DNA of 52,343 nucleotides, from the NCBI GenBank assembly GCA_004321885.1, contig SCQK01000002.1, positions 1 through 52,343 of the forward strand, read 5' to 3'. Source of the stretch: Patescibacteria group bacterium. Its GTDB lineage: Bacteria; Patescibacteriota; Patescibacteriia; Magasanikbacterales; GWA2-37-8. The notes beneath the pieces are model-generated. The model was not told the DNA's origin and searched no databases. It worked only from the letters and a program-made list of their open reading frames with translations. The translations under genes and the position numbers were made by a program. This document shows positions 1 to 52,343 of the stretch, one piece after another (the stretch's first letter is position 1; every line of letters starts with the position of its first letter).

Positions 1-167
1 TGAAGCGCGCACAAGCCGCTGCGGCGGCGCGGCGCTATCTTCATGTACGAAGAAACAAACTTGCGCAAAGTGCCGATGTCCTTATAATCCACGGCCAGCC
101 TGTTATTCACGCAATAATAGCATTGCTTGCCTTTGAAAATGGTCGTCTGTGTTTTTGTCTTTAGCAT
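1..167 (-). CDS. rpsR: 30S ribosomal protein S18 (partial; start at 167, C-terminus runs off the window edge)
   Basis: Reverse-strand translation from ATG at 167..165 gives MLKTKTQTTIFKGKQCYYCVNNRLAVDYKDIGTLRKFVSSYMKIAPRRRSGLCA, matching the conserved S18 core (IDYKD..L..F.SE.GKI.PRR.TG). It lies downstream of ssb in the classical rpsF-ssb-rpsR order. Confidence 0.8.
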   Translation of the reverse strand, partial: MLKTKTQTTIFKGKQCYYCVNNRLAVDYKDIGTLRKFVSSYMKIAPRRRSGLCAL

Positions 168-186
168 ATCAGATATAATTTTTACT

Positions 187-630
187 TCAAAACGGAATAT
201 CCTCCACTCTTATTTCTTCTTCTATCACTTCGGCCGGCCCGGCTACAGGCCCCGCCTCTAGCGGAGCGGCCACGACCGGCGCCGGACCGGCACCCTCGCC
301 GCGCGGCCCGTCGAGCATTATCATGTTTTCCCCAATCACTTCGGTGCGGTAGCGCTTGAGGCCGTCCTGGCCCACCCAGTTGCGCGTTTGCATGCGGCCT
401 TCTATATACACCTTGCGCCCCTTGCGCAAATACTGGTTGGCTATTTCTCCCAACTTGGACCAGAGCACCACATTGTGAAACTCGGTCTGCTGCTGTTTTT
501 GCCCGTTGGCGTCTTTCCAAACCCGCCCGGTGGCCACGCCAAAGCTGGCGACCGACCGCCCGGTCGCGGTACTGCGCAACTCAGGGTCCTGCGTCAACCG
601 GCCTATAATCATCACGCGATTTAGGTCCAT
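187..630 (-). CDS. ssb: Single-stranded DNA-binding protein
   Basis: 147 aa with an OB-fold N-terminus (MIIGRLTQDPELR...), a Gly/Pro/Ala-rich linker and the canonical acidic C-terminal tail ending DIPF. It sits between rpsF and rpsR. Confidence 0.9.
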   Translation of the reverse strand: MDLNRVMIIGRLTQDPELRSTATGRSVASFGVATGRVWKDANGQKQQQTEFHNVVLWSKLGEIANQYLRKGRKVYIEGRMQTRNWVGQDGLKRYRTEVIGENMIMLDGPRGEGAGPAPVVAAPLEAGPVAGPAEVIEEEIRVEDIPF

Positions 631-645
631 AATAATGAATTAAAA

Positions 646-1110
646 TTACACCCCGGGAATTACGTCCCCGCCCAAAATCTCATCCAATTTTTTGTCAATA
701 TCCTTCAAATCCACCGGCCCCTTGCGCTCTTCGGCCAGCGGGCGAACGCCGTCTTCGCTTTTTTCCATCATAGTGGTAACCCCGGCTTCGCTGGTGGTGT
801 ACATAATTTTTTTAGCCGCCGTCACATTGGTCTTGAAATGAGCGACAATGGCGCGCAACAGATTCGTCTTCGCCTTCAGCTTGACTTCCAGCTCTTTCAC
901 AGCCGGCGCGACGGCCTCAAAAACTATGGCATAAAAATAGCCGTAGCGGATTTGCTTGATGGGATAGGCCAGGCGCATTTTGCCGATATTGTTTGTTTCC
1001 AGGTACTGGCCGTGCGCCTTGATCATTTCTACGATTTCCGCCAGCCGGGCGGCCGCCTCTTGGTCGTCCAAGGTGCCGGGCAGAACCAGTAATAACTCGT
1101 ATTTTTGCAT
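646..1110 (-). CDS. rpsF: 30S ribosomal protein S6 (with an extended acidic C-terminus)
   Basis: N-terminal MQKYELLLVL... followed by AYPI is typical of S6. The operon context is rpsF-ssb-rpsR. Confidence 0.85.
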   Translation of the reverse strand: MQKYELLLVLPGTLDDQEAAARLAEIVEMIKAHGQYLETNNIGKMRLAYPIKQIRYGYFYAIVFEAVAPAVKELEVKLKAKTNLLRAIVAHFKTNVTAAKKIMYTTSEAGVTTMMEKSEDGVRPLAEERKGPVDLKDIDKKLDEILGGDVIPGV

Positions 1111-1168
1111 ATGGGGGTAAATTTTATTTGTTGGCTTATATTACCATAACAATAAAAAAAGTCAACTA

Positions 1169-1196
1169 TTTAACGCCATCGGTTTTTATGATATAA
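1169..1196 (+). promoter_or_regulatory. Candidate sigma70-like promoter for the pil operon (TTAACG-16 nt-TATAAT) in the divergent rpsF/pilB intergenic region
   Basis: The hexamers ttaacg (1169-1174) and tataat (1191-1196) are 16 nt apart, and the -10 lies 24 nt upstream of the pilB ATG. This is sequence inspection only. Confidence 0.3.
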
Positions 1197-1219
1197 TAAT
1201 TCCAATTCTAACCACTTCT

Positions 1220-2941
1220 ATGCTCCCCATAAAAGTTTTGAAAAACGTCATCAAAAAATACAAGCTCGGCACGGCTGATGTTTGGCGCGCGGCCCAGGCC
1301 AAGGCCACCAAAATGAACAAAAATTTGGAAGACACGCTCATTGCCGACGGCACCGTGGACGAAACCGAACTCTACGAAAAAGCGGCCGACTATCTTAACC
1401 TGCCTTTTGTCGGCCTGAAAGGGCGCGAGATAAAAAAGGAAGTGCTGAACCTGATTCCCGGGCCCGTGGCCGGCACGCACCAGGTCATTGCTTTTGAAAA
1501 AGAAAAGACTGACTTGAAGCTGGCCATGACCGACCCCACAGACATCCAGACCATTGAATTCCTGCGGCGCAAAACCGGGCTGGAGCCAAAGGTTTACATC
1601 ACCTCTCCCGGAGACTTGAAAGAAGCCCTGCGGCGCTACCACAGCGAGTTAGAGGAAGACTTGAAGGTTATCCAAGATGTGTCGGGCGGCGGCCTCACGA
1701 GCAAAGACCTAAAAAAGGCGGCCGAAGAGGTTTCTATTATCAACGTGGTCAACAGCGTTTTGGAGCACGCGGTCTACGAGGGGGCTTCGGATATTCACAT
1801 CGAGCCGGGCGAAAAAGAAATCACGGTGCGCTACCGCATAGACGGCGTGTTAAAGCCCATCATGACCCTGCCGAAAAATATCCAAAACGGCATTATCGCG
1901 CGCGTCAAAATTTTGGCCAACCTGAAAATTGACGAACACATGATACCCCAGGACGGGCGCTTCAAAATTCAGATTCAGGATGAAAAGCTGGCGTTCCGCA
2001 CTTCGGTGATTCCGGTCTACGACGGCGAAAAAATCGTCTTGCGCCTGCTCCACGAGGGCGCCAAGCCCCTATCTTTGGACCAGCTTGGCTTTTTGGCCAA
2101 GGCGCAAAAATCGCTGGAAGAGGCCATCAAAAAACCGCACGGCATGGTACTCGTCACCGGCCCCACGGGCTCGGGCAAAACCACCACGCTTTACTCGGTG
2201 CTCGGCATCATCAACCGGCCCGGGGTAAACATCTCCACCATTGAAGACCCGATTGAGTACCGTATCGCCGGGGTCAACCAAAGCCAGATAAATCCCAAGG
2301 TGGGCTTTACCTTTGCCTCGGGCCTGCGCGCTTTTTTGCGCCAAGACCCAAACATCATCATGGTCGGCGAAATCCGCGACCAGGAAACCGCCGAAATCGC
2401 CATCCACGCGGCCATGACCGGCCATTTGGTGCTCTCCACCCTGCACACCAACGATGCCCCCACCACTGTGCCCCGCCTGATAGACATGGGCGTGCCCCCG
2501 TTTTTGGTGGCCTTTACCACGAACATTATCATCGCCCAGCGCCTGGTGCGCAAAATCTGCGCTTTTTGCAAAGAAGAATATTATCTGGATAAAGCCGCCG
2601 GCGACGAGCTGGGCAAGGTTTTTGACATCAAAAAACTCTCACAGCTTTTCAAAGACAACATATCCGACTACAAGGAAAAAGACCCGAATAAAATTGTCTT
2701 TTCCAAAGGCAAGGGTTGCCGCCGCTGCGGCGAAACCGGGTACAAGGGCCGCATGGGCATTTATGAAGTGATGGAAATAGACGAGGAGCTGACCAAAAAA
2801 ATCAACGCGCGGGCCAATGCCGACGAGATTAAGGCCTACGCGCGGACGCACGGCATGCTCACCATGCTGGAAGACGGCATTATCAAGGCCAAAATGGGGG
2901 TCACCTCCATCAGCGAAGTATTGCGCGTGACCAAAGAATAG
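1220..2941 (+). CDS. pilB: Type IV pilus assembly ATPase PilB (GspE family)
   Basis: 573 aa with an N-terminal GspII_E N-domain and a Walker A motif (GPTGSGKTTTLYS). The Asp box, Walker B/His box region and tetracysteine motif (CAFC...CRRCG) are present. It is followed by pilC. Confidence 0.9.
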   Translation: MLPIKVLKNVIKKYKLGTADVWRAAQAKATKMNKNLEDTLIADGTVDETELYEKAADYLNLPFVGLKGREIKKEVLNLIPGPVAGTHQVIAFEKEKTDLKLAMTDPTDIQTIEFLRRKTGLEPKVYITSPGDLKEALRRYHSELEEDLKVIQDVSGGGLTSKDLKKAAEEVSIINVVNSVLEHAVYEGASDIHIEPGEKEITVRYRIDGVLKPIMTLPKNIQNGIIARVKILANLKIDEHMIPQDGRFKIQIQDEKLAFRTSVIPVYDGEKIVLRLLHEGAKPLSLDQLGFLAKAQKSLEEAIKKPHGMVLVTGPTGSGKTTTLYSVLGIINRPGVNISTIEDPIEYRIAGVNQSQINPKVGFTFASGLRAFLRQDPNIIMVGEIRDQETAEIAIHAAMTGHLVLSTLHTNDAPTTVPRLIDMGVPPFLVAFTTNIIIAQRLVRKICAFCKEEYYLDKAAGDELGKVFDIKKLSQLFKDNISDYKEKDPNKIVFSKGKGCRRCGETGYKGRMGIYEVMEIDEELTKKINARANADEIKAYARTHGMLTMLEDGIIKAKMGVTSISEVLRVTKE

Positions 2942-2970
2942 CCTACTACATAATGTAGTAGGCAACAACT

Positions 2971-4077
2971 ATGCCAAAAAAGAAAAAGGAATTATCCTCC
3001 TTTGAAGAAAAACTAAACCGGTGGGTGGCCAGCCATTTGAGCCGTGTGCCGACAATGCAAAAGGTCTTGTTTGTCAGCCACCTGAAAACCATGACCAAAG
3101 CCGGTCTGTCTCTGATTGACTCGCTAAAGACTTTGGAGCAGGAAATTGAAAACAAAAAACTGAAAAAAATCGTGGGCGAAATAGCGTGCGGCGTGGAAGC
3201 GGGCAAGCAGTTGAGCGAGGTGCTGGCCGAATATTCCAAAGTCTTCCCTTCCATTTACGTCAGCATGATTGCCGCCGGCGAAAAGGCCGGCAAACTGGAA
3301 CACGCCCTGGAGCAGGTCTCTTTGCAGATGAAAAAAAATCACGAGCTCATCGCGCGCGTGCGCGGCGCCATGATTTACCCGGCTATCATTGTGCTGGCCA
3401 TGGCCGGCATTGCCACAGAAGTGGTGGTCTTCATTTTGCCCAAGCTGATGACGATGTTCAAAGAAATGGACGCCGAACTGCCCCTGGCCACGCGCGCGCT
3501 TATCGGACTCACCGACGCGGTGGCGCGATACGGGCTGTGGATGGCGCTGGGCCTGGCCGCTTTTATTGTTTTAGCGGCCTGGGCCGTAAAAAAACCGCGC
3601 GTGAAAAAAGTGGTGCACACTGTCAATCTCAAACTGCCCATCGCTGGCAAAATCATAAAAAAAATCAACCTGGCGCGCTTTACCATGACCATGTCTTCTT
3701 TGCTTGAAAGCACCATCCCCATTATTGAGGCCGCGCGCATCACCGCCGACGTGCTGGGCAATGTCATTTACAAGCGCAGTTTGATGGACGTTTCCGAGGC
3801 GCTCAAAAAAGGCGAAACCCTGTCCGAAATTTTAGCCCGCTACCCGGACATTTTCCCGCCCATGGTCACTGAAATGATAACGGTGGGCGAAAAATCGGGC
3901 AAAACCGAAGAGATGCTTTCTGAACTGTCCGACTATTACTCCAATGAGGTTGACGTCACCATGAAAAATTTCACCACCATCATCGAGCCGGCCATTATTC
4001 TGGTGCTGGGCCTGGCCGTGGCCGGCATAGCCGTGGCCGTTATCATGCCCATGTATTCCCTCACCCAAAACATTTAG
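2971..4077 (+). CDS. pilC: Type IV pilus inner-membrane platform protein PilC (GspF family)
   Basis: 368 aa with two repeated GspF-type domains and three TM segments. It lies immediately downstream of pilB. Confidence 0.85.
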   Translation: MPKKKKELSSFEEKLNRWVASHLSRVPTMQKVLFVSHLKTMTKAGLSLIDSLKTLEQEIENKKLKKIVGEIACGVEAGKQLSEVLAEYSKVFPSIYVSMIAAGEKAGKLEHALEQVSLQMKKNHELIARVRGAMIYPAIIVLAMAGIATEVVVFILPKLMTMFKEMDAELPLATRALIGLTDAVARYGLWMALGLAAFIVLAAWAVKKPRVKKVVHTVNLKLPIAGKIIKKINLARFTMTMSSLLESTIPIIEAARITADVLGNVIYKRSLMDVSEALKKGETLSEILARYPDIFPPMVTEMITVGEKSGKTEEMLSELSDYYSNEVDVTMKNFTTIIEPAIILVLGLAVAGIAVAVIMPMYSLTQNI

Positions 4078-4078
4078 T

Positions 4079-5185
4079 ATGTTCATCCGTAATCCTTTTG
4101 CCAATGCCTTTGGCATGGATATCAGCGACCTGTCCATCAAGCTGGTTCAGCTCGCGTCGTCTTCTTTGCTTGAACGCAAGAGCCTGAAGCTTAAAACCGC
4201 GCGCTCGGTGAGCCTGCCGCCGGGCCTGATTGTCAACGGCGAAATCCAGCAGCCCGAAATGGTGCGCAAAAAAATTTTGTATCTGCTTGGCAAAGAGCCA
4301 AAAGACAGCAAAAACAAACCAATTAGGGCCAGTTGGGTGGTGGCTAATCTGCCCGAATCAAAAACTTTTTTGAAGCTGATAGAGATAGCGAATGGCGAAG
4401 ACGAGCTGACTGAAGTTGATATAGCCAGCCAGGCGCGCAAACATCTGCCTTTTGAGCTGGAAGAGACCTACTTGGACTGGCAAATTTTGGAAAGCGTTGA
4501 GCCGGGCGTGTCGCGGGTGCTTATCGGCGCGTCGCCCAAACTGATAACCGATGCCTATACCTATCTTTTGGAAAGCGTGGGGCTGTGCGCGGTATCGCTG
4601 GAAATAGAAGCCGTGGCCGTAACGCGCGCCATGATAACGGCCGACAAAGATTACACCGGCCAGGCGCGCGCCATCCTGGACTTGGGCGCCACCAGGTCCA
4701 GCCTGATTGTTTACGACAAAAACAGCATCCAATTCAGCACCCTCTTGGGTTTTTCCGGCGAGCTGGTAACCACAGCCATCGAACAGGGCCTGCGCCTGGA
4801 AAGAGACGAAGCCGAAAAATTAAAAATCAAAAACGGGCTGTGTTATGACCGAGAAAATCCGCGCTACCTGATGAGCGTGGCTCCGACGGCAGAACAGCTG
4901 ATAAAAGAAATAAAAAACGCTTTTACTTTTTACAAAGCCCATTTTAGAAACACCAATAGCATCACCCATATCACCATGTGCGGCGGCATGTCCAACTGGG
5001 CCGGCATAGACAGCCTGATTTCTCGCAAACTGCGCGTCTCGGCGCGGCCCGGGCGCGCTTGGAAAAATCTTTTCAATCTCGGGATGTTTGAATATAATCA
5101 GGGAAAAAGCCTGGAGCTGGCCCCGGCCATTGGTTTGGCTTTGCGCGCGGCCAGCAATATTTTTGAAAATGGCGCGCGCATTTAG
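4079..5185 (+). CDS. pilM: Type IV pilus assembly protein PilM (actin-like ATPase fold)
   Basis: 368 aa with a PilM-like N-terminus (FGMDISDLSIKLVQL) and an actin/FtsA-like fold signature. Operon position is pilB-pilC-pilM. Confidence 0.8.
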   Translation: MFIRNPFANAFGMDISDLSIKLVQLASSSLLERKSLKLKTARSVSLPPGLIVNGEIQQPEMVRKKILYLLGKEPKDSKNKPIRASWVVANLPESKTFLKLIEIANGEDELTEVDIASQARKHLPFELEETYLDWQILESVEPGVSRVLIGASPKLITDAYTYLLESVGLCAVSLEIEAVAVTRAMITADKDYTGQARAILDLGATRSSLIVYDKNSIQFSTLLGFSGELVTTAIEQGLRLERDEAEKLKIKNGLCYDRENPRYLMSVAPTAEQLIKEIKNAFTFYKAHFRNTNSITHITMCGGMSNWAGIDSLISRKLRVSARPGRAWKNLFNLGMFEYNQGKSLELAPAIGLALRAASNIFENGARI

Positions 5186-5188
5186 AAT

Positions 5189-5776
5189 ATGATAATTGAC
5201 CTAAATCTATTACCGCCCCCCAAGAAAAACCGCCTGCGCTACATCGTGAGATTTATTTTTACCAAAGACATTTTGGAAATCACGCTTTTTGTCTGCGCCG
5301 TCATCGCCCTGTCGCTGATTTGGAGCTGGGTTGTTTTGCAGGAAAGCTTCACGCAACTGGCCCTGTCGGCCGCGGCCGTGGACCGCGAATTCGCTTCGTA
5401 CAATCAGGAAACAAAAAAACTAAACAAAACCATCAAAGGGCTCACTATGGCCAGCAAAGGTTACACGCCCGCCCTGCCCAAAATAATGGAACTGATAAAC
5501 AGCCTGCCCGGGGATATCAAATTAAATTATCTGCGCCTGGACAGAAAATCAGCCGCGCTAAATTTATCGGGCACAGCCAAAAGCCGAGCCGCCTTGCTCA
5601 ATTACCAAAAAATTTTAAGCTCTGTACCATGGGTGGAAAGAATTGATATACCGGTTTCCCAGCTTTTCCAAAAAGAAAACATCAATTTTGAAATTAAGGC
5701 CGGGCTCAAACTGCCCAAACTGCCGGGCGCCCCGGACGAACAAAGGCAGGCGGCGCCGGCCGAGGACGACATTTAA
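5189..5776 (+). CDS. pilN: PilN-like bitopic pilus assembly protein
   Basis: 195 aa with an N-terminal IDLNLLPP motif followed by a single TM helix and a periplasmic domain. It follows pilM. Confidence 0.7.
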   Translation: MIIDLNLLPPPKKNRLRYIVRFIFTKDILEITLFVCAVIALSLIWSWVVLQESFTQLALSAAAVDREFASYNQETKKLNKTIKGLTMASKGYTPALPKIMELINSLPGDIKLNYLRLDRKSAALNLSGTAKSRAALLNYQKILSSVPWVERIDIPVSQLFQKENINFEIKAGLKLPKLPGAPDEQRQAAPAEDDI

Positions 5777-5786
5777 CGATAGACTT

Positions 5787-6323
5787 ATGGCTTTGTTGGA
5801 ATCAACGACAAAAAGAATAATTTCGCTGGTAGGCGGCTTGTCTGTTTTGGCGGGCGCCATTGTGCTGGGCGTTATCTGGCCGGCGGTGAAGTCTATCAAA
5901 CAAACCACCGACGAAACATACCAGCTCCGCGCTTATCTGGAAAAAAGATACCAGCAATCTTTGCAGGCCCATGTTTCCAGGCGCAAATTCAAAGAAATCA
6001 AAGAGCAGACCGCCGAATTTCCGGAATATATATTCAAGGTCGGACAGGAATTGGCGCTCGTAACCGAACTGGAAAATTTGGCGGCCAGGCTGGGCGTGTC
6101 ACAGCAAATCACGAACAGTAATTTGGATAAAATCAGCGGTAATTCAGCCAGTGTGTCAGTGCGCGTCAGCGGCGACTACCGCGCTTTGCTGAATTACATC
6201 GCTGAAATAGACGCCATGAAATATTTTATCAGCATTGACCAATTGCAAATCGTGCCCAATTACGGCCAGGAAAAAATGAGCTATAACTTGGAATTATCCA
6301 TGCGCCTATATGCATCCAATTAA
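5787..6323 (+). CDS. pilO: PilO-like bitopic pilus assembly protein
   Basis: The ORF-track ORF 5643..6323 overlaps pilN, so the start is trimmed to the ATG at 5787 (MALLESTTKRIISLVGGLSVLAGAIVLGV...). It has a single TM helix plus a coiled-coil/periplasmic domain, as expected after pilN. Confidence 0.6.
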   Translation: MALLESTTKRIISLVGGLSVLAGAIVLGVIWPAVKSIKQTTDETYQLRAYLEKRYQQSLQAHVSRRKFKEIKEQTAEFPEYIFKVGQELALVTELENLAARLGVSQQITNSNLDKISGNSASVSVRVSGDYRALLNYIAEIDAMKYFISIDQLQIVPNYGQEKMSYNLELSMRLYASN

Positions 6324-6645
6324 CTTCAAATTCAGTCTGGAAAAAAGCGGCCGCTATGCCCACTGGCGCGTGCTTAATCTTATCATCGTCGGCCTGCTTC
6401 TGGGCGGCGCCATGTTTACCTTTTATTTCATCCAGCAAAACATCTTTTCTTCCATTGCCAATGCCAACGCTATCGTAGCCCTGCGCGCGAATGCGAGCGC
6501 CGACACGGTGAATTTACAGGCCTTCGCGGCGGCCAAAGATGCCATCGCTGAAAAAAAAATAAAAATAGAATTAAACACGGCCCTGCGCAATATTTTTTTC
6601 TATGCCGCGACTTCAACCAGAATCGCGAGCGGCACAAACCAGTGA
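6310..6645 (+). CDS. Small single-pass membrane protein of unknown function (possibly a pilus accessory protein)
   Basis: 111 aa ORF with one hydrophobic helix (LNLIIVGLLLGGAMFTFYFI). It is co-oriented with the pil operon and shows no recognisable domain. Confidence 0.4.
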   Translation: MHPINFKFSLEKSGRYAHWRVLNLIIVGLLLGGAMFTFYFIQQNIFSSIANANAIVALRANASADTVNLQAFAAAKDAIAEKKIKIELNTALRNIFFYAATSTRIASGTNQ

Positions 6646-7804
6646 ACAGAATAAATACTGGTTTGTCTTGGGCCGCGAACCGGAATTATCCGCGTCAGAA
6701 CTGGACGCGGTTCTTTGTTTGAACGGCCAATTTTCCATTAACCAAAACATCCTGATTGCGAATGCGGCTGTAAACGGCGAGCTGATAAACCGACTCGGCG
6801 GGACCATAAAAATCGGCCGGGAAATCGGAAGCGGTTTATCGGAAGAACAAATGATGGAGAAAATAATTGACGAACTAAAAACAATAGGCGGCAAAATCCA
6901 TTTTGGCTTGAGTTTTTACGGCCCTCCCCGGTTGCCGATGAAAACCTGGGGCCTACGAATCAAAAAAGAACTGACAAGCTCGGGCCTATCCGCGCGCTAT
7001 GTGGAAAACAAAACCCCGGTTTTGTCTTCGGTGACCGTGGCGAAAAATAATCTGCTTAAACGCGGGGCCGAATTTTTAATTTTTGGCGCGGGCGGTAAAT
7101 TTTCCCTTGCTAAAACCATCGCGGTCCAGCCGTTTGAAGAATTCAGCCGCCGCGATTATGGCCGCCCGGCACGCGACGACGTCAGCGGCATGCTGCCGCC
7201 GAAACTGGCCATGATGATGATAAATTTGACTGGCATCTCTCTCCCCTTGCTAAGGGGAGGGCTGGGGAGGGGTAAAATTTTGCTGGATCCTTTTTGCGGG
7301 TCGGGCACCATCCTGACCGAAGCCCTGCTTTTGGGATATGGCGACTTGGTTGGCAGTGATGTTTCCGCTAAAGCCGTGGCGGACACGTTAAAAAATATTG
7401 AATGGACGGCCAAAAATAAAAAGATAAACGTGTTTCAAAGCGACAGCGCGGACATCGGCAAACATCTCGCGCCCAACTCAATAGACGCCATTGTCACCGA
7501 ACCCTTTCTGGGCAAGCCATTGCGCGGCAATGAAAGCCGGGCCGATTTGGCCGGGCAGGCCGAAGAACTGCGACTTCTTTACGAAAAAGCCTTTCAACAA
7601 TTCCAAAAAATCATCAAACCGGGCGGCGTGGTGGTCTTCGCGAGCCCGAGATTTTTTTTCAAAAACGAAACAGTCAGGGTAAATTTTGAAACAAAAAAAT
7701 ACGGCTTTACGCCGGTTCCCTTTTTCAACAAACAAAACTTTCTTCTTTACCACCGGCCGGGCCAGCGCGTGGCGCGGGAAATCTGGCGGTTTGTTAAACG
7801 TTGA
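6602..7804 (+). CDS. THUMP-domain RNA methyltransferase (UPF0020, RlmL/Trm11-like class I SAM methyltransferase)
   Basis: 400 aa with a SAM motif LLDPFCGSGTILTEA and a catalytic TEPF (DPPY-like) motif. The N-terminal region is THUMP-like. Its start overlaps the upstream ORF by 44 nt and no alternative in-frame ATG is visible. Confidence 0.7.
   Translation: MPRLQPESRAAQTSEQNKYWFVLGREPELSASELDAVLCLNGQFSINQNILIANAAVNGELINRLGGTIKIGREIGSGLSEEQMMEKIIDELKTIGGKIHFGLSFYGPPRLPMKTWGLRIKKELTSSGLSARYVENKTPVLSSVTVAKNNLLKRGAEFLIFGAGGKFSLAKTIAVQPFEEFSRRDYGRPARDDVSGMLPPKLAMMMINLTGISLPLLRGGLGRGKILLDPFCGSGTILTEALLLGYGDLVGSDVSAKAVADTLKNIEWTAKNKKINVFQSDSADIGKHLAPNSIDAIVTEPFLGKPLRGNESRADLAGQAEELRLLYEKAFQQFQKIIKPGGVVVFASPRFFFKNETVRVNFETKKYGFTPVPFFNKQNFLLYHRPGQRVAREIWRFVKR
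7237..7276. repeat. Short palindromic element (CTCCCCTT-GCTA-AGGGGAG plus a GAGGGGTAAA tail) inserted in frame in the methyltransferase gene
   Basis: tctctccccttgctaaggggagggctggggaggggtaaa. It encodes ...SLPLLRGGLGRGK... directly before the LLDPFCGSGT motif, where homologues have a shorter loop. Related copies occur at 8212-8274 and 45172-45194. Confidence 0.6.
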
Positions 7805-8915
7805 CGTGAAAGTAACACACATCCCCATCACGGACTATATATTCTTTGCCCTCCAACCTTAACTTGCCGCTTTCTTTTATTTTTGACCAACCGCCGTACT
7901 GCACGAAGTCCTCCCAATTTGCCACATCGGCCTTGATAAAGCCCTTGATAAAATCCGTGTGAATCACCCCGGCCGCTTGCGGCGCTTTGGCGCCTTTTTT
8001 TACGGTCCAAGCGCGCGTTTCCGGTTCGCCGCTGGTTAAAAAAGTAATTAGTCCCAAAAGTTCATAACTCGCTTTAATCAATTTGTCCAAACCGGTTTCT
8101 TTCATACCCAACTCGCCCAGATACTGGCGCGCTTCATCAGGCGGCAGATCGGCCAATTCCGCTTCCAGCTTGGCGCAAATTTCTATTTGCGATGCGGTGG
8201 TCGTTGTCGATTCTCTCCCCTTTATAAGAGCTTGTCCCGAACTTGTTTCGAGAGGGGAGTGAGAGAGGGGTAAAGGCGCTTCATCGGTATTCACCACATA
8301 CAGCAAAGGCTTCATCGTCAGCAGATGCAATTCTTTCATCAATTCTGTCTCTTCCTCGTTATACTCCAACTCCCGCGCCGGTCTACTTTTTTGTAAAGTA
8401 TCATAAACTTTTTCCAGCAAAGCGATTTGATTTTGAAATTCCTTGGCCGCGGCGCCTTTTGCGGATTTTTTGAGCGTGTCCAGCCGTTTGGCCACGGTTT
8501 GCAAATCAGCCAACGCCAATTCGGTGTTGATAATTTCCGCGTCCTCGGCCGGGTTCACGCGGTTGTGCACATGGGCGACATTGGGGTCCGCGAAAGAGCG
8601 CACCACCTGCGCGATGGCGTCCACTTCGCGAATATGCGATAAAAATTTATTGCCCAAACCCTCGCCTTCGGAAGCGCCCTTTACCAAACCGGCAATATCC
8701 ACAAACTCCACGGCCGTGGGAATTATTTTTTTTGATTTAGAAATTTCGGCCAGTTTGGCTAAACGCTCGTCGGGTACCTCAACCACGCCCACATTGGGGT
8801 CTATGGTGCAAAAAGGATAATTTTGGACGTCCGCCTGCTTACTGCGAGTAAGGGCGTTGAACAAGGTTGACTTGCCCACGTTGGGCAGGCCCACTATACC
8901 GACGGAAAAAGACAT
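7794..8915 (-). CDS. ychF: Ribosome-binding ATPase YchF (Obg-family GTPase/ATPase)
   Basis: Start trimmed to MSFSVGIVGLPNVGKSTLFNALT (ATG at 8915), because the longer ORF-track start overlaps tRNA-Ser. The C-terminal TGS domain (IHTDFIKGFIKA...YIVRDGDV) is conserved. Confidence 0.9.
   Translation of the reverse strand: MSFSVGIVGLPNVGKSTLFNALTRSKQADVQNYPFCTIDPNVGVVEVPDERLAKLAEISKSKKIIPTAVEFVDIAGLVKGASEGEGLGNKFLSHIREVDAIAQVVRSFADPNVAHVHNRVNPAEDAEIINTELALADLQTVAKRLDTLKKSAKGAAAKEFQNQIALLEKVYDTLQKSRPARELEYNEEETELMKELHLLTMKPLLYVVNTDEAPLPLSHSPLETSSGQALIKGRESTTTTASQIEICAKLEAELADLPPDEARQYLGELGMKETGLDKLIKASYELLGLITFLTSGEPETRAWTVKKGAKAPQAAGVIHTDFIKGFIKADVANWEDFVQYGGWSKIKESGKLRLEGKEYIVRDGDVCYFHVNV
8212..8274. 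repeat. Palindromic element copy (CTCCCCTT...AGGGGAG...GAGAGGGGTAAA) in frame inside ychF
   Basis: tctctcccctttataagagcttgtcccgaacttgtttcgagaggggagtgagagaggggtaaa. It encodes PLPLSHSPLETSSGQALIKGRESTT in the variable loop between the G-domain and the TGS domain. It shares both ends with the copy at 7237. Confidence 0.55.
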
Positions 8916-8917
8916 AG

Positions 8918-9005
8918 CGGAGAGGGTGAGAATCGAACTCACGAGGCCATTCCTGGCCTACCGCATTTCGAGTGCGGCGCACTAGACCAACTATGCGACC
9001 TCTCC
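8918..9005 (-). tRNA. tRNA-Ser (anticodon CGA), type II with long variable arm
   Basis: Manual fold: acceptor GGAGAGG/CCTCTCC, 3-bp D stem, anticodon stem CCGCA/TGCGG with loop CTCGAAA, a long variable arm, T arm GTGAG-TTCGATT-CTCAC, and discriminator G. Confidence 0.8.
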
Positions 9006-9150
9006 AATGAATTTTTTAAATTTATCTAAATGTTTTTTATTATTTGTTCCAATAAGTTCAAAGTATGTTTTTACATCCGACAATGATCCTACCTTAACAC
9101 TCCACTTATTAAACCGCTCGGACAATATTCCGTATTTATTAAAAAATGAC

Positions 9151-9238
9151 TGGCGGAGGGTGCAGGACTCGAACCCGCAAGCCCCTTACGGGACCCCAGT
9201 TTTCAAGACTGGTGCCTTACCATTCGGCGCAACCCTCC
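9151..9238 (-). tRNA. tRNA-Ser (anticodon TGA), type II, CCA encoded
   Basis: Manual fold: acceptor GGAGGGT/ACCCTCC, D arm GCC-GAATGGTAA-GGC, anticodon stem CCAGT/ACTGG with loop CTTGAAA, a long variable arm, T arm GCGGG-TTCGAGT-CCTGC, and 3' GCCA. Confidence 0.8.
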
Positions 9239-9336
9239 GAAACGATCCGGTAAAATCCTAACATAAATCTACTAAATAATCAAGAAAAGACCAGTTGCCG
9301 GGCCTTTTTTAAAATTTTTACAATCCTCATTCTTCT

Positions 9337-10218
9337 TTATAATTTATTTATGCCTTCCTCTAAACCAATCGTCGGCTCCCAGCCCAGCAACTCCCGGGCG
9401 CGGCTGTTATCTGCTTCTATAAACCGCATTTCACCGGGCCTGGGAGGCAAATTCACAGTTGGCCAGCCTATCAATTCGGCTATTTCATTAACGCTGGTTT
9501 GCTTGCCTGAACCTATATTAATAGCTGCTCCATCCCTAACATCAGATTTCCAGGCCGCGATATTCGCTTCAACCACATCGGACACATACACATAATCACG
9601 GGTGGCCCGGCCATCGCCAACTACCGTCAATTTTTCACCTTCCTTTTTCTGGCGCAAGAAAATTGGGATCACCATCGGATAAGATCCGGTCGCCAATTTA
9701 CGCGGGCCAAACACGTTGAAATACCTTAGACTCACCGTGGCCAGCCGGAATAAATTATGAAATAACCGGCAATATTGCTCCCCAATGTACTTGTGTAATC
9801 CATACGGGCTCACCGGGCGCGGAACAAAGTCCTCTTTTATCGGTAGTGGCTGTTCGCCGTAGAGAGCGCAGGTGGAAGAGAAAATCACTTTCTTTACCCC
9901 GGCTTCTTTGGCCGCCTGCAAAACATTCAGCGTGCCCGTAACATTTATCTCATGCGTGGAAATCGGATCTTCTATGGAAACTTGCAAACGGGGATCGGCC
10001 GCTAAGTGAAAAACGGCTTCGGCTCCTTTGAAGAGCGGCTTCAATTTATTAAAATCCCTGATGTCGACTTTTTTAAACTCGGCTTTTTTATTAACGTATT
10101 CTTTTTTCCCGAGCATCAAATTATCAATCACCCTTACTTCGTGACCTTCGGAAATTAACCTGTCGGTTAGATGTGAGCCGATAAAGCCGGCGCCGCCGGT
10201 AACAATGTATTTTGACAT
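9337..10218 (-). CDS. NAD-dependent nucleotide-sugar epimerase/dehydratase (SDR; UDP-sugar 4-epimerase or UDP-glucuronate decarboxylase-like)
   Basis: 293 aa with a Rossmann motif (TGGAGFIGSHL) and a YxxxK active site (YGLHKY). It lies immediately downstream of ugd. Confidence 0.7.
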   Translation of the reverse strand: MSKYIVTGGAGFIGSHLTDRLISEGHEVRVIDNLMLGKKEYVNKKAEFKKVDIRDFNKLKPLFKGAEAVFHLAADPRLQVSIEDPISTHEINVTGTLNVLQAAKEAGVKKVIFSSTCALYGEQPLPIKEDFVPRPVSPYGLHKYIGEQYCRLFHNLFRLATVSLRYFNVFGPRKLATGSYPMVIPIFLRQKKEGEKLTVVGDGRATRDYVYVSDVVEANIAAWKSDVRDGAAINIGSGKQTSVNEIAELIGWPTVNLPPRPGEMRFIEADNSRARELLGWEPTIGLEEGINKL

Positions 10219-10225
10219 AAAAAAT

Positions 10226-11617
10226 TTATATCGCCTTAAAAAATGGACTGCCCACCGCGATTATATTAAATCCGGCCCTCTGCAAATCGTCATAACGGTT
10301 TTGCAACAGGCGCCGGCCGTCCATAATGAGCGGGTGTTTTTTTTGCGCCAGCAGATAATCGGCCAAACCGTGAAACACGGGCCAATCAGTAGCTATAATC
10401 AGCGCCTCGGCCCTGCCAACAGCCGCCAATTCGCTAGACGCATAGATTGCCTTGGGCTCTCTGGGATAAAGCGACTGAAAATTCGGCATCGCGGCCGGGT
10501 CGTAAAGAAAAAATTTTTTTACTTTGCTCCGCAAAAATTTAATTATCTCCGCGGCCGGCGAATGGCGCGCGTCATTAGTGTCTCTCTTGAAAGCCAAACC
10601 CAAAATCGCCACGCTCTTGCCCTGCCAATTAAAACCGGCTTCTTTTTCCGCGCGCGCTAAAAAAATTTTGAGCTGTCTTTTGTTCGCTTTGTCCACACTG
10701 TCTATCAGAGCAGTATTTTGCCCGGCCGCGCGCAACTGATGCGCCAGGGAGCGCGAATCTTTGATAAAACAACTGCCCCCGCAATACAGGCTGTTGTAAA
10801 AACCCCAGTCGCCCGCACCCAGCCTTTGATCGCCGGTCAGAATCTTTTTTAGATTTTCAAATTTTATGTCGGAAAAACTTTCGCTCACCCGGCCGGCCGC
10901 GTCAAAACACTGCATCAACTTGTTGTATAAATAATAATTGGCCAACAATTTACCCGCGGCCGCTTCTTTGGGATTCACCTCTATATATTGCACCGAAGCC
11001 GAATCGTAAAATCTTTGATAAACTTTTCTCATTATCTTGAAATCTCGCTCATGCCACGCTCCTATCACCACGCGCGAAGGCTTTAATGAGTCGCCGACGG
11101 CCTTGCCCGCGACCAAAAACTCGGGATTGCCCGCGACTCCAAAATTGACCGCGCCGGCTTTGGCAAAAATTTTTACAGTCGCATCCGCCGCCGCTATGGG
11201 CACGGTGCTTTTAATGACCACGACAATATATTTTGACTGTCGGCCGCGGTTTCGCCGCGCCATGGCTTGGGCCAGCTTTTCAACCGCGGCGTTAAAAAAA
11301 CACAGGTCGCTTTCACCGCTTTCACCCAGCTCGGGCGTGGGCAGACACAAAAAAATCGCGTCGCACTTGTCCAGAAAATGTCTCACCGCGCCATAATCAG
11401 CCGTAAAGGCTATTCTATCTTTATTGCGCGTCAAAATATCGGCCAGGCCTTTTTCAAAAAGGCGCGCCTCAATTTTTGCGTGGTCACCAGAACTCAACAT
11501 CCCTATTTTTTTTTCGTCGGTATCGTAAACCAGCACATCATGCCCGCTGTCGGCCGTAACAGCCGCGGAACAAGCGCCCACATAGCCGGCCCCGATATAC
11601 AGTATCCGCATAGACAT
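10226..11617 (-). CDS. ugd: UDP-glucose 6-dehydrogenase / nucleotide-sugar dehydrogenase
   Basis: 463 aa with N-terminal MRILYIGAGYVG, a central catalytic-Cys region and a C-terminal UDP-binding domain typical of the UDPG/GDP-mannose dehydrogenase family. Confidence 0.85.
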   Translation of the reverse strand: MSMRILYIGAGYVGACSAAVTADSGHDVLVYDTDEKKIGMLSSGDHAKIEARLFEKGLADILTRNKDRIAFTADYGAVRHFLDKCDAIFLCLPTPELGESGESDLCFFNAAVEKLAQAMARRNRGRQSKYIVVVIKSTVPIAAADATVKIFAKAGAVNFGVAGNPEFLVAGKAVGDSLKPSRVVIGAWHERDFKIMRKVYQRFYDSASVQYIEVNPKEAAAGKLLANYYLYNKLMQCFDAAGRVSESFSDIKFENLKKILTGDQRLGAGDWGFYNSLYCGGSCFIKDSRSLAHQLRAAGQNTALIDSVDKANKRQLKIFLARAEKEAGFNWQGKSVAILGLAFKRDTNDARHSPAAEIIKFLRSKVKKFFLYDPAAMPNFQSLYPREPKAIYASSELAAVGRAEALIIATDWPVFHGLADYLLAQKKHPLIMDGRRLLQNRYDDLQRAGFNIIAVGSPFFKAI

Positions 11618-11685
11618 TGAATTACTCTCCTTAATCTGCTAACATTAACTCAAATCGTATCACATAATAAAGGCAAAAACAAGGT

Positions 11686-12795
11686 ATGACGCAACCAAAA
11701 ATCCTGATAGTTATAACCAAAGCCGACATCGGCGGAGCCCAAATAGCGGCTCTGCATCTGGCCAAAGGGCTGAAAGCCAAGGGCCTGGCCGTCACCGCGG
11801 CCATCGGCGAGGGCTCTTTTTTGGCGGGCGAACTTAACCAAGCGAATATTCCGATAACGTTTATCAAAAACTTGAAGCGCAGTTTTAACCCCCTTAAAGC
11901 AATTTTTTCTTTTTTTGAATTTAAAAAAATCTTTGACAAAAACGTTTTTGACATTGCCCAGCTCAACAGCTCAAACTCGCTTTTGGCCGCGTTGGCGGCC
12001 AGGCTGGCCAAAAACAAGCCCAGGGTCGTGTTCACCTGGCACGGTTTGTCTTATCTGGACCCGGGCGCAAAAAAAAATTGGCTGATAAAAAAATTCTTTT
12101 CATTGGCTTTCAAAATTCTTCTGCATTTTGTTGATGAAAACGTCTTCGTTTGTCAAACCAACTTGGACCAGGTCAAAAAAACCAAGCTGGTAAAAACCGG
12201 CACAGTGATAAAAAACGGGGTAAAAATAGACGCCTTGGGAACAAAACAGGCGCGAGAATTTTTGGCCAACAAATTGAAAACGAATTTGAGCGGCCAGTTG
12301 CTCGTCGGTTCCATTGGCCGTCTATCCGAGCCGAAAAATTACGAATATTTTATAGAAGAGATGGCCGAGGTCAGAAAAATTCTGCCCGCAGCGGTTGGCG
12401 TCATCATCGGCGAAGGGCCCGAGCGCGCCAAATATGAAAATTTAATCAAAAAACTGGACTTGGCCAAAAATTTTTTTCTGGCCGGCGAAATCGCCCACGC
12501 CAGCCGCTATCTCCCGGCCTTTGATTTATTCATTCTCACTTCTTTGTACGAGGGCTCGTCCATCACTTTGGCCGAGGCCATGGCCTGCGGCGTGCCCATT
12601 GCCGCCAGCGCCACCGGCGGCACGCCCGAAACCGTGAGTGGCAAAGGGCAAATTTTTCCATTGCAAAAAGGGCGGCTCGCTCAAATTATCATGGCCGCAG
12701 CCAAACAGCCCAAACAAGAAAAAATGCCGGCGCAAGCCGACACCACTGTTGCCATGACTCTCGGGTATTTGAAGCTATTCAATCTTTCATCCTAA
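11686..12795 (+). CDS. Glycosyltransferase family 4 (GT-B, retaining)
   Basis: 369 aa with a C-terminal EX7E-type motif region (FILTSLYEGSSITLAEAMACGVPIAAS). Confidence 0.75.
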   Translation: MTQPKILIVITKADIGGAQIAALHLAKGLKAKGLAVTAAIGEGSFLAGELNQANIPITFIKNLKRSFNPLKAIFSFFEFKKIFDKNVFDIAQLNSSNSLLAALAARLAKNKPRVVFTWHGLSYLDPGAKKNWLIKKFFSLAFKILLHFVDENVFVCQTNLDQVKKTKLVKTGTVIKNGVKIDALGTKQAREFLANKLKTNLSGQLLVGSIGRLSEPKNYEYFIEEMAEVRKILPAAVGVIIGEGPERAKYENLIKKLDLAKNFFLAGEIAHASRYLPAFDLFILTSLYEGSSITLAEAMACGVPIAASATGGTPETVSGKGQIFPLQKGRLAQIIMAAAKQPKQEKMPAQADTTVAMTLGYLKLFNLSS

Positions 12796-13561
12796 AAAGA
12801 CTCGCTAAAAAGGCTTGCGCGCATCTTAAAATCCATTTCAAGCAGGCCATAAAAAAATTCGGGTACTGTCTTCTAAACCTGATAACCAGCTTAAAACTAT
12901 TTACTACTTGTTTTCTATTTTTTACGGCCGTTACGCCGCGCGGATTTAGCCGATATTTCAAGCCAAAAAAAGGCAGGTTCTTAAATTTATAAAACTGCCC
13001 GAGGCGCAGCCAAAGGCCGTAATCCTCAACATATTTTTCTTTCTCATCATACAGGCCGCATTTAACGGCGGCTTCTTTTTCCATCATTATTCCGGAATGC
13101 AAAAATTGATTTTTAATCAGTATTTTTTTTCTGATATCTCCGTCATTTTCGCTAAATTCAATTTTGCCGGCCGCCTCGCCCTTTTCGCTTGTCAACAACG
13201 CTTTTACCCCAACCAAGCCGTAATCCGGGTTATTGGCCAAAAATTCCGCCTGCTTTTTTATTTTATCATGGTCCAGCCATTCATCATCGCTGTCAATTCT
13301 GGCCAAAAACAAACCGCGCGCTTGTCTTACCCCATGGTTCAGCGCTCCCGCCAGACCGATGTGGTTTGAAAAATTAATTATTTTAATCCGCTTGTCAATT
13401 AAAGAAAATTTATCGGCTATTTCCAACGACCCGTCTGTTGAACCGTCGTTCAAAATTAAAATTTCCAAATCTTGATACGACTGGCTTAAAACGCTTTGGA
13501 TGCTTTTTTCTAAATAAGCTTCGCCGTTATAGACCGGCAAAAGCACGGTAACCGTCGGCAT
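12779..13561 (-). CDS. Glycosyltransferase family 2
   Basis: 260 aa with a GT-A N-terminus (VTVLLPVYNGEAYLEKSIQSVLSQ...LILNDGSTDGS) and DxD/DSDD motifs. Confidence 0.8.
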   Translation of the reverse strand: MPTVTVLLPVYNGEAYLEKSIQSVLSQSYQDLEILILNDGSTDGSLEIADKFSLIDKRIKIINFSNHIGLAGALNHGVRQARGLFLARIDSDDEWLDHDKIKKQAEFLANNPDYGLVGVKALLTSEKGEAAGKIEFSENDGDIRKKILIKNQFLHSGIMMEKEAAVKCGLYDEKEKYVEDYGLWLRLGQFYKFKNLPFFGLKYRLNPRGVTAVKNRKQVVNSFKLVIRFRRQYPNFFMACLKWILRCAQAFLASLFRMKD

Positions 13562-13565
13562 GCAA

Positions 13566-14426
13566 TTATATTTTTATCCACTCCGAAGGCAGTAAATCCC
13601 CGGCATCAATATCAGCGGCGACCAGCCAGCGGCCGGGCGCCACCACGATTTTTTTCTCATTCTGATTCAGCCAAGCCGCCCACCAGCTAAAAGTGCTGTT
13701 GGCGATTATTTGATGTTTGCACAAACTCATCAGCGCCAGCTCCTCGGCCGCTCTTAGCGATGGCCGGGAAACAAAAACCATCGGCTCATCAAATTTCAAA
13801 CTATCCTTGGCCCAGGCGATGTCATCCGAGAACACGAAAATTTTAAGCGGCGCGTATTTTTTCCTGACCTCGGCCAGCCCTTTTTGGTAATAATTTACAT
13901 CGCATAAGCCGTTCCAGTCCAAGCAGGAAGCGGCGTAATCGCCGCGGCGAATATGAACGGCGACCGCATTGGGCGTCTGCTCAATTTCTCTTGCCAGCGC
14001 CTGCGCTTCGCCGGAATATTCCCGCAAAACAAAATCAGCTAATAAAATGCCTCTGATAGAATCAAAATATTTATAACTCTGAAAATAACCGCTTAAAAAA
14101 ACGGCTTTTTTCTTTTTGAGCAGGCGCGAATTGAAGCGATAAAAATAATTTCTGTTCCAGCGGCCCCTTATTTTTTTCGCGAATTGATTAAGGCGAGCCA
14201 ACAGGCCGTTGCCCTGGGCCTTTTTTATTTCTTCAACGGTCGCTTTGTTCAAGTTCACCTTAAATCCGTCAATTTCCAAATCTCTCGGCGTCTCTCCGAT
14301 CCGGCTATGGCCAAACCACGACAGGTCAAATTTCAGCGGAGCGCCCCAATCCAAAGACAGGCGCCGGCCCAAGGCGTATTGAAACATCTGATTGCCCAGT
14401 CCGGCGCTTAGCCGCATTATTATCAT
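13566..14426 (-). CDS. Glycosyltransferase family 11 (alpha-1,2-fucosyltransferase-like)
   Basis: 286 aa with the hallmark GT11 motif I (GLGNQMFQYA) and the motif HIRRGDY. Confidence 0.75.
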   Translation of the reverse strand: MIIMRLSAGLGNQMFQYALGRRLSLDWGAPLKFDLSWFGHSRIGETPRDLEIDGFKVNLNKATVEEIKKAQGNGLLARLNQFAKKIRGRWNRNYFYRFNSRLLKKKKAVFLSGYFQSYKYFDSIRGILLADFVLREYSGEAQALAREIEQTPNAVAVHIRRGDYAASCLDWNGLCDVNYYQKGLAEVRKKYAPLKIFVFSDDIAWAKDSLKFDEPMVFVSRPSLRAAEELALMSLCKHQIIANSTFSWWAAWLNQNEKKIVVAPGRWLVAADIDAGDLLPSEWIKI

Positions 14427-14875
14427 GTCAGCAAATTATTTTTCCGCAAAAATTTGGCGTGAATGGGAATGGTTTTTTTCGGCAGTTTCTTAAAAAAATC
14501 AAACCGTGGCGCCTGGCCCCGGCCGGCCGGAAGCAAATTCTTCGGCCTGACCAAAAAAACCATACTGACCGTGTGTCTTTTTTTACCGGCCTGAACCTCG
14601 CGCAAAAATTCCATAAAGCCCAACAGCTTCACCGGTTCCACCGCCAAACCGGTTTCCTCTCGCGCGATTCTCTGGAGCGCCCGGCTGATTGTCTCGCGCC
14701 ACCTTAGCCGGCCGCCGGGCAAATGCCACTGATTTTTGTACGGCTCGATGGCGCGCCAAGTCAAAAGAACGCCGCGCTGATTTTTGACAACCAAATCAAC
14801 GCAAACCCGCGGCGCGCGGCTGTAAATAAAATTATAATCCTTGTCACTTAGCCAAGACTGTTTCCGCTTGTTCAT
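14423..14875 (-). CDS. Nudix hydrolase, GDP-mannose mannosyl hydrolase (Gmm/NudD)-like
   Basis: 150 aa with a modified Nudix box (HLPGGRLRWRETISRALQRIAREETGL) resembling the Gmm variant GGRxxxxETxxxAxxRxxxxELG. Confidence 0.65.
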   Translation of the reverse strand: MNKRKQSWLSDKDYNFIYSRAPRVCVDLVVKNQRGVLLTWRAIEPYKNQWHLPGGRLRWRETISRALQRIAREETGLAVEPVKLLGFMEFLREVQAGKKRHTVSMVFLVRPKNLLPAGRGQAPRFDFFKKLPKKTIPIHAKFLRKNNLLT

Positions 14876-17018
14876 ACTTATTTTTTTTGGCCGCCTCCAC
14901 CTGGGCCGCCACCCACTCGTACATTTTGGCCATGCCCTCGCGCAGGGACAGAGACGGAGCCCAGCCGAGCTTTTCCCGTATCAATTTATTGTCGGAATTG
15001 CGGCCGCGCACCCCCTCGGGCCCCGGGATATTTTTAATGGTTAATTTTTTTCCGGAAAAATCAATCACCATTTGCGTCAATCCGTTTATGGAAACCATTT
15101 CTTCAGACCCGATATTGAGCGGCCCGCCAAAATCAGAATCCATAAATCGGCGCACCCCCTCTAGGCAGTCGTCTATATAAAGAAAAGAGCGGGTCTGTTT
15201 GCCGTCGCCCCAAATCTCCACCACCCCGCCATCGGCAGCCTCGGCCACTTTGCGGCAAATGGCGGCCGGCGCTTTATCGCGCCCGCCTGTCCAGGCGGTT
15301 TCCGGCCCAAAGACATTGTGAAAACGGGCCACGCGCACCGGCAAACCATAATTGCGATTGTTGGCAAAATACAGCCGCTCGCTGAACAATTTTTCCCAGC
15401 CATAATCGCTGTCTGGCAGGGCCGGGTAAGCCGACTCTTCGGCGCAATTCGGGTTGGCCGGGTCCTGCTGATTAAAGCGCGGATAAATGCAGGCCGAAGA
15501 CGAATAAAAAATCTTTTTCGCGCCGGTTTTAGGCGCGAAATGCGCCATATTCAAATTTATCTGGGCCGAATTATGCATGACATCGGCGTCGTGTTCGCCC
15601 GTAAAAATATAGCCAGCTCCGCCCATATCAGCGGCCAACTGGTACACCTCGTCAAAATCCGCGGCCAAGACTTTTTGACACACCGCCGGGTCGCGCAAAT
15701 CGCCGAGCACAAATTCATCGGCCGCGGTCTGGCTGAACTCCGGATATTTCAAATCCACCCCGCGCACCCAAAAACCCTCGCCCTTTAATTTCTTCACCAG
15801 ATGACTGCCGATAAAACCGCCGGCCCCGCAAACCAAGGCTTTTTTGTTTGGCATAAATTTAATAGTTAAGTTTTTCGCGTAAAACTTTTTTACGATAAAA
15901 TTTTTTAATTTGATAGGCCAGTCCTTGTCCATGCACGGCTTTTCAAAAATCAGGTAGAAAATGCCGGTGATTAGTAAAATCGGAAGCGTCAGCAGTAGTA
16001 TCTGCAAAATGATATTAACCGCGTAACTGCTGGTTAAGCTCCAAAAAACAGTGGCATTGCCAAAGCCGGAGATGACGACCGTATGCGTCAGATACATAGA
16101 GTAGCACATCCCACCGATGCCGGCAATAATCTTGTTGCCCAGTATTTTCTTGAGCAAATCATCGGTCAAAAACAGATAAACCAAAAGAAATAACGACGTT
16201 AAAAAAATACTCTTGCCGATAAAATTATCAACGTCAATAAACACCAAAACGACAAAAGCCAGCCCGCTGGCGGCCAGCGCCAGTTTGAACGGAATCTTGG
16301 GCGCTGGTTCAGACACGTAAAAGTCGGCTATTAAAAATCCGATTAAAAAATAAAAAAGATAATTATAAAGCCAGATAAAGCCGATCTTGAAGTATAAATT
16401 CAAAAACGGAATCAAAAATATCAGAATAATGAGCAGGGGCCGCCTGATTTGTTTGCCCAGGCGAAAGACCTGGGCCAAAAGCGGGGCCACCAGATAAAAT
16501 TGCACCTCAATTTCCAATGTCCAGAGCAAAACCCCGAGCATGGAAAAGCCGGCCACCGGAATAACATTATGAAGATAGAAAAAATTTAAAATCAAGCCGG
16601 GCCACAACTCGGAAAAAGTATGCTCGCCTTTGATAAGATAAAGCAGAAAAAAAATAATCAGGGCCGCGAAATACGGCGGCTCCAGTCTGGTCAGGCGCCG
16701 TAGATAATATTTTCTTAAAACCGGCTTTTTCGCCGAGGCCAAAAAATGCTTGGCGAACGGCAGGGCCAGAATAAAACCGCTAAGCACGAAAAAAATCTGC
16801 ACGCCCTTGAATCCGTTTTTCAAAAAAATATCCAAAAGGCTGTTGACCGTATCATATTTCACGGGCGACTTGGTGAGGAAAAAATTGTTGATATGATAAA
16901 AAGTGACGATGGCGATGGCGATGAAGCGCACGCCGTCAACTTCCGGAATATAAAAATGCGACGTGGTGGTTCGCCTCAATCTGTCAAATAATTTATTCAA
17001 CGCAACGCGTCCATTCAT
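14844..17018 (-). CDS. Fusion: N-terminal acyltransferase-3 (OafA/NolL-like membrane O-acyltransferase) plus C-terminal NAD-dependent sugar epimerase (GDP-mannose-3,5-epimerase/CDP-sugar epimerase-like SDR)
   Basis: 724 aa single ORF. Residues 1-390 are polytopic with an acyltransferase-3 signature (VDGVRFIAIAIVTFYHI...). Residues 393 onward begin MPNKKALVCGAGGFIGSHL, with YxxxK (YGWEK) and a full SDR epimerase fold. An internal ATG at 15852 could make this two genes, but no stop separates the domains. Confidence 0.6.
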   Translation of the reverse strand: MNGRVALNKLFDRLRRTTTSHFYIPEVDGVRFIAIAIVTFYHINNFFLTKSPVKYDTVNSLLDIFLKNGFKGVQIFFVLSGFILALPFAKHFLASAKKPVLRKYYLRRLTRLEPPYFAALIIFFLLYLIKGEHTFSELWPGLILNFFYLHNVIPVAGFSMLGVLLWTLEIEVQFYLVAPLLAQVFRLGKQIRRPLLIILIFLIPFLNLYFKIGFIWLYNYLFYFLIGFLIADFYVSEPAPKIPFKLALAASGLAFVVLVFIDVDNFIGKSIFLTSLFLLVYLFLTDDLLKKILGNKIIAGIGGMCYSMYLTHTVVISGFGNATVFWSLTSSYAVNIILQILLLTLPILLITGIFYLIFEKPCMDKDWPIKLKNFIVKKFYAKNLTIKFMPNKKALVCGAGGFIGSHLVKKLKGEGFWVRGVDLKYPEFSQTAADEFVLGDLRDPAVCQKVLAADFDEVYQLAADMGGAGYIFTGEHDADVMHNSAQINLNMAHFAPKTGAKKIFYSSSACIYPRFNQQDPANPNCAEESAYPALPDSDYGWEKLFSERLYFANNRNYGLPVRVARFHNVFGPETAWTGGRDKAPAAICRKVAEAADGGVVEIWGDGKQTRSFLYIDDCLEGVRRFMDSDFGGPLNIGSEEMVSINGLTQMVIDFSGKKLTIKNIPGPEGVRGRNSDNKLIREKLGWAPSLSLREGMAKMYEWVAAQVEAAKKNKYEQAETVLAK

Positions 17019-18010
17019 AGCCCGACAATAGCCAGCAGTTTCTCCGCCGACCTTAGGTCGCTTAACTGCTCTTCCACATAGGCCCGGGGGTCAAAGCGCT
17101 TTAATACCCGCAAAAATTCCTCCAAAATCGCGGGCAATTCGGCAAAATCCGCAAAGGTCATGCCGCAACGCTCGTTTAGGTAAGGACAACTGATATTTTT
17201 CGCGCACCAAAAATAATTATTGTATTCATAACGCCCCCGGTCCCACACCAGGGTGGGCACGTTTCTGGCCCAGGCTTCCTGCAAGGCCAGGCCCTGGCTT
17301 TCGGACAAAGAAAAATAGAGCATGGCCTTGGCCTGATTCAGCTCGCGAAAATAATCTGCCTGCTTATAATCATCATAAAAAATAAACCCTACCGGGTATT
17401 TTATCTGCGCTCGCTCGGAAGTGAAAGCTTCGCTTTCGCTTCTCTCGCTTCGCTTGATAATAAATTTATAGGAAAGCGCGGCTAACGCGTTTTTGAGCGC
17501 TTGCAGTTCGCCGCCGGACAATGAATTTTTAACAAAAACTAAAATTTTCTCCCGCCGGTTGTTTGTTATTTCGGGCACGCGCACGCCGGCCGGCCAAACC
17601 TTAATTTTTTCAGACAAGCGCGGGCTGATGGACAGATAAAAATCCCTCACCCAGTCGGACGGCTGTAAAATCAGGTCAATTTCCGGCGCATTGATGATGC
17701 CCCCGCCATCATTAGGGGTAACAACCAAATTCGGGCCGGCCACTAACTTCTTAAATTTTTTTCTTTCTTTTATCGCCCACTGCAACGTTTCCAAACTGCC
17801 ATTGACAAAAACTGTGTCTTCCGGCTTTATCTCCGTTGATTTGACATTTAACAAATACGGGCGTTTAAGTTCGTCCAAACCGCGCAACAAACTATCCATG
17901 ACCGCGTCCGGCCCCCTTTTCACCCCAGCCAATCGCCGCAGAACGCGCCAATAAATCTCTTTGGAAAAAAGGCCGGCCTTGGGAGATTTTGTCAATATAA
18001 TTAGAGACAC
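17015..18010 (-). CDS. GT4-like glycosyltransferase (C-terminal GT-B domain with an EX7E motif)
   Basis: 331 aa with an ESQGLALQE motif (E-x7-E) followed by AWARNVPTLVWD, resembling the donor-binding GT4 signature. The N-terminal half is unassigned. Confidence 0.5.
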   Translation of the reverse strand: MSLIILTKSPKAGLFSKEIYWRVLRRLAGVKRGPDAVMDSLLRGLDELKRPYLLNVKSTEIKPEDTVFVNGSLETLQWAIKERKKFKKLVAGPNLVVTPNDGGGIINAPEIDLILQPSDWVRDFYLSISPRLSEKIKVWPAGVRVPEITNNRREKILVFVKNSLSGGELQALKNALAALSYKFIIKRSERSESEAFTSERAQIKYPVGFIFYDDYKQADYFRELNQAKAMLYFSLSESQGLALQEAWARNVPTLVWDRGRYEYNNYFWCAKNISCPYLNERCGMTFADFAELPAILEEFLRVLKRFDPRAYVEEQLSDLRSAEKLLAIVGL

Positions 18011-18011
18011 A

Positions 18012-20015
18012 CTATTTTTTTTGCTTTGTCAAAGAAGCCAAATCAAGCACAAAAATTTTACCATCGTCAAAAATTCTTTTTCTTGATTGCCCCAATTCTT
18101 TCAAATTATCGTTAAAATCAAAGGTTACCTTGGCGCCATTGCTTATCCAAATGTTGGTCGCGAGCCTAACAGTATCGCCGTATTTTGATTGGGGGAAAAC
18201 CTCGGTCGCGTAAGCAAAAATCACATATCTGATATCCTTTGCCAACAAATATCGCGCCAGCGCTTCGCCGCCCTGATACGAAGGCATGCCCGGTGGCAAA
18301 GACGCCCCGCCCGGCAAATCAATAATATAAATTTTATTGCGCCTAAAATCAAACAAAAAAGGCTTTTCGGTCCTGGCCAGGGCTGTTCGCGTCGGCGGAA
18401 CCGCCTCTTGCGCTTTTTGATAGCTAATCCTTTCCTCGGCCGTGGAAGTGAAGTCTCCGCTTATTCTCTGGCCGGCCAGCGCGATTTTCAAGGACACGAA
18501 CTGCCTGTCGGCCAGATGAGAACCAATTAATCCAAGATTATTTTTAATGGCCGGTAAAAAAGCCGACAAACCGGCCCCAAAAATAATGGCGCTCACGGCT
18601 AAAGCCACCCGCTCGTATTTCCAAGAAGTTAAATAACCCCGCCAATTTTCAGATTGGCCGGCAAAAATAACCAAAAGCAAAATAACGGCCGTATGAACTA
18701 TGGGAAAGGTATAATAAAAAACGCTAAGCCCGGCGGTGAGAAAGGCAATGGCCGCGACGGTCAAAACAGTGGCCCAAATAATCAATTTCAGACGGCGGCG
18801 CAACCCGTCGTTATGGGGCCCGGGCAGAGATTTCCAAACAAACAAGAGCAAAAAAAATAAAATAATAAACAGGACATTGGCCAGATTATATAATAATGTA
18901 AGCAAATTAGCGAAAGTGAGCCGTGAGTAAGGCAGGGCGTAGACCCCGTAAACAGAGCCGTGAAAGCCCTTGCCGAAAATCGGATAAAGCAGAGTGCCGG
19001 AAGACTGATACAATAAAATCATCCACGGCAACAATAAAACAAAGGCGGCTAAAGCGGAAACGAGCAGCGATTTGAGCGCGACTATTTTTTCCGCGCGCGA
19101 GACGGATTCGCGATAAGACAGCCAATGATAAAAAATAAAATAAAAAAAACCAATGACGATAACATTTGATTTTATGGAAGACAGCGCGGCGATGATAAGG
19201 GCGACAAACAGCGCACGCCGCCAAAATCCGGGCCGTTCGGATTTGGCTTCAAAAAATAACTGCCCGAAAACCAAAAGCAAGACCGTGGAGGTTATCTGTC
19301 CGGTAATATTGCACGAGGCCGCAGAAAACAGGGCCAAAGAACCGGTGGCCAAAGCGGCCGTTCTCCGGGACGCGCCGAATTTCCTGAACAATTCCCAGAC
19401 CAACAAAATTAAAACAAGCCAGCTGAGGCCGCGGTCAAATAAATTCAAATAATCATACGGCAAAACCGCCAACACAAATGTATCCAAAAAAGACTGCCCG
19501 CCCAAGGCCCCGGTGAGCCGCCGGTCGCTAAACGGCTGGGCGCCCAGGGCGCCGGTTTCCAGCATCTCGCCGCTGTAAACAAAATAGGCCTGGTAATCAT
19601 CAAGCGGGTTGGCAGGCGTGTAGGCCGCGACAATGTATTGATAAGACAGGATCAAGACAAGGCCGATAAAAAGCAGGGCAAAAATTTTATCTTTCTTAAA
19701 GTCGTTAAATAATTTTGCCATGTTGGCGCCAGTGACGCGCCAGCGGCGCAAAACAAAAAACAATAATAAAATGACGCCCAAACCTAAATAAATAATGACT
19801 GCTTTTGGCGAGACGGCCGAGAGCCAATTCATCACGCCGCCGACAATAAGGCTTAGCGCCAAACCAAGAGCGGCCTTAAATCCCAAACCGTGTTTTTGGC
19901 GCGGCCGCAACAAAGAAAGCGCGGCCCAGCCCCAGCCGAGCAGGGAAAAGAAAATAACCACCCCCCATAATAAAGAAAAAATTCCGGTCCTAAACATAGC
20001 TACGTTTTCAAACAC
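18012..20015 (-). CDS. Large polytopic membrane protein, putative GT-C fold glycosyltransferase (ArnT/PMT-like) or polymerase
   Basis: 667 aa with at least 12 predicted TM helices and a roughly 200-aa soluble C-terminal domain. It lies directly downstream of a DPM1-like GT2 polyprenyl-phosphate sugar synthase. Confidence 0.45.
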   Translation of the reverse strand: MFENVAMFRTGIFSLLWGVVIFFSLLGWGWAALSLLRPRQKHGLGFKAALGLALSLIVGGVMNWLSAVSPKAVIIYLGLGVILLLFFVLRRWRVTGANMAKLFNDFKKDKIFALLFIGLVLILSYQYIVAAYTPANPLDDYQAYFVYSGEMLETGALGAQPFSDRRLTGALGGQSFLDTFVLAVLPYDYLNLFDRGLSWLVLILLVWELFRKFGASRRTAALATGSLALFSAASCNITGQITSTVLLLVFGQLFFEAKSERPGFWRRALFVALIIAALSSIKSNVIVIGFFYFIFYHWLSYRESVSRAEKIVALKSLLVSALAAFVLLLPWMILLYQSSGTLLYPIFGKGFHGSVYGVYALPYSRLTFANLLTLLYNLANVLFIILFFLLLFVWKSLPGPHNDGLRRRLKLIIWATVLTVAAIAFLTAGLSVFYYTFPIVHTAVILLLVIFAGQSENWRGYLTSWKYERVALAVSAIIFGAGLSAFLPAIKNNLGLIGSHLADRQFVSLKIALAGQRISGDFTSTAEERISYQKAQEAVPPTRTALARTEKPFLFDFRRNKIYIIDLPGGASLPPGMPSYQGGEALARYLLAKDIRYVIFAYATEVFPQSKYGDTVRLATNIWISNGAKVTFDFNDNLKELGQSRKRIFDDGKIFVLDLASLTKQKK

Positions 20016-20018
20016 AAA

Positions 20019-20798
20019 TTAAACAACCGGCCGCTCATATTTTTCATAAGAACGCAAACCAGCCTTATGCAATAGATACTGGCAAACCGACTTCATTATT
20101 AAAGCCGCGTATTTTAGGCCGTTGACATAACAGATTTCATCGCCGTAATACGTCGGAATCGGCAATTCCACGATTTTTAGCCCGCGGTCCACGAATTGAA
20201 TGATAATCTCGCTGTCAAAATGATAATCGCCGGTATTTTTTTGAAAGTTAACCATTCGCAAAGCCTTGGTGGTATAGGCGCGATAGCCGGAGTGCCACTC
20301 GGACAGCCTGGCGCCGGTGGCCAAATTTTCCAAAAAAGTCAAAACCTTATTGCCGACGTATTTATAAAAAGGCATGCCCCCGCGCCGGGCCGCGCCTCTT
20401 ACAAGCATGCGCGAGCCAAAAACCGCGTCGGCCTTTTCCTCAATCAGCGGCGCCAAAATGGCCGGCAGCATCTCGGGCGCGTACTGCCCGTCGGCATGAA
20501 GCATCACCACGATATCATAGCCTTTTTTGATGGCGTAGGCATAGCCAAGCTTTTGATTGCCCCCGTATCCTTCGTTGGCTTGATTGCGGAAAATGCTTAA
20601 CTTGTCCAGGCCGGCTTTTTGCTTCCAATCCTCGGCCACCAGATTGGTGTTATCCGGCGAAGCATTGTCAAAAATCATAATTTCCTCCACTATATTTTTA
20701 ACGCCGGCCGGGATGCGGTCAAGCACTTTGGTGATGGTGGAAGCGGCGTTATAAGCCACAATCAGAATGGCGACTTTTTTTTGCATAAACAATGGCAA
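20019..20798 (-). CDS. GT2 polyprenyl-phosphate glycosyltransferase (dolichyl-phosphate mannose synthase / ArnC-like, soluble type)
   Basis: 259 aa with a GT-A N-terminus (VAILIVAYNAASTI...) and the motifs DNASPDNT and DADGQ. Confidence 0.7.
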   Translation of the reverse strand: MPLFMQKKVAILIVAYNAASTITKVLDRIPAGVKNIVEEIMIFDNASPDNTNLVAEDWKQKAGLDKLSIFRNQANEGYGGNQKLGYAYAIKKGYDIVVMLHADGQYAPEMLPAILAPLIEEKADAVFGSRMLVRGAARRGGMPFYKYVGNKVLTFLENLATGARLSEWHSGYRAYTTKALRMVNFQKNTGDYHFDSEIIIQFVDRGLKIVELPIPTYYGDEICYVNGLKYAALIMKSVCQYLLHKAGLRSYEKYERPVV

Positions 20799-20799
20799 T

Positions 20800-21699
20800 T
20801 TAATTGAGTAAACGACTATTTGGTTGCATTCTCGCCAGTATGTCGGAAAAAATATTTTCCAGACTATTAAATTGAAACTGAAATGTTTCTTGCGCCGCTT
20901 TTGAATTAGTGGAATTTAAGAGCGGCCGGCGGGCAACCTGCCCCAACAATTTCGTTTCCACCGGGATTATTAAGTCTTTGTTCCAGCCCATAAATTGACA
21001 AATTTTTACAGCAAAGTCATAGCGGCTCATGGATTCGTTGCCGGTAGCTAGAAACGTGCCGTTGAGCGCGGCGCTTAGCGTTTTTTTAAGCAACCGGCAA
21101 AAATCCATCACATAGGTGGGATTGCTGATTTGGTCCAAGGGCACGCGCATTTCCCGGCCCTCTTTCTGCTTGCGGTAGAGTTGCATAAAAAAATTCATGC
21201 CGTTGTCATCCCAGCCGTATATAACCGTGGGCCTAAGGATGATATGATTTTTTAAGGCCGACACTATTTTTTCTCCGGCCAGTTTGGTTTGGCCGTAATA
21301 TTGCAGGGGATTGGGGCAGGCGCTCTCGTCAAAATCGCCCTTGACACCGTCAAAAACATAATCCGAGGAGATAAAAATTATTTTCTTGTCATTTTGATTT
21401 GCCCATTCCGCTAACATCTTAACCGGGGCGATATTTTGCCTGTCGGTCAGCTCTTTTTCTTGCTCACATTTTTCCACATCAGAGAGCGCGGCCAGATGCA
21501 CGATTTCATCCGGATTAAAACCGCGCAAAACCTCAACCATAGCCTGTTTATCGCTGATGTCAACGACCGCGTCAACAACATTGCTTTTGCTGGCGCGGTC
21601 AACGCCAAAAACGTAGAAATTTTCATCTGACTTTAAAATTTTATACAGATTTTTTCCGACAAACCCGCCGGAACCGGTAATGAGTATTTTTTTAGCCAT
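20800..21699 (-). CDS. dTDP-4-dehydrorhamnose reductase-like SDR (RmlD-like)
   Basis: Start trimmed to MAKKILITGSGGFVGKNL (ATG at 21699). This start overlaps the rmlC-like stop in an ATGGCTAA arrangement. It is about 300 aa with an RmlD-like architecture. Confidence 0.6.
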   Translation of the reverse strand: MAKKILITGSGGFVGKNLYKILKSDENFYVFGVDRASKSNVVDAVVDISDKQAMVEVLRGFNPDEIVHLAALSDVEKCEQEKELTDRQNIAPVKMLAEWANQNDKKIIFISSDYVFDGVKGDFDESACPNPLQYYGQTKLAGEKIVSALKNHIILRPTVIYGWDDNGMNFFMQLYRKQKEGREMRVPLDQISNPTYVMDFCRLLKKTLSAALNGTFLATGNESMSRYDFAVKICQFMGWNKDLIIPVETKLLGQVARRPLLNSTNSKAAQETFQFQFNSLENIFSDILARMQPNSRLLN

Positions 21700-22147
21700 G
21701 TTTGATGTCCCAGTTGTAATTAATGTCTTTGGTAGACGGGTCAATGCGAATTATTTCATCCTGGTCGTGCGGCTCGGTGGCGCAATTGGCGACGATGGCT
21801 TCTTCCGAACCGACGCCCTTAAAACCATTCACCACTCCGGCCGGCACCCGCACCAGGCAATAATTCTTGTCGCCCATAAATATCTCCTGTATCTCGCCCC
21901 TTGTTTCGGAATCAGGCCTTTGGTCTGCCAAAACCAGTTTGATATTGCCGCGGACAACCGCGTAATGCAAAGCCATTATTTTGTGCAAATGCCAGGCCTT
22001 TACGGCCCCGGGATAAACAGTGGAAAAATAAATTTCCCCGAATTTTTCAAATTCCGGGTCGTCGTTTCTTAGCATGTGCATCACCGAGCCCCTTTCATCG
22101 CAAATTTTACTTAGCGGTTTGATGATGACGCCTTTAATCATACACAA
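21692..22147 (-). CDS. dTDP-4-dehydrorhamnose 3,5-epimerase-like cupin (RmlC family)
   Basis: 151 aa cupin with an RmlC-like core (GEIYFSTVYPGAVKAWHLHK...). Confidence 0.65.
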   Translation of the reverse strand: MCMIKGVIIKPLSKICDERGSVMHMLRNDDPEFEKFGEIYFSTVYPGAVKAWHLHKIMALHYAVVRGNIKLVLADQRPDSETRGEIQEIFMGDKNYCLVRVPAGVVNGFKGVGSEEAIVANCATEPHDQDEIIRIDPSTKDINYNWDIKHG

Positions 22148-22164
22148 AATTAGTGAATAAAAGT

Positions 22165-23226
22165 TTACGTTTTTGGTCCGCGTTTTTTTATGATAAAATA
22201 ATTTTGTTTTAGCATCTCCAAAATTTTTATTTTTTTAAGTGGCCGGTATAGCTTGGCCATAAATCTTTTCACAGCCGTCCGCCTTCTCGCACGCCGGCCC
22301 GCCAGTCTTTCGTTTTTTTCCAGCTCCAAGGCCTTGGCGGGATTAATTGTCCTACGTTTGGCCGCGGGGAGCGGCTGGTCTATAATATTTCTTAGAAAAT
22401 CTTCAAAACCTTGTTTCACTTTTTCAAAATCAGCGCCCGGCGCGACAATGGGCTGATTAATTATTTCTAAATACAGGTCGTCATCGTTGTCTATTTCTTT
22501 AACGCGCGCCACCACCCGGTCAAAACTCTCATAATTATGACAACTGATAAAACGGCGGTCGTTAAACTCGCGGCCGATCTCGGGGTTGCCCCAATAAATC
22601 GGAATGGTTCTGGCCGCGATGGAGCTGGCTATTTTCTCGGTAGTGTAGCCCAAGCGGGAAGAATTTTCAAAAGCAATGGAAAATTTATGCTTGGACTCAA
22701 AATCCAATTTGCTTTCAATTATTCCGCCGACATTATTCAAATAACGGCCGCCGGCGCTTATTTTTTTATACTGGCTCAGCTTATCAAAAAAATTTTTGCG
22801 CCTTTCATCGGCCAAATAATTGGAATACACAAAACTGCAAAATTCGGTTTTTTGGGCCAAATCGGCCCTGGTAAACGGCTCTGGTTTGGTAAAATCCGGG
22901 CCAATGCGAGCCGCCTCATTCTTGTCGTAGAATACCATGACATGATAAAGCGGATAGCGGTAGTATCTGTCTCCAAAAATCATGTAATCATAGCCGACGG
23001 CGTAGTCGCACAAATTAAAATTCGGGCTCACATTTTCGCCGGTATAAAATATCCTGACGCAATTATACTTCAAATATTTGTAGGACGACTCATTGTAAAA
23101 TACGTAATCCGGCTTTTCGGAAATTTCAACGTCGTAATATTTTATCAGTATTTTGTATATAAAATTATCGCGAAAATCCTGTTCGCTGTCGTCGTAGCCG
23201 CAAATTTTAACGCGTATTTTTCTCAC
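22165..23226 (-). CDS. Glycosyltransferase family 10 (alpha-1,3/4-fucosyltransferase-like)
   Basis: 353 aa containing the GT10 signature KFSIAFENSSRLGYTTEKI (consensus YxFxLxFENSxxxxYxTEK) and a FutA-like N-terminal motif (IFYTGENVSPNFNLCDYAVGYD). Confidence 0.75.
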   Translation of the reverse strand: MRKIRVKICGYDDSEQDFRDNFIYKILIKYYDVEISEKPDYVFYNESSYKYLKYNCVRIFYTGENVSPNFNLCDYAVGYDYMIFGDRYYRYPLYHVMVFYDKNEAARIGPDFTKPEPFTRADLAQKTEFCSFVYSNYLADERRKNFFDKLSQYKKISAGGRYLNNVGGIIESKLDFESKHKFSIAFENSSRLGYTTEKIASSIAARTIPIYWGNPEIGREFNDRRFISCHNYESFDRVVARVKEIDNDDDLYLEIINQPIVAPGADFEKVKQGFEDFLRNIIDQPLPAAKRRTINPAKALELEKNERLAGRRARRRTAVKRFMAKLYRPLKKIKILEMLKQNYFIIKKRGPKT

Positions 23227-23233
23227 AAAATTG

Positions 23234-24169
23234 TCATTTAATAATGGCGATTATTTGACTCAAATACCGCGGGTCAACGCAATCATCCGGATTTCTTTCA
23301 TGAATCTCGTTAAAATATTTATACTTTACCTTTTCTTGTTTCTCGGCCTTTCTTAAAAACATTTCGTATTCCATGTCAAGATGGCCAATATCAATAACCC
23401 GGTATCCCAATAAAAATAAATCATACGCCAATACCTTGGCAGTCGGACCCAAGGACAACAAAATTAACTTGTCTTTGCCGATTTTTGCCGCTTCATTTTT
23501 AATCGCTTCGTACTTATCAAAGGCGTTTTCGGGCGGACACAGTATTCTGTGCAATGATTTAACGCGACTAAACATATCGTTTCCCACGCCCAGCCGGCTT
23601 TTTGCGCCCTCAATTAGCGCCACGTCCTTCCCTTCCCAAATGAAAAATAATTTTTGAAAAGTATTCTGACAGCCGGATTTATCCTTAAAAGCCAGGTAAA
23701 AACGGGTCATATTCATGTTGCCGTATAGACGGTCGTAGGACAACAAACTCTTCCAGACATGCCCATACCTATACAAATGATGCATACTAAACCAAAAAGC
23801 GTAATCTTCCAGTCCGTTCAATTTTTCCCACATGCCCGGAATACAAATTAACAACCCGTCCAAATTTGATTGCAAAATCTGCTCCAGTCTCGCGGCTAAT
23901 TGCGCGTCCTGCTTTTGAAACCCCAAATCAATGCCGTCTAACAACGATATTTCGCCGTCGCCGAAACGGATAATCGAAAGATTTTTTTCAATTATCAAAT
24001 CAATGGTTTCATTAACAGACAGCACTTTGGGCCGTTGGCGATTTGGTCTGAAATAAATATTAAAATAATACAACACAAAAGCAATGACCGGGCCGATTTT
24101 GTGCCGAATGGCCAAAGGCGTCCTTTGCCGTATTTTTTGAAGAATAGATTGAAGCAAGGATTTTTTCAC
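23234..24169 (-). CDS. Putative GT-D type glycosyltransferase (DUF1792-like)
   Basis: 311 aa with an N-terminal TM helix and a DxE-type motif (IRFGDGEISLL) resembling the metal site of DUF1792/GT-D enzymes. The assignment is weak. Confidence 0.35.
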   Translation of the reverse strand: MKKSLLQSILQKIRQRTPLAIRHKIGPVIAFVLYYFNIYFRPNRQRPKVLSVNETIDLIIEKNLSIIRFGDGEISLLDGIDLGFQKQDAQLAARLEQILQSNLDGLLICIPGMWEKLNGLEDYAFWFSMHHLYRYGHVWKSLLSYDRLYGNMNMTRFYLAFKDKSGCQNTFQKLFFIWEGKDVALIEGAKSRLGVGNDMFSRVKSLHRILCPPENAFDKYEAIKNEAAKIGKDKLILLSLGPTAKVLAYDLFLLGYRVIDIGHLDMEYEMFLRKAEKQEKVKYKYFNEIHERNPDDCVDPRYLSQIIAIIK

Positions 24170-24789
24170 ACTGTTTTCAATTTTAAGTAAGAATTATTCC
24201 CGTCCCAAAAAACCAGGCGATAGCCAAACTGTTTTAAGAATTTGTAATTGCCGCCCTCCAGGCAAATAACAGCCGCCTGATACCTGCTCCAGTCATTGCT
24301 TTTCAACACGGCCTCTTCAAAATTTTCCACGTCAATCGTCATGAAATCCACTGTCCTTAGATTATTTTCCGCAAAAATTTCCCTGAGCGGCTTTAATTTT
24401 ATTTTTCTGCTTTTCGTAATCCCCCGCGCCGCGGCCAATTCTTTCACGCAGGTGGCGCCTGATGATTCGTTTTCATCGCCAAAATACTCAACCTCGCCCT
24501 CGCCCACGGCGCAGTTTAAATTAATATCTTCCAGTCTCTTTTCACAAAATAATTTATAACCGATAGGGCTTGGCTCAATATTTATCCCCCGCCAGCCTCT
24601 TTCATAAAATAATTTGGTGTTGCTGATTTTATCCGGATGATAAGCCCCGATATCTATGTAAGTTCCTTTTTCTTTATAGCCGGTCAGCCAGTCAATAACA
24701 TTATCCTCGTTTAATTGGGAATAAGAAAATTTGTTTTTGAATCCGAAAAGCCTCACTAAAATCCGGCCCAAATAATATTTTAGATTCAT
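24166..24789 (-). CDS. FkbM-family SAM-dependent methyltransferase (probable sugar O-methyltransferase)
   Basis: 207 aa with an FkbM-type motif (GTYIDIGAYHPD) and a class I MT fold. Confidence 0.65.
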   Translation of the reverse strand: MNLKYYLGRILVRLFGFKNKFSYSQLNEDNVIDWLTGYKEKGTYIDIGAYHPDKISNTKLFYERGWRGINIEPSPIGYKLFCEKRLEDINLNCAVGEGEVEYFGDENESSGATCVKELAAARGITKSRKIKLKPLREIFAENNLRTVDFMTIDVENFEEAVLKSNDWSRYQAAVICLEGGNYKFLKQFGYRLVFWDGNNSYLKLKTV

Positions 24790-25619
24790 ACAATATCTTT
24801 CAACATCCGTTCCTTTGACGCGCTGTAATCTTTTTCCATTGATTCCAAAGTCAAACCGTTTTCCAATTCATACAGCCGCATATAAACCATAAACCTATAG
24901 AAAGCATGTAATATCGCCACATTAAACCCCTTGACGCCGCTTCTAAAAAAACGCTTATAAAAAAGGAAAAAATACCTACACATCGCGCCCAGCATCAAAA
25001 AAACGCTAAACTTCTTTTTTTTCTCGAATTTATACCATGCCTCGCTTTCAGCGCAATAAAGATGCCTTGCGATATATTTACGCATATCATACAAACTATA
25101 ATGATGGATGGCGTATTTTTCTTCCATGGGCAAGGTCAGTATTTCATCTGCTGTGCCGGTAAACCGGCCAAACCCATGCAAATAATTGCCGGAAAAATCG
25201 ATGCTGTCCTTTTTAAAAAATCTGGGGTTATAGCCTTTATGGGCCGGGTATTTTGTTTCGCCCCACAAATAAGTAAACATCGGAACTCTCGCGTATTTAT
25301 ATTTATCCTGCAGGGAAATCTCGCGCATTTTCTCCAGTAGTTCAACCGGCAGCATATAATCCGCGCACCCCCAAAAAATCCAACTGCCGTCCTTGACATA
25401 TTGTCTGACAAATTGATACATTCGCTCATCTTCCGCCTCTATTATTTCGTGCGGTCTGGTGATAAATTTTGCTCCCAGCCCCTCGACAATCTCTTGGGTT
25501 CTGTCGTCGCTAGCATCGTCAAAAATTAGCACTGCGCCGTATTTGGTGAGATTACGGACAACATAGCCAATTCTTTTCTCCTCATTTTTGGTAAAAATTA
25601 CGAAAGCAATGTTTCTCAT
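24786..25619 (-). CDS. Glycosyltransferase family 2
   Basis: 277 aa with a GT-A N-terminus (IAFVIFTKNEEKRI...LIFDDASDDRT). Confidence 0.7.
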   Translation of the reverse strand: MRNIAFVIFTKNEEKRIGYVVRNLTKYGAVLIFDDASDDRTQEIVEGLGAKFITRPHEIIEAEDERMYQFVRQYVKDGSWIFWGCADYMLPVELLEKMREISLQDKYKYARVPMFTYLWGETKYPAHKGYNPRFFKKDSIDFSGNYLHGFGRFTGTADEILTLPMEEKYAIHHYSLYDMRKYIARHLYCAESEAWYKFEKKKKFSVFLMLGAMCRYFFLFYKRFFRSGVKGFNVAILHAFYRFMVYMRLYELENGLTLESMEKDYSASKERMLKDIV

Positions 25620-25645
25620 ATTGTAATGGAATGAAAAAAATAATT

Positions 25646-26539
25646 TTAAGCCGAAAAAAAATCCACAGTTTTCTGCAGGCCGTCGCGCCAGTTAATGACC
25701 GCCCGCCAATTAATCTTCTCATTAGCCGACAAATCGGCCCGGGAATCCATTATCTCATTTCCGCGATAATTCAATCTGCCGAATGCCAGCGCAGAACCGC
25801 TTTTGGTGATTCCTTTCAAATAGGCGACAGCCTCTTTGATGGAAACAGAACGGCCGTGGCCAATGCCAAACTCTTGATAATTTTCTAAAACCGGATAACT
25901 CTTAAAAACCTGAACAAACGCCCGGGCCACGTCATCCACGAATATAAAATCGCGTTTCTGGTCTCCGTTGGTCAACTCTATATTTTTAGCATTGGAGAGC
26001 AATTCTTTAATAATGGCGGGAATAAATTTTTTGGCGCTGTCGCCCGGACCGTACATTTGTTCTATTCTTAAATTAAAAAATTTGATTTTTATCTGCGGCG
26101 CGGCGTCTCTAACTATGGCCAAAAAATCCTTTTTGGTTTTAACATAAAAATGCTCATGGCTGGCAAAGCTCATTTTATCGTTAAAAAAAGTATCGGCGTT
26201 AATGAAACATTGGACTCCCGCCTGCTCACCCGCAAGCAAAAGTTGAAGGGGCAAAAGCAGATTAACTCCGGCGATTTCGTGCCAGGGTTCATCGTTTCGG
26301 CCGTAGCAAGTGGCCGTATGGATTATAGCGCTGATTTTATACTTAAAAAAACACTCTTTCAAATCATCTTCGCCTAAAAAAATTTTCACTAACCGCGGAT
26401 GATTCGCGAATGGTTTTAGGCGCTCGCCGGCAGAATTCCGGCGCACCAAAACAACCGCGCGACAGCCTTCGGCCAAAAACAATGCTGTCACTTTTGCTCC
26501 TAAAAAACCAGTGGCGCCGGTTATCAAAACTGTTTCCAT
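25646..26539 (-). CDS. NAD(P)-dependent nucleotide-sugar reductase/epimerase (SDR; CDP-abequose/paratose synthase-like size)
   Basis: 297 aa with a Rossmann motif (ITGATGFLGAKV) and an SDR core. Its size and context suggest a 4-ketoreductase acting on a CDP-4-keto-3,6-dideoxyhexose. Confidence 0.55.
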   Translation of the reverse strand: METVLITGATGFLGAKVTALFLAEGCRAVVLVRRNSAGERLKPFANHPRLVKIFLGEDDLKECFFKYKISAIIHTATCYGRNDEPWHEIAGVNLLLPLQLLLAGEQAGVQCFINADTFFNDKMSFASHEHFYVKTKKDFLAIVRDAAPQIKIKFFNLRIEQMYGPGDSAKKFIPAIIKELLSNAKNIELTNGDQKRDFIFVDDVARAFVQVFKSYPVLENYQEFGIGHGRSVSIKEAVAYLKGITKSGSALAFGRLNYRGNEIMDSRADLSANEKINWRAVINWRDGLQKTVDFFSA

Positions 26540-26540
26540 A

Positions 26541-27431
26541 TCATTTTTTTCTCCAGCCCATTTTTTTAAGAATCTTTTTTATCAATTCCTTGAAAGACAC
26601 CCAGCAGCCGCGAATTAAAAAGTAGGCATAAACTTTAGAGCGCGAAATCGGCAAGCCATATAAATTTGCTATCCAGAACACGGCTCGGGCCGTGCCCACG
26701 CTACGTTTATAATTATTCTCAAGCCCCTGGTACGAATCCCAGCGCAAATTATCATTGCGCGTTTTTATGAATGGCTCGGCCAACAAGGCAAACCGGCTGT
26801 TCTTAAAAGCCTGCAACAAGACAAAAAAATGGATGGTGCTGGTGCCGATATACTCATTTTTTGTTTCAAAATCCAGCCATGTTTTTCTAAGAAATAACTG
26901 CGTGGACATGCCGCCGAAAAAACCGACTAAATCAAGATAATTTTTAATTGACTTTACAAAATCGGCTAAGGTATCGTAAACCGCATCCTTTTCCAATTTT
27001 TGATTTGGCTGCGACAGGACCGGTTCTTTAAGCCAGTGGTCATAACCCCAGCAATTAAGCATAAAATAGGGGGCGCCGATGGTTTTAATTTTTTCAAGCA
27101 ATAACGCAAAACTGCCCGGGAAAAAACCATCATCATCGCCGATAGTCAAACAATACTGGCCCGAGCTTTGTTCAATGGCATTTAACAAATTCCGGTCAAA
27201 GCCCAGATTTTCTTGATTGCGCAAGTATCTGATATTGTCAAAATTTTCCTGGTAAGTTTTGACGACTGCCATGGTATTATCTGCACTGGCATTGTCGGAA
27301 ATAACAACTTCAACTTGCTCGCAAACTTCCTTATTATCAAATTGGCAAACAATACTGTTCAAAAGGTCTTTCAAACAGTCCGCTCTGTTGTATGTTGGAA
27401 CGCAAACGCTGATTATTTTATTGCCGGACAT
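26541..27431 (-). CDS. Glycosyltransferase family 2
   Basis: 296 aa with a GT-A N-terminus (ISVCVPTYNRADCL...VVISDNASADNT). Confidence 0.7.
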   Translation of the reverse strand: MSGNKIISVCVPTYNRADCLKDLLNSIVCQFDNKEVCEQVEVVISDNASADNTMAVVKTYQENFDNIRYLRNQENLGFDRNLLNAIEQSSGQYCLTIGDDDGFFPGSFALLLEKIKTIGAPYFMLNCWGYDHWLKEPVLSQPNQKLEKDAVYDTLADFVKSIKNYLDLVGFFGGMSTQLFLRKTWLDFETKNEYIGTSTIHFFVLLQAFKNSRFALLAEPFIKTRNDNLRWDSYQGLENNYKRSVGTARAVFWIANLYGLPISRSKVYAYFLIRGCWVSFKELIKKILKKMGWRKK

Positions 27432-28702
27432 AACTGAGGCTCTTTAATTCTTTTGTAATAGAGATACCAAAGCAGGACAACGATAATAAACATCTCCAAA
27501 GATTTGAAAGCAAAAAGCGTCATCATGGGCTGACTGCCGAAGATGGGAAAGAGCAGCCACTGGGATATGGACAAATAAAACAGGGCCTGTAAAAGAAAAT
27601 CATAAGCCGTAGACAAAGCCGGACGCATGTTCCAATAAGCGGTGAACATAAATAAATAATAAAGCCCATTATGCAGACCAGAAGCGGTGGGAAAAAATGA
27701 AACAAAAAACATTAAAGTCCCGAACTCCAGCAGAATTAAACTATTGTCGGCATCCGCTATTTTTTTTATCCTATTCATTCTATAGGTCAAGTAATAAAAT
27801 GCCGCGGAAATAATTAAAATAAGCGTCAGCGCAATAGTCTGCGCTTGGGAAAGGCTTAGTAAGTGATAGGTAAAACGATTATAAAACAGGCCCCCCAAAC
27901 TAGCGCTCCACCCGCCGGCATTGATTGAATCAGCGCCGAAACTGAACGTGGCGGCCATAAAATCCGTCAGCATGTCAAAACCAAACCACAACGTGAAAAA
28001 AGCCAGAAAAACCAGGGTGGAGTAAAAAACCGTTTTATTCTTGATGAAAAAATACGGCAGAAAAACTATCGGCATTAACTTGAACATGATGGCGGCGGCC
28101 AAAAGCAAGCCGGTAATTTTATATTTCTTTTTCAAATAGAACAGCAAACACAAGGAAAGCAAAAATATGACCGGCACATTTGTCTGCCCGTGGTCAAGAT
28201 GAAGAAAAAAGAACGGCGAAAATAAAAAAACCAAAGCGGCAATGATAAAATACCACATTTTCTTGCGCATGAAACTGCTTAAAATATAAATGGACCACAT
28301 AAACAGCGCTATCGTAAACATGCTATAGACAATCAGGGAAACATAAAAAGGAAGCAGGCTGAAAGGGATGAAAAAATAGGCCATGAGCGGGGGATAAACA
28401 AACTGAACAATAAAATGGGGCAGTGAAAGTTCGTTGGGATTGGGCTCGTTGGGCGAGGCGAAATAAAAATTCTTGCCCTGGCTCGCTTTCAAGCCAGCGT
28501 AATAGAAGAAATGATAATCTGAACCGCCGAGGCCGCGGCTAACGCTCGGCGAGAAAAGTTGGCGGTTGTCCAGTTGCAGGGGATACCAGCCGAAAACAGC
28601 CGTAATCACGAATAAAAAAACCAGCCCGCCCAAATAAAGGGCGAAAAACGGCGACCGTAGCCAGGTCTCTTTTGGCGATTCTTGATTTTCGTTAAGCATC
28701 AT
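27413..28702 (-). CDS. Polytopic membrane protein, putative GT-C-like glycosyltransferase (DUF2029/GT87-like) or O-antigen polymerase-like
   Basis: 429 aa with 10-12 TM helices and a conserved loop (SDYHFFYYAG). It lies downstream of gtrA/gtrB in the position of a GtrC-type transferase. Confidence 0.4.
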   Translation of the reverse strand: MMLNENQESPKETWLRSPFFALYLGGLVFLFVITAVFGWYPLQLDNRQLFSPSVSRGLGGSDYHFFYYAGLKASQGKNFYFASPNEPNPNELSLPHFIVQFVYPPLMAYFFIPFSLLPFYVSLIVYSMFTIALFMWSIYILSSFMRKKMWYFIIAALVFLFSPFFFLHLDHGQTNVPVIFLLSLCLLFYLKKKYKITGLLLAAAIMFKLMPIVFLPYFFIKNKTVFYSTLVFLAFFTLWFGFDMLTDFMAATFSFGADSINAGGWSASLGGLFYNRFTYHLLSLSQAQTIALTLILIISAAFYYLTYRMNRIKKIADADNSLILLEFGTLMFFVSFFPTASGLHNGLYYLFMFTAYWNMRPALSTAYDFLLQALFYLSISQWLLFPIFGSQPMMTLFAFKSLEMFIIVVLLWYLYYKRIKEPQLCPAIK

Positions 28703-30009
28703 ACGTAACCCCTTAAAAATTCATTAAAACATTCCACCACATACTCCAGCATCTCTTTGTTCAATCCCGGATAACAACCCACCCAAAAAGTGTTGTTCAT
28801 GATGAAATCAGTATTTTTTAAATCGCCGACAACGCGGTAATTGATTTTATTGTCTATAAAATATGGCTGCTTCAATAGATTGCCGGCGAACAAATAACGG
28901 GTGGCAATATTATATTCCTGCAAAAACCGTACCAGCTGGTCGCGATTAAACGGCGCGTCTTCTTTGACAGTCAGCAAAAAGCCAAACCAGCTTGGCTCGG
29001 CCTTTTCTTCCCACACAGGCAAAACAAAATATTTTTCGTATTTTTTCAGGCCATCATATAAAATCTGAAAATTTTCCCGGCGCCTCTGTATAAAATCGTC
29101 AAGCTTCTCCAACTGGGCCACGCCAATGGCGGCTTGCAGGTCAGTCGGCTTCAAGTTATACCCGATTTCCGAATAAATATACTTGTGGTCATAGCCAAAC
29201 GGCAACTGGCCCAATTGCCAGCCAAATCTCATGCCGCAGGTGTTATCATGCCCGGTTTTACAGCAGCAATCCCTGCCCCAGTCTCTGATAGACCTGATAA
29301 TTTTGTTGAGCAGAGGGTCGTTCGTAAACACGGCCCCGCCTTCACCCATAGTGATATGGTGCGCCGGGTAAAAACTCAAGGTCGCCAGATGTCCAAAAGT
29401 GCCGGTTCGCTGGCCGTTAAAAGTTGACCCGAGGGCGTCGCAGTTGTCTTCTATCAGCCACAAATCTTTTTCTTTGCATAACTTTACGACAGCGTCAAGA
29501 GCAAACGGGTTGCCCAGAGTATGGGCAATCATAATGGCCCTGGTTTTTGGGCCGAGGGCTTTTTTAATTTCTTCAATGCTCGCGTTATAAGTTCCCAATT
29601 CCACGTCAACAAAAACCGGAACCAAGCTATTTTGAATTATCGGATTGACAGTGCTGGGGAAACCCGCGGCCACTGTAATAACCTCATCGCCGTCTTTTAA
29701 TTTCTTATTCCCTAATCTGGGAGACCGCAAAGCCGCGACCGCCAAGAGGTTGGCCGACGACCCGGAGTTGGTAATATTCACATACGGCACTCCCAGCCAG
29801 CGGCCGAGCCTGGCTTCAAATAAGTCGGAAAATCTTCCCTCGGTCCACCAGCCATCTAGAACCGCTTCGGTCGCCAGCAAAATTTCTTTTTCGTCAAAAA
29901 CTTTTCCAGAAATGGGAATCGATGTTTCTCCAGGAATAAATTTTTTAAACGGAAATTTTTCCCTATACTCTTGAATCAGCCTACTCTTCAATTCTTCGTT
30001 CATAAACAA
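28699..30009 (-). CDS. ddhC: CDP-6-deoxy-D-xylo-4-hexulose 3-dehydrase (E1; PMP-dependent DegT-fold dehydrase with [2Fe-2S] site)
   Basis: 436 aa DegT/DnrJ/EryC1 fold in which the Schiff-base Lys is replaced by His (FYPAHHITMGEGGAVFT). A Cys cluster (RDWGRDCCCKTGHDNTC) follows. These features and the length (about 437 aa) are diagnostic of E1/RfbH rather than an aminotransferase. Confidence 0.85.
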   Translation of the reverse strand: MFMNEELKSRLIQEYREKFPFKKFIPGETSIPISGKVFDEKEILLATEAVLDGWWTEGRFSDLFEARLGRWLGVPYVNITNSGSSANLLAVAALRSPRLGNKKLKDGDEVITVAAGFPSTVNPIIQNSLVPVFVDVELGTYNASIEEIKKALGPKTRAIMIAHTLGNPFALDAVVKLCKEKDLWLIEDNCDALGSTFNGQRTGTFGHLATLSFYPAHHITMGEGGAVFTNDPLLNKIIRSIRDWGRDCCCKTGHDNTCGMRFGWQLGQLPFGYDHKYIYSEIGYNLKPTDLQAAIGVAQLEKLDDFIQRRRENFQILYDGLKKYEKYFVLPVWEEKAEPSWFGFLLTVKEDAPFNRDQLVRFLQEYNIATRYLFAGNLLKQPYFIDNKINYRVVGDLKNTDFIMNNTFWVGCYPGLNKEMLEYVVECFNEFLRGYV

Positions 30010-30370
30010 AACGTTTGTTTAGATAAAAAGCTATGAAAGCCATGGGCAGAATCAGAATTGCTCCGGAAACATAATTGCTTACGCCTTTTAAGTTAAGAAA
30101 ACAAAGAAAAACAAGATTGATTAAATAGGTAAAAGCGTAAACACCAACAAACTTAAAAAGTAAATCGCGACGGTAAGAGGCGAAGACCAGCCGGCCGACG
30201 GTCTGAAAATTGAACAAAACCCCCAAAATAGTGGCCAGGAGCGCGGCCAAAGCATAATGCAGGCCGAAAAAAATCATAAGAGCAAAAACTCCATAGCCAA
30301 AAATTGTGTTTATTCCGCCGACCGCTAAAAAACGGATGAATTTATTCTCAAAAATTCGCCTCAAATTCAT
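29981..30370 (-). CDS. gtrA: GtrA-family small membrane protein (lipid-linked sugar flippase subunit)
   Basis: 129 aa with 4 TM helices and a GtrA signature (FIRFLAVGGINTIFGYGVFALM). Confidence 0.75.
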   Translation of the reverse strand: MNLRRIFENKFIRFLAVGGINTIFGYGVFALMIFFGLHYALAALLATILGVLFNFQTVGRLVFASYRRDLLFKFVGVYAFTYLINLVFLCFLNLKGVSNYVSGAILILPMAFIAFYLNKRFVYERRIEE

Positions 30371-31305
30371 ACATTAAAATTTATTCTTTCCTTTTCAATC
30401 ACCAGCGGCCGGTTTTTTACCTGGGTGTAAATGGCCGCGATATATTCCCCCAAAATGCCGACGAAAAAAAGCTGCATTGAGCCGAGAAAAAAGAACCCAA
30501 TGATAAGCGGCGCCAATCCCAACTGGAATCTCTGCCAATAAATTAACTTATAAATTAAATAGGCGAGGCCGAGCGCGAAACTTAGGGCCGATAGGACAAA
30601 GCCAATAAAGCTGGCCAACCGCAAAGGCAATTTAGAGTGATTGACAAAACCCAGCATGGCCACGCCGTACATGGTATACCAATTCCTGCCTTTTGATTTT
30701 CCTTTCTTTCTTTCATTCTGCGTGTATTTGAGCTCGGCATGCTGGAAGCCAACCTCGTTAATCATGCCGCGAAAATAAGGATCCGGATCGTCAAATTTTC
30801 TGATGGCTTCAATAAACTCCCGGTCATAAAGCCCGAAGCCGTGAAAATTTCTAATCTGTTCAATATCCGCGATTTTCTTGATTAAAAAATAATACAGCTT
30901 GCGGATATTAAACATTATGCCGCCCTCCTCGCTTTTATTTTTTATGCCGACAACGACCTTGTAGCCCTCTTCCCATTTTTTGATAAAATCCTTCATCAGG
31001 GCAGGCGGGTCCTGCAAATCGGAGACCAGCGATATAACCGCGTCACCCCTGGCCTGCAGCAAAGCGTGATGCAGGGAAGAGGCATGAAAATTGCGCGAGT
31101 TAACTATAATTTTTACATGCTTGTCTGCTTGCGCGATGCCTTTTAGTATGTTCACGGTCTCATCCGTGGAAGCGTTATCAATAAAAAGATGCTCGTAGTC
31201 GTACTGGGGCAGCTGGGCGAAAATTTCTCTAACTTGCAGATAGACATCCTTAATATTTTCTTCTTCGTTGTACGCGGGGGTGACCACGCTGATTAATTTT
31301 GCCAT
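30367..31305 (-). CDS. gtrB: GtrB/ArnC-type polyprenyl-phosphate glycosyltransferase (GT2 with C-terminal TM helices)
   Basis: 312 aa with a GT-A domain (ISVVTPAYNEEENI...DNASTDET) and two C-terminal TM helices. It lies upstream of gtrA. Confidence 0.8.
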   Translation of the reverse strand: MAKLISVVTPAYNEEENIKDVYLQVREIFAQLPQYDYEHLFIDNASTDETVNILKGIAQADKHVKIIVNSRNFHASSLHHALLQARGDAVISLVSDLQDPPALMKDFIKKWEEGYKVVVGIKNKSEEGGIMFNIRKLYYFLIKKIADIEQIRNFHGFGLYDREFIEAIRKFDDPDPYFRGMINEVGFQHAELKYTQNERKKGKSKGRNWYTMYGVAMLGFVNHSKLPLRLASFIGFVLSALSFALGLAYLIYKLIYWQRFQLGLAPLIIGFFFLGSMQLFFVGILGEYIAAIYTQVKNRPLVIEKERINFNV

Positions 31306-31313
31306 AAAATTTT

Positions 31314-32360
31314 TCAGATAAAACTTTTTATCGTCCGGTAAAAACCGTCGCGCACGCTAAACCGGCATTGATAGCCAAGCTTTTGAATTTTTGCAATTGA
31401 CAGTGTGGGTCTGACTTTATTCTTGTTTTCCAAATAGTCTTTGCCGGCCGCGCGCTTTTCGTAAATCACCTTTAATTTTTTTTCCGGCCACATCGCCACG
31501 AGCAAATTCGCCAATTCGCCTATGGATATTCGCCCGTTTTCATTGCCCACATTATAACTTTCACCCCGCTTGCCGTTTAATAGCACGTTAAAAAACCCGG
31601 CGGTAGCGTCGGCAATATAACAGAAAGTGCGCACCGGCGAGCCGTCGCTTTTAATCACTATGTCTTTATTACGAACGACATTTGAAACAAACTCGGCAAA
31701 AACCCTTTTATCATTTTCCAAGTCTATTGTGGGGCCGTAGGTGTGTTCGGGCCTGACGGCCACGGCCGGCACCTGGTACTGGTGATGCCAGCACTGGCAC
31801 ATATTTTCACCCATGCGCTTGCTTTCGCCATAACAGCTTCTGATGTCCATCTGATTCAAATACCCGCTGTCTTCTTCGCTGATGAGCGGCTTGTCCATGG
31901 TCCCGCAAACTTCCCCGCTGCTAAAAAATAAAAATCCCTTGGATTTCTTGGCTCTGGCCAATTCCAACAAATTTTTGGTGCCAAAAACATTCGGGGCTAT
32001 CACTCCAACCGGGTCAATGCCGTAAAACTGGGAACTGGCCGGACTGGCGGCGTGGATGATATAATCAATGCTTCCTTCAAAATCCAATTTTTCGGTGATG
32101 TCGTCGCATCTTATATAAAAAAACGGCGAATCCAAAAAATCGCCAAATCTCTTTTTGGCTTTTTTCAAATTTCGGCAGAGGGCAATAATTTTTAAATTCA
32201 AGCCGGGAATTTTTTCGCTTAAAAACGCCAACATGAAAACCATATAAGACGCCAGCATCCCATTCGCTCCGGTAACCAAAACCGTGGCGTTTTTAAACTT
32301 CTCCCAATCTAAACCGCTTTGGTAAATAATTTCTAAATCTTCTTTAATGATATCATTCAT
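31314..32360 (-). CDS. NAD-dependent nucleotide-sugar epimerase/dehydratase (SDR)
   Basis: 348 aa with a Rossmann fold (VLVTGANGMLASYM) and a YxxxK site (YGESK). Confidence 0.6.
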   Translation of the reverse strand: MNDIIKEDLEIIYQSGLDWEKFKNATVLVTGANGMLASYMVFMLAFLSEKIPGLNLKIIALCRNLKKAKKRFGDFLDSPFFYIRCDDITEKLDFEGSIDYIIHAASPASSQFYGIDPVGVIAPNVFGTKNLLELARAKKSKGFLFFSSGEVCGTMDKPLISEEDSGYLNQMDIRSCYGESKRMGENMCQCWHHQYQVPAVAVRPEHTYGPTIDLENDKRVFAEFVSNVVRNKDIVIKSDGSPVRTFCYIADATAGFFNVLLNGKRGESYNVGNENGRISIGELANLLVAMWPEKKLKVIYEKRAAGKDYLENKNKVRPTLSIAKIQKLGYQCRFSVRDGFYRTIKSFI

Positions 32361-32361
32361 G

Positions 32362-33522
32362 TTAATATATTTTGACTATTTCATTTTTTAGCTTCAATTC
32401 ATCTTTTATTTGGCGTGCCACCTCTTCCTGATAAGAAAAAGTTGAGATTAAAATGGGGGCGTTTTCTTTGATTTCTCGCGGAGACTTGATTTCAACCCCG
32501 TTGATTTTCTTTCCGTGATATTTGACGTTTGAATCCACGAAATACAATACCTTGGCCAGGTCCAGGCCGGCGCCCACCAGGCGCTGGGTGTGCGTGCCCA
32601 CGCCCCAAATGATTATTTTTTCGTGCTTGCCCAAAACTTCGCTCAAAAACTTGTTCACCTCGATGTCCAGTTGCGCGCATTTTGATATGTAGTCGCCGAG
32701 TTTCTTCTCGGTAATATCATCTTTGACAATTTCAGACTTAAGTTGAGGGGAAAACTTTGCTAAAACAAAAATGTCCGGGTCTATCGTCTGATTGACCGTG
32801 TTTTCATTTTTTTGCATTTCCACGATTTCAAAACCAAACTTCCCCAACAAATTTTTTAAGGACACATCGCTGAAATAATCAATATGCTCTATGCTGAACT
32901 GCTGAAACGGGGTAAAAATATACGAATCAAAACGCGTCGCGTCCGGCACCTCCACAAACAACAGACCGCCTTCGTTTAATAATGACTGAATTTTATCCAC
33001 GGAGCCGCTAAAATCCACCAGGTGCTCCAATACAGCTGACAAAATTATTACGTCAAATTTGTTCTCCGCGCTAAAATTGGAAATTGTGTCAGCGACGGCG
33101 TCAATGCCGTAGAGTTCCTTTACTGTTTTGACGCAAGTCGGCGAAGGGTCAATGCCCAAAAGATTGACGTAGCCTTTTTCCTTGAGCATATTGAGCAGAC
33201 AGCCAGTGGAGCATCCAATGTCCACTATTTTGGCGCGCTTGTCTTTGAGATGGGGAACCAAAAAATCAATAATCTTTTTAAAATATTTTTGGTAATCCTC
33301 CGAAACAACGCCATCCTTATAATTAAACTCCCACTTGGACATTATTTCATAGTATTTATTAAATTCCTCTTGTCCGGGAATATTATCAGCAAAAACAAAA
33401 CCGCATTTTTGGCACACCACAACATCATAGCCGTCCATTATGGCAATGGCTTTATTGCCGAAATTCTGTCTAAAAAATTTTTTCTTTCCCTCGGATAAAC
33501 AAATCGGACAAGGCCTAAGCAT
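32362..33522 (-). CDS. NDP-hexose C-methyltransferase-like (TcaB9/TylC3 architecture: Zn-ribbon plus SAM-MT plus C-terminal domain)
   Basis: 386 aa with an N-terminal Cys4 zinc ribbon (CPICLS...CQKCGFVF), a class I SAM motif (IVDIGCSTGCLL) and a C-terminal C-methyltransferase-like domain. Confidence 0.55.
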   Translation of the reverse strand: MLRPCPICLSEGKKKFFRQNFGNKAIAIMDGYDVVVCQKCGFVFADNIPGQEEFNKYYEIMSKWEFNYKDGVVSEDYQKYFKKIIDFLVPHLKDKRAKIVDIGCSTGCLLNMLKEKGYVNLLGIDPSPTCVKTVKELYGIDAVADTISNFSAENKFDVIILSAVLEHLVDFSGSVDKIQSLLNEGGLLFVEVPDATRFDSYIFTPFQQFSIEHIDYFSDVSLKNLLGKFGFEIVEMQKNENTVNQTIDPDIFVLAKFSPQLKSEIVKDDITEKKLGDYISKCAQLDIEVNKFLSEVLGKHEKIIIWGVGTHTQRLVGAGLDLAKVLYFVDSNVKYHGKKINGVEIKSPREIKENAPILISTFSYQEEVARQIKDELKLKNEIVKIY

Positions 33523-33524
33523 AT

Positions 33525-34544
33525 TTAAGATTGATAATGTTGTTTTAACCTTTCAGCAGCGCTGTTTAAGTTATCCTCCGGGAACAATCTGTATTTAACA
33601 ATATTGCAGTCCGCGCATGGCCCGCCCAAGATTTTGGCTCCTTCCAGCATTGTCCTTCTAAATTTTTGAAAGACAGGACCATTCCAGATTTCGGTTACTG
33701 ATTCTTTGTTGCAATCGCCCATAATGCCCGGATAATCCCAAGAATAGCAAGGAACAACCTTTCCGTCCGGATTGATTTGCATGTGAAAAAAAGGCTGGGG
33801 GCAAATTTTAACTTCCGAAACAGGCAGGCCAAACTGGGTTAGGTTCATTTCTTTGGCGCCGGGCATTTCTTCGTAATTCACACCGGCGTGGATGGGCACG
33901 GTATGCTCAACGGCTATAGAATCGCAAATGTCTCCAAAAATATCATAAAATTTTTCTTCGTCTTCTTTGTTGTCCAAAGCCGTGTCCACGATTTTGAAAT
34001 AGGCGTGCGCTTGGCCCTTGTGCTCGTAAAAATATCGTAAATTTCCCACGAATTTTTCAAAATCCAAATTAGCTTGGGAAATTTCTTGATATTTTTCCGC
34101 CGTAGTGCCCTGCAAAGAAACCACCAGCCGGTTCAACCCGGCAACGAGCAAGGCGTCGCTCATTTGCGGGGTAAGCAAAGAGGCGTTGGTTAAAATTTCA
34201 ATAACATTCGCTATCTTTTTTTCGGCCGTGTAGCGCACCATTTCCACAATGTCTTTATGCAAAAGCGGCTCGCCGATGCCGACAAAACGGATAACCTTGA
34301 TTTTGCCGGGGAATTTGGCCATGTCATCCACGCATTTTTTGTACAAACTTAAATCCATCATTATTTTATCGGAAATAAACCCGCGCTTGGAAGGCTCCAC
34401 TGAAAAAATACAATAACAACACTTAAAAACACAGGCGTAAATGGGGAAAATTTGTACAGCAAAAGGCGTGTCCAAAGGAAGCGCTTCCGAGAGTGGAGTT
34501 CTTTTGCCTCCCGGGGCTTGTCCACCTATATTTTTTGCTTTCAT
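33525..34544 (-). CDS. Radical SAM enzyme with C-terminal SPASM/twitch domain
   Basis: The CX3CX2C motif (CVFKCCYC) and a C-terminal Cys-rich auxiliary cluster region (PCYSW...GGPCADC) are present. The start is trimmed to MKAKNIGG (ATG at 34544), which overlaps the upstream gene stop as ATGA. Confidence 0.7.
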   Translation of the reverse strand: MKAKNIGGQAPGGKRTPLSEALPLDTPFAVQIFPIYACVFKCCYCIFSVEPSKRGFISDKIMMDLSLYKKCVDDMAKFPGKIKVIRFVGIGEPLLHKDIVEMVRYTAEKKIANVIEILTNASLLTPQMSDALLVAGLNRLVVSLQGTTAEKYQEISQANLDFEKFVGNLRYFYEHKGQAHAYFKIVDTALDNKEDEEKFYDIFGDICDSIAVEHTVPIHAGVNYEEMPGAKEMNLTQFGLPVSEVKICPQPFFHMQINPDGKVVPCYSWDYPGIMGDCNKESVTEIWNGPVFQKFRRTMLEGAKILGGPCADCNIVKYRLFPEDNLNSAAERLKQHYQS

Positions 34545-36211
34545 ACCAAGGGCGCTAACGCGAATTGCTCGGCGTATTTTTTCCAAAATGCCGATTGAGA
34601 AACTATGGCATTATATTTTGACCTGTATTCATCGTACTTATCCGCCTGGTTCATCATTTTATAACATTTGGCCGCGAAATAATAAGCAAAGGCATGGTCG
34701 TCTCTCGCTTGAATCGTGTTGGCAAAACCCTTCAGGGCCGTGGCATAATTGCCCAGCCGGAATTCCGTGTTGAGCGCGAAATTAAGTTCCAGATTCATGG
34801 TATAGGCTTTTTCCTGAATATATTCCGGGGTAAAATCATCGGTCCCGATAACCGCTCTCTTAAAATCACAGCTCATGTAATCCCCCTTGATAAAATTTTT
34901 CTGCAGGCACGTATCCAGCATTTCACTGCCCACCAGGGGCGTGGCCATGCTGATTCTAAACCAGGAGGCGTTAAGCGTTTTCAAAAAAGCCAGGGCATCT
35001 TCAATATCCTGTTTGGTTTCCCCGGGCAAACCGATGAGTATGGACACGTCCGAAGCAATGCCCAGCGCGCGACAATCGCGCAGAACCCGCGACACTATGG
35101 AGAGATTAAGCGGCTTGTGCATAATCTCGCGCAGGACCCGTTCACTGCCCGATTCCACTGACAGTATCAAATTATCCATGCCGGTGCTTTTTAGCGCTTC
35201 CAGCATTTTATAATCCAGCGCGTACAAGGCCAAAGAAGACGGGAAAAAAGACGTAAGCTTCAACTCGTTTAAGATATTCACGATTTCAAAAGCCCTGTGC
35301 CTGTTCACCAGCAAATGGTCGTCAAAAAACACCGCGGTCTGGGCGCCGTACTCGTCCCGCAGGCGCATCAAGTCCTCGCGCACTCTTTTCAAACTGTGAA
35401 AGCGCACGACCCGGCCGTGCACGGTGTGCGAAGCGCAAAAACAGCATTTATGCGGGCATCCCCGCGACGTCATTATGGGCATGCCTTTTTTTTGCCGTTC
35501 TTTTTCCAGGGGAAACAGGCCCAACAGCGAATGCTCGCGGTAATCATCCGCGTTGAGAATGCTGAAATCATAAAATGGAATTTCATCCAAATCTTCAATA
35601 AAATCAAACTGGAACATCTGGTTGTTTTCGGCTTTTTCCCTCGTAATCCAGCTAAGATGATTGCGCAGTAATGCTTTTTTATCCCCGGCTTTGACCAGCG
35701 CGAGCAGGGGTTTTTCCGCCTCGCCATAGCAAATCGCGTCAAAGCAGTCGCTGGCCTTAAACATTTCCCGGTACATATTGGTTGGCACCCCGCCGCCGGC
35801 CATGAGCATAGACGCGGGGAAAATTTTGCGCGCCGTTGCCGCCAAATCCAGCATATTGTAATAGGCCGGGGCAAACAGCGCGGATATGCCAACCATGGTG
35901 GGAGCGAAATCTTTCCACTCTGGCGCGGAAAGAGTTTCAAAAAATAATTCGGCAAAAGAATTATAATTAAAACTTTCTATTTTATTCAAAACCACGTTAA
36001 AATCCAGCAGCCTGACTTCCACCGGCGCGTTTTTTTTCAAATAAGCGCTCAGCGAAATAAGCCCGATAGGCATTTCGGTAAGCACGCTACCGTAGTTTCC
36101 CGTCCTTTTTTGCACGACGCGCTCATTAAAAGCGGGCCGAACAAAACTTTCAAACTTAATGTAAGGCGGGACGATAAATAAAATTCGTTCCATAGTAATA
36201 GACTTATTCAT
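34541..36211 (-). CDS. Cobalamin-binding (class B) radical SAM enzyme
   Basis: It has an N-terminal B12-binding Rossmann-like domain and a radical SAM core (SRGCPHKCCFCAS). The start could be MNKS (36211), MERIL (36193), or the annotated 36262. Length is about 555-573 aa. Confidence 0.7.
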   Translation of the reverse strand: MNKSITMERILFIVPPYIKFESFVRPAFNERVVQKRTGNYGSVLTEMPIGLISLSAYLKKNAPVEVRLLDFNVVLNKIESFNYNSFAELFFETLSAPEWKDFAPTMVGISALFAPAYYNMLDLAATARKIFPASMLMAGGGVPTNMYREMFKASDCFDAICYGEAEKPLLALVKAGDKKALLRNHLSWITREKAENNQMFQFDFIEDLDEIPFYDFSILNADDYREHSLLGLFPLEKERQKKGMPIMTSRGCPHKCCFCASHTVHGRVVRFHSLKRVREDLMRLRDEYGAQTAVFFDDHLLVNRHRAFEIVNILNELKLTSFFPSSLALYALDYKMLEALKSTGMDNLILSVESGSERVLREIMHKPLNLSIVSRVLRDCRALGIASDVSILIGLPGETKQDIEDALAFLKTLNASWFRISMATPLVGSEMLDTCLQKNFIKGDYMSCDFKRAVIGTDDFTPEYIQEKAYTMNLELNFALNTEFRLGNYATALKGFANTIQARDDHAFAYYFAAKCYKMMNQADKYDEYRSKYNAIVSQSAFWKKYAEQFALAPLV

Positions 36212-37304
36212 TCTCAAACAATCGCGGGTCTTCGTGAAACGGCTTCCGTGTTTTGTCTTCATCCGTAAAAACCTCGGCGCACGGCACCGGCAATGGCTTG
36301 CCGTAAACGCGCGGCTCCAGATATTTTTTCATGAATGCGCGGTCTTCGGCAATGGTGCAGGTGTCCACGTACTCGCCGAAATACTTGATGTCAAACCCGC
36401 GCTTAATAATGTCTTTCAGCGGCTCTTGCAAAACATTGCCGATGGACACGTGAATGTAGGGGCAGGGCAAAACATCGCCGTATTGGGTGACGGAAAACAT
36501 GCCTTTCAAAGCAATACAGCCCATATTCAAGCCATAGGCCGGGGTCAAATGCGTGAAGACCTTGTATTTTTTTTCCAGCTCGCGCATATAGGCCATGTCT
36601 TTTTTATCCACCAGGCCGTCATATTTTCTTTCCCAGTTGCCCACGGGCTTGGCATAGCTGACAAATACGCCAATGCCCTTATCAGTAAAGTATTCCAAAA
36701 ATTTTATGAACTCATCGGAATACAAACGGTCTTTCCAAACAACGGTCTGCATAAAAACATCCAGCCCGGCGGTCTTGGCATTATCCACCGCTTTCAGCAC
36801 GCGCTCGTATGCGCCGGGCGCGTGCCGAAACTCATCATGGCTTTTGGCGTCAAAGCTGTCCAGGCTGATTTGCATGCGGTCCACGCCAATGCTTTTGAGA
36901 TGCTTGGCGCGCTCTGCGGTCAGCAGAAAGCCGTTGCTGTCGCAGTTGATGTAAAATTTTTGCGGGTCAATGGCCGCCACCAGGGCGTCAAAATCCTTGA
37001 AAACGAGCGGCTCGCCGCCAGTGATGGTTACCCGCGCCAAACCCAGCTCGTCGGCCTGCCGAAAGAGCTCGCGCACGTCCGCGATGGTCATCTCGCGGGC
37101 GCCGTCGCTGCGGCTCTGAAATCTTTTGATGGAGCAATGCTCGCACTTGAAATTGCAGGTGTAATTGTATTGAAATTGAATAATGGCAATGCTTTCGCCG
37201 CGCCTAATTTTTTCGTCAAATTTCAAAATTTTTTCGTAGACGAGCGGCTTATTTTCTTTCAGATAATTGCGCTTGCCCTGTTCACGCTGGGAAAGTTGCT
37301 CCAT
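36204..37304 (-). CDS. Radical SAM enzyme with SPASM domain
   Basis: 366 aa with CX3CX2C (CNFKCEHC) and C-terminal auxiliary-cluster cysteines (CPYIH...C...C). Confidence 0.7.
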   Translation of the reverse strand: MEQLSQREQGKRNYLKENKPLVYEKILKFDEKIRRGESIAIIQFQYNYTCNFKCEHCSIKRFQSRSDGAREMTIADVRELFRQADELGLARVTITGGEPLVFKDFDALVAAIDPQKFYINCDSNGFLLTAERAKHLKSIGVDRMQISLDSFDAKSHDEFRHAPGAYERVLKAVDNAKTAGLDVFMQTVVWKDRLYSDEFIKFLEYFTDKGIGVFVSYAKPVGNWERKYDGLVDKKDMAYMRELEKKYKVFTHLTPAYGLNMGCIALKGMFSVTQYGDVLPCPYIHVSIGNVLQEPLKDIIKRGFDIKYFGEYVDTCTIAEDRAFMKKYLEPRVYGKPLPVPCAEVFTDEDKTRKPFHEDPRLFENE

Positions 37305-37312
37305 AATCGTAA

Positions 37313-37375
37313 TGAGTGAACAAAATTGTTTTGAATATCAAAACAATTTTTGAACGAATTAGATTATATGCCTAA
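37313..37375. promoter_or_regulatory. Two perfect hairpins in the ddhB-rSAM intergenic spacer (13-bp stem AAAATTGTTTTGA/TCAAAACAATTTT and TATATGCCT-AA-AGGCATATA)
   Basis: Seen directly in the sequence. The first hairpin lies about 20 nt upstream of the rSAM start codon on the minus-strand mRNA. Confidence 0.4.
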
Positions 37376-38350
37376 AGGCATATATTTTTTATTGTTAATT
37401 TTGTTTTGATACCAGGCAAATGTTTCTTTGATTCCTTCCGCAAACGGGTAGCGCGATTGCCAACCCAACACCTTGGCCGCTTTTTCAAAATTAAGGCTCT
37501 GCTCGGGAATTTCATTTTTTTGATTGTTCAAAATTTCGTGTTTAATTTTTACGCCGATAATGTCGGAAATTTTGGCCACCAAATCCAAAACCGAAAAATT
37601 CTGGCCCGAGCTGAAGTTAAACGCCTCGCCCCTGGCCGCGGCAATGTTTTCGGCCAGGCAAAGATAGCCGTCCACCACGTCTGGCGCGTACACATAATCC
37701 CTCTTAAAATGCCCGTCGCTGCGGATTTGTAAAACTGAATTTTCCAGCGCGGCTTTCATTATCCCCGGGATAATGCGGTTGAAATTCAAATCACCGGGCC
37801 CGTAGATATTGCCGAACCGGCTCACAGTGGCCGGCAGGCCGTAGGTTTTGGCGTATGTTTGCGCGAGCAAATCAGCGCAGGATTTGGACGCGTCATAAGG
37901 ATGATCGCCGGCCAGGGCCTGATTTTCCTCGGCCAAAAGGCAGTGCTTGCCATAGGCCTTGTCGCTGGAAGCCACTATCACGGCGCGGGTAGAGGGCGAT
38001 AAACGCGCGGCTTCCAAGATATTGACCGTGCCCATGATATTTGTATCCAATGTTTCGTAAGGATTAACATAGGCCGTGGGCACGATGGGCTGGGCCGCCA
38101 CGTGAAAAATATAATTTATTTCATGCTTGGAAATTAAATCAAACATCCTTTCCTTGTCTTTCAAGTCTCCGTACGAGCAAACCACCTGCTCATCCAATTT
38201 TTCCGAATAAAACAAAGACAACGGATCGCGGCTGCGGCACAAACAAACGATTTTAGCGGGCTTTAATGCCAACAGCCGGCTCACCAGATGCGCACCGACC
38301 AGTCCGGCGCCGCCGGTAACAAAAATATTTTGTCCGGTTAAATGCGACAT
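37364..38350 (-). CDS. ddhB: CDP-glucose 4,6-dehydratase-like SDR
   Basis: 328 aa with a Rossmann fold (IFVTGGAGLVGAHL) and a YxxxK site (YDASK). It lies immediately downstream of the cytidylyltransferase. Confidence 0.65.
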   Translation of the reverse strand: MSHLTGQNIFVTGGAGLVGAHLVSRLLALKPAKIVCLCRSRDPLSLFYSEKLDEQVVCSYGDLKDKERMFDLISKHEINYIFHVAAQPIVPTAYVNPYETLDTNIMGTVNILEAARLSPSTRAVIVASSDKAYGKHCLLAEENQALAGDHPYDASKSCADLLAQTYAKTYGLPATVSRFGNIYGPGDLNFNRIIPGIMKAALENSVLQIRSDGHFKRDYVYAPDVVDGYLCLAENIAAARGEAFNFSSGQNFSVLDLVAKISDIIGVKIKHEILNNQKNEIPEQSLNFEKAAKVLGWQSRYPFAEGIKETFAWYQNKINNKKYMPLGI

Positions 38351-39162
38351 AGAGGATTTGTTTTTGTTTCATGCCAAACTTTCCAAAACGGGTCTTTGTG
38401 CCACAGCTCGTTCATGTCCTCCACTTCCTTATACGTATCCATGCATTTCCACTTGCCCTGATGCGCGTAAATAGAAAGCTGACCTGCCCTGGCCAGGGGA
38501 GCAAAGATTGATTCAATCATGCTATTTTCAGTCAACAAGTCAAAGATGTCTTTCTTGAATATCATAAAGCCGCCGTTGACATAATCAGAATCGCCCGACC
38601 GCACTTCATTGTAATCAGTCACCTTGTGCTGAAAAAAACCGCGCAATTTTTTGGTCTGATGGTCTATGTCCAGCATGCCAAAGCGCGAAGTGAGCTTGAT
38701 GCCGGTAATGGTGCCCAAAGTATTCTGATTTTTATGAAAATTGAGCAAATCCTGGATATTGATGTCTCCTACCCCGTCGCCATAGGTTACCATAAATTCT
38801 TCATCGCCGTCCAGATATGGCCGCAGGCGGCGCACGCGCTCGCCGGTCAGGCTCTCGGGGCCGGTTTCGGCGAAGGTTATTTTGAAATGGTCGCAATCAT
38901 TGTTGTGAAAGGTGACTTCGTGATTGTGAGTGTCCAGCGTAAAATCATTCGCCAGACTGCGCCAATTCAAAAAATACTGCTTGATCATATCGCCCTTGTA
39001 GCCCAGCGCCAGAATAAATTCATTGAAGCCGTAATGGGCGTATATTTTCATGATATGCCACAATATCGGCTTGCCGCCCACCAAAACCAGCGGCTTTGGC
39101 TTAAATTCCGTTTCCTCCTTCATGCGCGTGCCTATGCCGCCGCATAAAATAATGGTTTTCAT
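38338..39162 (-). CDS. ddhA: Glucose-1-phosphate cytidylyltransferase
   Basis: 274 aa with N-terminal MKTIILCGGIGTRMKEETEFKPKPLVLVGGKPILWHIMKIYAHYG, closely matching RfbF/DdhA. Confidence 0.85.
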   Translation of the reverse strand: MKTIILCGGIGTRMKEETEFKPKPLVLVGGKPILWHIMKIYAHYGFNEFILALGYKGDMIKQYFLNWRSLANDFTLDTHNHEVTFHNNDCDHFKITFAETGPESLTGERVRRLRPYLDGDEEFMVTYGDGVGDINIQDLLNFHKNQNTLGTITGIKLTSRFGMLDIDHQTKKLRGFFQHKVTDYNEVRSGDSDYVNGGFMIFKKDIFDLLTENSMIESIFAPLARAGQLSIYAHQGKWKCMDTYKEVEDMNELWHKDPFWKVWHETKTNPLCRI

Positions 39163-39174
39163 ACAAAATTACGG

Positions 39175-40062
39175 TTAAAATTCCACCCAGCTATTGGCAA
39201 AAACGCTGTCATATTTATTAAAATTATTCCAATTCTTGGGAGCGATAACTATTTTGGCGCGGTTGGTATTTAGCCAGGCCGCCCACCAGCTAAATGTGCT
39301 GGACGACATAATACTGTGTTTGCACAAACTCATCAGACGTAGGTCAAGATAGGAATTTTTGCCAATATTATTGTCAACAATGACGCACTGCGCCGGTATT
39401 TTTAAATTTGCTTTGGCCCAACTGGGGTCATCGGAAAAAATAAAAAAAACCGGCTCGCTTACTTTTTTTAATATATATTCACAAGCCTCCTGACAATAGC
39501 GCAAATCCCGCTTTTGCGCAAATGCCGCCTTGGCCGGGTCGCCCTGAATATGGTCGCCGCGGCGGATATGAAGAAAAACCGAATTAGTGGCGGCTATCAT
39601 GTTGGCCAATTCTTTGTTTTTCCCGGCGAGCGGCTCCTGGAAAGAAAAATCCCGCCTGATAGCATCGGCCGCGTCCGCGAAATAATTTTCATGGGCCCAA
39701 ATACCGGACAGATAGGCCTTTTTTCCCAAACCCAAAATTTTAGGCTCAAAGCATTTGGGAGCAGCCTCTTCTATCACATAGCCGCGCTCAAAAATTTTCG
39801 CCAGTTTGTTCAATAAAAAAGCTATGACAAACGCCAAATTATTAAAATAAAAAGCGACCCTGGATAAAAAAGTAAAATTTGCTTTAAGATTAAAAATACC
39901 CAGCCCATAACTGCGAAAAGTAAAATCTTTTCTCGGCAAACGATGCAATAAAAAAGTCAGGTCAAGTTTTAATTTAACACCCCGCTTCAAAGCCAAGCGC
40001 CGGGCGCAAGCGTATTGAAACATCTGATTGCCAAGCCCGCCGATAAGTTTAACTGTTATCAT
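39175..40062 (-). CDS. Glycosyltransferase family 11 (alpha-1,2-fucosyltransferase-like), second copy
   Basis: 295 aa with GGLGNQMFQYA and HIRRGDH motifs. Confidence 0.75.
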   Translation of the reverse strand: MITVKLIGGLGNQMFQYACARRLALKRGVKLKLDLTFLLHRLPRKDFTFRSYGLGIFNLKANFTFLSRVAFYFNNLAFVIAFLLNKLAKIFERGYVIEEAAPKCFEPKILGLGKKAYLSGIWAHENYFADAADAIRRDFSFQEPLAGKNKELANMIAATNSVFLHIRRGDHIQGDPAKAAFAQKRDLRYCQEACEYILKKVSEPVFFIFSDDPSWAKANLKIPAQCVIVDNNIGKNSYLDLRLMSLCKHSIMSSSTFSWWAAWLNTNRAKIVIAPKNWNNFNKYDSVFANSWVEF

Positions 40063-40070
40063 ATAATTGA

Positions 40071-40895
40071 CTATACCCCCGCGATGGATCCCGACTCAGT
40101 CGGGATGACAATCGGCTTCACAAACCAAAAACAACCACAGCCATAATCCTGGCTGTCGGCCAATGCTTTGGGCGGATTGATTACCAGCTCGCCGTCGCCG
40201 GCGCGCGGTATCAAAGCAAATTCTTTAAGCTCCAGTTCCTTAAAATATTCTTTGACCTGCTCGTAACTGTAAATGCGATGCGCGTTAAACATTATCTTTG
40301 GTTTGCCAATCGGCGCCACAAACAGCAAGACGCCGCCCGGGGCCAAGACCCTTTTTAATTCGGAAATCGCCTTCAAATCACCATCATAATCCAGTTTATC
40401 GCCATAGCGCCCCAGGCCAACATGCTCTATCACGTGCATACAGGAAAGCGATTCAATTTCATTGTCCTTAAACGGCAATTTTGAGACATCGGCCTGGCCG
40501 CAGGTGAGGCCCGACAGCGCCAAGGGCGCGGGGCGAAAATCATAAAAGCGCACGGGCACAAAAGCCGAAACCAAAGCACAAAAATACAGGCTGGAAGAAA
40601 TGTCAACGTGAAAAGCCGGCCTGGCGGCGGCCAATACTCGCGCGGCCCAGGCCGTGTGATAAATATAGTGCCGGTCAAAGCCGGTTTGGGCCGTGGCTTC
40701 GCCGATGATGGGCAGAAGGTCTTTCCAGCCAACGGCCAAACGCGGCGCTTTGCCTGCCAAAGAACGAAAGTAAAACCAATCGCGGAAAAACCTCGGATAG
40801 AGCAAAAATCTCTTTAAGCCGTAAATTTTTAAAAGCAAATTAGCCAACATTCTGGGCATTCGGTGGTAAATTTTTTTCAGCCATTCCCTGTTCAT
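40071..40895 (-). CDS. Class I SAM-dependent methyltransferase
   Basis: 274 aa with a methyltransferase fold and a Methyltransf_11-like motif region (VLAPGGVLLFVAP). Confidence 0.5.
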   Translation of the reverse strand: MNREWLKKIYHRMPRMLANLLLKIYGLKRFLLYPRFFRDWFYFRSLAGKAPRLAVGWKDLLPIIGEATAQTGFDRHYIYHTAWAARVLAAARPAFHVDISSSLYFCALVSAFVPVRFYDFRPAPLALSGLTCGQADVSKLPFKDNEIESLSCMHVIEHVGLGRYGDKLDYDGDLKAISELKRVLAPGGVLLFVAPIGKPKIMFNAHRIYSYEQVKEYFKELELKEFALIPRAGDGELVINPPKALADSQDYGCGCFWFVKPIVIPTESGSIAGV

Positions 40896-42259
40896 ACCGA
40901 GGGTCTTTTAAGCAAAAATCCGAATAAAATTGACCGGGCGTGCGGCCTGGTTTTTTTGAAAAATAATATGGACAAGGGTATTAGCGAGTAAGAAATCAAT
41001 GTCGCCAGGGCCGCGCCGCTTGTGCCATACCGCGGTATGAAAAGCAAATTCAAGAGCACATTGGCCAGCATGCCGATGCAATTTATATAGAGCGAAACGC
41101 GGGTCAAATTTTCCACCAGCAAGTACTGGTTGATGACCGTGCCCAGCGACACGGCAAAACCGGCCCAGATATAAATTTTCAGCACCGAGACTGACTCCAA
41201 AAACTGCGAGCCGTATAAAATTTTGATAACCGGCTCGGCAAAAAAATACAGCGGTAAAATCACCAAAAAAGAAACGTAAATAATCAGCGAATACAGCATG
41301 GCCAGCCGGCGCCGGTAAATCAGCTCATCGGTTTTTTTGGCGTTGACTATGGCCGGAAAAATAGAGCCCACGATAATGACCGGAACAAAGTACCAAAATT
41401 CCGACAAACGCACCCCGGCGTCGTACAAACCCACGGCCGCAGCGCTCATCATATTCTTTAGCATCACCTGGTCAATCCTGGAATAGGCAAAGGCGAAGGC
41501 GCTCGCCAGCATCAGGGGCCACGAATCTTTCAACATGGCCACAGCCAAAAAACGATTAAACGACCAATTGAAAATGGACAGACCCTGTTTTTTGTATAGA
41601 ACAATATAACTGACGGCGTAAACAACGGATTCCAGCACAAACACGCCCACGAAATAAATAAGCTTTAATTTTAGAAATATAAACAACAGCTTGACGCCGG
41701 ATAAAAACAGGCCGATAAAAACGGCGTTGAGAGTGGCTTTTTTTGACAAGACCTTGGCCTGAAAATGATAATAAATAATCTGAAAGGACTGGAAAATAAA
41801 CGACAGCGAGGCGAAAATAATCAGCAGATTCGTATAAAAATCATTGTTGGTGAACTGAATAAAAAAAATAATGAGCAGTATAGCCGCGGCCGCGCCGGCG
41901 AATCTTAAAAACAAGGCGCTGCCGAATAATTCATTTTGTTTTTCCGGGGTTTTGACCAGCTCGCGCAGAAGAATATTGTCCACTCCCAGATTGGTGATAA
42001 AAGAAAACAAGCCGACAAAACTTAACACATAAGAGAGCAGGCCGTAATTGTGTGGGCCCAGATAGCGCACCACGTAAACGCTGACAAAAAAAGATATAAA
42101 CAGGCCGGCAATTTTGCCCACGAAATTCCAGGAAGTATTTAAAAAATATCTCTTAAATCCGTCCGAAACAACGGCGGCGGAAAAATGGGCGGGCGCCACT
42201 CGCTTCACGACGGCTAAAACCATTTTTTCTATTTTCTCAAAAAACATAGACCCTACCAA
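40892..42259 (-). CDS. wzx: Wzx-type polysaccharide/O-unit flippase (MOP superfamily)
   Basis: 455 aa with 12-14 TM helices and typical polysaccharide biosynthesis protein features. Confidence 0.7.
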   Translation of the reverse strand: MVGSMFFEKIEKMVLAVVKRVAPAHFSAAVVSDGFKRYFLNTSWNFVGKIAGLFISFFVSVYVVRYLGPHNYGLLSYVLSFVGLFSFITNLGVDNILLRELVKTPEKQNELFGSALFLRFAGAAAAILLIIFFIQFTNNDFYTNLLIIFASLSFIFQSFQIIYYHFQAKVLSKKATLNAVFIGLFLSGVKLLFIFLKLKLIYFVGVFVLESVVYAVSYIVLYKKQGLSIFNWSFNRFLAVAMLKDSWPLMLASAFAFAYSRIDQVMLKNMMSAAAVGLYDAGVRLSEFWYFVPVIIVGSIFPAIVNAKKTDELIYRRRLAMLYSLIIYVSFLVILPLYFFAEPVIKILYGSQFLESVSVLKIYIWAGFAVSLGTVINQYLLVENLTRVSLYINCIGMLANVLLNLLFIPRYGTSGAALATLISYSLIPLSILFFKKTRPHARSILFGFLLKRPSV

Positions 42260-42498
42260 TTTTTTGTTTTTTCAACGGTTTTTCTTTTAACTTTCTGATA
42301 CAAGTCAGTGGCTCTTTCATCTATGGTCGGAGACAACATTTTGAGAAGCACGTGCCCCAAGATGCGGTACTGCTTGCCGATTTTGTTGGCGCGCAGCAAC
42401 CCGCGCTTGATTAAGCGCTTCATGGTGCTGTTGCTGATTTTGAGGAGCTGTTGGGTTTCGCTGGTGGTATAAACCTCGTTTGGTTTGATTTCCGACAT
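42253..42498 (-). CDS. Small helix-turn-helix DNA-binding protein (excisionase/MerR-superfamily HTH)
   Basis: Start trimmed to MSEIKPNEVYTTSETQQLLKISNSTMKRLIKRGLLRANKIGKQYRI, an HTH_17/excisionase-type motif. It is the first gene of the long minus-strand block and overlaps the wzx start. Confidence 0.55.
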   Translation of the reverse strand: MSEIKPNEVYTTSETQQLLKISNSTMKRLIKRGLLRANKIGKQYRILGHVLLKMLSPTIDERATDLYQKVKRKTVEKTKNW

Positions 42499-42508
42499 AC
42501 CGATTGTC

Positions 42509-42528
42509 ATTCCTGCGCAAGCAGGAAT
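42509..42528. promoter_or_regulatory. Perfect 8-bp inverted repeat ATTCCTGC-GCAA-GCAGGAAT 11-30 nt upstream of the HTH gene start (candidate operator or leader hairpin)
   Basis: Seen directly in the sequence. Confidence 0.4.
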
Positions 42529-42656
42529 CCAGTTAAAAATATTTCTCCAGCCATAGTATACCATCAGGTGTCTTTGGGTGTCAAACGATGCCAGTAGGAC
42601 TTATCCACAAGCAGGAGAAACTTGACCAAAATCGTAATATTTGAGAACATACTGTC

Positions 42657-43448
42657 ATGAAACTCACCATTTTAGGGTCTGGAACAGACGCGTCGCATCT
42701 GGCCGGGATTGCCAACCGCTTCCCGCCGGGTTTTTTGGTTGAGTGGAATGAACACAAACTGCTGATTGAATGCAGTGAAGGCATTCGCTTTCGCCTGGAA
42801 AAAATCGGGGTGGACTACGCCGACATCAGGCATCTGGCCATTAGCCACGCGCACCCCGACCACTACGCCCTGCCGCAATTTCTGCAATCGGTCTGGAATA
42901 AAATCATGTGGAGCGGAAAAAATTACGACCATGAACTGGAAATTTTTTGCACCAAAGATATAGCGGACAATTATAATAAACTGTGGAATTTGTATCGGCC
43001 CGGAGAAGATTACCTGCCCAAGCCAAAGTTGATTTTTAAGCCGATGTCTAATGGCGAACAATATGAATTAGGCGGGGCAAAATTGTCGGCCGCCAATGTT
43101 TCGCACAGCAAGATGGACGCGCTGGCCTTTCGTCTGGAATTAAACAACCGCGCGCTGGTTTATTCGGGCGATACCGATGATTGCCTGGGCATAAGAAAAA
43201 TCGCGAAAGACGCTGATATTTTTATTTGCGAATGTTCAGCGCTGATTGGCGCTGAAAAAACATCGCTGACCACGCATTTAAATCCGTTTCAAATTGGCGC
43301 GATTGCGCGCGACTCGGCTGTAAAAAAATTAATATTAACGCATTATTCCGGTTTAAATAGCGACGAGGAAATGACCAATGAATGCCGGCGGGCCGGGTTC
43401 AAAGGCGAGATAACCATAGGAAAAGATTTTCAGACCTTTGAAATATAA
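42657..43448 (+). CDS. MBL-fold metallo-hydrolase (RNase Z/beta-lactamase-like)
   Basis: 263 aa with the motif HAHPDH. Confidence 0.7.
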   Translation: MKLTILGSGTDASHLAGIANRFPPGFLVEWNEHKLLIECSEGIRFRLEKIGVDYADIRHLAISHAHPDHYALPQFLQSVWNKIMWSGKNYDHELEIFCTKDIADNYNKLWNLYRPGEDYLPKPKLIFKPMSNGEQYELGGAKLSAANVSHSKMDALAFRLELNNRALVYSGDTDDCLGIRKIAKDADIFICECSALIGAEKTSLTTHLNPFQIGAIARDSAVKKLILTHYSGLNSDEEMTNECRRAGFKGEITIGKDFQTFEI

Positions 43449-43455
43449 TCTTTAT

Positions 43456-43490
43456 AAAAAAACTTCCACTGATTAAGGTGGAAGTTTTTT
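43456..43490. terminator. Bidirectional rho-independent terminator (A-run, stem AACTTCCAC/GTGGAAGTT, loop TGATTAAG, T-run)
   Basis: A perfect 9-bp stem flanked by A7 and T6. It separates the MBL gene from the GC-rich cassette. Confidence 0.75.
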
Positions 43491-43496
43491 AAATAC

Positions 43497-43565
43497 TTTC
43501 ATCAGACCACTCGCCAACCGTGCACCCTTGTGGTGTATGGCTAACGAGTAGGTGGCCTGATGAAG
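43497..43565. repeat. About 70-nt structured element with terminal inverted repeats TTCATCAGACCAC...GTGGCCTGATGAA
   Basis: Seen directly in the sequence, at the boundary of the GC-rich cassette just downstream of the SDR stop. Confidence 0.35.
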
Positions 43566-43597
43566 AAAGAACAACGCGCCGCCCACTCGCGGGGATT

Positions 43598-44320
43598 CTA
43601 CCGGACCAACGAATTCTGAGCAACGAGACCTCCGTCCACCACGATCTCTTGGCCGACGATATAGGAGGCCGCGGGTGATGCCATGAAAGTGACCACCGTG
43701 GCGACCTCTTTCGGATTCGCGAACCGGCCGATCGGAATCTTCTTCCCCCAATCGGAAAGTTCGGTCTCGCTCATGCGCATCGTGCCACCGGTGTCGCGAG
43801 TAGCGCCGGGGGCGACTGCGTTCACACGGATTCCGAAGGGCGCCAGCTCCACGGCGCGGCATCGCATATACCCGACGAGACCGCACTTGGACACGTCATA
43901 CGCGCAATCGCCGGCAAAGGCGACCCGCGAATGCACCGAAGTGATGAAGATGATTACGCCAGCACGGCGCTTCTTCATTCCCGGAATCACCGCTTCGGTG
44001 ACGTTACGCGTGCCGTTCAGGTTGGTAGCAATGACATTTTCCCAGTCATCGCCGCTGGTGATGGCGGCGTTGTTGACCAGGATGTCAAGGTGTCTCGTCT
44101 CCAGGCCGGAAACCTGGGTCTTGTCGCGAATGTTCACGCGCTCGTATGTCGCGCGCATACTTGCGTATGCTTCCTGCGTGACTTCATCCGCGGGCGGAGC
44201 AAGAATGTCAAAGTTTAACACTCTTGCCCCCAGGGACAAGAACTCATTTACGACGGCGGCGCCGATTCCCCGCGAACCACCGGTGACCAAAACCGTCTGT
44301 CCGCTGAACTGCTTCGTCAT
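43598..44320 (-). CDS. Short-chain dehydrogenase/reductase (classical SDR, FabG-like)
   Basis: 240 aa with TGGSRGIGAAV and YxxxK (YDVSK) motifs. Its GC content and codon usage (AAG/GAG/TTC/AAC) are distinct from neighbouring genes. Confidence 0.8.
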   Translation of the reverse strand: MTKQFSGQTVLVTGGSRGIGAAVVNEFLSLGARVLNFDILAPPADEVTQEAYASMRATYERVNIRDKTQVSGLETRHLDILVNNAAITSGDDWENVIATNLNGTRNVTEAVIPGMKKRRAGVIIFITSVHSRVAFAGDCAYDVSKCGLVGYMRCRAVELAPFGIRVNAVAPGATRDTGGTMRMSETELSDWGKKIPIGRFANPKEVATVVTFMASPAASYIVGQEIVVDGGLVAQNSLVR

Positions 44321-44344
44321 TTCTTCTCTCCGTGATAGAGTAGG

Positions 44345-44995
44345 TCAGAGCTTGACCCCATTTTCCAGGTACACCAGCTCGATGGACTGGCTGTCCGATG
44401 TTTGACAGGCTCGTAAGGCCAAGGGAGCGTAATAAAGACGGTGGTTTTCCTGCATATTGGCAGGCAAGCGATTGGCTGAGAACCATCGTCTGGTTTCGTC
44501 TTCCTTCGGCTCCTCATCGAACCATACCAGGTTGATCCACGAGATGCTCGGGATTCCGTATCCGTGATTGCCCCGGGCTATATCCCAGACCTCGGCGATG
44601 CGGACGAAATGAATGCCTTTCGTGCCGTTGAACTCGAGTCGATCAGCCGTTTCCTGTTCCGTCTCCCACGGACGCAAGTACGAACCGATGAAGTGCCACT
44701 CGTTTTGGAAGCATTCTTTTGCCGAGCGGAGACGCATGAAGAACTCAAACTCGCCCGATCGATTGCGCCGCATCGGAATCGCTTCGAACGCGATATTATT
44801 CGATTTCCGGGCGATGGAGAGCCAGAACTCGTGCCCAAACGCCCCCTTGGTTGGCACGATATCAATCAGTTGGGCCACCGTTTGTTTGAACAGCTGGGGG
44901 TCAGCTTGCCACACCTCCTCGAGCAAGCGCTTGGCGACCAGCGCCTTCAATTTCAGAGCATCACTCTGAACCACTACAATCTCTTTTCCGCTCAT
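44345..44995 (-). CDS. Divergent Gmm-like Nudix-fold protein with N-terminal extension
   Basis: 216 aa. The segment EWHFIGSYLRPWETEQETADRLEFNGTKGI aligns with the modified Nudix boxes of the two Gmm-like proteins in this window (GWHFPGGLLRFRESFDERIQAVAWKELGI). It is GC-rich like the adjacent SDR. Confidence 0.4.
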   Translation of the reverse strand: MSGKEIVVVQSDALKLKALVAKRLLEEVWQADPQLFKQTVAQLIDIVPTKGAFGHEFWLSIARKSNNIAFEAIPMRRNRSGEFEFFMRLRSAKECFQNEWHFIGSYLRPWETEQETADRLEFNGTKGIHFVRIAEVWDIARGNHGYGIPSISWINLVWFDEEPKEDETRRWFSANRLPANMQENHRLYYAPLALRACQTSDSQSIELVYLENGVKL

Positions 44996-45137
44996 CGTTT
45001 CACCCCGATGTTCGTTGTGTTGTAAATGATTTTGGTCAAAGCCAAAATCATCTCACCCTAACATACACCGATAAAAAAATCAAGGCCTTGAGCCCTGATT
45101 TTGCGATTTTGACTGAATTCTGTTTTACCCCCTCCCT

Positions 45138-45168
45138 GTCACCACACCAAAATTTTTGGTGTGGTGAC
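45138..45168. repeat. Perfect 31-nt palindrome GTCACCACACCAAAA-T-TTTTGGTGTGGTGAC
   Basis: Seen directly in the sequence, in the intergenic region between the two Nudix genes. Confidence 0.6.
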
Positions 45169-45171
45169 AAG

Positions 45172-45194
45172 CCTCCCCCTTGTCAAGGGGGAGG
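45172..45194. repeat. Intergenic copy of the CTCCCCCTT-GTCA-AGGGGGAG palindromic element
   Basis: cctcccccttgtcaagggggagg. It is related to the in-frame elements at 7237 and 8212. Confidence 0.6.
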
Positions 45195-45197
45195 AAT

Positions 45198-45653
45198 TCA
45201 TCCCATCACCCTCTGCCAAAATCCCCTGTGCCCGTCAATAATATTCTTGGGCATGGTTTTGAAAAATCTGCCTTTTTTCGGCTTCATAATAGTCCGGCAC
45301 TCAAACACCAGCGACACTGTGTGCCCGCGCGAACCCTGGCTGCAATCATTGGCAAACAAAAATTTGGAATCGCTGACATTAATCCCCAGCTCTTTCCAGG
45401 CCACGGCCTGGATGCGTTCGTCAAAGCTCTCGCGAAAGCGCAGAAGACCGCCCGGGAAATGCCAGCCGCGCCACCACTGGTCGTCGCGCCAGGTGAGCAA
45501 CACGCCCCGCGGACTCTTTATCACCAGCTCTACGGCCGCAAAAGTTACTACGCCGAGCAGAGCTTCAAAAACCGGCTGTGGCAGGCCCTCGTGAGGGTTG
45601 TCTATTTTTTTCAGCAGGACGCAAAGCTGTTTTAATTCTTTCGCGTTTAACAT
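45198..45653 (-). CDS. Nudix hydrolase, GDP-mannose mannosyl hydrolase (Gmm)-like, second copy
   Basis: 151 aa with motifs VLLTWRD and GWHFPGGLLRFRESFDERIQAVAWKELG, paralogous to 14423..14875. Confidence 0.6.
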   Translation of the reverse strand: MLNAKELKQLCVLLKKIDNPHEGLPQPVFEALLGVVTFAAVELVIKSPRGVLLTWRDDQWWRGWHFPGGLLRFRESFDERIQAVAWKELGINVSDSKFLFANDCSQGSRGHTVSLVFECRTIMKPKKGRFFKTMPKNIIDGHRGFWQRVMG

Positions 45654-45690
45654 ACGATACCAGTATACATTTTTTTATTTAAAAAAACAA

Positions 45691-46734
45691 TCAACGCGCG
45701 CGAACCATAATAACAATGGCAAAAAAAAGAAAAATTACGGCGGCAATCATCCGCGCGCGGGGCTTGCCGCCAATGCCTTTCCATTCTCCGGAAATAAAGC
45801 CGGCGCCCTGGCCGCCCAAGATCTGCATGGCCTGGGCAATACCCACTCCCACCGAAGCCCCGACCGCTCCCAAAGCCACCATGCCCAGACCCTGCAAAGC
45901 AAAAGCGACAATCAGTTGCGAACCTATCAGAAGAGCCAGCGCGGCCTCGGATTTTTTTTGAAAAAAAACCGACCAAGACCTTTTTCTTATGATCAGCCAA
46001 ACCGGATAGGCCAAATTTATCACGGCGCCGCCGACAAATCCGCCGGCCCAGACGCCAAAATTGGCGGATATAACTCCGGCGCCCTGGGCTTTCATGGCCG
46101 CGATAATCGGCCCCTGGCTGTAGACAAAAGCCAGCGACGGACCCACTGAAAGCGCTCCGGCGATGATGGCCATTACCAGTCCGCCGCGAAAACTACCCGC
46201 TGGCGCGCAGACAACCGTTGGATATTTTTCAGACCGCTGATTTGCGATTTTTTCCCGGCCAAAGCCGGCCAACGCCGCCAAAAACACGCCGCCCAGCATT
46301 ATCGCCACGCCCGAAAGCACGGTTAGCCCGGCCAGAGAAAAAATATCCGGGGAATTTTCAAATAATCCGGTGCCTTTGAAAATCATGGGCAATATCACGG
46401 CCAGAGAAGCGCCCACGCCCGTCAGTATGGCGCCGGTCAAAGACAAACCAATGCGCTCGGCACAGCGGCCGGCCAGTACATTGGCCACTCCCCAGCCCAC
46501 CGCGAAAAGATTGGAAATAATTAGAGGCTTCCAGCCGACCGCGGCATAAGCGGCCCACGGATTGCCCACCCCGGCCAGCACCACTACCCATGGGATAATA
46601 AAAAGCGGCAACATACCGATAAACCAGTAGTGCTCAAACTTGTACTGGCGCATTTTTTTCATCGGCCACAAGGCGCTGCCGGTGCCCAGGCCGGCGATGG
46701 CGGAAAGCGCGACTCCTGAAAATATGGAAGACAT
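45691..46734 (-). CDS. DMT-superfamily sugar:proton symporter (RhaT-like)
   Basis: 347 aa with 10 TM helices and an RhaT-like repeat organisation. Confidence 0.5.
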   Translation of the reverse strand: MSSIFSGVALSAIAGLGTGSALWPMKKMRQYKFEHYWFIGMLPLFIIPWVVVLAGVGNPWAAYAAVGWKPLIISNLFAVGWGVANVLAGRCAERIGLSLTGAILTGVGASLAVILPMIFKGTGLFENSPDIFSLAGLTVLSGVAIMLGGVFLAALAGFGREKIANQRSEKYPTVVCAPAGSFRGGLVMAIIAGALSVGPSLAFVYSQGPIIAAMKAQGAGVISANFGVWAGGFVGGAVINLAYPVWLIIRKRSWSVFFQKKSEAALALLIGSQLIVAFALQGLGMVALGAVGASVGVGIAQAMQILGGQGAGFISGEWKGIGGKPRARMIAAVIFLFFAIVIMVRAR

Positions 46735-46817
46735 AAGTGTATTAAAGAATATCGTAAAACGGCCATTACCGGCTGATTGGCGGAATAATAATGACGATAG
46801 GGGCGGCCCTCATCGTG

Positions 46818-48542
46818 CTAAGCAGAAGATGAATTTACATATGGTATTTCCGCGTACAGGCCGGCGGACCATTTCTCGGGCATTTTTTGATCGGGATCAA
46901 TCATCAGCTCGCAGACAATCGGCCCGTCAAAATCCATAACTTTTTTTACCTTGTCCAACTCGCTGTCATTGTTAATCCGCTCAAAGGCAATGCCCCAGGC
47001 CGGAATTAGTTTGCTGAAATCCGGAATGCTCACTCCTGTCTCTGGGTCTGAAGCAAAAATCTTTTTAAAGAAATGCGTGTGCGTGGCCCGGATGGAATAA
47101 TAGCCATTGTTGTTGACAATAAAAATTTTAAGCGGCAGTTTGTGATGAACCACGGTTTGCAATTCCTGTAAATTCATCATTATGGAACCGTCGCCTTCAC
47201 TGCAGATGACGGCCTGGCGGCCACGCGCGATGCTGGCGCCAATGGCCATGGGCAGGCCCGAACCCATATGACCCAAACCGGCGTTGGTGAGAAACCGCTG
47301 GCCGCGGGAAACTTTAAGCGCCTGGTGAGGGGTAAGCGAAGCCATGCCATTGGCCGTGGTGATATCCAAACCTGGATTCCGGCTCCCGGGCCGGAATGAC
47401 ATGTTGCATGCGCCTATCTCGCGCCAAAATTTGTAGACATTCAAATATTTCGGGTCGCAGGCCAAATCAGCGGGATTGAGCGGCTCCACTTTCACGTCCC
47501 AGCGATTGAGGGTGATGTCTTGTTTGTATAATTCATCTAAAAATACTTTGGCATCGCAATGCACAGCCAAATCCACGGATAATTGTTTACGTTTCATTTC
47601 ATTGTCATCAATATCAACCATTATTTTTTTTGCGTTCGGCGCGAATTTATTGTAGTCCCATGAAACTTGCGTGAGTTGCATACGCTCGCCCACGATAAGC
47701 AGAAGGTCGCAGTTGTCTGCCGCGTAATTGGCGGCTTTGTTACCCGGCATTCCCTGCCTGCCCAAATAATAGGGATAGTCGTAAGTGACTAAATCATCAG
47801 CCGTAAAAATTGGCGTAACCGCGTTGATTTTAAATTTATCCAAAGACTTCCACAAAATTTCTTCGCCCCCGGCCAGACGTATGCCATTGCCGGCGATGAG
47901 CAGGGGGCGTTTGGCTTCGCGTAAAAGTGTGACGATTTTTTCCATTGTCGCGCGCTCCAGCGAACCTGGATTCCAGCTCTCGGGCTGGAATGATAAAAGT
48001 GTGTCCGGGTCAATTTCCGCGGCCTGCACGTCCAAAGGAATTTCCACAAACACCGGGCCGGGCCGGCCGTGGGTAGCTAAATACAGGGCTTTTTCCAGAT
48101 GATAGCGAATTTCATTTTCATTTTCCACGGTTACGGCGTACTTGCAAACCGGCTTGGCAATATCAATGACGTTTAATTCCTGAAAGCCGATGGCGCGCAC
48201 TACTGGTTGTCCGTTGGCATCGCGAGGCGTGATGTCCGCTCGCTTCACTTGTCCGGCAACAACAAACATCGGGATACTGTCCAGCCAGGCCCCGGCCATG
48301 CCGGTTACCGCGTTGGTGCCGCCCGGGCCCGTGGTTACCAGAGCGACCCCCGGAGAATTTTTTATCCTGCCATAGCCCTCGGCCGCGATGGCCACTGCCT
48401 GCTCGTGATGACAACAGTAAGATTTGAGGTTTGACCGGCCCAGTGAATCCACCAGGTGCATAATGCCGCCGCCCGAAACCAAAAAGACCGAGTCAGCCAC
48501 TTTTTGTTCAATAAATTGCCAGACGTAGTCGGATAGTTTCAT
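46818..48542 (-). CDS. Thiamine-diphosphate-dependent enzyme of the acetolactate-synthase/YerE family
   Basis: 574 aa with three ThDP-enzyme domains: an N-terminal Pyr domain (VFLVSGGGIMHL...GPGGTNAVTGMAGAW), a central domain, and a C-terminal PP domain with GDGS...NN ThDP-binding motif (GDGSIMMNLQEL...NNNGY). Confidence 0.75.
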   Translation of the reverse strand: MKLSDYVWQFIEQKVADSVFLVSGGGIMHLVDSLGRSNLKSYCCHHEQAVAIAAEGYGRIKNSPGVALVTTGPGGTNAVTGMAGAWLDSIPMFVVAGQVKRADITPRDANGQPVVRAIGFQELNVIDIAKPVCKYAVTVENENEIRYHLEKALYLATHGRPGPVFVEIPLDVQAAEIDPDTLLSFQPESWNPGSLERATMEKIVTLLREAKRPLLIAGNGIRLAGGEEILWKSLDKFKINAVTPIFTADDLVTYDYPYYLGRQGMPGNKAANYAADNCDLLLIVGERMQLTQVSWDYNKFAPNAKKIMVDIDDNEMKRKQLSVDLAVHCDAKVFLDELYKQDITLNRWDVKVEPLNPADLACDPKYLNVYKFWREIGACNMSFRPGSRNPGLDITTANGMASLTPHQALKVSRGQRFLTNAGLGHMGSGLPMAIGASIARGRQAVICSEGDGSIMMNLQELQTVVHHKLPLKIFIVNNNGYYSIRATHTHFFKKIFASDPETGVSIPDFSKLIPAWGIAFERINNDSELDKVKKVMDFDGPIVCELMIDPDQKMPEKWSAGLYAEIPYVNSSSA

Positions 48543-48545
48543 ACA

Positions 48546-49460
48546 CTAGAAAATAAGAAATTCAATCGCTTTATATACGCGGTCAACTGGTGATAACTCG
48601 GCATCCAACAATATATACGGCGGCTGATCCGGATTTTGTTTTTGGCCGGCAAACTCGTCAGAATTGGTAAAGCTGTAGGGGAAGCTCAACAGGCCTTCAT
48701 CATTGCCGAGCGGCATATCCCCAAAAGTGGCCACTTCATCTTCTTTAAAACCCAGTATCTTCAGCACGGTTTTAATGGCCACGGTCTTGCTGTCTTCATG
48801 CAGTTTTTTTGTCATGTGCACATAGGTATCATCGCCGGCGGCCGCGGTGAGCTCATTGCCCAATTCGGCGTTAAGCTCAGCCACCAGCTGGGCATGAATT
48901 GTTTTGTCTTTGGGCAAAACAAAAGTTACCTTGGCCTGCTCGGTGAAAAATTCCCCGTCAGCCGGGCGGCAGACGTCAATCATTTCAGCCGGCACATAGC
49001 CCTCCCAGCTATCCAACAAAAATTTTCTAAATGTCTCAATGCCTTTCTCGGCCAAGTCAGCGCGAGTGATGCCCAGATTGGCGTAGACTTTTTTCCCGAT
49101 TTCCACCGCTTTCAAAATTTGCGGCATTTCCAGGCCGTGATTATATATCTCAATCAACTGGTCTTTTTTTACCTCGTACAATGTGGTGCTATTGCCCCCG
49201 GCCACAAAGCTGGGCACAGACACATTTTCTTTATTCAACAGCTCCTGCAAGGGCGGCACCAACACCTTGATGGCTGTGGCCGCGCGCGCGGAAATAAAAG
49301 CCACTGATTTGTTTTTCTTTAAAATTTTATCCACCAACTCAAAAACCTGGGGCTGTTTGTGCGTGGCATCGCCGAGCGTGCCATCGTAATCCAAGCCGAA
49401 CAATTTGATTTTTGTTTTTGCTTCCTCTAATTTGACCTGCGCGATTTCGGAGTGATTCAT
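48546..49460 (-). CDS. HAD-superfamily phosphatase (HAD-IIB, sugar-phosphate phosphatase-like)
   Basis: 304 aa with motif I DYDGTL and motif IV GDMPLGNDEG. Confidence 0.65.
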   Translation of the reverse strand: MNHSEIAQVKLEEAKTKIKLFGLDYDGTLGDATHKQPQVFELVDKILKKNKSVAFISARAATAIKVLVPPLQELLNKENVSVPSFVAGGNSTTLYEVKKDQLIEIYNHGLEMPQILKAVEIGKKVYANLGITRADLAEKGIETFRKFLLDSWEGYVPAEMIDVCRPADGEFFTEQAKVTFVLPKDKTIHAQLVAELNAELGNELTAAAGDDTYVHMTKKLHEDSKTVAIKTVLKILGFKEDEVATFGDMPLGNDEGLLSFPYSFTNSDEFAGQKQNPDQPPYILLDAELSPVDRVYKAIEFLIF

Positions 49461-49464
49461 AACT

Positions 49465-49585
49465 TTAGCTCAAGTAAGCGCCGTCTGGATGTGCTCGCAG
49501 CGGCTTGTGGCGCCCAGAGCGCCACGCCCGAGCCCTCGCGGGCGAGGAAAGCGAGAGCACATCAAGACGGCGCGAACGAGAAAAT
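49465..49585. ncRNA. GC-rich, highly structured intergenic element with nested inverted repeats (GCGCCGTCTGGATGTGCTCGC ... GCGAGAGCACATCAAGACGGCGC). It is a candidate structured RNA or REP-like element
   Basis: A long imperfect inverted repeat encloses two inner hairpins (TGGCGC-CCAGA-GCGCCA and GCCCTCGCGGGC). Its GC content is far above the flanking sequence, and no coding potential is apparent. Confidence 0.35.
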
Positions 49586-51144
49586 TAAAGTACCCAATAA
49601 GTTAAAATTGTTTTACGATTTTTGTTTTGCGCGATGCTTTCGTCGGCGTAGTAAGAATCATCCTTATAGTGAGTGGTGGAAATTTCTTCAAACACGCAGC
49701 CGTTTTTGGTGGAAAACCCGTGCGCTAAATCGCGCTCTATCGTCACAATATCGCCGGGCCCGCTTTCTTTGATGACGCCGTTTAGGTCAAAAATCGCGTC
49801 GCCCCACAAGATATGAAAGGTCTCTTCTTTTAATTTATGCGAGTGCACCGGGTGTTTTTGGCCGGGCAGAAGTACAATCAATTTTTTGCAATATTCGCGG
49901 TTGAAACAATTTATCAGGCTGGCGCCGTATTCGTAGAATTTTTCTATGCCATAATGATGCGACAGCTCAAATTCCCACTTGTTTGATACCGGGATATTGG
50001 CGTTTTTGAGCAGCTGGTTGATTTGGGAAATGGCGGTATAAACCTGCTCGCGCAATTCCAGACAATTTACGTCCGCGGCCATGATGGGCTCGTTTTTCTT
50101 GAAGTCGCGGCTGGCCGTAAACACCGTGTATTTGGACAGGTCGTTGGCCAAAACCTGCCCGGCCATGTTGGGAAACGCGAAAAAAGAATTTTTGATGTCC
50201 ACGCGCTCGCCCGGCCTGATATCGCCGGCCGCGAACACTCCGCGCTGAAACTGGCGGATGTCGGCCAGCTCCTGGGGCGCGAAATCATGGCGCCTCCCGG
50301 AAACGCCGCAAGCGCGAAACGCCTCGGCCGCGGCTTCCAGCCATTTTTGTACCTGGTCTGGCGTGGCTGAATAGCCGTTTACGGAATACTTTTCGCTTTT
50401 AGCCGAGACATGCTTTTCAAAAGTGCCGGCGCCTTTGGCCACGGCCAGCTTTACCGCGTCAAAATTGTCGGCGTGTTCGTGGGTGGAAAAACCAATGGTT
50501 ATTTCCGGGTACCGCTCGCGCAACAAAGTAATCTGATTGAATTGCAGCTGCTCGTGGGGGGTGGGATACTGCCCGATGCAGTGCTCCAGCGCGAATTTTT
50601 TATTGCGGTTGATGAAAAAACTCACCACGCGGTCAATTTTTTCCAAAGCCGCGCCGCCGGTGGAGGCGATAATCGGCTTATCGGTTTTGGCAATGGCCTC
50701 CAAAAGCGTCCAGTCGGTAAAAGAACAGCTGGCGACTTTAATAATATCATAGCCGTGGCGCGCCACATTTTCCACGGACTTTTCGTCAAAAGGCGTGCAC
50801 ATGGAAATGAAGCCCAGCTTGTCGGCCTCGCTCTTTAATATCAAAAATTCCTCGCCCGTCAACCGCGCCTCGGAAAATCTTTTGATATATTTCAAATCCA
50901 TCCGCTCTTTATAATCCGGATGGATAAAAGTGTCCAGGTCGCGATACTGGAACTTGAACGCGAACCGGAAACCCAAATCCGGAGCAATAAAATTTTTACA
51001 GACCTCGCCAATCTCCCTGATTATTTTCAAGCCAAACTCCACATCGCCCATGTGGTTGTTGGCCAGCTCAAAAATAAAAAGAGGCGCCGCCGTTCCTCCT
51101 CTTTGCGCGAAAATCGCGTCAATTTTTTCCGCCATAATATACAT
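49585..51144 (-). CDS. NeuB-family nonulosonate (sialic-acid-like) synthase fused to a C-terminal cupin domain
   Basis: 519 aa. Residues 1-350 carry a NeuB/SpsE PEP-condensing TIM barrel plus SAF domain. Residues 400-519 form a cupin fold (HSHKLKEETFHILWGDAIFDLNG...). The start overlaps the fcl stop as TAATG. Confidence 0.65.
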   Translation of the reverse strand: MYIMAEKIDAIFAQRGGTAAPLFIFELANNHMGDVEFGLKIIREIGEVCKNFIAPDLGFRFAFKFQYRDLDTFIHPDYKERMDLKYIKRFSEARLTGEEFLILKSEADKLGFISMCTPFDEKSVENVARHGYDIIKVASCSFTDWTLLEAIAKTDKPIIASTGGAALEKIDRVVSFFINRNKKFALEHCIGQYPTPHEQLQFNQITLLRERYPEITIGFSTHEHADNFDAVKLAVAKGAGTFEKHVSAKSEKYSVNGYSATPDQVQKWLEAAAEAFRACGVSGRRHDFAPQELADIRQFQRGVFAAGDIRPGERVDIKNSFFAFPNMAGQVLANDLSKYTVFTASRDFKKNEPIMAADVNCLELREQVYTAISQINQLLKNANIPVSNKWEFELSHHYGIEKFYEYGASLINCFNREYCKKLIVLLPGQKHPVHSHKLKEETFHILWGDAIFDLNGVIKESGPGDIVTIERDLAHGFSTKNGCVFEEISTTHYKDDSYYADESIAQNKNRKTILTYWVL

Positions 51145-52103
51145 TATTTTAAGTTACAATTTGATTGATACCAATCATAGGTCGTTTTGAGTCCTTGGTC
51201 AAGCTCTATTTTGTGCCGCCAGCCCAGGGCCCGGATGCGGGAAATATCCAGTGTCCTCCGGAAAACGCCGTCCGGCTTGGCCGGGTCCCATTCAATTTTT
51301 CCCTCATAGCCCGTAATTTTTTGAATCAGCTCGGCCAAATCCTTTATCGTGATATCCTGGCCCATGCCCAGATTCGCGAAAATTTCTCCCCGCTCGTTCT
51401 GTTCTTTGGTCGGATTAAAATGCTCCATTAAAAATATACAGCCGTCGGCCATATCGTCCGCGTGCAAAAATTCCCGCCAGGGCGCGCCCGTGCCCCAGAG
51501 CGTCACTTTTTTTTCTCCACTTGTTTTGGCCTCGTGAAATTTGCGCAGCAGGGCCGGAATCACGTGCGAATTTTGCAAATCAAAATTATCGCCGGGCCCG
51601 TACAAGTTGGCCGGCATCACCGCGATAAAATTAGCGCCGTATTGGCGGTTATAACTCTGGCACATTTTCAGCCCGGCAATTTTGGCGACAGCGTAAGGTT
51701 CGTTGGTCGGCTCCAGCGGCCCGGACAGCAGATATTCCTCTTTTATCGGCAACTGGCAAACCTTTGGGTAGATGCAGGCCGAACCCAAAAACAAAAGCTT
51801 CCTTACATTATATATATAGGAAGCGTGAATGACGTTGTTTTGTATGGCCAGATTATTATAAATAAAATCAGCCGGATAGGTGTTGTTGGCGCCGATGCCG
51901 CCCACCTTGGCCGCGGCCAAAAAAACGTATTCCGGTTTTTCAGCCGCAAAAAAATCATTGACCGCTTTTTGCTCGCGCAAATCCAATTCTTGATGGGTTT
52001 TTAACAAAAAATTGCCAAAGCCCTCGGCCCGCAAACGGCTAACCAAAGCCGAACCCACCAATCCGCGGTGTCCGGCAACATAAACTTTGGCATTTTTTTC
52101 CAT
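51144..52103 (-). CDS. fcl: GDP-L-fucose synthase (GDP-4-keto-6-deoxy-D-mannose 3,5-epimerase/4-reductase)
   Basis: Start trimmed to MEKNAKVYVAGHRGLVGSALVSRL (ATG at 52103), because the longer ORF runs through tRNA-Ala. Fcl-specific motifs include FLGSACIYPK. Confidence 0.85.
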   Translation of the reverse strand: MEKNAKVYVAGHRGLVGSALVSRLRAEGFGNFLLKTHQELDLREQKAVNDFFAAEKPEYVFLAAAKVGGIGANNTYPADFIYNNLAIQNNVIHASYIYNVRKLLFLGSACIYPKVCQLPIKEEYLLSGPLEPTNEPYAVAKIAGLKMCQSYNRQYGANFIAVMPANLYGPGDNFDLQNSHVIPALLRKFHEAKTSGEKKVTLWGTGAPWREFLHADDMADGCIFLMEHFNPTKEQNERGEIFANLGMGQDITIKDLAELIQKITGYEGKIEWDPAKPDGVFRRTLDISRIRALGWRHKIELDQGLKTTYDWYQSNCNLK

Positions 52104-52104
52104 G

Positions 52105-52177
52105 TGGACCTCAGGGGGATCGAACCCCTTACCTCTTCCGTGCCACGGAAGCGCTCTACCAAATGAGCTAGAGGCCC
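52105..52177 (-). tRNA. tRNA-Ala (anticodon GGC)
   Basis: Manual fold: acceptor GGGCCTC/GAGGTCC with a G3:U70 pair, D arm GCTC-ATTTGGTA-GAGC, anticodon stem CTTCC/GGAAG with loop GTGGCAC, T arm AGGGG-TTCGATC-CCCCT, and discriminator A. The G3:U70 pair is the alanine identity element. Confidence 0.8.
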
Positions 52178-52235
52178 TCATTTCTCCTAAATACTATTAG
52201 AAAATGTTTGCTTTGTCAAACAGATGTACAGTTAA

Positions 52236-52252
52236 CACCATAGGGTAACATA
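52236..52252. promoter_or_regulatory. Perfect palindrome CTGTTCAC-TGT-GTGAACAG upstream (minus-strand sense) of tRNA-Ala/fcl
   Basis: Seen directly in the sequence. Approximate position near 52235-52255. Confidence 0.3.
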
Positions 52253-52343
52253 TGGTAGTATCAAGGGTTACACCTGTTCACTGTGTGAACAGTAATAATC
52301 GCTTAACCATATGGCCTATCCAATGGCAGCTGGTCGTCGGGAA

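Follow-up and report, generated by a model that had tools for sequence, protein, structure and literature searches.

A JanthE/YerE-like ThDP-dependent enzyme of a Patescibacteria group bacterium that most likely adds a carbon branch to a cell-surface sugar

Genes surrounding the ThDP-dependent enzyme

The DNA analysed here (the window, 52,343 nucleotides of contig SCQK01000002.1 from a Patescibacteria group bacterium) encodes a ThDP protein of 574 amino acids at 46818–48542 on the minus strand, an open reading frame with an ATG start that was confirmed in the ORF listing. The protein contains the Pfam domains TPP_enzyme_N (residues 1–105), TPP_enzyme_M (201–338) and TPP_enzyme_C (399–545), with E values of 1e-28 to 1e-34, and an identical 574-amino-acid database protein is annotated as 'thiamine pyrophosphate-binding protein [Patescibacteria group bacterium]'. 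Pfam, NCBIfam and PDB matches, together with a tree and sequence motifs, predict a ThDP-dependent carboligase of the JanthE/YerE-like clade. The fcl, NeuB-like synthase, HAD, Nudix and symporter genes that the initial annotation had listed around this gene were all found, on the same strand.

A HAD-IIB (Cof-type) phosphatase, recognized by Pfam and NCBIfam, is encoded 3 nt upstream of the ThDP gene (48546–49460, minus strand), and the short gap between its stop codon and the start of the ThDP gene makes co-transcription of the pair probable. This phosphatase, which may dephosphorylate a sugar-phosphate precursor or an ulosonate phosphate, had no sequence relative in the PDB and only sub-threshold subfamily matches, so that its substrate could not be narrowed. 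Next to it lies a NeuB-type PEP-condensing ulosonic acid synthase fused to a cupin (49585–51144, minus strand; Pfam NeuB and Cupin_2). Its NeuB domain (residues ~19–360) shares 49% identity with 3g8r, a structure of the NeuB family, and its D-lyxose/D-mannose-isomerase-like cupin (~364–519) has a D-lyxose isomerase fold (2y0o, E 9e-11, TM 0.70, rmsd 1.9 Å) and matches Pfam Lyx_isomer just above the cut-off. Thus a synthase of a family whose products are 3-deoxy-2-ulosonic acids is found one gene away from the ThDP gene, a variant form of the adjacent donor enzyme, and this fusion protein would supply the alpha-keto acid donor. Neither the window nor the close relatives annotated with Pfam had a CMP-sugar synthetase (CTP_transf_3).

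The first gene after tRNA-Ala encodes a GDP-L-fucose-synthase-like (fcl-like) SDR (51144–52181, minus strand; 474 bits against a cut-off of 500), which probably serves fucosylation, GT10 and GT11 genes being present in the window; its part in a branching pathway is uncertain. On the other side of the ThDP gene, and also on the minus strand, are genes for a RhaT-family sugar/H+ symporter-like membrane protein (45691–46734, domain match), which has no counterpart in related loci and is specific to the window, a small Nudix-like protein (45198–45653, weak match) and a classical, FabG-like SDR (43598–44320). The Nudix-like protein, 67% identical to the product of the gene following the ThDP gene in the related locus L001, is a conserved cassette member and possibly an NDP-sugar hydrolase. 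The SDR is ~33% identical to SDRs encoded beside ThDP genes in 15 related loci and is a candidate for reducing the 1'-keto group of the new branch, like YerF/ErwF. A 216-amino-acid protein (44345–44995) has no family match and no counterpart in related loci. No PEP mutase-like gene, which would bear on phosphonate-type chemistry, was seen among the annotated genes.

A second block, likewise on the minus strand, is separated from the ThDP block by a 4.4-kb gap with unrelated glycan genes and one opposite-strand gene. It contains a ddhA-like glucose-1-phosphate cytidylyltransferase (38338–39162; 265 bits against a cut-off of 300), a ddhB-like SDR resembling CDP-glucose 4,6-dehydratase (37364–38350; best match TIGR02622, 195 bits against 278) and an E1 dehydrase (RfbH/DdhC; 28699–30009; 690 bits against 423). 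The E1 carries the iron-sulfur motif C190-X57-C248-X-C250-X7-C258, has His217 at the position of the Schiff-base Lys, and is predicted to make a 3-deoxy-4-keto acceptor. The initial annotation had put ddhABC about 10 kb from the ThDP gene, which is roughly right, as the ddhA-like and ddhB-like genes lie at 7.7–9.5 kb and RfbH/E1 at 16.8 kb. No E3/DdhD reductase was found in the window or in any of the related loci annotated with Pfam, so the annotated genes do not complete the route to the 3,6-dideoxy-4-keto acceptor.

Between the ddhB-like and E1 genes we found a run of minus-strand genes with relatives in other such cassettes. These encode two cassette-conserved radical SAM/SPASM enzymes (36204–37304 and 33525–34586; 78% and 70% identical to L001 genes respectively), a B12-binding radical SAM enzyme (34541–36262), likely a C-methyltransferase, with similar genes in related cassettes, and a cassette-conserved SAM methyltransferase with an N-terminal Zn-ribbon (32362–33522; 59% identical to an L001 gene). 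They are followed by an extended-SDR epimerase/reductase (31314–32360), relatives of which are encoded directly upstream of NeuB/cupin in L001 and fused to NeuB/cupin in P0127, by an ArnC/PgfS-like GT2 (30367–31305; 56% identical to an L001 gene), and by a GtrA-like small membrane protein (29981–30370), the partner of the GT2. The GT2 would pass the finished sugar to polyprenyl phosphate and is the candidate glycosyltransferase, while the candidate branch reductases comprise the SDR at 43598–44320 and the extended SDRs at 31314–32360 and 25646–26539.

Family placement of the ThDP protein

The best PDB match of the ThDP protein was JanthE (8rph, 347 bits), followed by PpYerE (231 bits) and AHAS (≤220 bits). 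A tree built from 98 sequences by neighbour joining placed the window clade inside a group of JanthE and 76 ddh-linked enzymes (bootstrap 100/100), with E. coli IlvB, IlvI and Gcl outside this group (100/100), and IlvB plus IlvI were split from the group of window, JanthE and PpYerE sequences in 100/100 bootstraps. AHAS was represented in this tree by the two E. coli sequences IlvB and IlvI, and the YerE-like enzymes by JanthE and PpYerE, not by those with physiological evidence (YpYerE, ErwE and MMAR_2332). The earlier call of a YerE-like enzyme is therefore borne out, by the top PDB match as well as by the clade shared with JanthE.

Conserved residues agree with a ThDP enzyme of this clade. 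The catalytic Glu lies within HHEQ (residues 45–48), the canonical GDG...NN ThDP motif spans residues 450–479, and the GYYSIRATH that follows NN is the clade motif (general form GY.SI[KR].T[QH]). This motif and Lys557, the equivalent of JanthE K567, are common to the window protein and JanthE and missing in AHAS. The window clade differs from its relatives at two positions. Its Thr291 stands in place of an Arg found in AHAS, in PpYerE and in 75 of the 76 other clade members, and its FQE motif is AHAS-like where the remaining clade members have DQE; its substrate may thus differ from theirs. Thr291 corresponds to the second Arg of RFDDR in AHAS; reading it as a sign of lost keto-acid acceptor binding was rejected, since Arg is retained in those 75 of 76 clade members and in PpYerE. 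A check for FAD binding detected TPP_enzyme_M, yet JanthE Y268 and P293, proposed as FAD stabilisers (PMC12188165), correspond to Pro266 and Thr291 in the window protein, and these replacements make FAD binding uncertain.

That the protein might be a biosynthetic or catabolic ALS, a glyoxylate carboligase or a sulfoacetaldehyde acetyltransferase is suggested by its top-scoring NCBIfam matches, which are ALS large-subunit models (E 1e-100), and by the AHAS-like FQE motif that it keeps. Every NCBIfam ALS model was nevertheless undershot by about 200–700 bits relative to its cut-off (e.g. TIGR00118, 337 against 538 bits; PRK08978, 342 against 738 bits), Xsc was not among the best 25 NCBIfam matches, and E. 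coli IlvB and IlvI, only 27–29% identical to the ThDP protein, fell outside its clade at full bootstrap support. The initial annotation had called for a phylogeny with IlvB-type enzymes, and no clustering with ALS was obtained. It had also described an ALS-family enzyme with no ilvC, ilvD or ilvN nearby; tblastn with E. coli IlvN, IlvH, IlvM, IlvC and IlvD gave zero hits at E ≤ 1e-3 in the window, and the same held for the 87 related loci, which cover 1.54 Mb. A biosynthetic ALS or other known ALS-family function was rejected on the curated cut-offs, the tree and the missing ilv genes. On these sequence comparisons this reading is highly improbable and effectively refuted; the ThDP protein is not a biosynthetic acetolactate synthase, and most likely adds a carbon branch to a cell-surface sugar.

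Conserved gene order and a proposed route to a long-branched sugar

The scan of genome contigs brought up relatives only ~38–44% identical to the window protein, probably through a shared MMNLQELQ pattern, and the close Patescibacteria relatives (six sampled) were taken from contigs encoding similar proteins. In many phyla the genes are arranged in ddhA-ddhB-E1 dehydrase-[aldolase-type enzyme]-ThDP-GT2 operons. This order matches the published 'unifying scheme' for acyl-branched sugars (Steitz et al., 2022; PMC9306805), in which genes for CDP-4-keto-3,6-dideoxyglucose accompany those for a 4-hydroxy-2-oxo-acid enzyme, a ThDP carboligase, a glycosyltransferase and an NAD(P)H reductase. Among the 58 related loci at least 15 kb long, ddhA was present in 30, while 37 had a true E1 dehydrase no more than 10 kb from the ThDP gene and frequently in one operon with it. 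The link to genes for the CDP-4-keto-3,6-dideoxyhexose is in this respect much stronger than the initial annotation could have known. The C-X57-C-X-C-X7-C motif and the active-site His were kept in the E1 of the window and of 43 related loci.

The slot beside the ThDP gene was occupied by a NeuB-type enzyme (20 loci), an HpcH/HpaI aldolase (14) or an HMGL/BphI-like aldolase (4), with two of these types occurring together in two loci only; no aldolase-type or DHQS-like gene lay within 10 kb in 22 of the 58 loci of at least 15 kb. In the six sampled close relatives, the phosphatase always adjoins the ThDP gene and NeuB/cupin lies within 10 kb of it in five, the exception being L090. Reverse look-up from NeuB/cupin in Nitrospiraceae, Nanoarchaeota and one further genome recovered the ThDP gene each time (3/3), twice in an operon ddhA-ddhB-E1-NeuB/cupin-small HAD-like-ThDP. 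In one relative (P0091) the ThDP and HAD parts form a fusion protein. CTP_transf_3 was detected in two of the 20 NeuB-bearing related loci scanned, and in these two NeuB lies apart from the ThDP gene. The NeuB-like synthase and HAD, initially taken as mere sugar context, are instead the most conserved partners of the ThDP enzyme.

From homology and conserved gene context we derive a pathway in which each step is putative. The ddhA-like and ddhB-like enzymes and E1 (RfbH) would convert glucose-1-phosphate to CDP-4-keto-3,6-dideoxy-D-glucose, with another electron donor replacing E3. The HAD phosphatase and isomerase-like cupin would turn a central sugar phosphate into a free aldose, e.g. D-mannose or D-lyxose, which the NeuB domain would condense with PEP to a 3-deoxy-2-ulosonic acid, a 4-hydroxy-2-oxo acid of the KDN or 3-deoxy-octulosonate type; alternatively, the phosphatase may work after the NeuB condensation. 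The ThDP enzyme would take up this alpha-keto acid, decarboxylate it to a ThDP-bound acyl-anion equivalent and add the latter to the C4 ketone of the CDP-sugar, giving a tertiary alcohol with a long polyhydroxy-acyl branch. Reduction of the 1'-keto group by an SDR or RmlD-like reductase could follow, after which the sugar could be decorated by radical SAM enzymes and methyltransferases, then exported and attached by the ArnC-like GT2, GtrA and a GT-C enzyme.

That a YerE/JanthE-like carboligase builds a C-branched deoxysugar for a surface glycan, with a long NeuB-derived branch, is the reading we favour by a little over an even chance. The initial annotation had proposed a two-carbon branch made by a YerE-like enzyme; the carboligase class stands, but the two-carbon detail is doubtful, NeuB and the phosphatase being the most conserved partners. 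An enzyme that transfers the C2 (acetyl) unit of pyruvate to CDP-4-keto-3,6-dideoxyglucose, with NeuB/cupin and HAD making an unrelated sugar, would carry out exactly the reaction of YpYerE (PMC12247030, PMC9306805), and pyruvate is accepted by JanthE, the closest solved relative (PMC12188165). The 22 of 58 loci with no donor-enzyme gene nearby also agree with this, and the donor of some family members is probably pyruvate or another common metabolite. We consider it rather unlikely for the window clade, whose most conserved neighbours are NeuB/cupin and the phosphatase, recovered also by reverse look-up; a ThDP-HAD fusion exists, there is no CMP-sugar synthetase to activate a free ulosonic acid for ordinary use, and NeuB sits in the slot of the donor-forming aldolases of long-branch systems (PMC9306805). 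The conserved NeuB and phosphatase, the aldolase slot, the fusion and the missing CMP-sugar synthetase together make a long ulosonic-acid-derived branch likelier than an acetyl one.

Tight NeuB-phosphatase-ThDP linkage would suit equally a linear path from alpha-keto acid to aldehyde, in which a non-ligating decarboxylase turns the NeuB-derived 3-deoxy-2-ulosonic acid into a 2-deoxy-aldose used elsewhere, and domain content alone cannot separate ThDP decarboxylases from carboligases. Such a path is improbable, as it leaves the equally tight linkage to E1, ddhA and ddhB without explanation; the protein nests with ketone-accepting carboligases and not with pyruvate/indolepyruvate decarboxylase-type enzymes, and no enzyme activating a free 2-deoxy-aldose is evident among the annotated genes. 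The order of the two reactions might also be reversed, the ThDP enzyme adding a short aldehyde branch (e.g. from glyoxylate or hydroxypyruvate) to the CDP-ketosugar and NeuB extending it with PEP. NeuB enzymes require an aldehyde, and the missing CMP-synthetase would be accounted for, but this order leaves no role for the phosphatase or for the isomerase-like cupin of the NeuB fusion. We know of no NeuB family member acting on a nucleotide-linked aldehyde, which likewise counts against this order, and donor-first order is experimentally supported for ErwE (PMC9306805), so that the reversal appears very improbable.

Carrying the favoured long-branch reading further, we tentatively propose, at somewhat less than even confidence, that the products of this conserved cassette are 'hybrid' sugars of 13 to 14 carbons, a class not yet described, displayed at the cell surface by a polyprenyl-phosphate route. 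A KDN-like or 3-deoxy-octulosonate-like acid made by the NeuB/lyxose-isomerase fusion would be decarboxylated and joined to C4 of a CDP-3,6-dideoxyhexose, the product would be tailored by radical SAM enzymes and methyltransferases, and the cassette would be common to Patescibacteria, some Nanoarchaeota, Nitrospirota, Omnitrophota and other uncultured lineages.

Implications and comparison with known systems

Deoxysugar branching by ThDP enzymes has been described before but is still thinly explored, since few of the enzymes have been studied. If our reading is true, the large JanthE-like clade, the natural substrates of which are reported as unknown (PMC12188165), gains a context in CDP-3,6-dideoxyhexose operons of many phyla; groups with such operons include gut Lachnospiraceae, Akkermansia and Saccharibacteria. 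It would also imply a new donor route, in which PEP-dependent NeuB chemistry with an isomerase and a phosphatase replaces a pyruvate aldolase, and polyhydroxylated C8–C9 donors, which would be of interest for making chiral tertiary alcohols with these enzymes. Ultra-small cells with very reduced metabolism would then devote about 20 genes to an elaborate sugar of the cell surface, which is a candidate factor in attaching to hosts. The labels 'acetolactate synthase' and 'sialic acid synthase' are misleading in such genomes.

JanthE of Janthinobacterium sp. HH01 (PDB 8rph/8rpi/8rpj) is ~37% identical to the window protein over its full length and has the same three-domain build. It accepts ketones, with alpha-keto acids of differing chain length serving as donors, and its K567 is a reported hotspot for tertiary-alcohol formation (PMC12188165). 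Its ThDP motif is an unusual CDG, whereas that of the window protein is the canonical GDG, and JanthE V121, Y268, P293 and Y297 are replaced by F, P, T and W. YerE of Yersinia pseudotuberculosis and PpYerE (5ahk) are likewise ALS-family ThDP enzymes adding an acyl-anion equivalent to a ketone, and the natural acceptor of YpYerE, CDP-4-keto-3,6-dideoxy-D-glucose, is the predicted product of the window ddhA, ddhB and E1. PpYerE is, however, only ~30% identical and forms a sister branch to the window/JanthE clade, and YerE uses pyruvate to make a C2 branch, its cluster having no NeuB or phosphatase partner (PMC9306805).

The AHAS large subunit (IlvB/IlvG/IlvI) has the fold, the cofactor motifs and FQE in common with the window protein at about 27–29% identity, but the window has no regulatory subunit, ilvC or ilvD, and Thr replaces the second Arg of RFDDR. 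A NeuB-family synthase together with a phosphatase recalls the KDN-9-P synthase/KDN-9-P phosphatase pair. Nonulosonic acid pathways (NeuB/PseI/LegI) differ from the window in that the latter has no CMP-sugar synthetase, a cupin fusion and an operon tie to ThDP and E1 genes. A literature search, with JanthE-characterisation and YerE-like genome-mining work outside its reach, returned no report linking NeuB to YerE-like enzymes or branched sugars.

The same gene logic is found in the long-branched sugar systems of ErwE, MMAR_2332 and MyGE (erwiniose, caryophyllose and gastriose), here compared by description only. HpcH- and HMGL/BphI-type aldolases have been shown or proposed to provide the donors of MMAR_2332 and ErwE (PMC9306805), and relatives of the window enzyme are encoded beside HpcH-type aldolases like MMAR_2331 or HMGL/BphI-type aldolases like ErwI. 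Where those systems employ a pyruvate aldolase, the window has a PEP-dependent NeuB with a lyxose-isomerase-like cupin and a phosphatase, and its donor would be a C8–C9 ulosonic acid, at or above the reported C8 upper limit for donors. Unlike the ErwE, MMAR_2332 and MyGE systems, the NeuB variant is hosted by Patescibacteria and other uncultured lineages.

The probable ThDP-dependent carboligase gene and its neighbourhood

The initial annotation placed a YerE-like ThDP-dependent carboligase at 46818-48542, and the ORF listing agrees exactly (reverse strand, 574 amino acids, ATG start). The encoded protein, hereafter the ThDP enzyme, contains the Pfam domains TPP_enzyme_N, TPP_enzyme_M and TPP_enzyme_C (E 1e-28 to 1e-34), together with the catalytic Glu (HHEQ) and a canonical GDG...NN motif. 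The neighbours named alongside it were also recovered, all on the same strand: an fcl-like gene, a NeuB-family synthase that ends in a C-terminal cupin (NeuB/cupin, 49585-51144), a HAD-IIB phosphatase (48546-49460), a RhaT-like transporter gene and, as a weak match, a Nudix gene. Only 3 nt separate the HAD stop codon from the ThDP start codon. A ddhA-like and a ddhB-like gene come further along the reverse strand, as does the gene for an RfbH/E1 dehydrase (28699-30009), whose family match reaches 690 bits where the cut-off is 423. Approximately 9.3-52.2 kb of the window forms a single large glycan-biosynthesis region, in which four unrelated genes keep the ddh/E1 genes (28.7-39.2 kb) apart from the ThDP block (43.6-52.2 kb).

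The fcl-like ORF as called (51144-52181, reverse strand) overlaps a tRNA-Ala(ggc) gene (52104-52177, reverse strand) that covers its first 26 codons. The true fcl start is therefore probably the ATG at 52103 (MEKNAKVY...), which would have the fcl-NeuB/cupin-HAD-ThDP operon begin directly downstream of the tRNA. A 216-amino-acid ORF between the Nudix-like gene and an SDR gene (44345-44995, reverse strand) had no Pfam or NCBIfam match, and none of the related loci has a counterpart of it.

Elsewhere in the glycan region, three reverse-strand genes (13566-14426, 22165-23226 and 39175-40062) encode two GT11 proteins (alpha-1,2-fucosyltransferase family) and one GT10 protein (alpha-1,3-fucosyltransferase family), and together with fcl they suggest that the surface glycan is fucosylated and possibly Lewis-antigen-like. 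Another gene (14844-17018, reverse strand) encodes a 724-amino-acid protein in which a membrane Acyl_transf_3 domain is fused to an NAD-dependent epimerase/dehydratase domain. Upstream of the region, on the forward strand (1220-6323), translations resemble type IV pilus assembly proteins (a PilB-like ATPase, a PilC-like platform protein and PilM/N/O-like proteins), and pilins could be a target of this glycosylation system.

Relationship to JanthE and to acetolactate synthases

The top-scoring NCBIfam models for the ThDP enzyme all describe the acetolactate synthase (ALS) large subunit, every one far under its curated cut-off (TIGR00118, 337 bits against 538; PRK08978, 342 against 738). Identity to E. 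coli IlvB and IlvI is 27-29%, and tblastn searches with E. coli IlvN, IlvH, IlvM, IlvC and IlvD gave no hit, either in the window or in 87 related loci (1.54 Mb in total). On the curated cut-offs, the lack of ilv genes in these sequences and the tree described below, we reject an ALS identity. Sulfoacetaldehyde acetyltransferase was absent among the best 25 NCBIfam families. Neither of the outcomes that the initial annotation had set against its own reading, a nearby ilv set or a placement with ALS or sulfoacetaldehyde acetyltransferase, was thus encountered.

Among all PDB sequences the best match was 8rph (347 bits, full length), followed by 5ahk (231 bits), which we take to be PpYerE (Hampel et al., 2018, cited in PMC12247030), and then by AHAS structures (at most 220 bits). 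The best match is the structure of JanthE, a ThDP enzyme of Janthinobacterium sp. HH01 that has been called YerE-like (PMC12188165). A neighbour-joining tree was built from 16 members of the window clade (the ThDP enzyme and its close relatives), 76 more distant relatives, JanthE and PpYerE (sequences rebuilt from printed alignments), E. coli IlvB and IlvI, and Gcl as the outgroup. In this distance tree, from which YpYerE, ErwE (WP_011093010) and MMAR_2332 were left out, the window clade is monophyletic (bootstrap 100/100) and nested in a group formed with JanthE and the 76 relatives (100/100). PpYerE falls outside that group, where it and one Rhizobium paralogue make up the sister branch. All of these are separated from IlvB, IlvI and Gcl (100/100, with AHAS represented by two sequences). 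The Rhizobium metagenome-assembled genome carries two ThDP paralogues at one locus (L053), of which the JanthE-like one adjoins NeuB and the other groups with PpYerE.

Two features are common to the JanthE-like group and absent in AHAS, namely the motif GY.SI[KR].T[QH] right after the NN of the ThDP-binding motif and a Lys equivalent to JanthE K567, a reported hotspot for tertiary-alcohol formation (PMC12188165). Two positions in the active-site region set the window clade apart from the remaining family (FQE versus DQE, and Thr291 versus Arg). In our view the ThDP enzyme is probably a carboligase that branches sugars, with a CDP-ketosugar as its substrate.

Conserved gene context and the NeuB/cupin partner

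Six close relatives (63-74% identity) were sampled from Magasanikbacteria, Woesebacteria, other Patescibacteria and a metagenome-assembled genome labelled Bathyarchaeia, alongside the window. In each of the six, a phosphatase gene adjoins the ThDP gene and a DegT/E1-type gene is a few genes away at most; five have NeuB/cupin within 10 kb, and one has no NeuB in that range. Most also carry radical SAM/SPASM, Zn-ribbon methyltransferase and small Nudix-like genes, and an ArnC-like GT2 with GtrA. Orthologues in the window and in one related locus (L001) are 50-78% identical. A scan of species-representative genomes gave 80 further loci with ThDP relatives of 38-44% identity, spanning Lachnospiraceae, Elusimicrobia, Verrucomicrobia (including Akkermansia), Gastranaerophilales, Proteobacteria, Bacteroidota, Saccharibacteria and others. 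Butyrivibrio hungatei NK4A153, Rhodoblastus acidophilus and Pararobbsia silviterrae are among the cultivable bacteria that carry a related cassette. Clustering all ORFs of these loci, and annotating the most frequent clusters with Pfam, revealed a recurrent operon: ddhA, 4,6-dehydratase, E1, epimerase, an aldolase-type slot (HpcH/HpaI aldolase, NeuB or HMGL-like aldolase), then optionally SDR plus DHQ-synthase-like genes, optionally HAD, the ThDP gene and GT2. In the subset of 58 loci that span 15 kb or more, E1 lies within 10 kb in 37, ddhA in 30, NeuB in 20, HpcH in 14 and HMGL in four; two aldolase-type genes occur together in two loci only.

The E1 proteins of the window and 43 loci share an invariant C-X57-C-X-C-X7-C spacing and a His at the Schiff-base Lys position of aminotransferases, which are the hallmarks of a true CDP-6-deoxy-4-hexulose 3-dehydrase. 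The usual E1 partner, an E3 (DdhD/AscD) reductase, was absent from the window and from every Pfam-annotated related locus.

Several further genes accompany the cassette in different phyla (window 33525-37304, reverse strand; L001:256-5217; L003:3469-8257; L094:2264-4935): a pair of radical SAM/SPASM genes, whose window and L001 copies are 70-78% identical, one gene of the B12-radical SAM type, one for a Zn-ribbon methyltransferase and one for a small Nudix-like protein. A Nitrospiraceae cluster with a YerE-like ThDP gene also contains an E1_dh plus Transket_pyr/Transketolase_C gene pair (L093:904-2928), an alpha-keto-acid-dehydrogenase-type ThDP enzyme and the other known kind of sugar-branching catalyst; two branching steps within one pathway are possible there.

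Five observations associate NeuB with the ThDP enzyme and not with a pathway of the ordinary sialic-acid type. Reverse look-up from NeuB/cupin homologues (in Nitrospiraceae, Nanoarchaeota and a 5-Mb genome) found a three-domain ThDP gene within 10 kb in all three cases, two of them with an unbroken ddhA-ddhB-E1-NeuB/cupin-small HAD-like-ThDP run. A phosphatase lies within or adjoins the NeuB-ThDP pair; its type differs (Hydrolase_3, HAD_2 or NT5C-like) and an SDR plus DHQ-synthase-like pair replaces it in about 15 loci, which suggests conservation at the level of function, not of the gene. Natural fusions occur: P0091 (787 amino acids, 4.9-kb metagenome contig) joins a ThDP enzyme 65% identical to the window protein (residues 1-556) to a HAD_2-type phosphatase (561-771), and P0127 (863 amino acids, 963-kb contig) joins an extended-SDR epimerase/dehydratase (1-350) to NeuB and cupin. 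No CMP-sugar synthetase was found in the window or Pfam-annotated close relatives, and in the two of 20 NeuB-bearing distant loci that have one, NeuB is far from the ThDP gene. The NeuB/cupin fusion itself is widespread and well conserved (at least 120 clusters at 56% identity or more).

L001 has a 355-amino-acid SDR directly upstream of NeuB/cupin; with the P0127 fusion, this suggests that an SDR may share in donor synthesis. The SDR plus 3-dehydroquinate-synthase-like pair adjoins the ThDP gene in L012, L013, L015, L019, L025, L029, L041, L047, L075, L082 and L083, co-occurring with HpcH or NeuB and mostly without a HAD phosphatase; it may remove phosphate by DHQS-type elimination, not hydrolysis.

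Over its synthase portion, NeuB/cupin shares 49% identity with the Chromobacterium structure 3g8r of the NeuB family. Its C-terminal ~160 residues gave Pfam matches to Cupin_2 and, barely over the cut-off, to Lyx_isomer; in a sequence search they also hit D-lyxose/D-mannose isomerases (E 2.8e-4), and they include residues that agree with a cupin metal-binding pattern. In an AlphaFold model (pLDDT 90) this part superposes on the B. subtilis and Thermofilum D-lyxose isomerases over nearly their whole length (E about 1e-10, TM 0.69-0.70, rmsd 1.9-2.5 A).

Putative donor supply and comparison with known branched-sugar pathways

Enzymes of the NeuB family join PEP to an aldose, and the product, a 3-deoxy-2-ulosonic acid, is in chemical terms a 4-hydroxy-2-oxo acid. 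The fusion of a sugar ketol-isomerase-like cupin to the synthase, together with the phosphatase, suggests a donor route via a free sugar. A sugar phosphate would be converted to a free ketose, then to an aldose (mannose or lyxose) and condensed with PEP; equally possibly, the phosphatase would act last, as in KDN-9-P pathways. By either order, the ulosonic acid from NeuB would be the donor that the ThDP enzyme decarboxylates, and its acyl-anion equivalent would be added to CDP-4-keto-3,6-dideoxyglucose at C4. After reduction and tailoring, the ArnC-like GT2, GtrA and a GT-C enzyme would export the sugar. The analysis shows the family placement, the conserved synteny, the fusions, the cupin fold and the E1 hallmarks; every substrate and product in the pathway is predicted. 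The initial annotation had put forward a possible two-carbon branch, as from pyruvate; we give the NeuB product about an even chance of being the donor instead of pyruvate.

A 'unifying scheme' has been published for acyl-branched sugars, in which a pyruvate aldolase, either ErwI (BphI/HMGL type) or MMAR_2331 (aldolase/citrate-lyase type), yields a 4-hydroxy-2-oxo acid, a ThDP enzyme (ErwE, MMAR_2332 or MyGE) decarboxylates this acid and joins it to CDP-4-keto-3,6-dideoxyglucose, and a reductase completes the branch; pyruvate is not accepted by ErwE (PMC9306805). Our literature search found no paper connecting NeuB-type enzymes with ThDP sugar-branching chemistry. The recurrent ddhA-E1-aldolase-type-ThDP operon of the window relatives fits this scheme, but where the ErwE and MMAR_2332 clusters have a pyruvate aldolase, the window clade and a third of the wider family have a NeuB-family enzyme. 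The system would thus combine an established type of reaction with another way of supplying the donor, and would do so in lineages for which such chemistry has not been discussed before.

Follow-up and report, generated by a model that had tools for sequence, protein, structure and literature searches.

What would a bacterium make with a protein that, by homology, is a sialic-acid-synthase-like enzyme joined to a sugar-isomerase-type domain? Such a fusion is encoded, next to a HAD phosphatase, in a 52,343-nucleotide stretch of DNA from a Patescibacteria group bacterium (contig SCQK01000002.1), the whole of which is called the window here. The first-pass annotation proposed for the pair a route resembling that of KDN-9-phosphate (KDN-9-P). 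The genes conserved around the fusion suggest, instead of a sialic-acid-like sugar, the long side chain of a branched cell-surface sugar. Our analysis confirmed the minus-strand open reading frames that had been drawn for the fusion and the HAD protein, together with their coordinates, and this part of the window reads as follows:

45198..45653, minus strand: NUDIX-like protein, 151 aa, with a degenerate Nudix box (PF00293, E 1e-4)
46818..48542, minus strand: predicted YerE-like ThDP-dependent carboligase, 574 aa (TPP_enzyme N, M and C domains)
48546..49460, minus strand: HAD-IIB Cof-type phosphatase, 304 aa (Hydrolase_3, E 4e-8; HAD-IIB)
49585..51144, minus strand: NeuB-cupin fusion, 519 aa (Pfam NeuB and Cupin_2)
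49588-50064, minus strand: D-lyxose-isomerase-type cupin of the fusion, residues 361-519
50065-50262, minus strand: SAF-like beta domain of the fusion, residues ~295-360
50305-51087, minus strand: NeuB-type TIM barrel of the fusion, residues ~20-280
51144..52103, minus strand: GDP-L-fucose synthase-like SDR, Fcl (NF047922, 473.9 bits against a cut-off of 500)

The fusion is no chance read-through, since all 120 of its 120 best database matches carry both NeuB and Cupin_2; nearly all of them are ~500-535 aa long. An exact protein look-up matched no record to the window protein itself. Relatives occur in at least 593 GTDB species, and in the best 80 loci all of them align through the cupin, to residue ~493-519. 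Pfam NeuB covers residues 63-280 (E 1.5e-39) and Cupin_2 residues 423-478 (E 1.7e-6; 28.1 bits, cut-off 27.2), which, with the conserved residues described below, bears out the proposed fusion of a NeuB/SpsE-type enzyme with a C-terminal cupin. The estimate of ~170 aa in excess of standalone NeuB was also right, 519 aa standing against the 349-350 aa of the NeuB, PseI and 3g8r chains. Upstream, the fcl stop shares 1 nt with the first ATG of the fusion; the 'Fcl' open reading frame, if started at 52181, overlaps a tRNA-Ala (52104..52177), so the true start of fcl lies near 52103.

The TIM barrel is recognised both by HMM and by structure. In the phmmer alignment, T110, K129, S132, S154, S213, H215, E234 and H236 of NmNeuB correspond to T117, K136, S139, S161, S220, H222, E243 and H245 of the fusion, and these eight residues are invariant or nearly so in 27 homologues. 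In NmNeuB, we take H215 and H236 to be the metal-binding His pair and K129, S132, S154, S213 and T110 to be the PEP-binding Lys/Ser/Thr residues. The SAF-like region (residues ~295-360) is beta-rich in the structure model, its architecture aligns with PseI (324 aa aligned) and with 3g8r, and Pfam SAF (PF08666) is on record for several homologues. A Phe stands opposite R314 of NmNeuB, in a region that phmmer aligned at low identity; this SAF-domain Arg314 presumably contacts the N-acetyl group. As for a true N-acetylneuraminate, pseudaminate or legionaminate synthase, the fusion scores far under the NCBIfam equivalog cut-offs, with 124 bits against 340 for PseI (TIGR03586) and 120 bits against 400 for NeuB (TIGR03569).

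By homology, the C-terminal cupin is of the D-lyxose/D-mannose isomerase type and a predicted sugar isomerase. Its profile matched 2y0o in the PDB (E 2.9e-13), and its fold is that of these isomerases, including the N-terminal helix ahead of the barrel. H434-x-H436, K439-E-E441-T-F, H475 and E487 vary little or not at all and align with the PEHRH, GKQETF, KHWF and E-x-S motifs of 2y0o and 7nzo; the metal ligands of lyxose isomerases (His, His, Glu, His) are thereby kept, as is their catalytic Lys/Glu motif. The Lyx_isomer score (PF07385) of the window protein is borderline: with a cut-off of 20.8 bits, the complete protein reaches 17.9 and the domain by itself 21.6. The same family matches 19 of 19 homologues (best E 1.1e-7). 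The Cupin_2 match, the fold and the lyxose-isomerase motifs thus uphold the first reading of this domain as a cupin of sugar-isomerase fold. The suggestion that it supplies a hexose-6-phosphate is not supported, as the domain resembles free-sugar isomerases, not hexose-6-phosphate isomerases.

The HAD protein has motifs I-IV, the second and third of them separated by an alpha/beta cap; DYDGTL lies at residues 24-29, and D24-x-D26-G-T28, T57, K225 and G247-D248...N253-D254 are invariant in 29 homologues. The top Foldseek matches of its AF2 model (pLDDT 94) are the Cof-type sugar phosphatases YidA, SupH, BT enzymes and PfHAD1 and a PMM-like mutase; the matches to these phosphatases have a probability of 1.0, yet TM-scores of 0.5-0.7. 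Only 107 members of its family were found among 5.8 billion proteins, and the two relatives that were looked up both lie between a fusion gene and a ThDP enzyme gene, which argues that this Hydrolase_3/HAD-IIB protein is a real pathway partner, as had been supposed from its DYDGTL motif and position. Judging by its homologues, it is tied specifically to the fusion, both in CPR bacteria and in small-celled (DPANN-type) archaea. It is a capped, Cof-type HAD-IIB protein, whereas we take the KDN-9-P and Kdo-8-P phosphatases to be KdsC-type, cap-less members of another HAD class. Depending on the lineage, three unrelated HAD types stand beside the fusion, namely the Cof-type HAD-IIB protein, a 201-aa HAD-like family and a HAD_2 protein. 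The 201-aa family, which matched nothing in Pfam and NCBIfam, is put in the HAD superfamily because of its motifs (DxDD, T, K, DD) and weak PDB profile matches alone (3cnh, E 0.015; 3bwv, E 0.25). Neighbours were counted in 78 related loci, and the 28 commonest families examined include all those that reach 6 or more loci. Of the 78 loci, 49 have a HAD gene, as do 24 of the 39 that have at least 8 kb on each side; at ~60%, the phosphatase step is not shared by all.

The gene directly downstream of the HAD gene, which the first-pass annotation had left out, encodes the YerE-like ThDP carboligase. It scores below all AHAS equivalog cut-offs, and its best PDB matches are 8rph (E 1.3e-102), which is identified as JanthE because of its CDG motif, and 5ahk (E 1.8e-67), with true AHAS behind. 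JanthE was also considered as the direct neighbour of the J. lividum fusion and set aside, the local ThDP enzyme having an SDG motif and a different sequence. The ThDP enzyme is the most conserved neighbour of the fusion, present in 70 of the 78 loci and in 36 of the 39 with 8 kb or more on either side. Its gene follows the fusion on the same strand at a median distance of 592 bp, and in 23 loci it falls within ±16 bp of the fusion stop, often overlapping it; in a few (L016, L081) it is ~9 kb away. Magasanikbacteria, a Pacearchaeota archaeon, Janthinobacterium and mycobacteria share this gene order. Further downstream, the NUDIX gene recurs (at the same position in L086), with tblastn homologues in 33 of 83 fetched loci that are 67-75% identical in Magasanikbacteria. 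A role as a GDP-mannose mannosyl-hydrolase-like enzyme releasing free sugar was dropped, as the PDB gave generic NUDIX matches alone and the Nudix box is degenerate.

YerE-like enzymes belong to the acyl-branched 3,6-dideoxyhexose pathways, described for yersiniose (YerE/YerF), erwiniose (ErwE/F/I/J), caryophyllose (MMAR_2331/2332) and 'gastriose' (MyGE/MygI/MygF) (Steitz et al. 2022, PMC9306805). In the scheme proposed for the last three, a YerE-like enzyme joins a functionalised 2-keto acid, formed by an aldolase, to CDP-4-keto-3,6-dideoxyglucose and so yields the branched sugar; the pyruvate aldolases named are the BphI-like ErwI and MMAR_2331, of the aldolase/citrate-lyase family (PMC9306805). 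Pyruvate is not accepted by ErwE, whose donors are longer and hydroxylated (PMC9306805), and MyGE showed no activity in vitro with ketone acceptors. The genes elsewhere in the window that bear on such a pathway are the following:

27413..31305, minus strand: likely export/attachment genes around RfbH
27413-28702, minus strand: GT87 (GT-C)
28699..30009, minus strand: RfbH (E1), CDP-6-deoxy-4-keto-glucose 3-dehydrase (NF011936, 690 bits against a cut-off of 423)
29981-30370, minus strand: GtrA-like
30367-31305, minus strand: ArnC/PgfS-like GT2
31314..37304, minus strand: tailoring block (Pfam and NCBIfam matches)
31314-32360, minus strand: extended SDR
32362-33522, minus strand: SAM methyltransferase
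33525-34586 and 36204-37304, minus strand: radical-SAM/SPASM proteins
34541-36262, minus strand: B12-radical-SAM
37364..38350, minus strand: CDP-glucose 4,6-dehydratase-like SDR (best NCBIfam match TIGR02622, 194.8 bits, cut-off 278)
38338..39162, minus strand: glucose-1-phosphate cytidylyltransferase, RfbF (TIGR02623, 265 bits, below the cut-off of 300)

Taken together, the ThDP carboligase beside the HAD gene and RfbF/G/H elsewhere in the window suggest a pathway to an acyl-branched 3,6-dideoxyhexose. The window's RfbH, RfbF and dehydratase genes are 10-20 kb from the fusion, not adjoining it, and RfbH lies among the GT87, GtrA-like and GT2 genes. Across the 78 loci, RfbH homologues occur in 55 (median 20 bp upstream of the fusion, same strand) and RfbF homologues in 43, and a 4,6-dehydratase is a frequent neighbour as well. 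No E3 (RfbI/AscD) reductase was identified in the window, and no YerF-type reductase was assigned there. The tailoring families also recur near the fusion, the methyltransferase (MT386) in 48 loci, the radical-SAM family (rSAM366) in 32 and the B12-radical-SAM family in 24; the GT2 family is found in 23 loci and GtrA in 9. A Rosetta-stone link comes from P0007, an SDR fused to NeuB-cupin, whose N-terminal domain is 30% identical (E 2e-29) to the extended SDR of the tailoring block. The Fcl-like SDR, at 22% identity, was discarded as the counterpart of that domain.

The observed basis for a pathway is thus given by the domain identities, the conserved catalytic residues and the gene linkage with its statistics. 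Judging from context and homology, we lean, by somewhat better than an even chance, towards the fusion supplying the donor for ThDP-dependent sugar branching. The HAD phosphatase would free a ketose from a ketose phosphate, e.g., pentulose-5-P or fructose-6-P, and the lyxose-isomerase-type cupin would turn it into the matching aldose. The NeuB-type domain would then join the aldose and PEP to a 3-deoxy-2-ulosonic acid, which would be C8 if the aldose is a pentose and C9 (KDN) if it is a hexose. It is proposed that the YerE-like enzyme decarboxylates this acid to a C7/C8 acyl-anion equivalent, which would be added to C4 of CDP-4-keto-3,6-dideoxy-D-glucose, the acceptor that RfbF, the 4,6-dehydratase and RfbH would provide. 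The branch may be tailored by the SDR reductases, methyltransferases and radical-SAM enzymes, and the ArnC-like GT2, GtrA and the GT-C enzyme would bring the sugar to a surface glycan. We infer the substrates, which of phosphatase and isomerase acts first, the passage of the ulosonate to the ThDP enzyme, and the product. We give even chances to the broader claim that a synthase of the NeuB family has been taken over for chemistry other than the sialic-acid type, to make an 8- or 9-carbon ulosonate solely for ThDP-dependent grafting onto a CDP-keto-sugar, and that the resulting 13-14-carbon branched sugar is widespread. Our literature searches gave no precedent for a NeuB-type enzyme feeding a ThDP carboligase; Krug et al. 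2024, who reportedly mined the gene clusters around YerE-like enzymes, may already note NeuB-like genes.

The reading closest to the original one is that a KDN- or Kdo-like ulosonic acid arises through the synthase and phosphatase via a phosphorylated intermediate, is CMP-activated and becomes a sialic-acid-like glycan residue. It is consistent with the conserved NeuB-family catalytic residues, with an adjoining HAD phosphatase dedicated to the fusion context and with the setting in a glycan island. However, the first observation that neuA and neuC are absent from the window was borne out, with no CTP_transf_3 (NeuA/KdsB) or Epimerase_2 (NeuC) domain in open reading frames of at least 150 aa lying outside longer ones; nor do the window and the 28 commonest neighbour families of the 78 loci include a CMP-ulosonate synthetase or NeuC/PseG/LegG. 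The equivalog scores, the Cof-type rather than KdsC-type phosphatase and the likeness of the isomerase to free-sugar enzymes also argue against it, and it leaves the near-universal, often overlapping ThDP enzyme unexplained. We therefore consider it improbable: the NeuB-family enzyme, the isomerase-type cupin and the HAD partner of the KDN-9-P-like proposal stand, but its sialic-acid-like end point, which lacks a CMP-ulosonate synthetase, is not supported. It is equally improbable, in our estimate, that the cupin serves something other than aldose supply, by epimerising or isomerising the ulosonate or a CDP-sugar or as a regulatory sugar-binding domain; cupins are functionally diverse and the window's Lyx_isomer score is borderline.

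Two further explanations concern the ThDP enzyme. Within this superfamily, ThDP enzymes are able to remove the carboxyl group of a 2-keto acid with no ligation step, and a plain decarboxylase would convert the ulosonate to a 2-deoxy higher aldose, a net two-carbon extension, to be activated and used. Yet the nearest solved relatives are YerE-type carboligases, the co-occurring RfbH, RfbF and dehydratase would give exactly the ketone acceptor of a YerE-type enzyme, and the fusion has no recurrent neighbour that is a kinase or nucleotidyltransferase for such an aldose, which makes this the least probable of the readings weighed here. It is unlikely, if less so, that the two enzymes are independent neighbours, the ThDP enzyme using pyruvate or a small keto acid for a yersiniose-like C2-C4 branch and the NeuB-cupin protein making a separate sugar acid for the same glycan. 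Both genes do lie in large mixed glycan islands, in two loci they are ~9 kb apart, and YerE itself takes pyruvate as its donor (PMC9306805). However, their linkage is far tighter than that of any other pair, with 23 start/stop overlaps or the phosphatase gene alone between them, and it persists across phyla and both domains in islands that are otherwise variable; moreover, neither the window nor the 28 commonest neighbour families hold an activation enzyme for a free ulosonic acid.

If the fusion does supply a branching donor, then sialic-acid-like glycans are wrongly deduced from hundreds of genes that bear the names 'sialic acid synthase SpsE', 'N-acetylneuraminate synthase family protein' or 'spore coat protein', and a PEP-driven, isomerase-coupled route would join the known aldolase route to long-branched sugars. 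Such 13-14-carbon sugars would be expected on the surfaces of hundreds of mostly uncultivated lineages (CPR bacteria, small-celled DPANN-type archaea, Nitrospirota, Omnitrophota and some mycobacteria), which is testable in cultured carriers; the module is carried by, among others, M. szulgai, M. canettii, Janthinobacterium lividum and Butyrivibrio NC2002. Biocatalysis would gain a matched pair, one enzyme to make a chiral polyhydroxy keto acid and a ThDP carboligase to consume it, this type of keto-acid donor being one sought in the field of YerE enzymes (PMC9306805, PMC12247030).

When compared to NeuB, PseI and LegI, the fusion shares the TIM barrel with SAF, the metal His pair and the PEP-binding Lys/Ser, but the similarity is only E 1e-18 to 1e-25 at 22-28% identity, and its setting lacks the NeuA, NeuC, PseG and LegG partners and has another phosphatase class. 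The 350-aa PDB chain 3g8r, annotated as a 'probable spore coat polysaccharide biosynthesis protein E', is without the cupin. In contrast to the D-lyxose/D-mannose isomerases (B. subtilis YdaE 2y0o, Thermofilum 7nzo and E. coli O157 3kmh), the cupin forms the C-terminal part of a predicted synthase and lacks a 6-residue loop after the H-x-H motif. The Kdo pathway (KdsD, KdsA and KdsC) follows the same logic of isomerase, PEP-dependent condensation and HAD phosphatase; however, all three proteins are of different families, KdsD being a SIS-domain protein, KdsA DAHP-synthase-like and KdsC a cap-less HAD, the fusion system is without KdsB, and the order of steps is probably different. The YerE-type systems resemble the window in the adjoining of a YerE-like ThDP enzyme and a keto-acid-forming enzyme, here a predicted one, and in the RfbH gene, the RfbF and 4,6-dehydratase genes (candidates in the window), SDR reductases and methyltransferases. 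The branches of erwiniose, caryophyllose and gastriose have a 2'-deoxy position (PMC9306805), and the predicted branch of the window pathway would also be 2'-deoxy, as expected from C3 of a 3-deoxy-ulosonate. Those systems use a pyruvate aldolase, an enzyme absent from the 28 commonest neighbour families of the 78 loci, whereas here a PEP-dependent NeuB-type synthase with an isomerase, and often a phosphatase, is proposed. With the NeuB-cupin fusion in the aldolase's place, the window would represent a variant of the YerE-type pathway, and the fusion module is spread much wider than the known systems, including CPR bacteria and small-celled (DPANN-type) archaea.

The open reading frames and Pfam matches of the window bear out the fusion of a NeuB-like synthase to a cupin, adjoined by a HAD protein, that was described in the first-pass annotation. 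The genes concerned, together with that of a ThDP enzyme, are:

49585..51144, minus strand: NeuB-cupin fusion, 519 aa
48546..49460, minus strand: HAD-IIB/Hydrolase_3 protein, 304 aa
46818..48542, minus strand: YerE-like ThDP enzyme, 574 aa, scoring under every AHAS equivalog cut-off

Within the 519-aa protein, Pfam NeuB is matched at residues 63-280 (E 1.5e-39) and Cupin_2 at residues 423-478 (28.1 bits vs. a cut-off of 27.2); a weak match to D-lyxose isomerase is also present. The fusion is not an artefact, because both domains occur in all of the best 120 matches among 5.8 billion proteins, nearly all of them about 500-535 aa long. Relatives are encoded in at least 593 GTDB species; in each of the best 80 loci the alignment extends through the cupin. 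The carriers include Nitrospirota, Omnitrophota, CPR groups, Nanoarchaeia, Methanoperedens, Mycobacterium szulgai, M. angelicum, and Butyrivibrio NC2002, as well as M. canettii, some M. marinum, Mycolicibacterium rhodesiae, and Janthinobacterium lividum. The N-terminal part (residues 19-360) is closest in the PDB to 3g8r (E 1e-105), a structural-genomics “SpsE” without assigned function, whereas true NeuB, PseI, and SpsE are matched only at E 1e-16 to 1e-25, and the NCBIfam PseI and NeuB scores are about 120 bits against cut-offs of 340-400. Judged by sequence, the fusion is a member of the NeuB superfamily and the orthologue of no characterised nonulosonate synthase. Eight of its residues (T117, K136, S139, S161, S220, H222, E243, and H245) are invariant or nearly so among 27 homologues and align with residues of N. 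meningitidis NeuB which we take to bind metal and PEP; from this conservation, PEP-dependent condensation can reasonably be inferred for the NeuB domain. Opposite R314 of the meningococcal enzyme, presumably its N-acetyl contact, the fusion has a residue other than Arg, in a region where the alignment is of low confidence.

Profile matches and motifs of the cupin support the suggestion of a sugar isomerase. A profile of the C-terminal 159 residues matches the D-lyxose isomerases 2y0o (E 2.9e-13) and 7nzo (1.1e-10) over the full domain length, its H-x-H, K-x-E-T-F, H, and E motifs, all invariant, line up with those enzymes, and Pfam Lyx_isomer is matched by 19/19 homologues tested. The substrates of these isomerase relatives are free sugars and not hexose-6-phosphates. 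A search of 1.84 billion representative sequences gave 331 proteins with this domain at E <= 1e-10, and most of the full-length ones, ~500 aa in size, have it at positions ~340-510.

The window HAD carries DYDGTL at residues 24-29, and all four HAD motifs are invariant among 29 homologues. Its structure, predicted with confidence (pLDDT 94), is similar to those of Cof-type sugar phosphatases (YidA, SupH, Bacteroides enzymes, and PfHAD1 with mannose-6-P) and of a PMM-like mutase. It shows no marked likeness to the phosphatases of trehalose-6-P or sucrose-6-P, the families that had been named as the alternative. In the whole database this family comprises 107 proteins, all at least 39% identical, and for at least 27 of these the longest contig equals in length that of one of the best 120 fusion matches. 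Two relatives examined (44% and 64% identical) sit exactly between a NeuB-cupin gene and a ThDP enzyme, as does the Magasanikbacteria copy. In 37 other loci the slot is filled by an unrelated protein of ~201 aa with invariant W-D-x-D-D-x-L (WDVDDVLN...), T, K, and DD motifs, encoded in the ~600 bp between fusion and ThDP enzyme (loci L005-L083 from other genomes, e.g., L044:11407-12012). This family has no Pfam or NCBIfam match and matches HAD structures weakly by profile; it is probably an undescribed family of small HAD-like phosphatases. A HAD_2 protein lies near the fusion in 10 further loci. The replacement of one phosphatase by another, non-orthologous one beside the fusion argues that dephosphorylation belongs to its pathway. 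A HAD is detectable in only 49/78 loci and in 24/39 of those flanked by 8 kb or more on each side; about 40% of loci have no phosphatase.

The 124-nt spacer between the fusion stop and the HAD start (49461-49584, minus strand) folds as a long hairpin with near-perfect pairing (dG -65.4 kcal/mol, z -5.5 vs. shuffles; arms 49479-49498 and 49553-49572), with no second copy in the window and no Rfam match. It looks like a lineage-specific insertion, REP/MITE-like or an element of RNA stability or processing, since the homologous gap is just 2-30 bp in two loci from other genomes, L001 and L086.

For the gene neighbourhood, ORFs were called in 78 non-redundant loci and clustered, and recurrent families were counted. 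The most conserved partner of the fusion is the acetolactate-synthase-like ThDP enzyme, found in 70/78 loci and 36/39 well-covered ones, on the same strand and downstream by a median of 592 bp. In 23 loci its start and the fusion stop are within ±16 bp of each other, and in most others nothing but the small phosphatase gene separates the two. The best solved relatives of the window enzyme are 8rph (E 1.3e-102) and 5ahk (E 1.8e-67), the latter of which we take to be Pseudomonas protegens YerE; genuine AHAS rank behind. The CDG ThDP motif seen in 8rph fits the description of JanthE, a YerE-like enzyme (PMC12247030). The other recurrent families are RfbH/E1 (55 of the 78 loci, a median of 20 bp upstream of the fusion), a 386-aa SAM methyltransferase (48), glucose-1-P cytidylyltransferase (43), radical-SAM/SPASM and B12-radical-SAM enzymes (24-32), an ArnC-like GT2 (23), and a NUDIX-like protein (about 23-33). 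Window counterparts of the recurrent CDP-sugar, methyltransferase, radical-SAM, and GT2 families lie between 27.4 and 39.2 kb, a stretch that also holds GtrA and GT87 genes, and the CDP-sugar genes are 10-20 kb away from the fusion:

28699..30009: RfbH, 690 bits vs. a cut-off of 423
37364..38350: CDP-glucose 4,6-dehydratase-like SDR
38338..39162: RfbF

No E3 reductase and no assigned YerF-type reductase was found. The absence of neuA/neuC-like genes noted earlier was confirmed by a domain search, as those window ORFs of 150 aa or more that are not nested in a longer one contain neither a CTP_transf_3 (NeuA/KdsB-type) nor a NeuC-type domain; among the 28 commonest neighbour families examined there is no CMP-sugar synthetase or aldolase.

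These genes lie in a glycan gene island of ~43 kb (9.3-52.1 kb), flanked by two tRNA-Ser genes (8917-9238) and a tRNA-Ala, which could have been acquired horizontally; G+C falls to 41-45% over most of 22-34 kb. The tRNA-Ala(ggc) gene (52104-52177) overlaps the 5' end of the ORF for the GDP-L-fucose synthase-like SDR (Fcl) beside the fusion, and the true fcl start is therefore placed near 52103. Two NUDIX paralogues are present (45198-45653 and 14423-14875); in the copy close to the fusion the Nudix box is degenerate (“AV” replaces “RE” and “KE” replaces “EE”), and it is the family of this copy that recurs downstream of the ThDP enzyme. The 216-aa ORF beside it (44345-44995) has no family match, and ORFs of 331 and 667 aa inside the island (17015-20015) have no Pfam match at E <= 1e-4. 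A 724-aa ORF (14844-17018) encodes an Acyl_transf_3 membrane acyltransferase fused to an SDR epimerase/dehydratase domain.

A unifying route to acyl-branched 3,6-dideoxyhexoses, namely yersiniose, erwiniose, caryophyllose, and “gastriose”, has been proposed and partly demonstrated (Steitz et al., 2022; PMC9306805). It assumes that a functionalised 2-keto acid, made by an aldolase, is decarboxylated and ligated to CDP-4-keto-3,6-dideoxy-D-glucose by a YerE-like ThDP enzyme, and that a reductase finally acts on the branch. ErwE does not accept pyruvate and favours longer, hydroxylated donors, and the donor range of MyGE is C3-C8 (PMC9306805); MyGE is without activity on ketone acceptors in vitro. 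Compared with this scheme, the fusion module has every element except the pyruvate aldolase, and the NeuB-cupin fusion stands in the aldolase's place, linked to the ThDP enzyme more tightly than any other gene. On these grounds a five-step sequence is proposed, for which, beyond the observed domain identities, conserved residues, and linkage statistics, we infer the substrates, the order of steps, and their coupling. The HAD would convert a ketose phosphate to the free ketose, which the cupin would isomerise to an aldose; the NeuB domain would condense the aldose with PEP to a C8 or C9 3-deoxy-ulosonate, and the ThDP enzyme would add this decarboxylatively to the CDP-4-keto sugar. The branched sugar would then be tailored and transferred through a polyprenyl-phosphate carrier. 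Several results weigh against this sequence, namely the loci that have no phosphatase, the failure to find an E3 or YerF-type reductase, the distance of the CDP-sugar genes from the fusion in the window, and the inactivity of MyGE on ketones.

Two arrangements in other genomes fit the proposed pathway. In P0007, an 863-aa homologue from one CPR genome (963-kb contig), an extended SDR is N-terminal to NeuB and cupin, forming a triple fusion. With the window SDR 31314..32360 the SDR part shares 30% identity (E 2e-29), with the Fcl-like gene only 22%, a Rosetta-stone hint that the former may work with the fusion. At L085:695-3340, upstream of NeuB-cupin, HAD, and ThDP enzyme, genes for a ROK sugar kinase, a 6-phosphogluconate-dehydrogenase-like protein, and a PF01182 protein (lactonase/GlcN6P-isomerase family), separated from the fusion by one unannotated 281-aa ORF, hint at a pentose-phosphate precursor and may be its dedicated supply. 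The window also encodes a RhaT-like sugar/proton symporter of the DMT superfamily (45691-46734, between the ThDP enzyme and NUDIX genes; NF010022 146 bits, under the cut-off), found only in this one of the 78 loci; through it a CPR bacterium of reduced metabolism could take up a free sugar as precursor.

The domain calls of the first-pass annotation were largely right, and so was its synthase-phosphatase-isomerase logic. Its end point, a phosphorylated nonulosonate of the KDN-9-P type, is probably wrong, the formation of an acyl-branched sugar being better supported. In the literature searched, no publication brings NeuB (or sialic acid synthase) together with either YerE or lyxose isomerase. 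We lean towards a new form of the acyl-branched-sugar route already known, one where the long keto acid that serves as donor comes from a NeuB-type synthase fused to an isomerase. NeuB-type products are 3-deoxy-2-keto acids, and decarboxylative ligation of such a product would give a branch with a 1'-oxygen, a 2'-deoxy position, and polyhydroxy carbons beyond; caryophyllose shows the same pattern, and so does the M. gastri sugar in its C7 branch.

Follow-up and report, generated by a model that had tools for sequence, protein, structure and literature searches.

A GC-rich nested palindrome between the NeuB-cupin and HAD phosphatase genes of a Patescibacteria glycan operon: a possible orphan MITE-like insertion

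The spacer between the NeuB-cupin and HAD-IIB phosphatase genes of a Patescibacteria (CPR) contig contains a GC-rich nested palindrome, the structure of which is real and lies far beyond what chance would produce. Judged by comparison with related loci, the palindrome is a derived, lineage-specific insertion and not a conserved feature of the operon, and we reject a switch that responds to a ligand or a signal. The explanation that we prefer, to which we assign a probability of roughly one half, is that it represents an orphan, lineage-specific, MITE-like palindromic insertion that is co-transcribed with the flanking genes and forms an intercistronic hairpin in the mRNA.

Locus and architecture of the palindrome

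The window, by which we mean the whole 52,343-nt stretch of DNA that was analyzed, comes from a Patescibacteria (CPR) MAG contig, and the element lies within a glycan-biosynthesis operon on its minus strand. A preliminary description, made from the sequence alone, had placed the element in a non-coding spacer of a co-directional operon, flanked by a NeuB-fusion gene and a HAD phosphatase gene. The domains and strands agree with that description, and the spacer measures 124 nt (49461-49584, minus strand) from the NeuB-cupin stop to the HAD-IIB start. The NeuB-cupin gene (49585-51144, with its TAA stop at 49585-49587) encodes a protein of 519 aa (TAN34210.1) that consists of a NeuB-family sugar-phosphate/PEP condensing enzyme and a C-terminal cupin, and its upstream neighbor is a GDP-fucose-synthase-like (fcl-like) gene. 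The Cof-type HAD-IIB phosphatase gene (48546-49460, with its ATG at 49458-49460; EPN28_00515) encodes 304 aa (TAN34209.1). Downstream of it, also on the minus strand, are genes for a TPP-dependent acetolactate-synthase-like enzyme (46818-48542), separated from the HAD gene by only 3 nt, a RhaT-like transporter (45691-46734) and a NUDIX protein (45198-45653). The NeuB-HAD pair presumably resembles a nonulosonate-9-phosphate synthase and its phosphatase. These proteins are known only from the present MAG and one Logan contig, so that the lineage has been sampled once.

Several other features of the contig were recorded. A tRNA-Ala(GGC) (52104-52177, minus strand) ends 1 nt ahead of the ATG (52102) of the fcl-like gene, which is the first gene of the operon, and a promoter-like TTGACA-17-TAGTAT lies upstream of the tRNA at 52219-52191 on the minus strand. 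The tRNA and the glycan operon may form one common transcript. The listed 345-aa ORF at 51144-52181 runs over the tRNA, and the 319-aa call in the Logan contig, L001, is the better fit. The module formed by the NeuB-cupin, HAD-IIB and TPP-dependent acetolactate-synthase-like genes (window 46818-51144; loci L048-L136) is kept in many CPR genomes, where it is often accompanied by NUDIX, radical-SAM/SPASM and methyltransferase genes. The contig starts, as read from the translations, with minus-strand rpsR (S18; 1-176), ssb (187-630) and rpsF (S6; 646-1110) genes. The Gly/Pro/Ala-rich tail of ssb gives rise to a strongly folding stretch of 75% GC, which is coding sequence and not a second element.

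The core of the element (49478-49573, both strands) is a nested palindrome of 96 nt and 72% GC, in which an outer stem and two inner hairpins meet at a three-way junction. An inverted-repeat search located the outer arms at 49478-49496 (plus-strand sequence GCGCCGTCTGGATGTGCTC), which is promoter-distal on the mRNA, and at 49555-49573 (plus-strand sequence GAGCACATCAAGACGGCGC), which is promoter-proximal. The arms are 19 nt long and 18 of the 19 positions are paired (95%), the single mismatch reading U.C in the mRNA and G.A in the plus strand. Inner hairpin B (49507-49525; GTGGCGC-CCAGA-GCGCCAC) has a 7-bp stem and inner hairpin A (approximately 49534-49547; CCTCG-CGGG-CGAGG) a 5-bp stem, with an alternative pairing of 49522-49530 with 49539-49547 near hairpin A. 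Both hairpins, together with the 19-nt arms, recover the long outer inverted repeat and two inner hairpins that had been noted in the preliminary description. The outer stem is extended by the weak pairs UUC/GAG and GU/AC, and its base lies 11 nt past the NeuB stop and 17 nt ahead of the HAD ATG. The MFE and centroid folds concur in a single fold. Within this single sequence, pairing in the core is almost wholly Watson-Crick and its stability is equal on both strands, as would be expected of a palindrome at the level of DNA and not of an RNA selected on one strand.

The predicted fold is more stable than chance would give. RNA in the mRNA sense has an MFE of -68.9 kcal/mol (z -5.4) and RNA of the plus strand one of -69.3 kcal/mol (z -6.9), and the DNA fold has a z of -5.35, with no shuffled sequence as stable in any of the three cases. 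A comparable pair of arms was found in none of 100 shuffles of the window. The element is also the stablest 100-nt segment of the 52 kb, at -52.3 kcal/mol against a mean of -21.4 (sd 7.6). When the intergenic gaps of at least 50 nt were compared (n = 12 in all), the spacer stood at 63% GC and -0.53 kcal/mol per nt, while the others reached at most 51% GC and -0.36 kcal/mol per nt. At 72% GC the core exceeds both the window as a whole (47%) and the flanks of 500 nt (44-48%), although some nearby coding stretches attain 65-69% GC when measured over 120 nt. The earlier statement that GC content is far above the local background therefore holds with respect to the immediate flanks and the other spacers, but not with respect to some of the nearby coding sequence.

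Homologous loci and the search for further copies

The locus described here was compared with ten others, taken from further genomes and metagenomes of the CPR and chosen by HAD homologues 70-77% identical to that of the window. The order of the NeuB-cupin gene, the HAD gene and usually the TPP enzyme gene was constant in all ten, and in nine of them the NeuB and HAD genes either overlapped or were 1-30 nt apart. The distance from the NeuB stop to the HAD start was an overlap in L129, 1 nt in L128, L130 and L136, 4 nt in L049/L050, 9 nt in L052, 10 nt in L133 and L134, and 30 nt in L135; the tenth locus, L048, had an unrelated, AT-rich hairpin at the junction. The element of the window was absent from the NeuB-HAD junction in 10 of 10 loci, and a single-sequence covariance model of the element (R1), run against the CPR loci, matched only the truncated copy in L001. 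In an alignment of the junction (A1), the 3' end of NeuB was conserved up to the stop and the extra sequence of the window began just past TTTAATTTT. Since the genes of the relatives abut and lack the element, the element of the window appears to be a derived insertion. Amino acid identity to the relatives holds level from one side of the junction to the other (67-71% for NeuB, 73-77% for HAD and 72-75% for the TPP enzyme); a recombination breakpoint was therefore rejected, and the element marks no recombination seam.

Other palindromes were observed in the same operon of related genomes. At the NeuB-HAD junction of L048 there is a 243-nt spacer (3758-4000) of 21% GC, which forms one hairpin of approximately 180 nt (-61.6 kcal/mol) with the long inverted repeats AAAAAATATTTAATTACC / GGTAATTAATATTTTTT and has the appearance of a MITE-like insertion of AT-rich DNA. 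Between the HAD and TPP genes of a CPR genome from Hainich groundwater there is a 98-nt nested hairpin of 64% GC (L049 4931-5028, also L050 4931-5028 and L051 from 2418), the sequence of which reads TGTCATTCCGACCGACCCGCC...GGGAGGAATCCC and is also given as TGTCATTCCGACC.... This L049-type element had no matches in plasmids or IMG/VR. Its homology to the element of the window was rejected, the local alignment score of the two lying inside the range of shuffled sequences, and the palindromes of the window, of L048 and of L049/L050/L051 are all unrelated in sequence. The Logan contig L051 breaks off precisely 30 nt inside the L049-type element. The Logan graph is built with k=31, and a contig that ends 30 nt into a sequence shows the behavior expected at the boundary of a repeat, so that this end point hints at a repeat in that metagenome. 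That independent and unrelated palindromes occur in this operon in other CPR genomes suggests that palindromic insertions are gained and lost at the few non-coding junctions which such compact genomes possess.

A second copy of the element was sought in the 52-kb window, and none was found with a pattern search allowing 3 mismatches, with blastn at a word size of 7 nt, with nhmmer --max or with covariance model R1. A 14-nt exact partial match at window 10-23 was rejected, as it falls inside the S18 coding sequence and is a chance match. The window amounts to approximately 5% of a typical CPR genome, and the finding of a single copy there excludes a REP-like family of high density while being compatible with a family of low copy number. 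A scan with the exact arm gave 46 matches among 185,579 GTDB species representatives and 74 matches among JGI metagenomes, in both cases all single and seed-only, and 0 matches in IMG/VR. All 120 of these matches were chance matches of 19-22 nt in high-GC DNA without extended similarity, and the two that were inspected were coding (a GreA gene and a glycosyltransferase-like ORF). Searches by blastn against plasmids and phages returned only sub-significant GC-rich fragments. For copies that might be carried in miscalled ORFs, six-frame peptides were compared with 5.8 billion clustered proteins, which gave 4,946 word candidates and none at E<=1. The arm sequence GCCGTCTGGA resembles the Neisseria DNA-uptake sequence (DUS) GCCGTCTGAA, but this candidate was rejected: a single exact DUS occurs in the window, with six matches at no more than 1 mismatch compared with 2.9 expected, and the contig is from Patescibacteria. 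Nothing relevant on palindromic or MITE elements of Patescibacteria/CPR was found in the literature.

Regulatory, terminator and repeat-family explanations

The preliminary description had offered a riboswitch or attenuator controlling the phosphatase as one explanation, and we now regard a cis-regulatory RNA of this kind (a riboswitch, an attenuator or a protein-binding leader) acting on the HAD phosphatase and the downstream genes as very improbable. The element does lie directly upstream of the HAD start within the operon, it is very stable, and the only SD-like sequence, a GAG at -12 to -10 from the HAD ATG, takes part in pairing. That GAG is touched, however, solely by the weak UUC/GAG extension of the stem, and a clear SD at the HAD start is also missing in the relatives, in which the two genes abut and the element does not occur; the lack of the same structure from the ten related loci is the outcome that the preliminary description had itself named as speaking against its proposal. 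The covariance-model search that it had recommended gave no credible match in Rfam 15 for the spacer at E<=10, where the best hit was a plant miRNA model whose 21.9 bits fell short of its gathering score of 75, and a scan of the whole window at the Rfam gathering thresholds returned only three tRNAs. No expression platform was found, neither a terminator with a U-tract nor an alternative fold, and the near-perfect palindrome, which folds equally on both strands, leaves few unpaired positions that look conserved. Hammerhead and other small ribozymes, as well as tRNA-like structures, were rejected for want of any Rfam or ARAGORN match. A hidden 106-aa ORF on the plus strand (49452-49772) was likewise rejected, since it is antisense to the conserved 3' end of NeuB and has no Pfam hit and no peptide homologue; on the coding strand, read-through from NeuB to HAD is out of frame over the 124 nt and is stopped by a stop codon. 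A canonical intrinsic (Rho-independent) terminator can be dismissed as well: the hairpin is present, but the sequence past the stem, UUACUUGAGCUAAAG, is not a U-run, and a consensus scan listed neither promoter-like nor terminator-like sites within the spacer. The end of the operon after the NUDIX gene is marked by a hairpin with a U7 tail (approximately 45072-45102), and the operon's own U7 terminator makes the missing U-tract at the element meaningful. A terminator lacking a U-tract ('I-shaped'), or a pause site, that divides the operon after NeuB would be in keeping with a strong GC-rich hairpin 11 nt past a stop codon, and yet we think it improbable, given that the organism appears to use U-tract terminators, that no promoter-like site is available to restart transcription of HAD, that the relatives have no gap at this junction and that a branched fold of 96 nt is unlike a simple terminator hairpin.

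The 202-nt spacer past the NUDIX gene (44996-45197, read in the minus sense) is predicted to fold still more strongly than the element, with an RNA MFE of -88.6 kcal/mol (z -8.95). It contains at 45172-45194 a GC-rich hairpin, CCUCCCCCUUGACAAGGGGGAGG, and at 45137-45169 a perfect palindrome of 16 bp, the latter followed by GGGAGGGGG, which could pair instead with the first CCUCCCCC. The U7 hairpin and a fourth hairpin of 12-14 bp come next, and are followed by an SD, GGGGUGA, and by the ATG (44995) of an ORF of 216 aa without a Pfam match. No match to this spacer was found in Rfam.

Three further explanations bear on the origin of the element. A genuine multi-copy repeat family of this genome, of REP/REPIN or MITE type and with its copies on other contigs, is a possibility that we rate as unlikely. 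The element has a terminal inverted repeat round a structured core, an intergenic position in an operon and a foreign-looking composition (72% GC versus 47%), and independent palindromic insertions occur elsewhere in the same operon. The ends of two Logan contigs also favor such a family. In addition to L051 with its end in the L049-type element, L001 (SRR8426592, an independent assembly) matches the window exactly over the NeuB gene and over the initial 58 nt of the spacer (L001 2670-2727, equal to window 49527-49584) and then ends within the element; when the HAD and TPP proteins were looked up by exact sequence, the collection listed no gene from which a Logan contig for the other side could be obtained. 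The break in L001, however, lies 47 nt into the core and not 30, and could reflect a repeat, variation between strains or poor coverage of a hairpin rich in GC. Also weighing against a family are the single copy in about 5% of a typical genome, the lack of any copy in the public collections scanned by exact arm and of any spurious ORF carrying the element, the lack of a convincing target duplication, and the position of the motif CGTC in the stem instead of in an unpaired tag beside a hairpin of 8-9 bp. In form the element suits the earlier suggestion of a REP-like repeat, being palindromic, intergenic and within an operon, but repetition was not found in the window or in the collections scanned, and the tag architecture of a REP is not present. 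The same L001 contig, being the only other assembly and stopping inside an element that is otherwise seen on a single MAG contig, might raise the suspicion of an artefact of assembly or sequencing; we judge this extremely improbable, considering that a different assembler produced the first 58 nt exactly, that the arms are imperfect (18/19), unlike those of a fold-back chimera, and that intact genes stand in the correct order on both sides. A site acting at the DNA level, such as a cruciform, a recombinase target or the scar of a cassette boundary in a mosaic glycan locus, would account for the symmetry of the palindrome on both strands, and glycan loci are indeed mosaic, with gene content round NeuB-HAD-TPP that varies among the relatives and another palindrome at the same junction of L048. 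Against it, identity does not jump across the junction, the NeuB-HAD adjacency is kept in all relatives, and no integrase or recombinase was found among the annotated neighbors. An integron attC site was specifically rejected: both strands were read and no GTTRRRY / RYYYAAC pair of core sites was found at the borders, and the conserved adjacency of NeuB and HAD is not cassette-like. A DNA-level role therefore seems quite remote.

Proposed effect and comparison with known systems

Under the preferred explanation, that of an orphan MITE-like insertion, a GC-rich palindromic DNA of approximately 100-120 bp would have inserted at the only non-coding position between NeuB-cupin and HAD, which in the ancestral arrangement would have adjoined one another and were probably coupled in translation. 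Its form would be that of a MITE-, ERIC- or Correia-like element, with 19-bp TIRs round a structured core, and we call it an orphan since neither another copy nor a parent element was found in the sequences searched. The element would be transcribed as part of an operon that we infer to comprise the tRNA-Ala, fcl, NeuB, the element, HAD, the TPP enzyme, the RhaT-like transporter, NUDIX and the U-tract terminator, and its transcript would fold into a compact stem-loop with a three-way junction. Such a fold would return the NeuB stop and the HAD start to within approximately 28 unpaired nt of one another, and we propose that the insertion has been tolerated since the fold restores the proximity of NeuB and HAD. 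Judging from Correia elements and REPs, the duplex of approximately 20 bp could block 3'-to-5' exonucleases and so stabilize the upstream fcl-NeuB segment or, alternatively, it could be cut by RNase III; with either event the coupling of NeuB and HAD expression would be loosened and the NeuB:HAD ratio changed. The element may therefore serve as an exonuclease barrier or an RNase III site, and the mRNA-stabilizing structure that had been among the explanations first put forward is plausible as a consequence of the insertion. The data agree equally well with a neutral passenger.

It is tempting to speculate that the palindromes of the window, of L049/L050/L051 and of L048 offer a first view of small, palindromic mobile elements of the CPR that belong to undescribed families, although we consider this a doubtful proposition. 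Such families would colonize the intercistronic junctions of a few nt that are found in tight operons and would be tolerated by folding out of the mRNA, in analogy to mitochondrial GC clusters or Rickettsia palindromic elements, and the Logan contigs that end inside two of the elements would then have stopped at repeat boundaries. As it stands, a single unconserved palindromic insertion with only a putative function matters little, and it is unsuited to annotation as a riboswitch or regulatory RNA. The spacing of genes at homologous loci is nevertheless a useful test by which 'structured and conserved' can be told from 'structured and inserted'. Should more copies be found in this or related CPR genomes, they would represent small non-autonomous mobile DNA in a radiation with reduced genomes that are usually considered poor in repeats, and the influence of a highly stable intercistronic hairpin on translational coupling could then be seen in a natural setting.

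The element was compared with known systems. It resembles riboswitches and the cis-regulatory leaders of Rfam in being a structured RNA upstream of a metabolic gene, but differs from them in having no covariance-model match, no conservation at the locus and no expression platform, and in being a symmetrical palindrome. Yeast mitochondrial GC clusters and the Rickettsia palindromic elements (RPEs) are, like the element, short GC-rich hairpin insertions with a composition that sets them apart in compact genomes, and they turn up sporadically at sites that vary among related genomes. Both are multi-copy families, and RPEs often lie in frame within genes, whereas no family was detected for the present element and its host is only moderately AT-rich (47% GC).

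With regard to MITEs, the element has the terminal inverted repeats (19 bp, 18/19) and, at 96 nt, a length within the 50-500 bp that define the class. Copies with different flanks, or a parent IS, were found neither in the window nor in the public collections scanned, and there was no transposase or RAYT among the 16 ORFs annotated around the element. The flanks read ...TTTTCTCGTTC / element / TTACTTGAGCT... and share a direct repeat of no more than 2 nt, a CT/CT repeat being present only when the borders are shifted outward over the weak extension of the stem.

REP and REPIN sequences are described in two reports (PMC3733652, PMC3116915) as extragenic GC-rich palindromes that as inverted dimers form hairpins of approximately 100 nt, with proposed roles in mRNA stabilization and termination. 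One of these reports places REPs mostly downstream of ORFs and between co-directional genes, where they are plausibly transcribed (PMC3733652). A REP unit is a hairpin of 20-40 nt in which an unpaired GTAG/CGTC tag stands by a stem of 8-9 bp with a loop of 4-5 nt and a short tail (PMC3733652). REP/REPIN elements are thus tagged by GTAG or CGTC, mobilized by RAYTs and present in high copy number. In the present element the CGTC (49481-49484, with its inverted partner) forms part of the paired outer stem of 19 bp, next to sequence that lacks self-complementarity, and the arms are not palindromic in themselves; repetition was not found in the sequences searched, and no RAYT was seen nearby.

The Correia (CREE/NEMIS) elements of Neisseria and the ERIC/IRU elements of enterobacteria form families of tens to hundreds of copies per genome with a defined consensus and, in the case of Correia, a TA target duplication. 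The present element differs from them in that one copy was found, without a consensus or a convincing target duplication, in a different phylum (Patescibacteria) and with no sequence similarity. We accordingly file it under the broad heading of bacterial intergenic palindromic insertion elements, and in no named family. It is nonetheless like the Correia and ERIC elements in its size class (approximately 100-150 bp) and in having TIRs that enclose a core. In one report, RNase III binds, cleaves or protects Correia elements, and the elements change the expression of the genes next to them (PMC2649163). According to three reports (PMC2649163, PMC2229807, PMC10969869), Correia and ERIC elements are inserted between co-directional genes and are co-transcribed with them, the long stem then acting as a substrate for RNase III or as protection for the mRNA.
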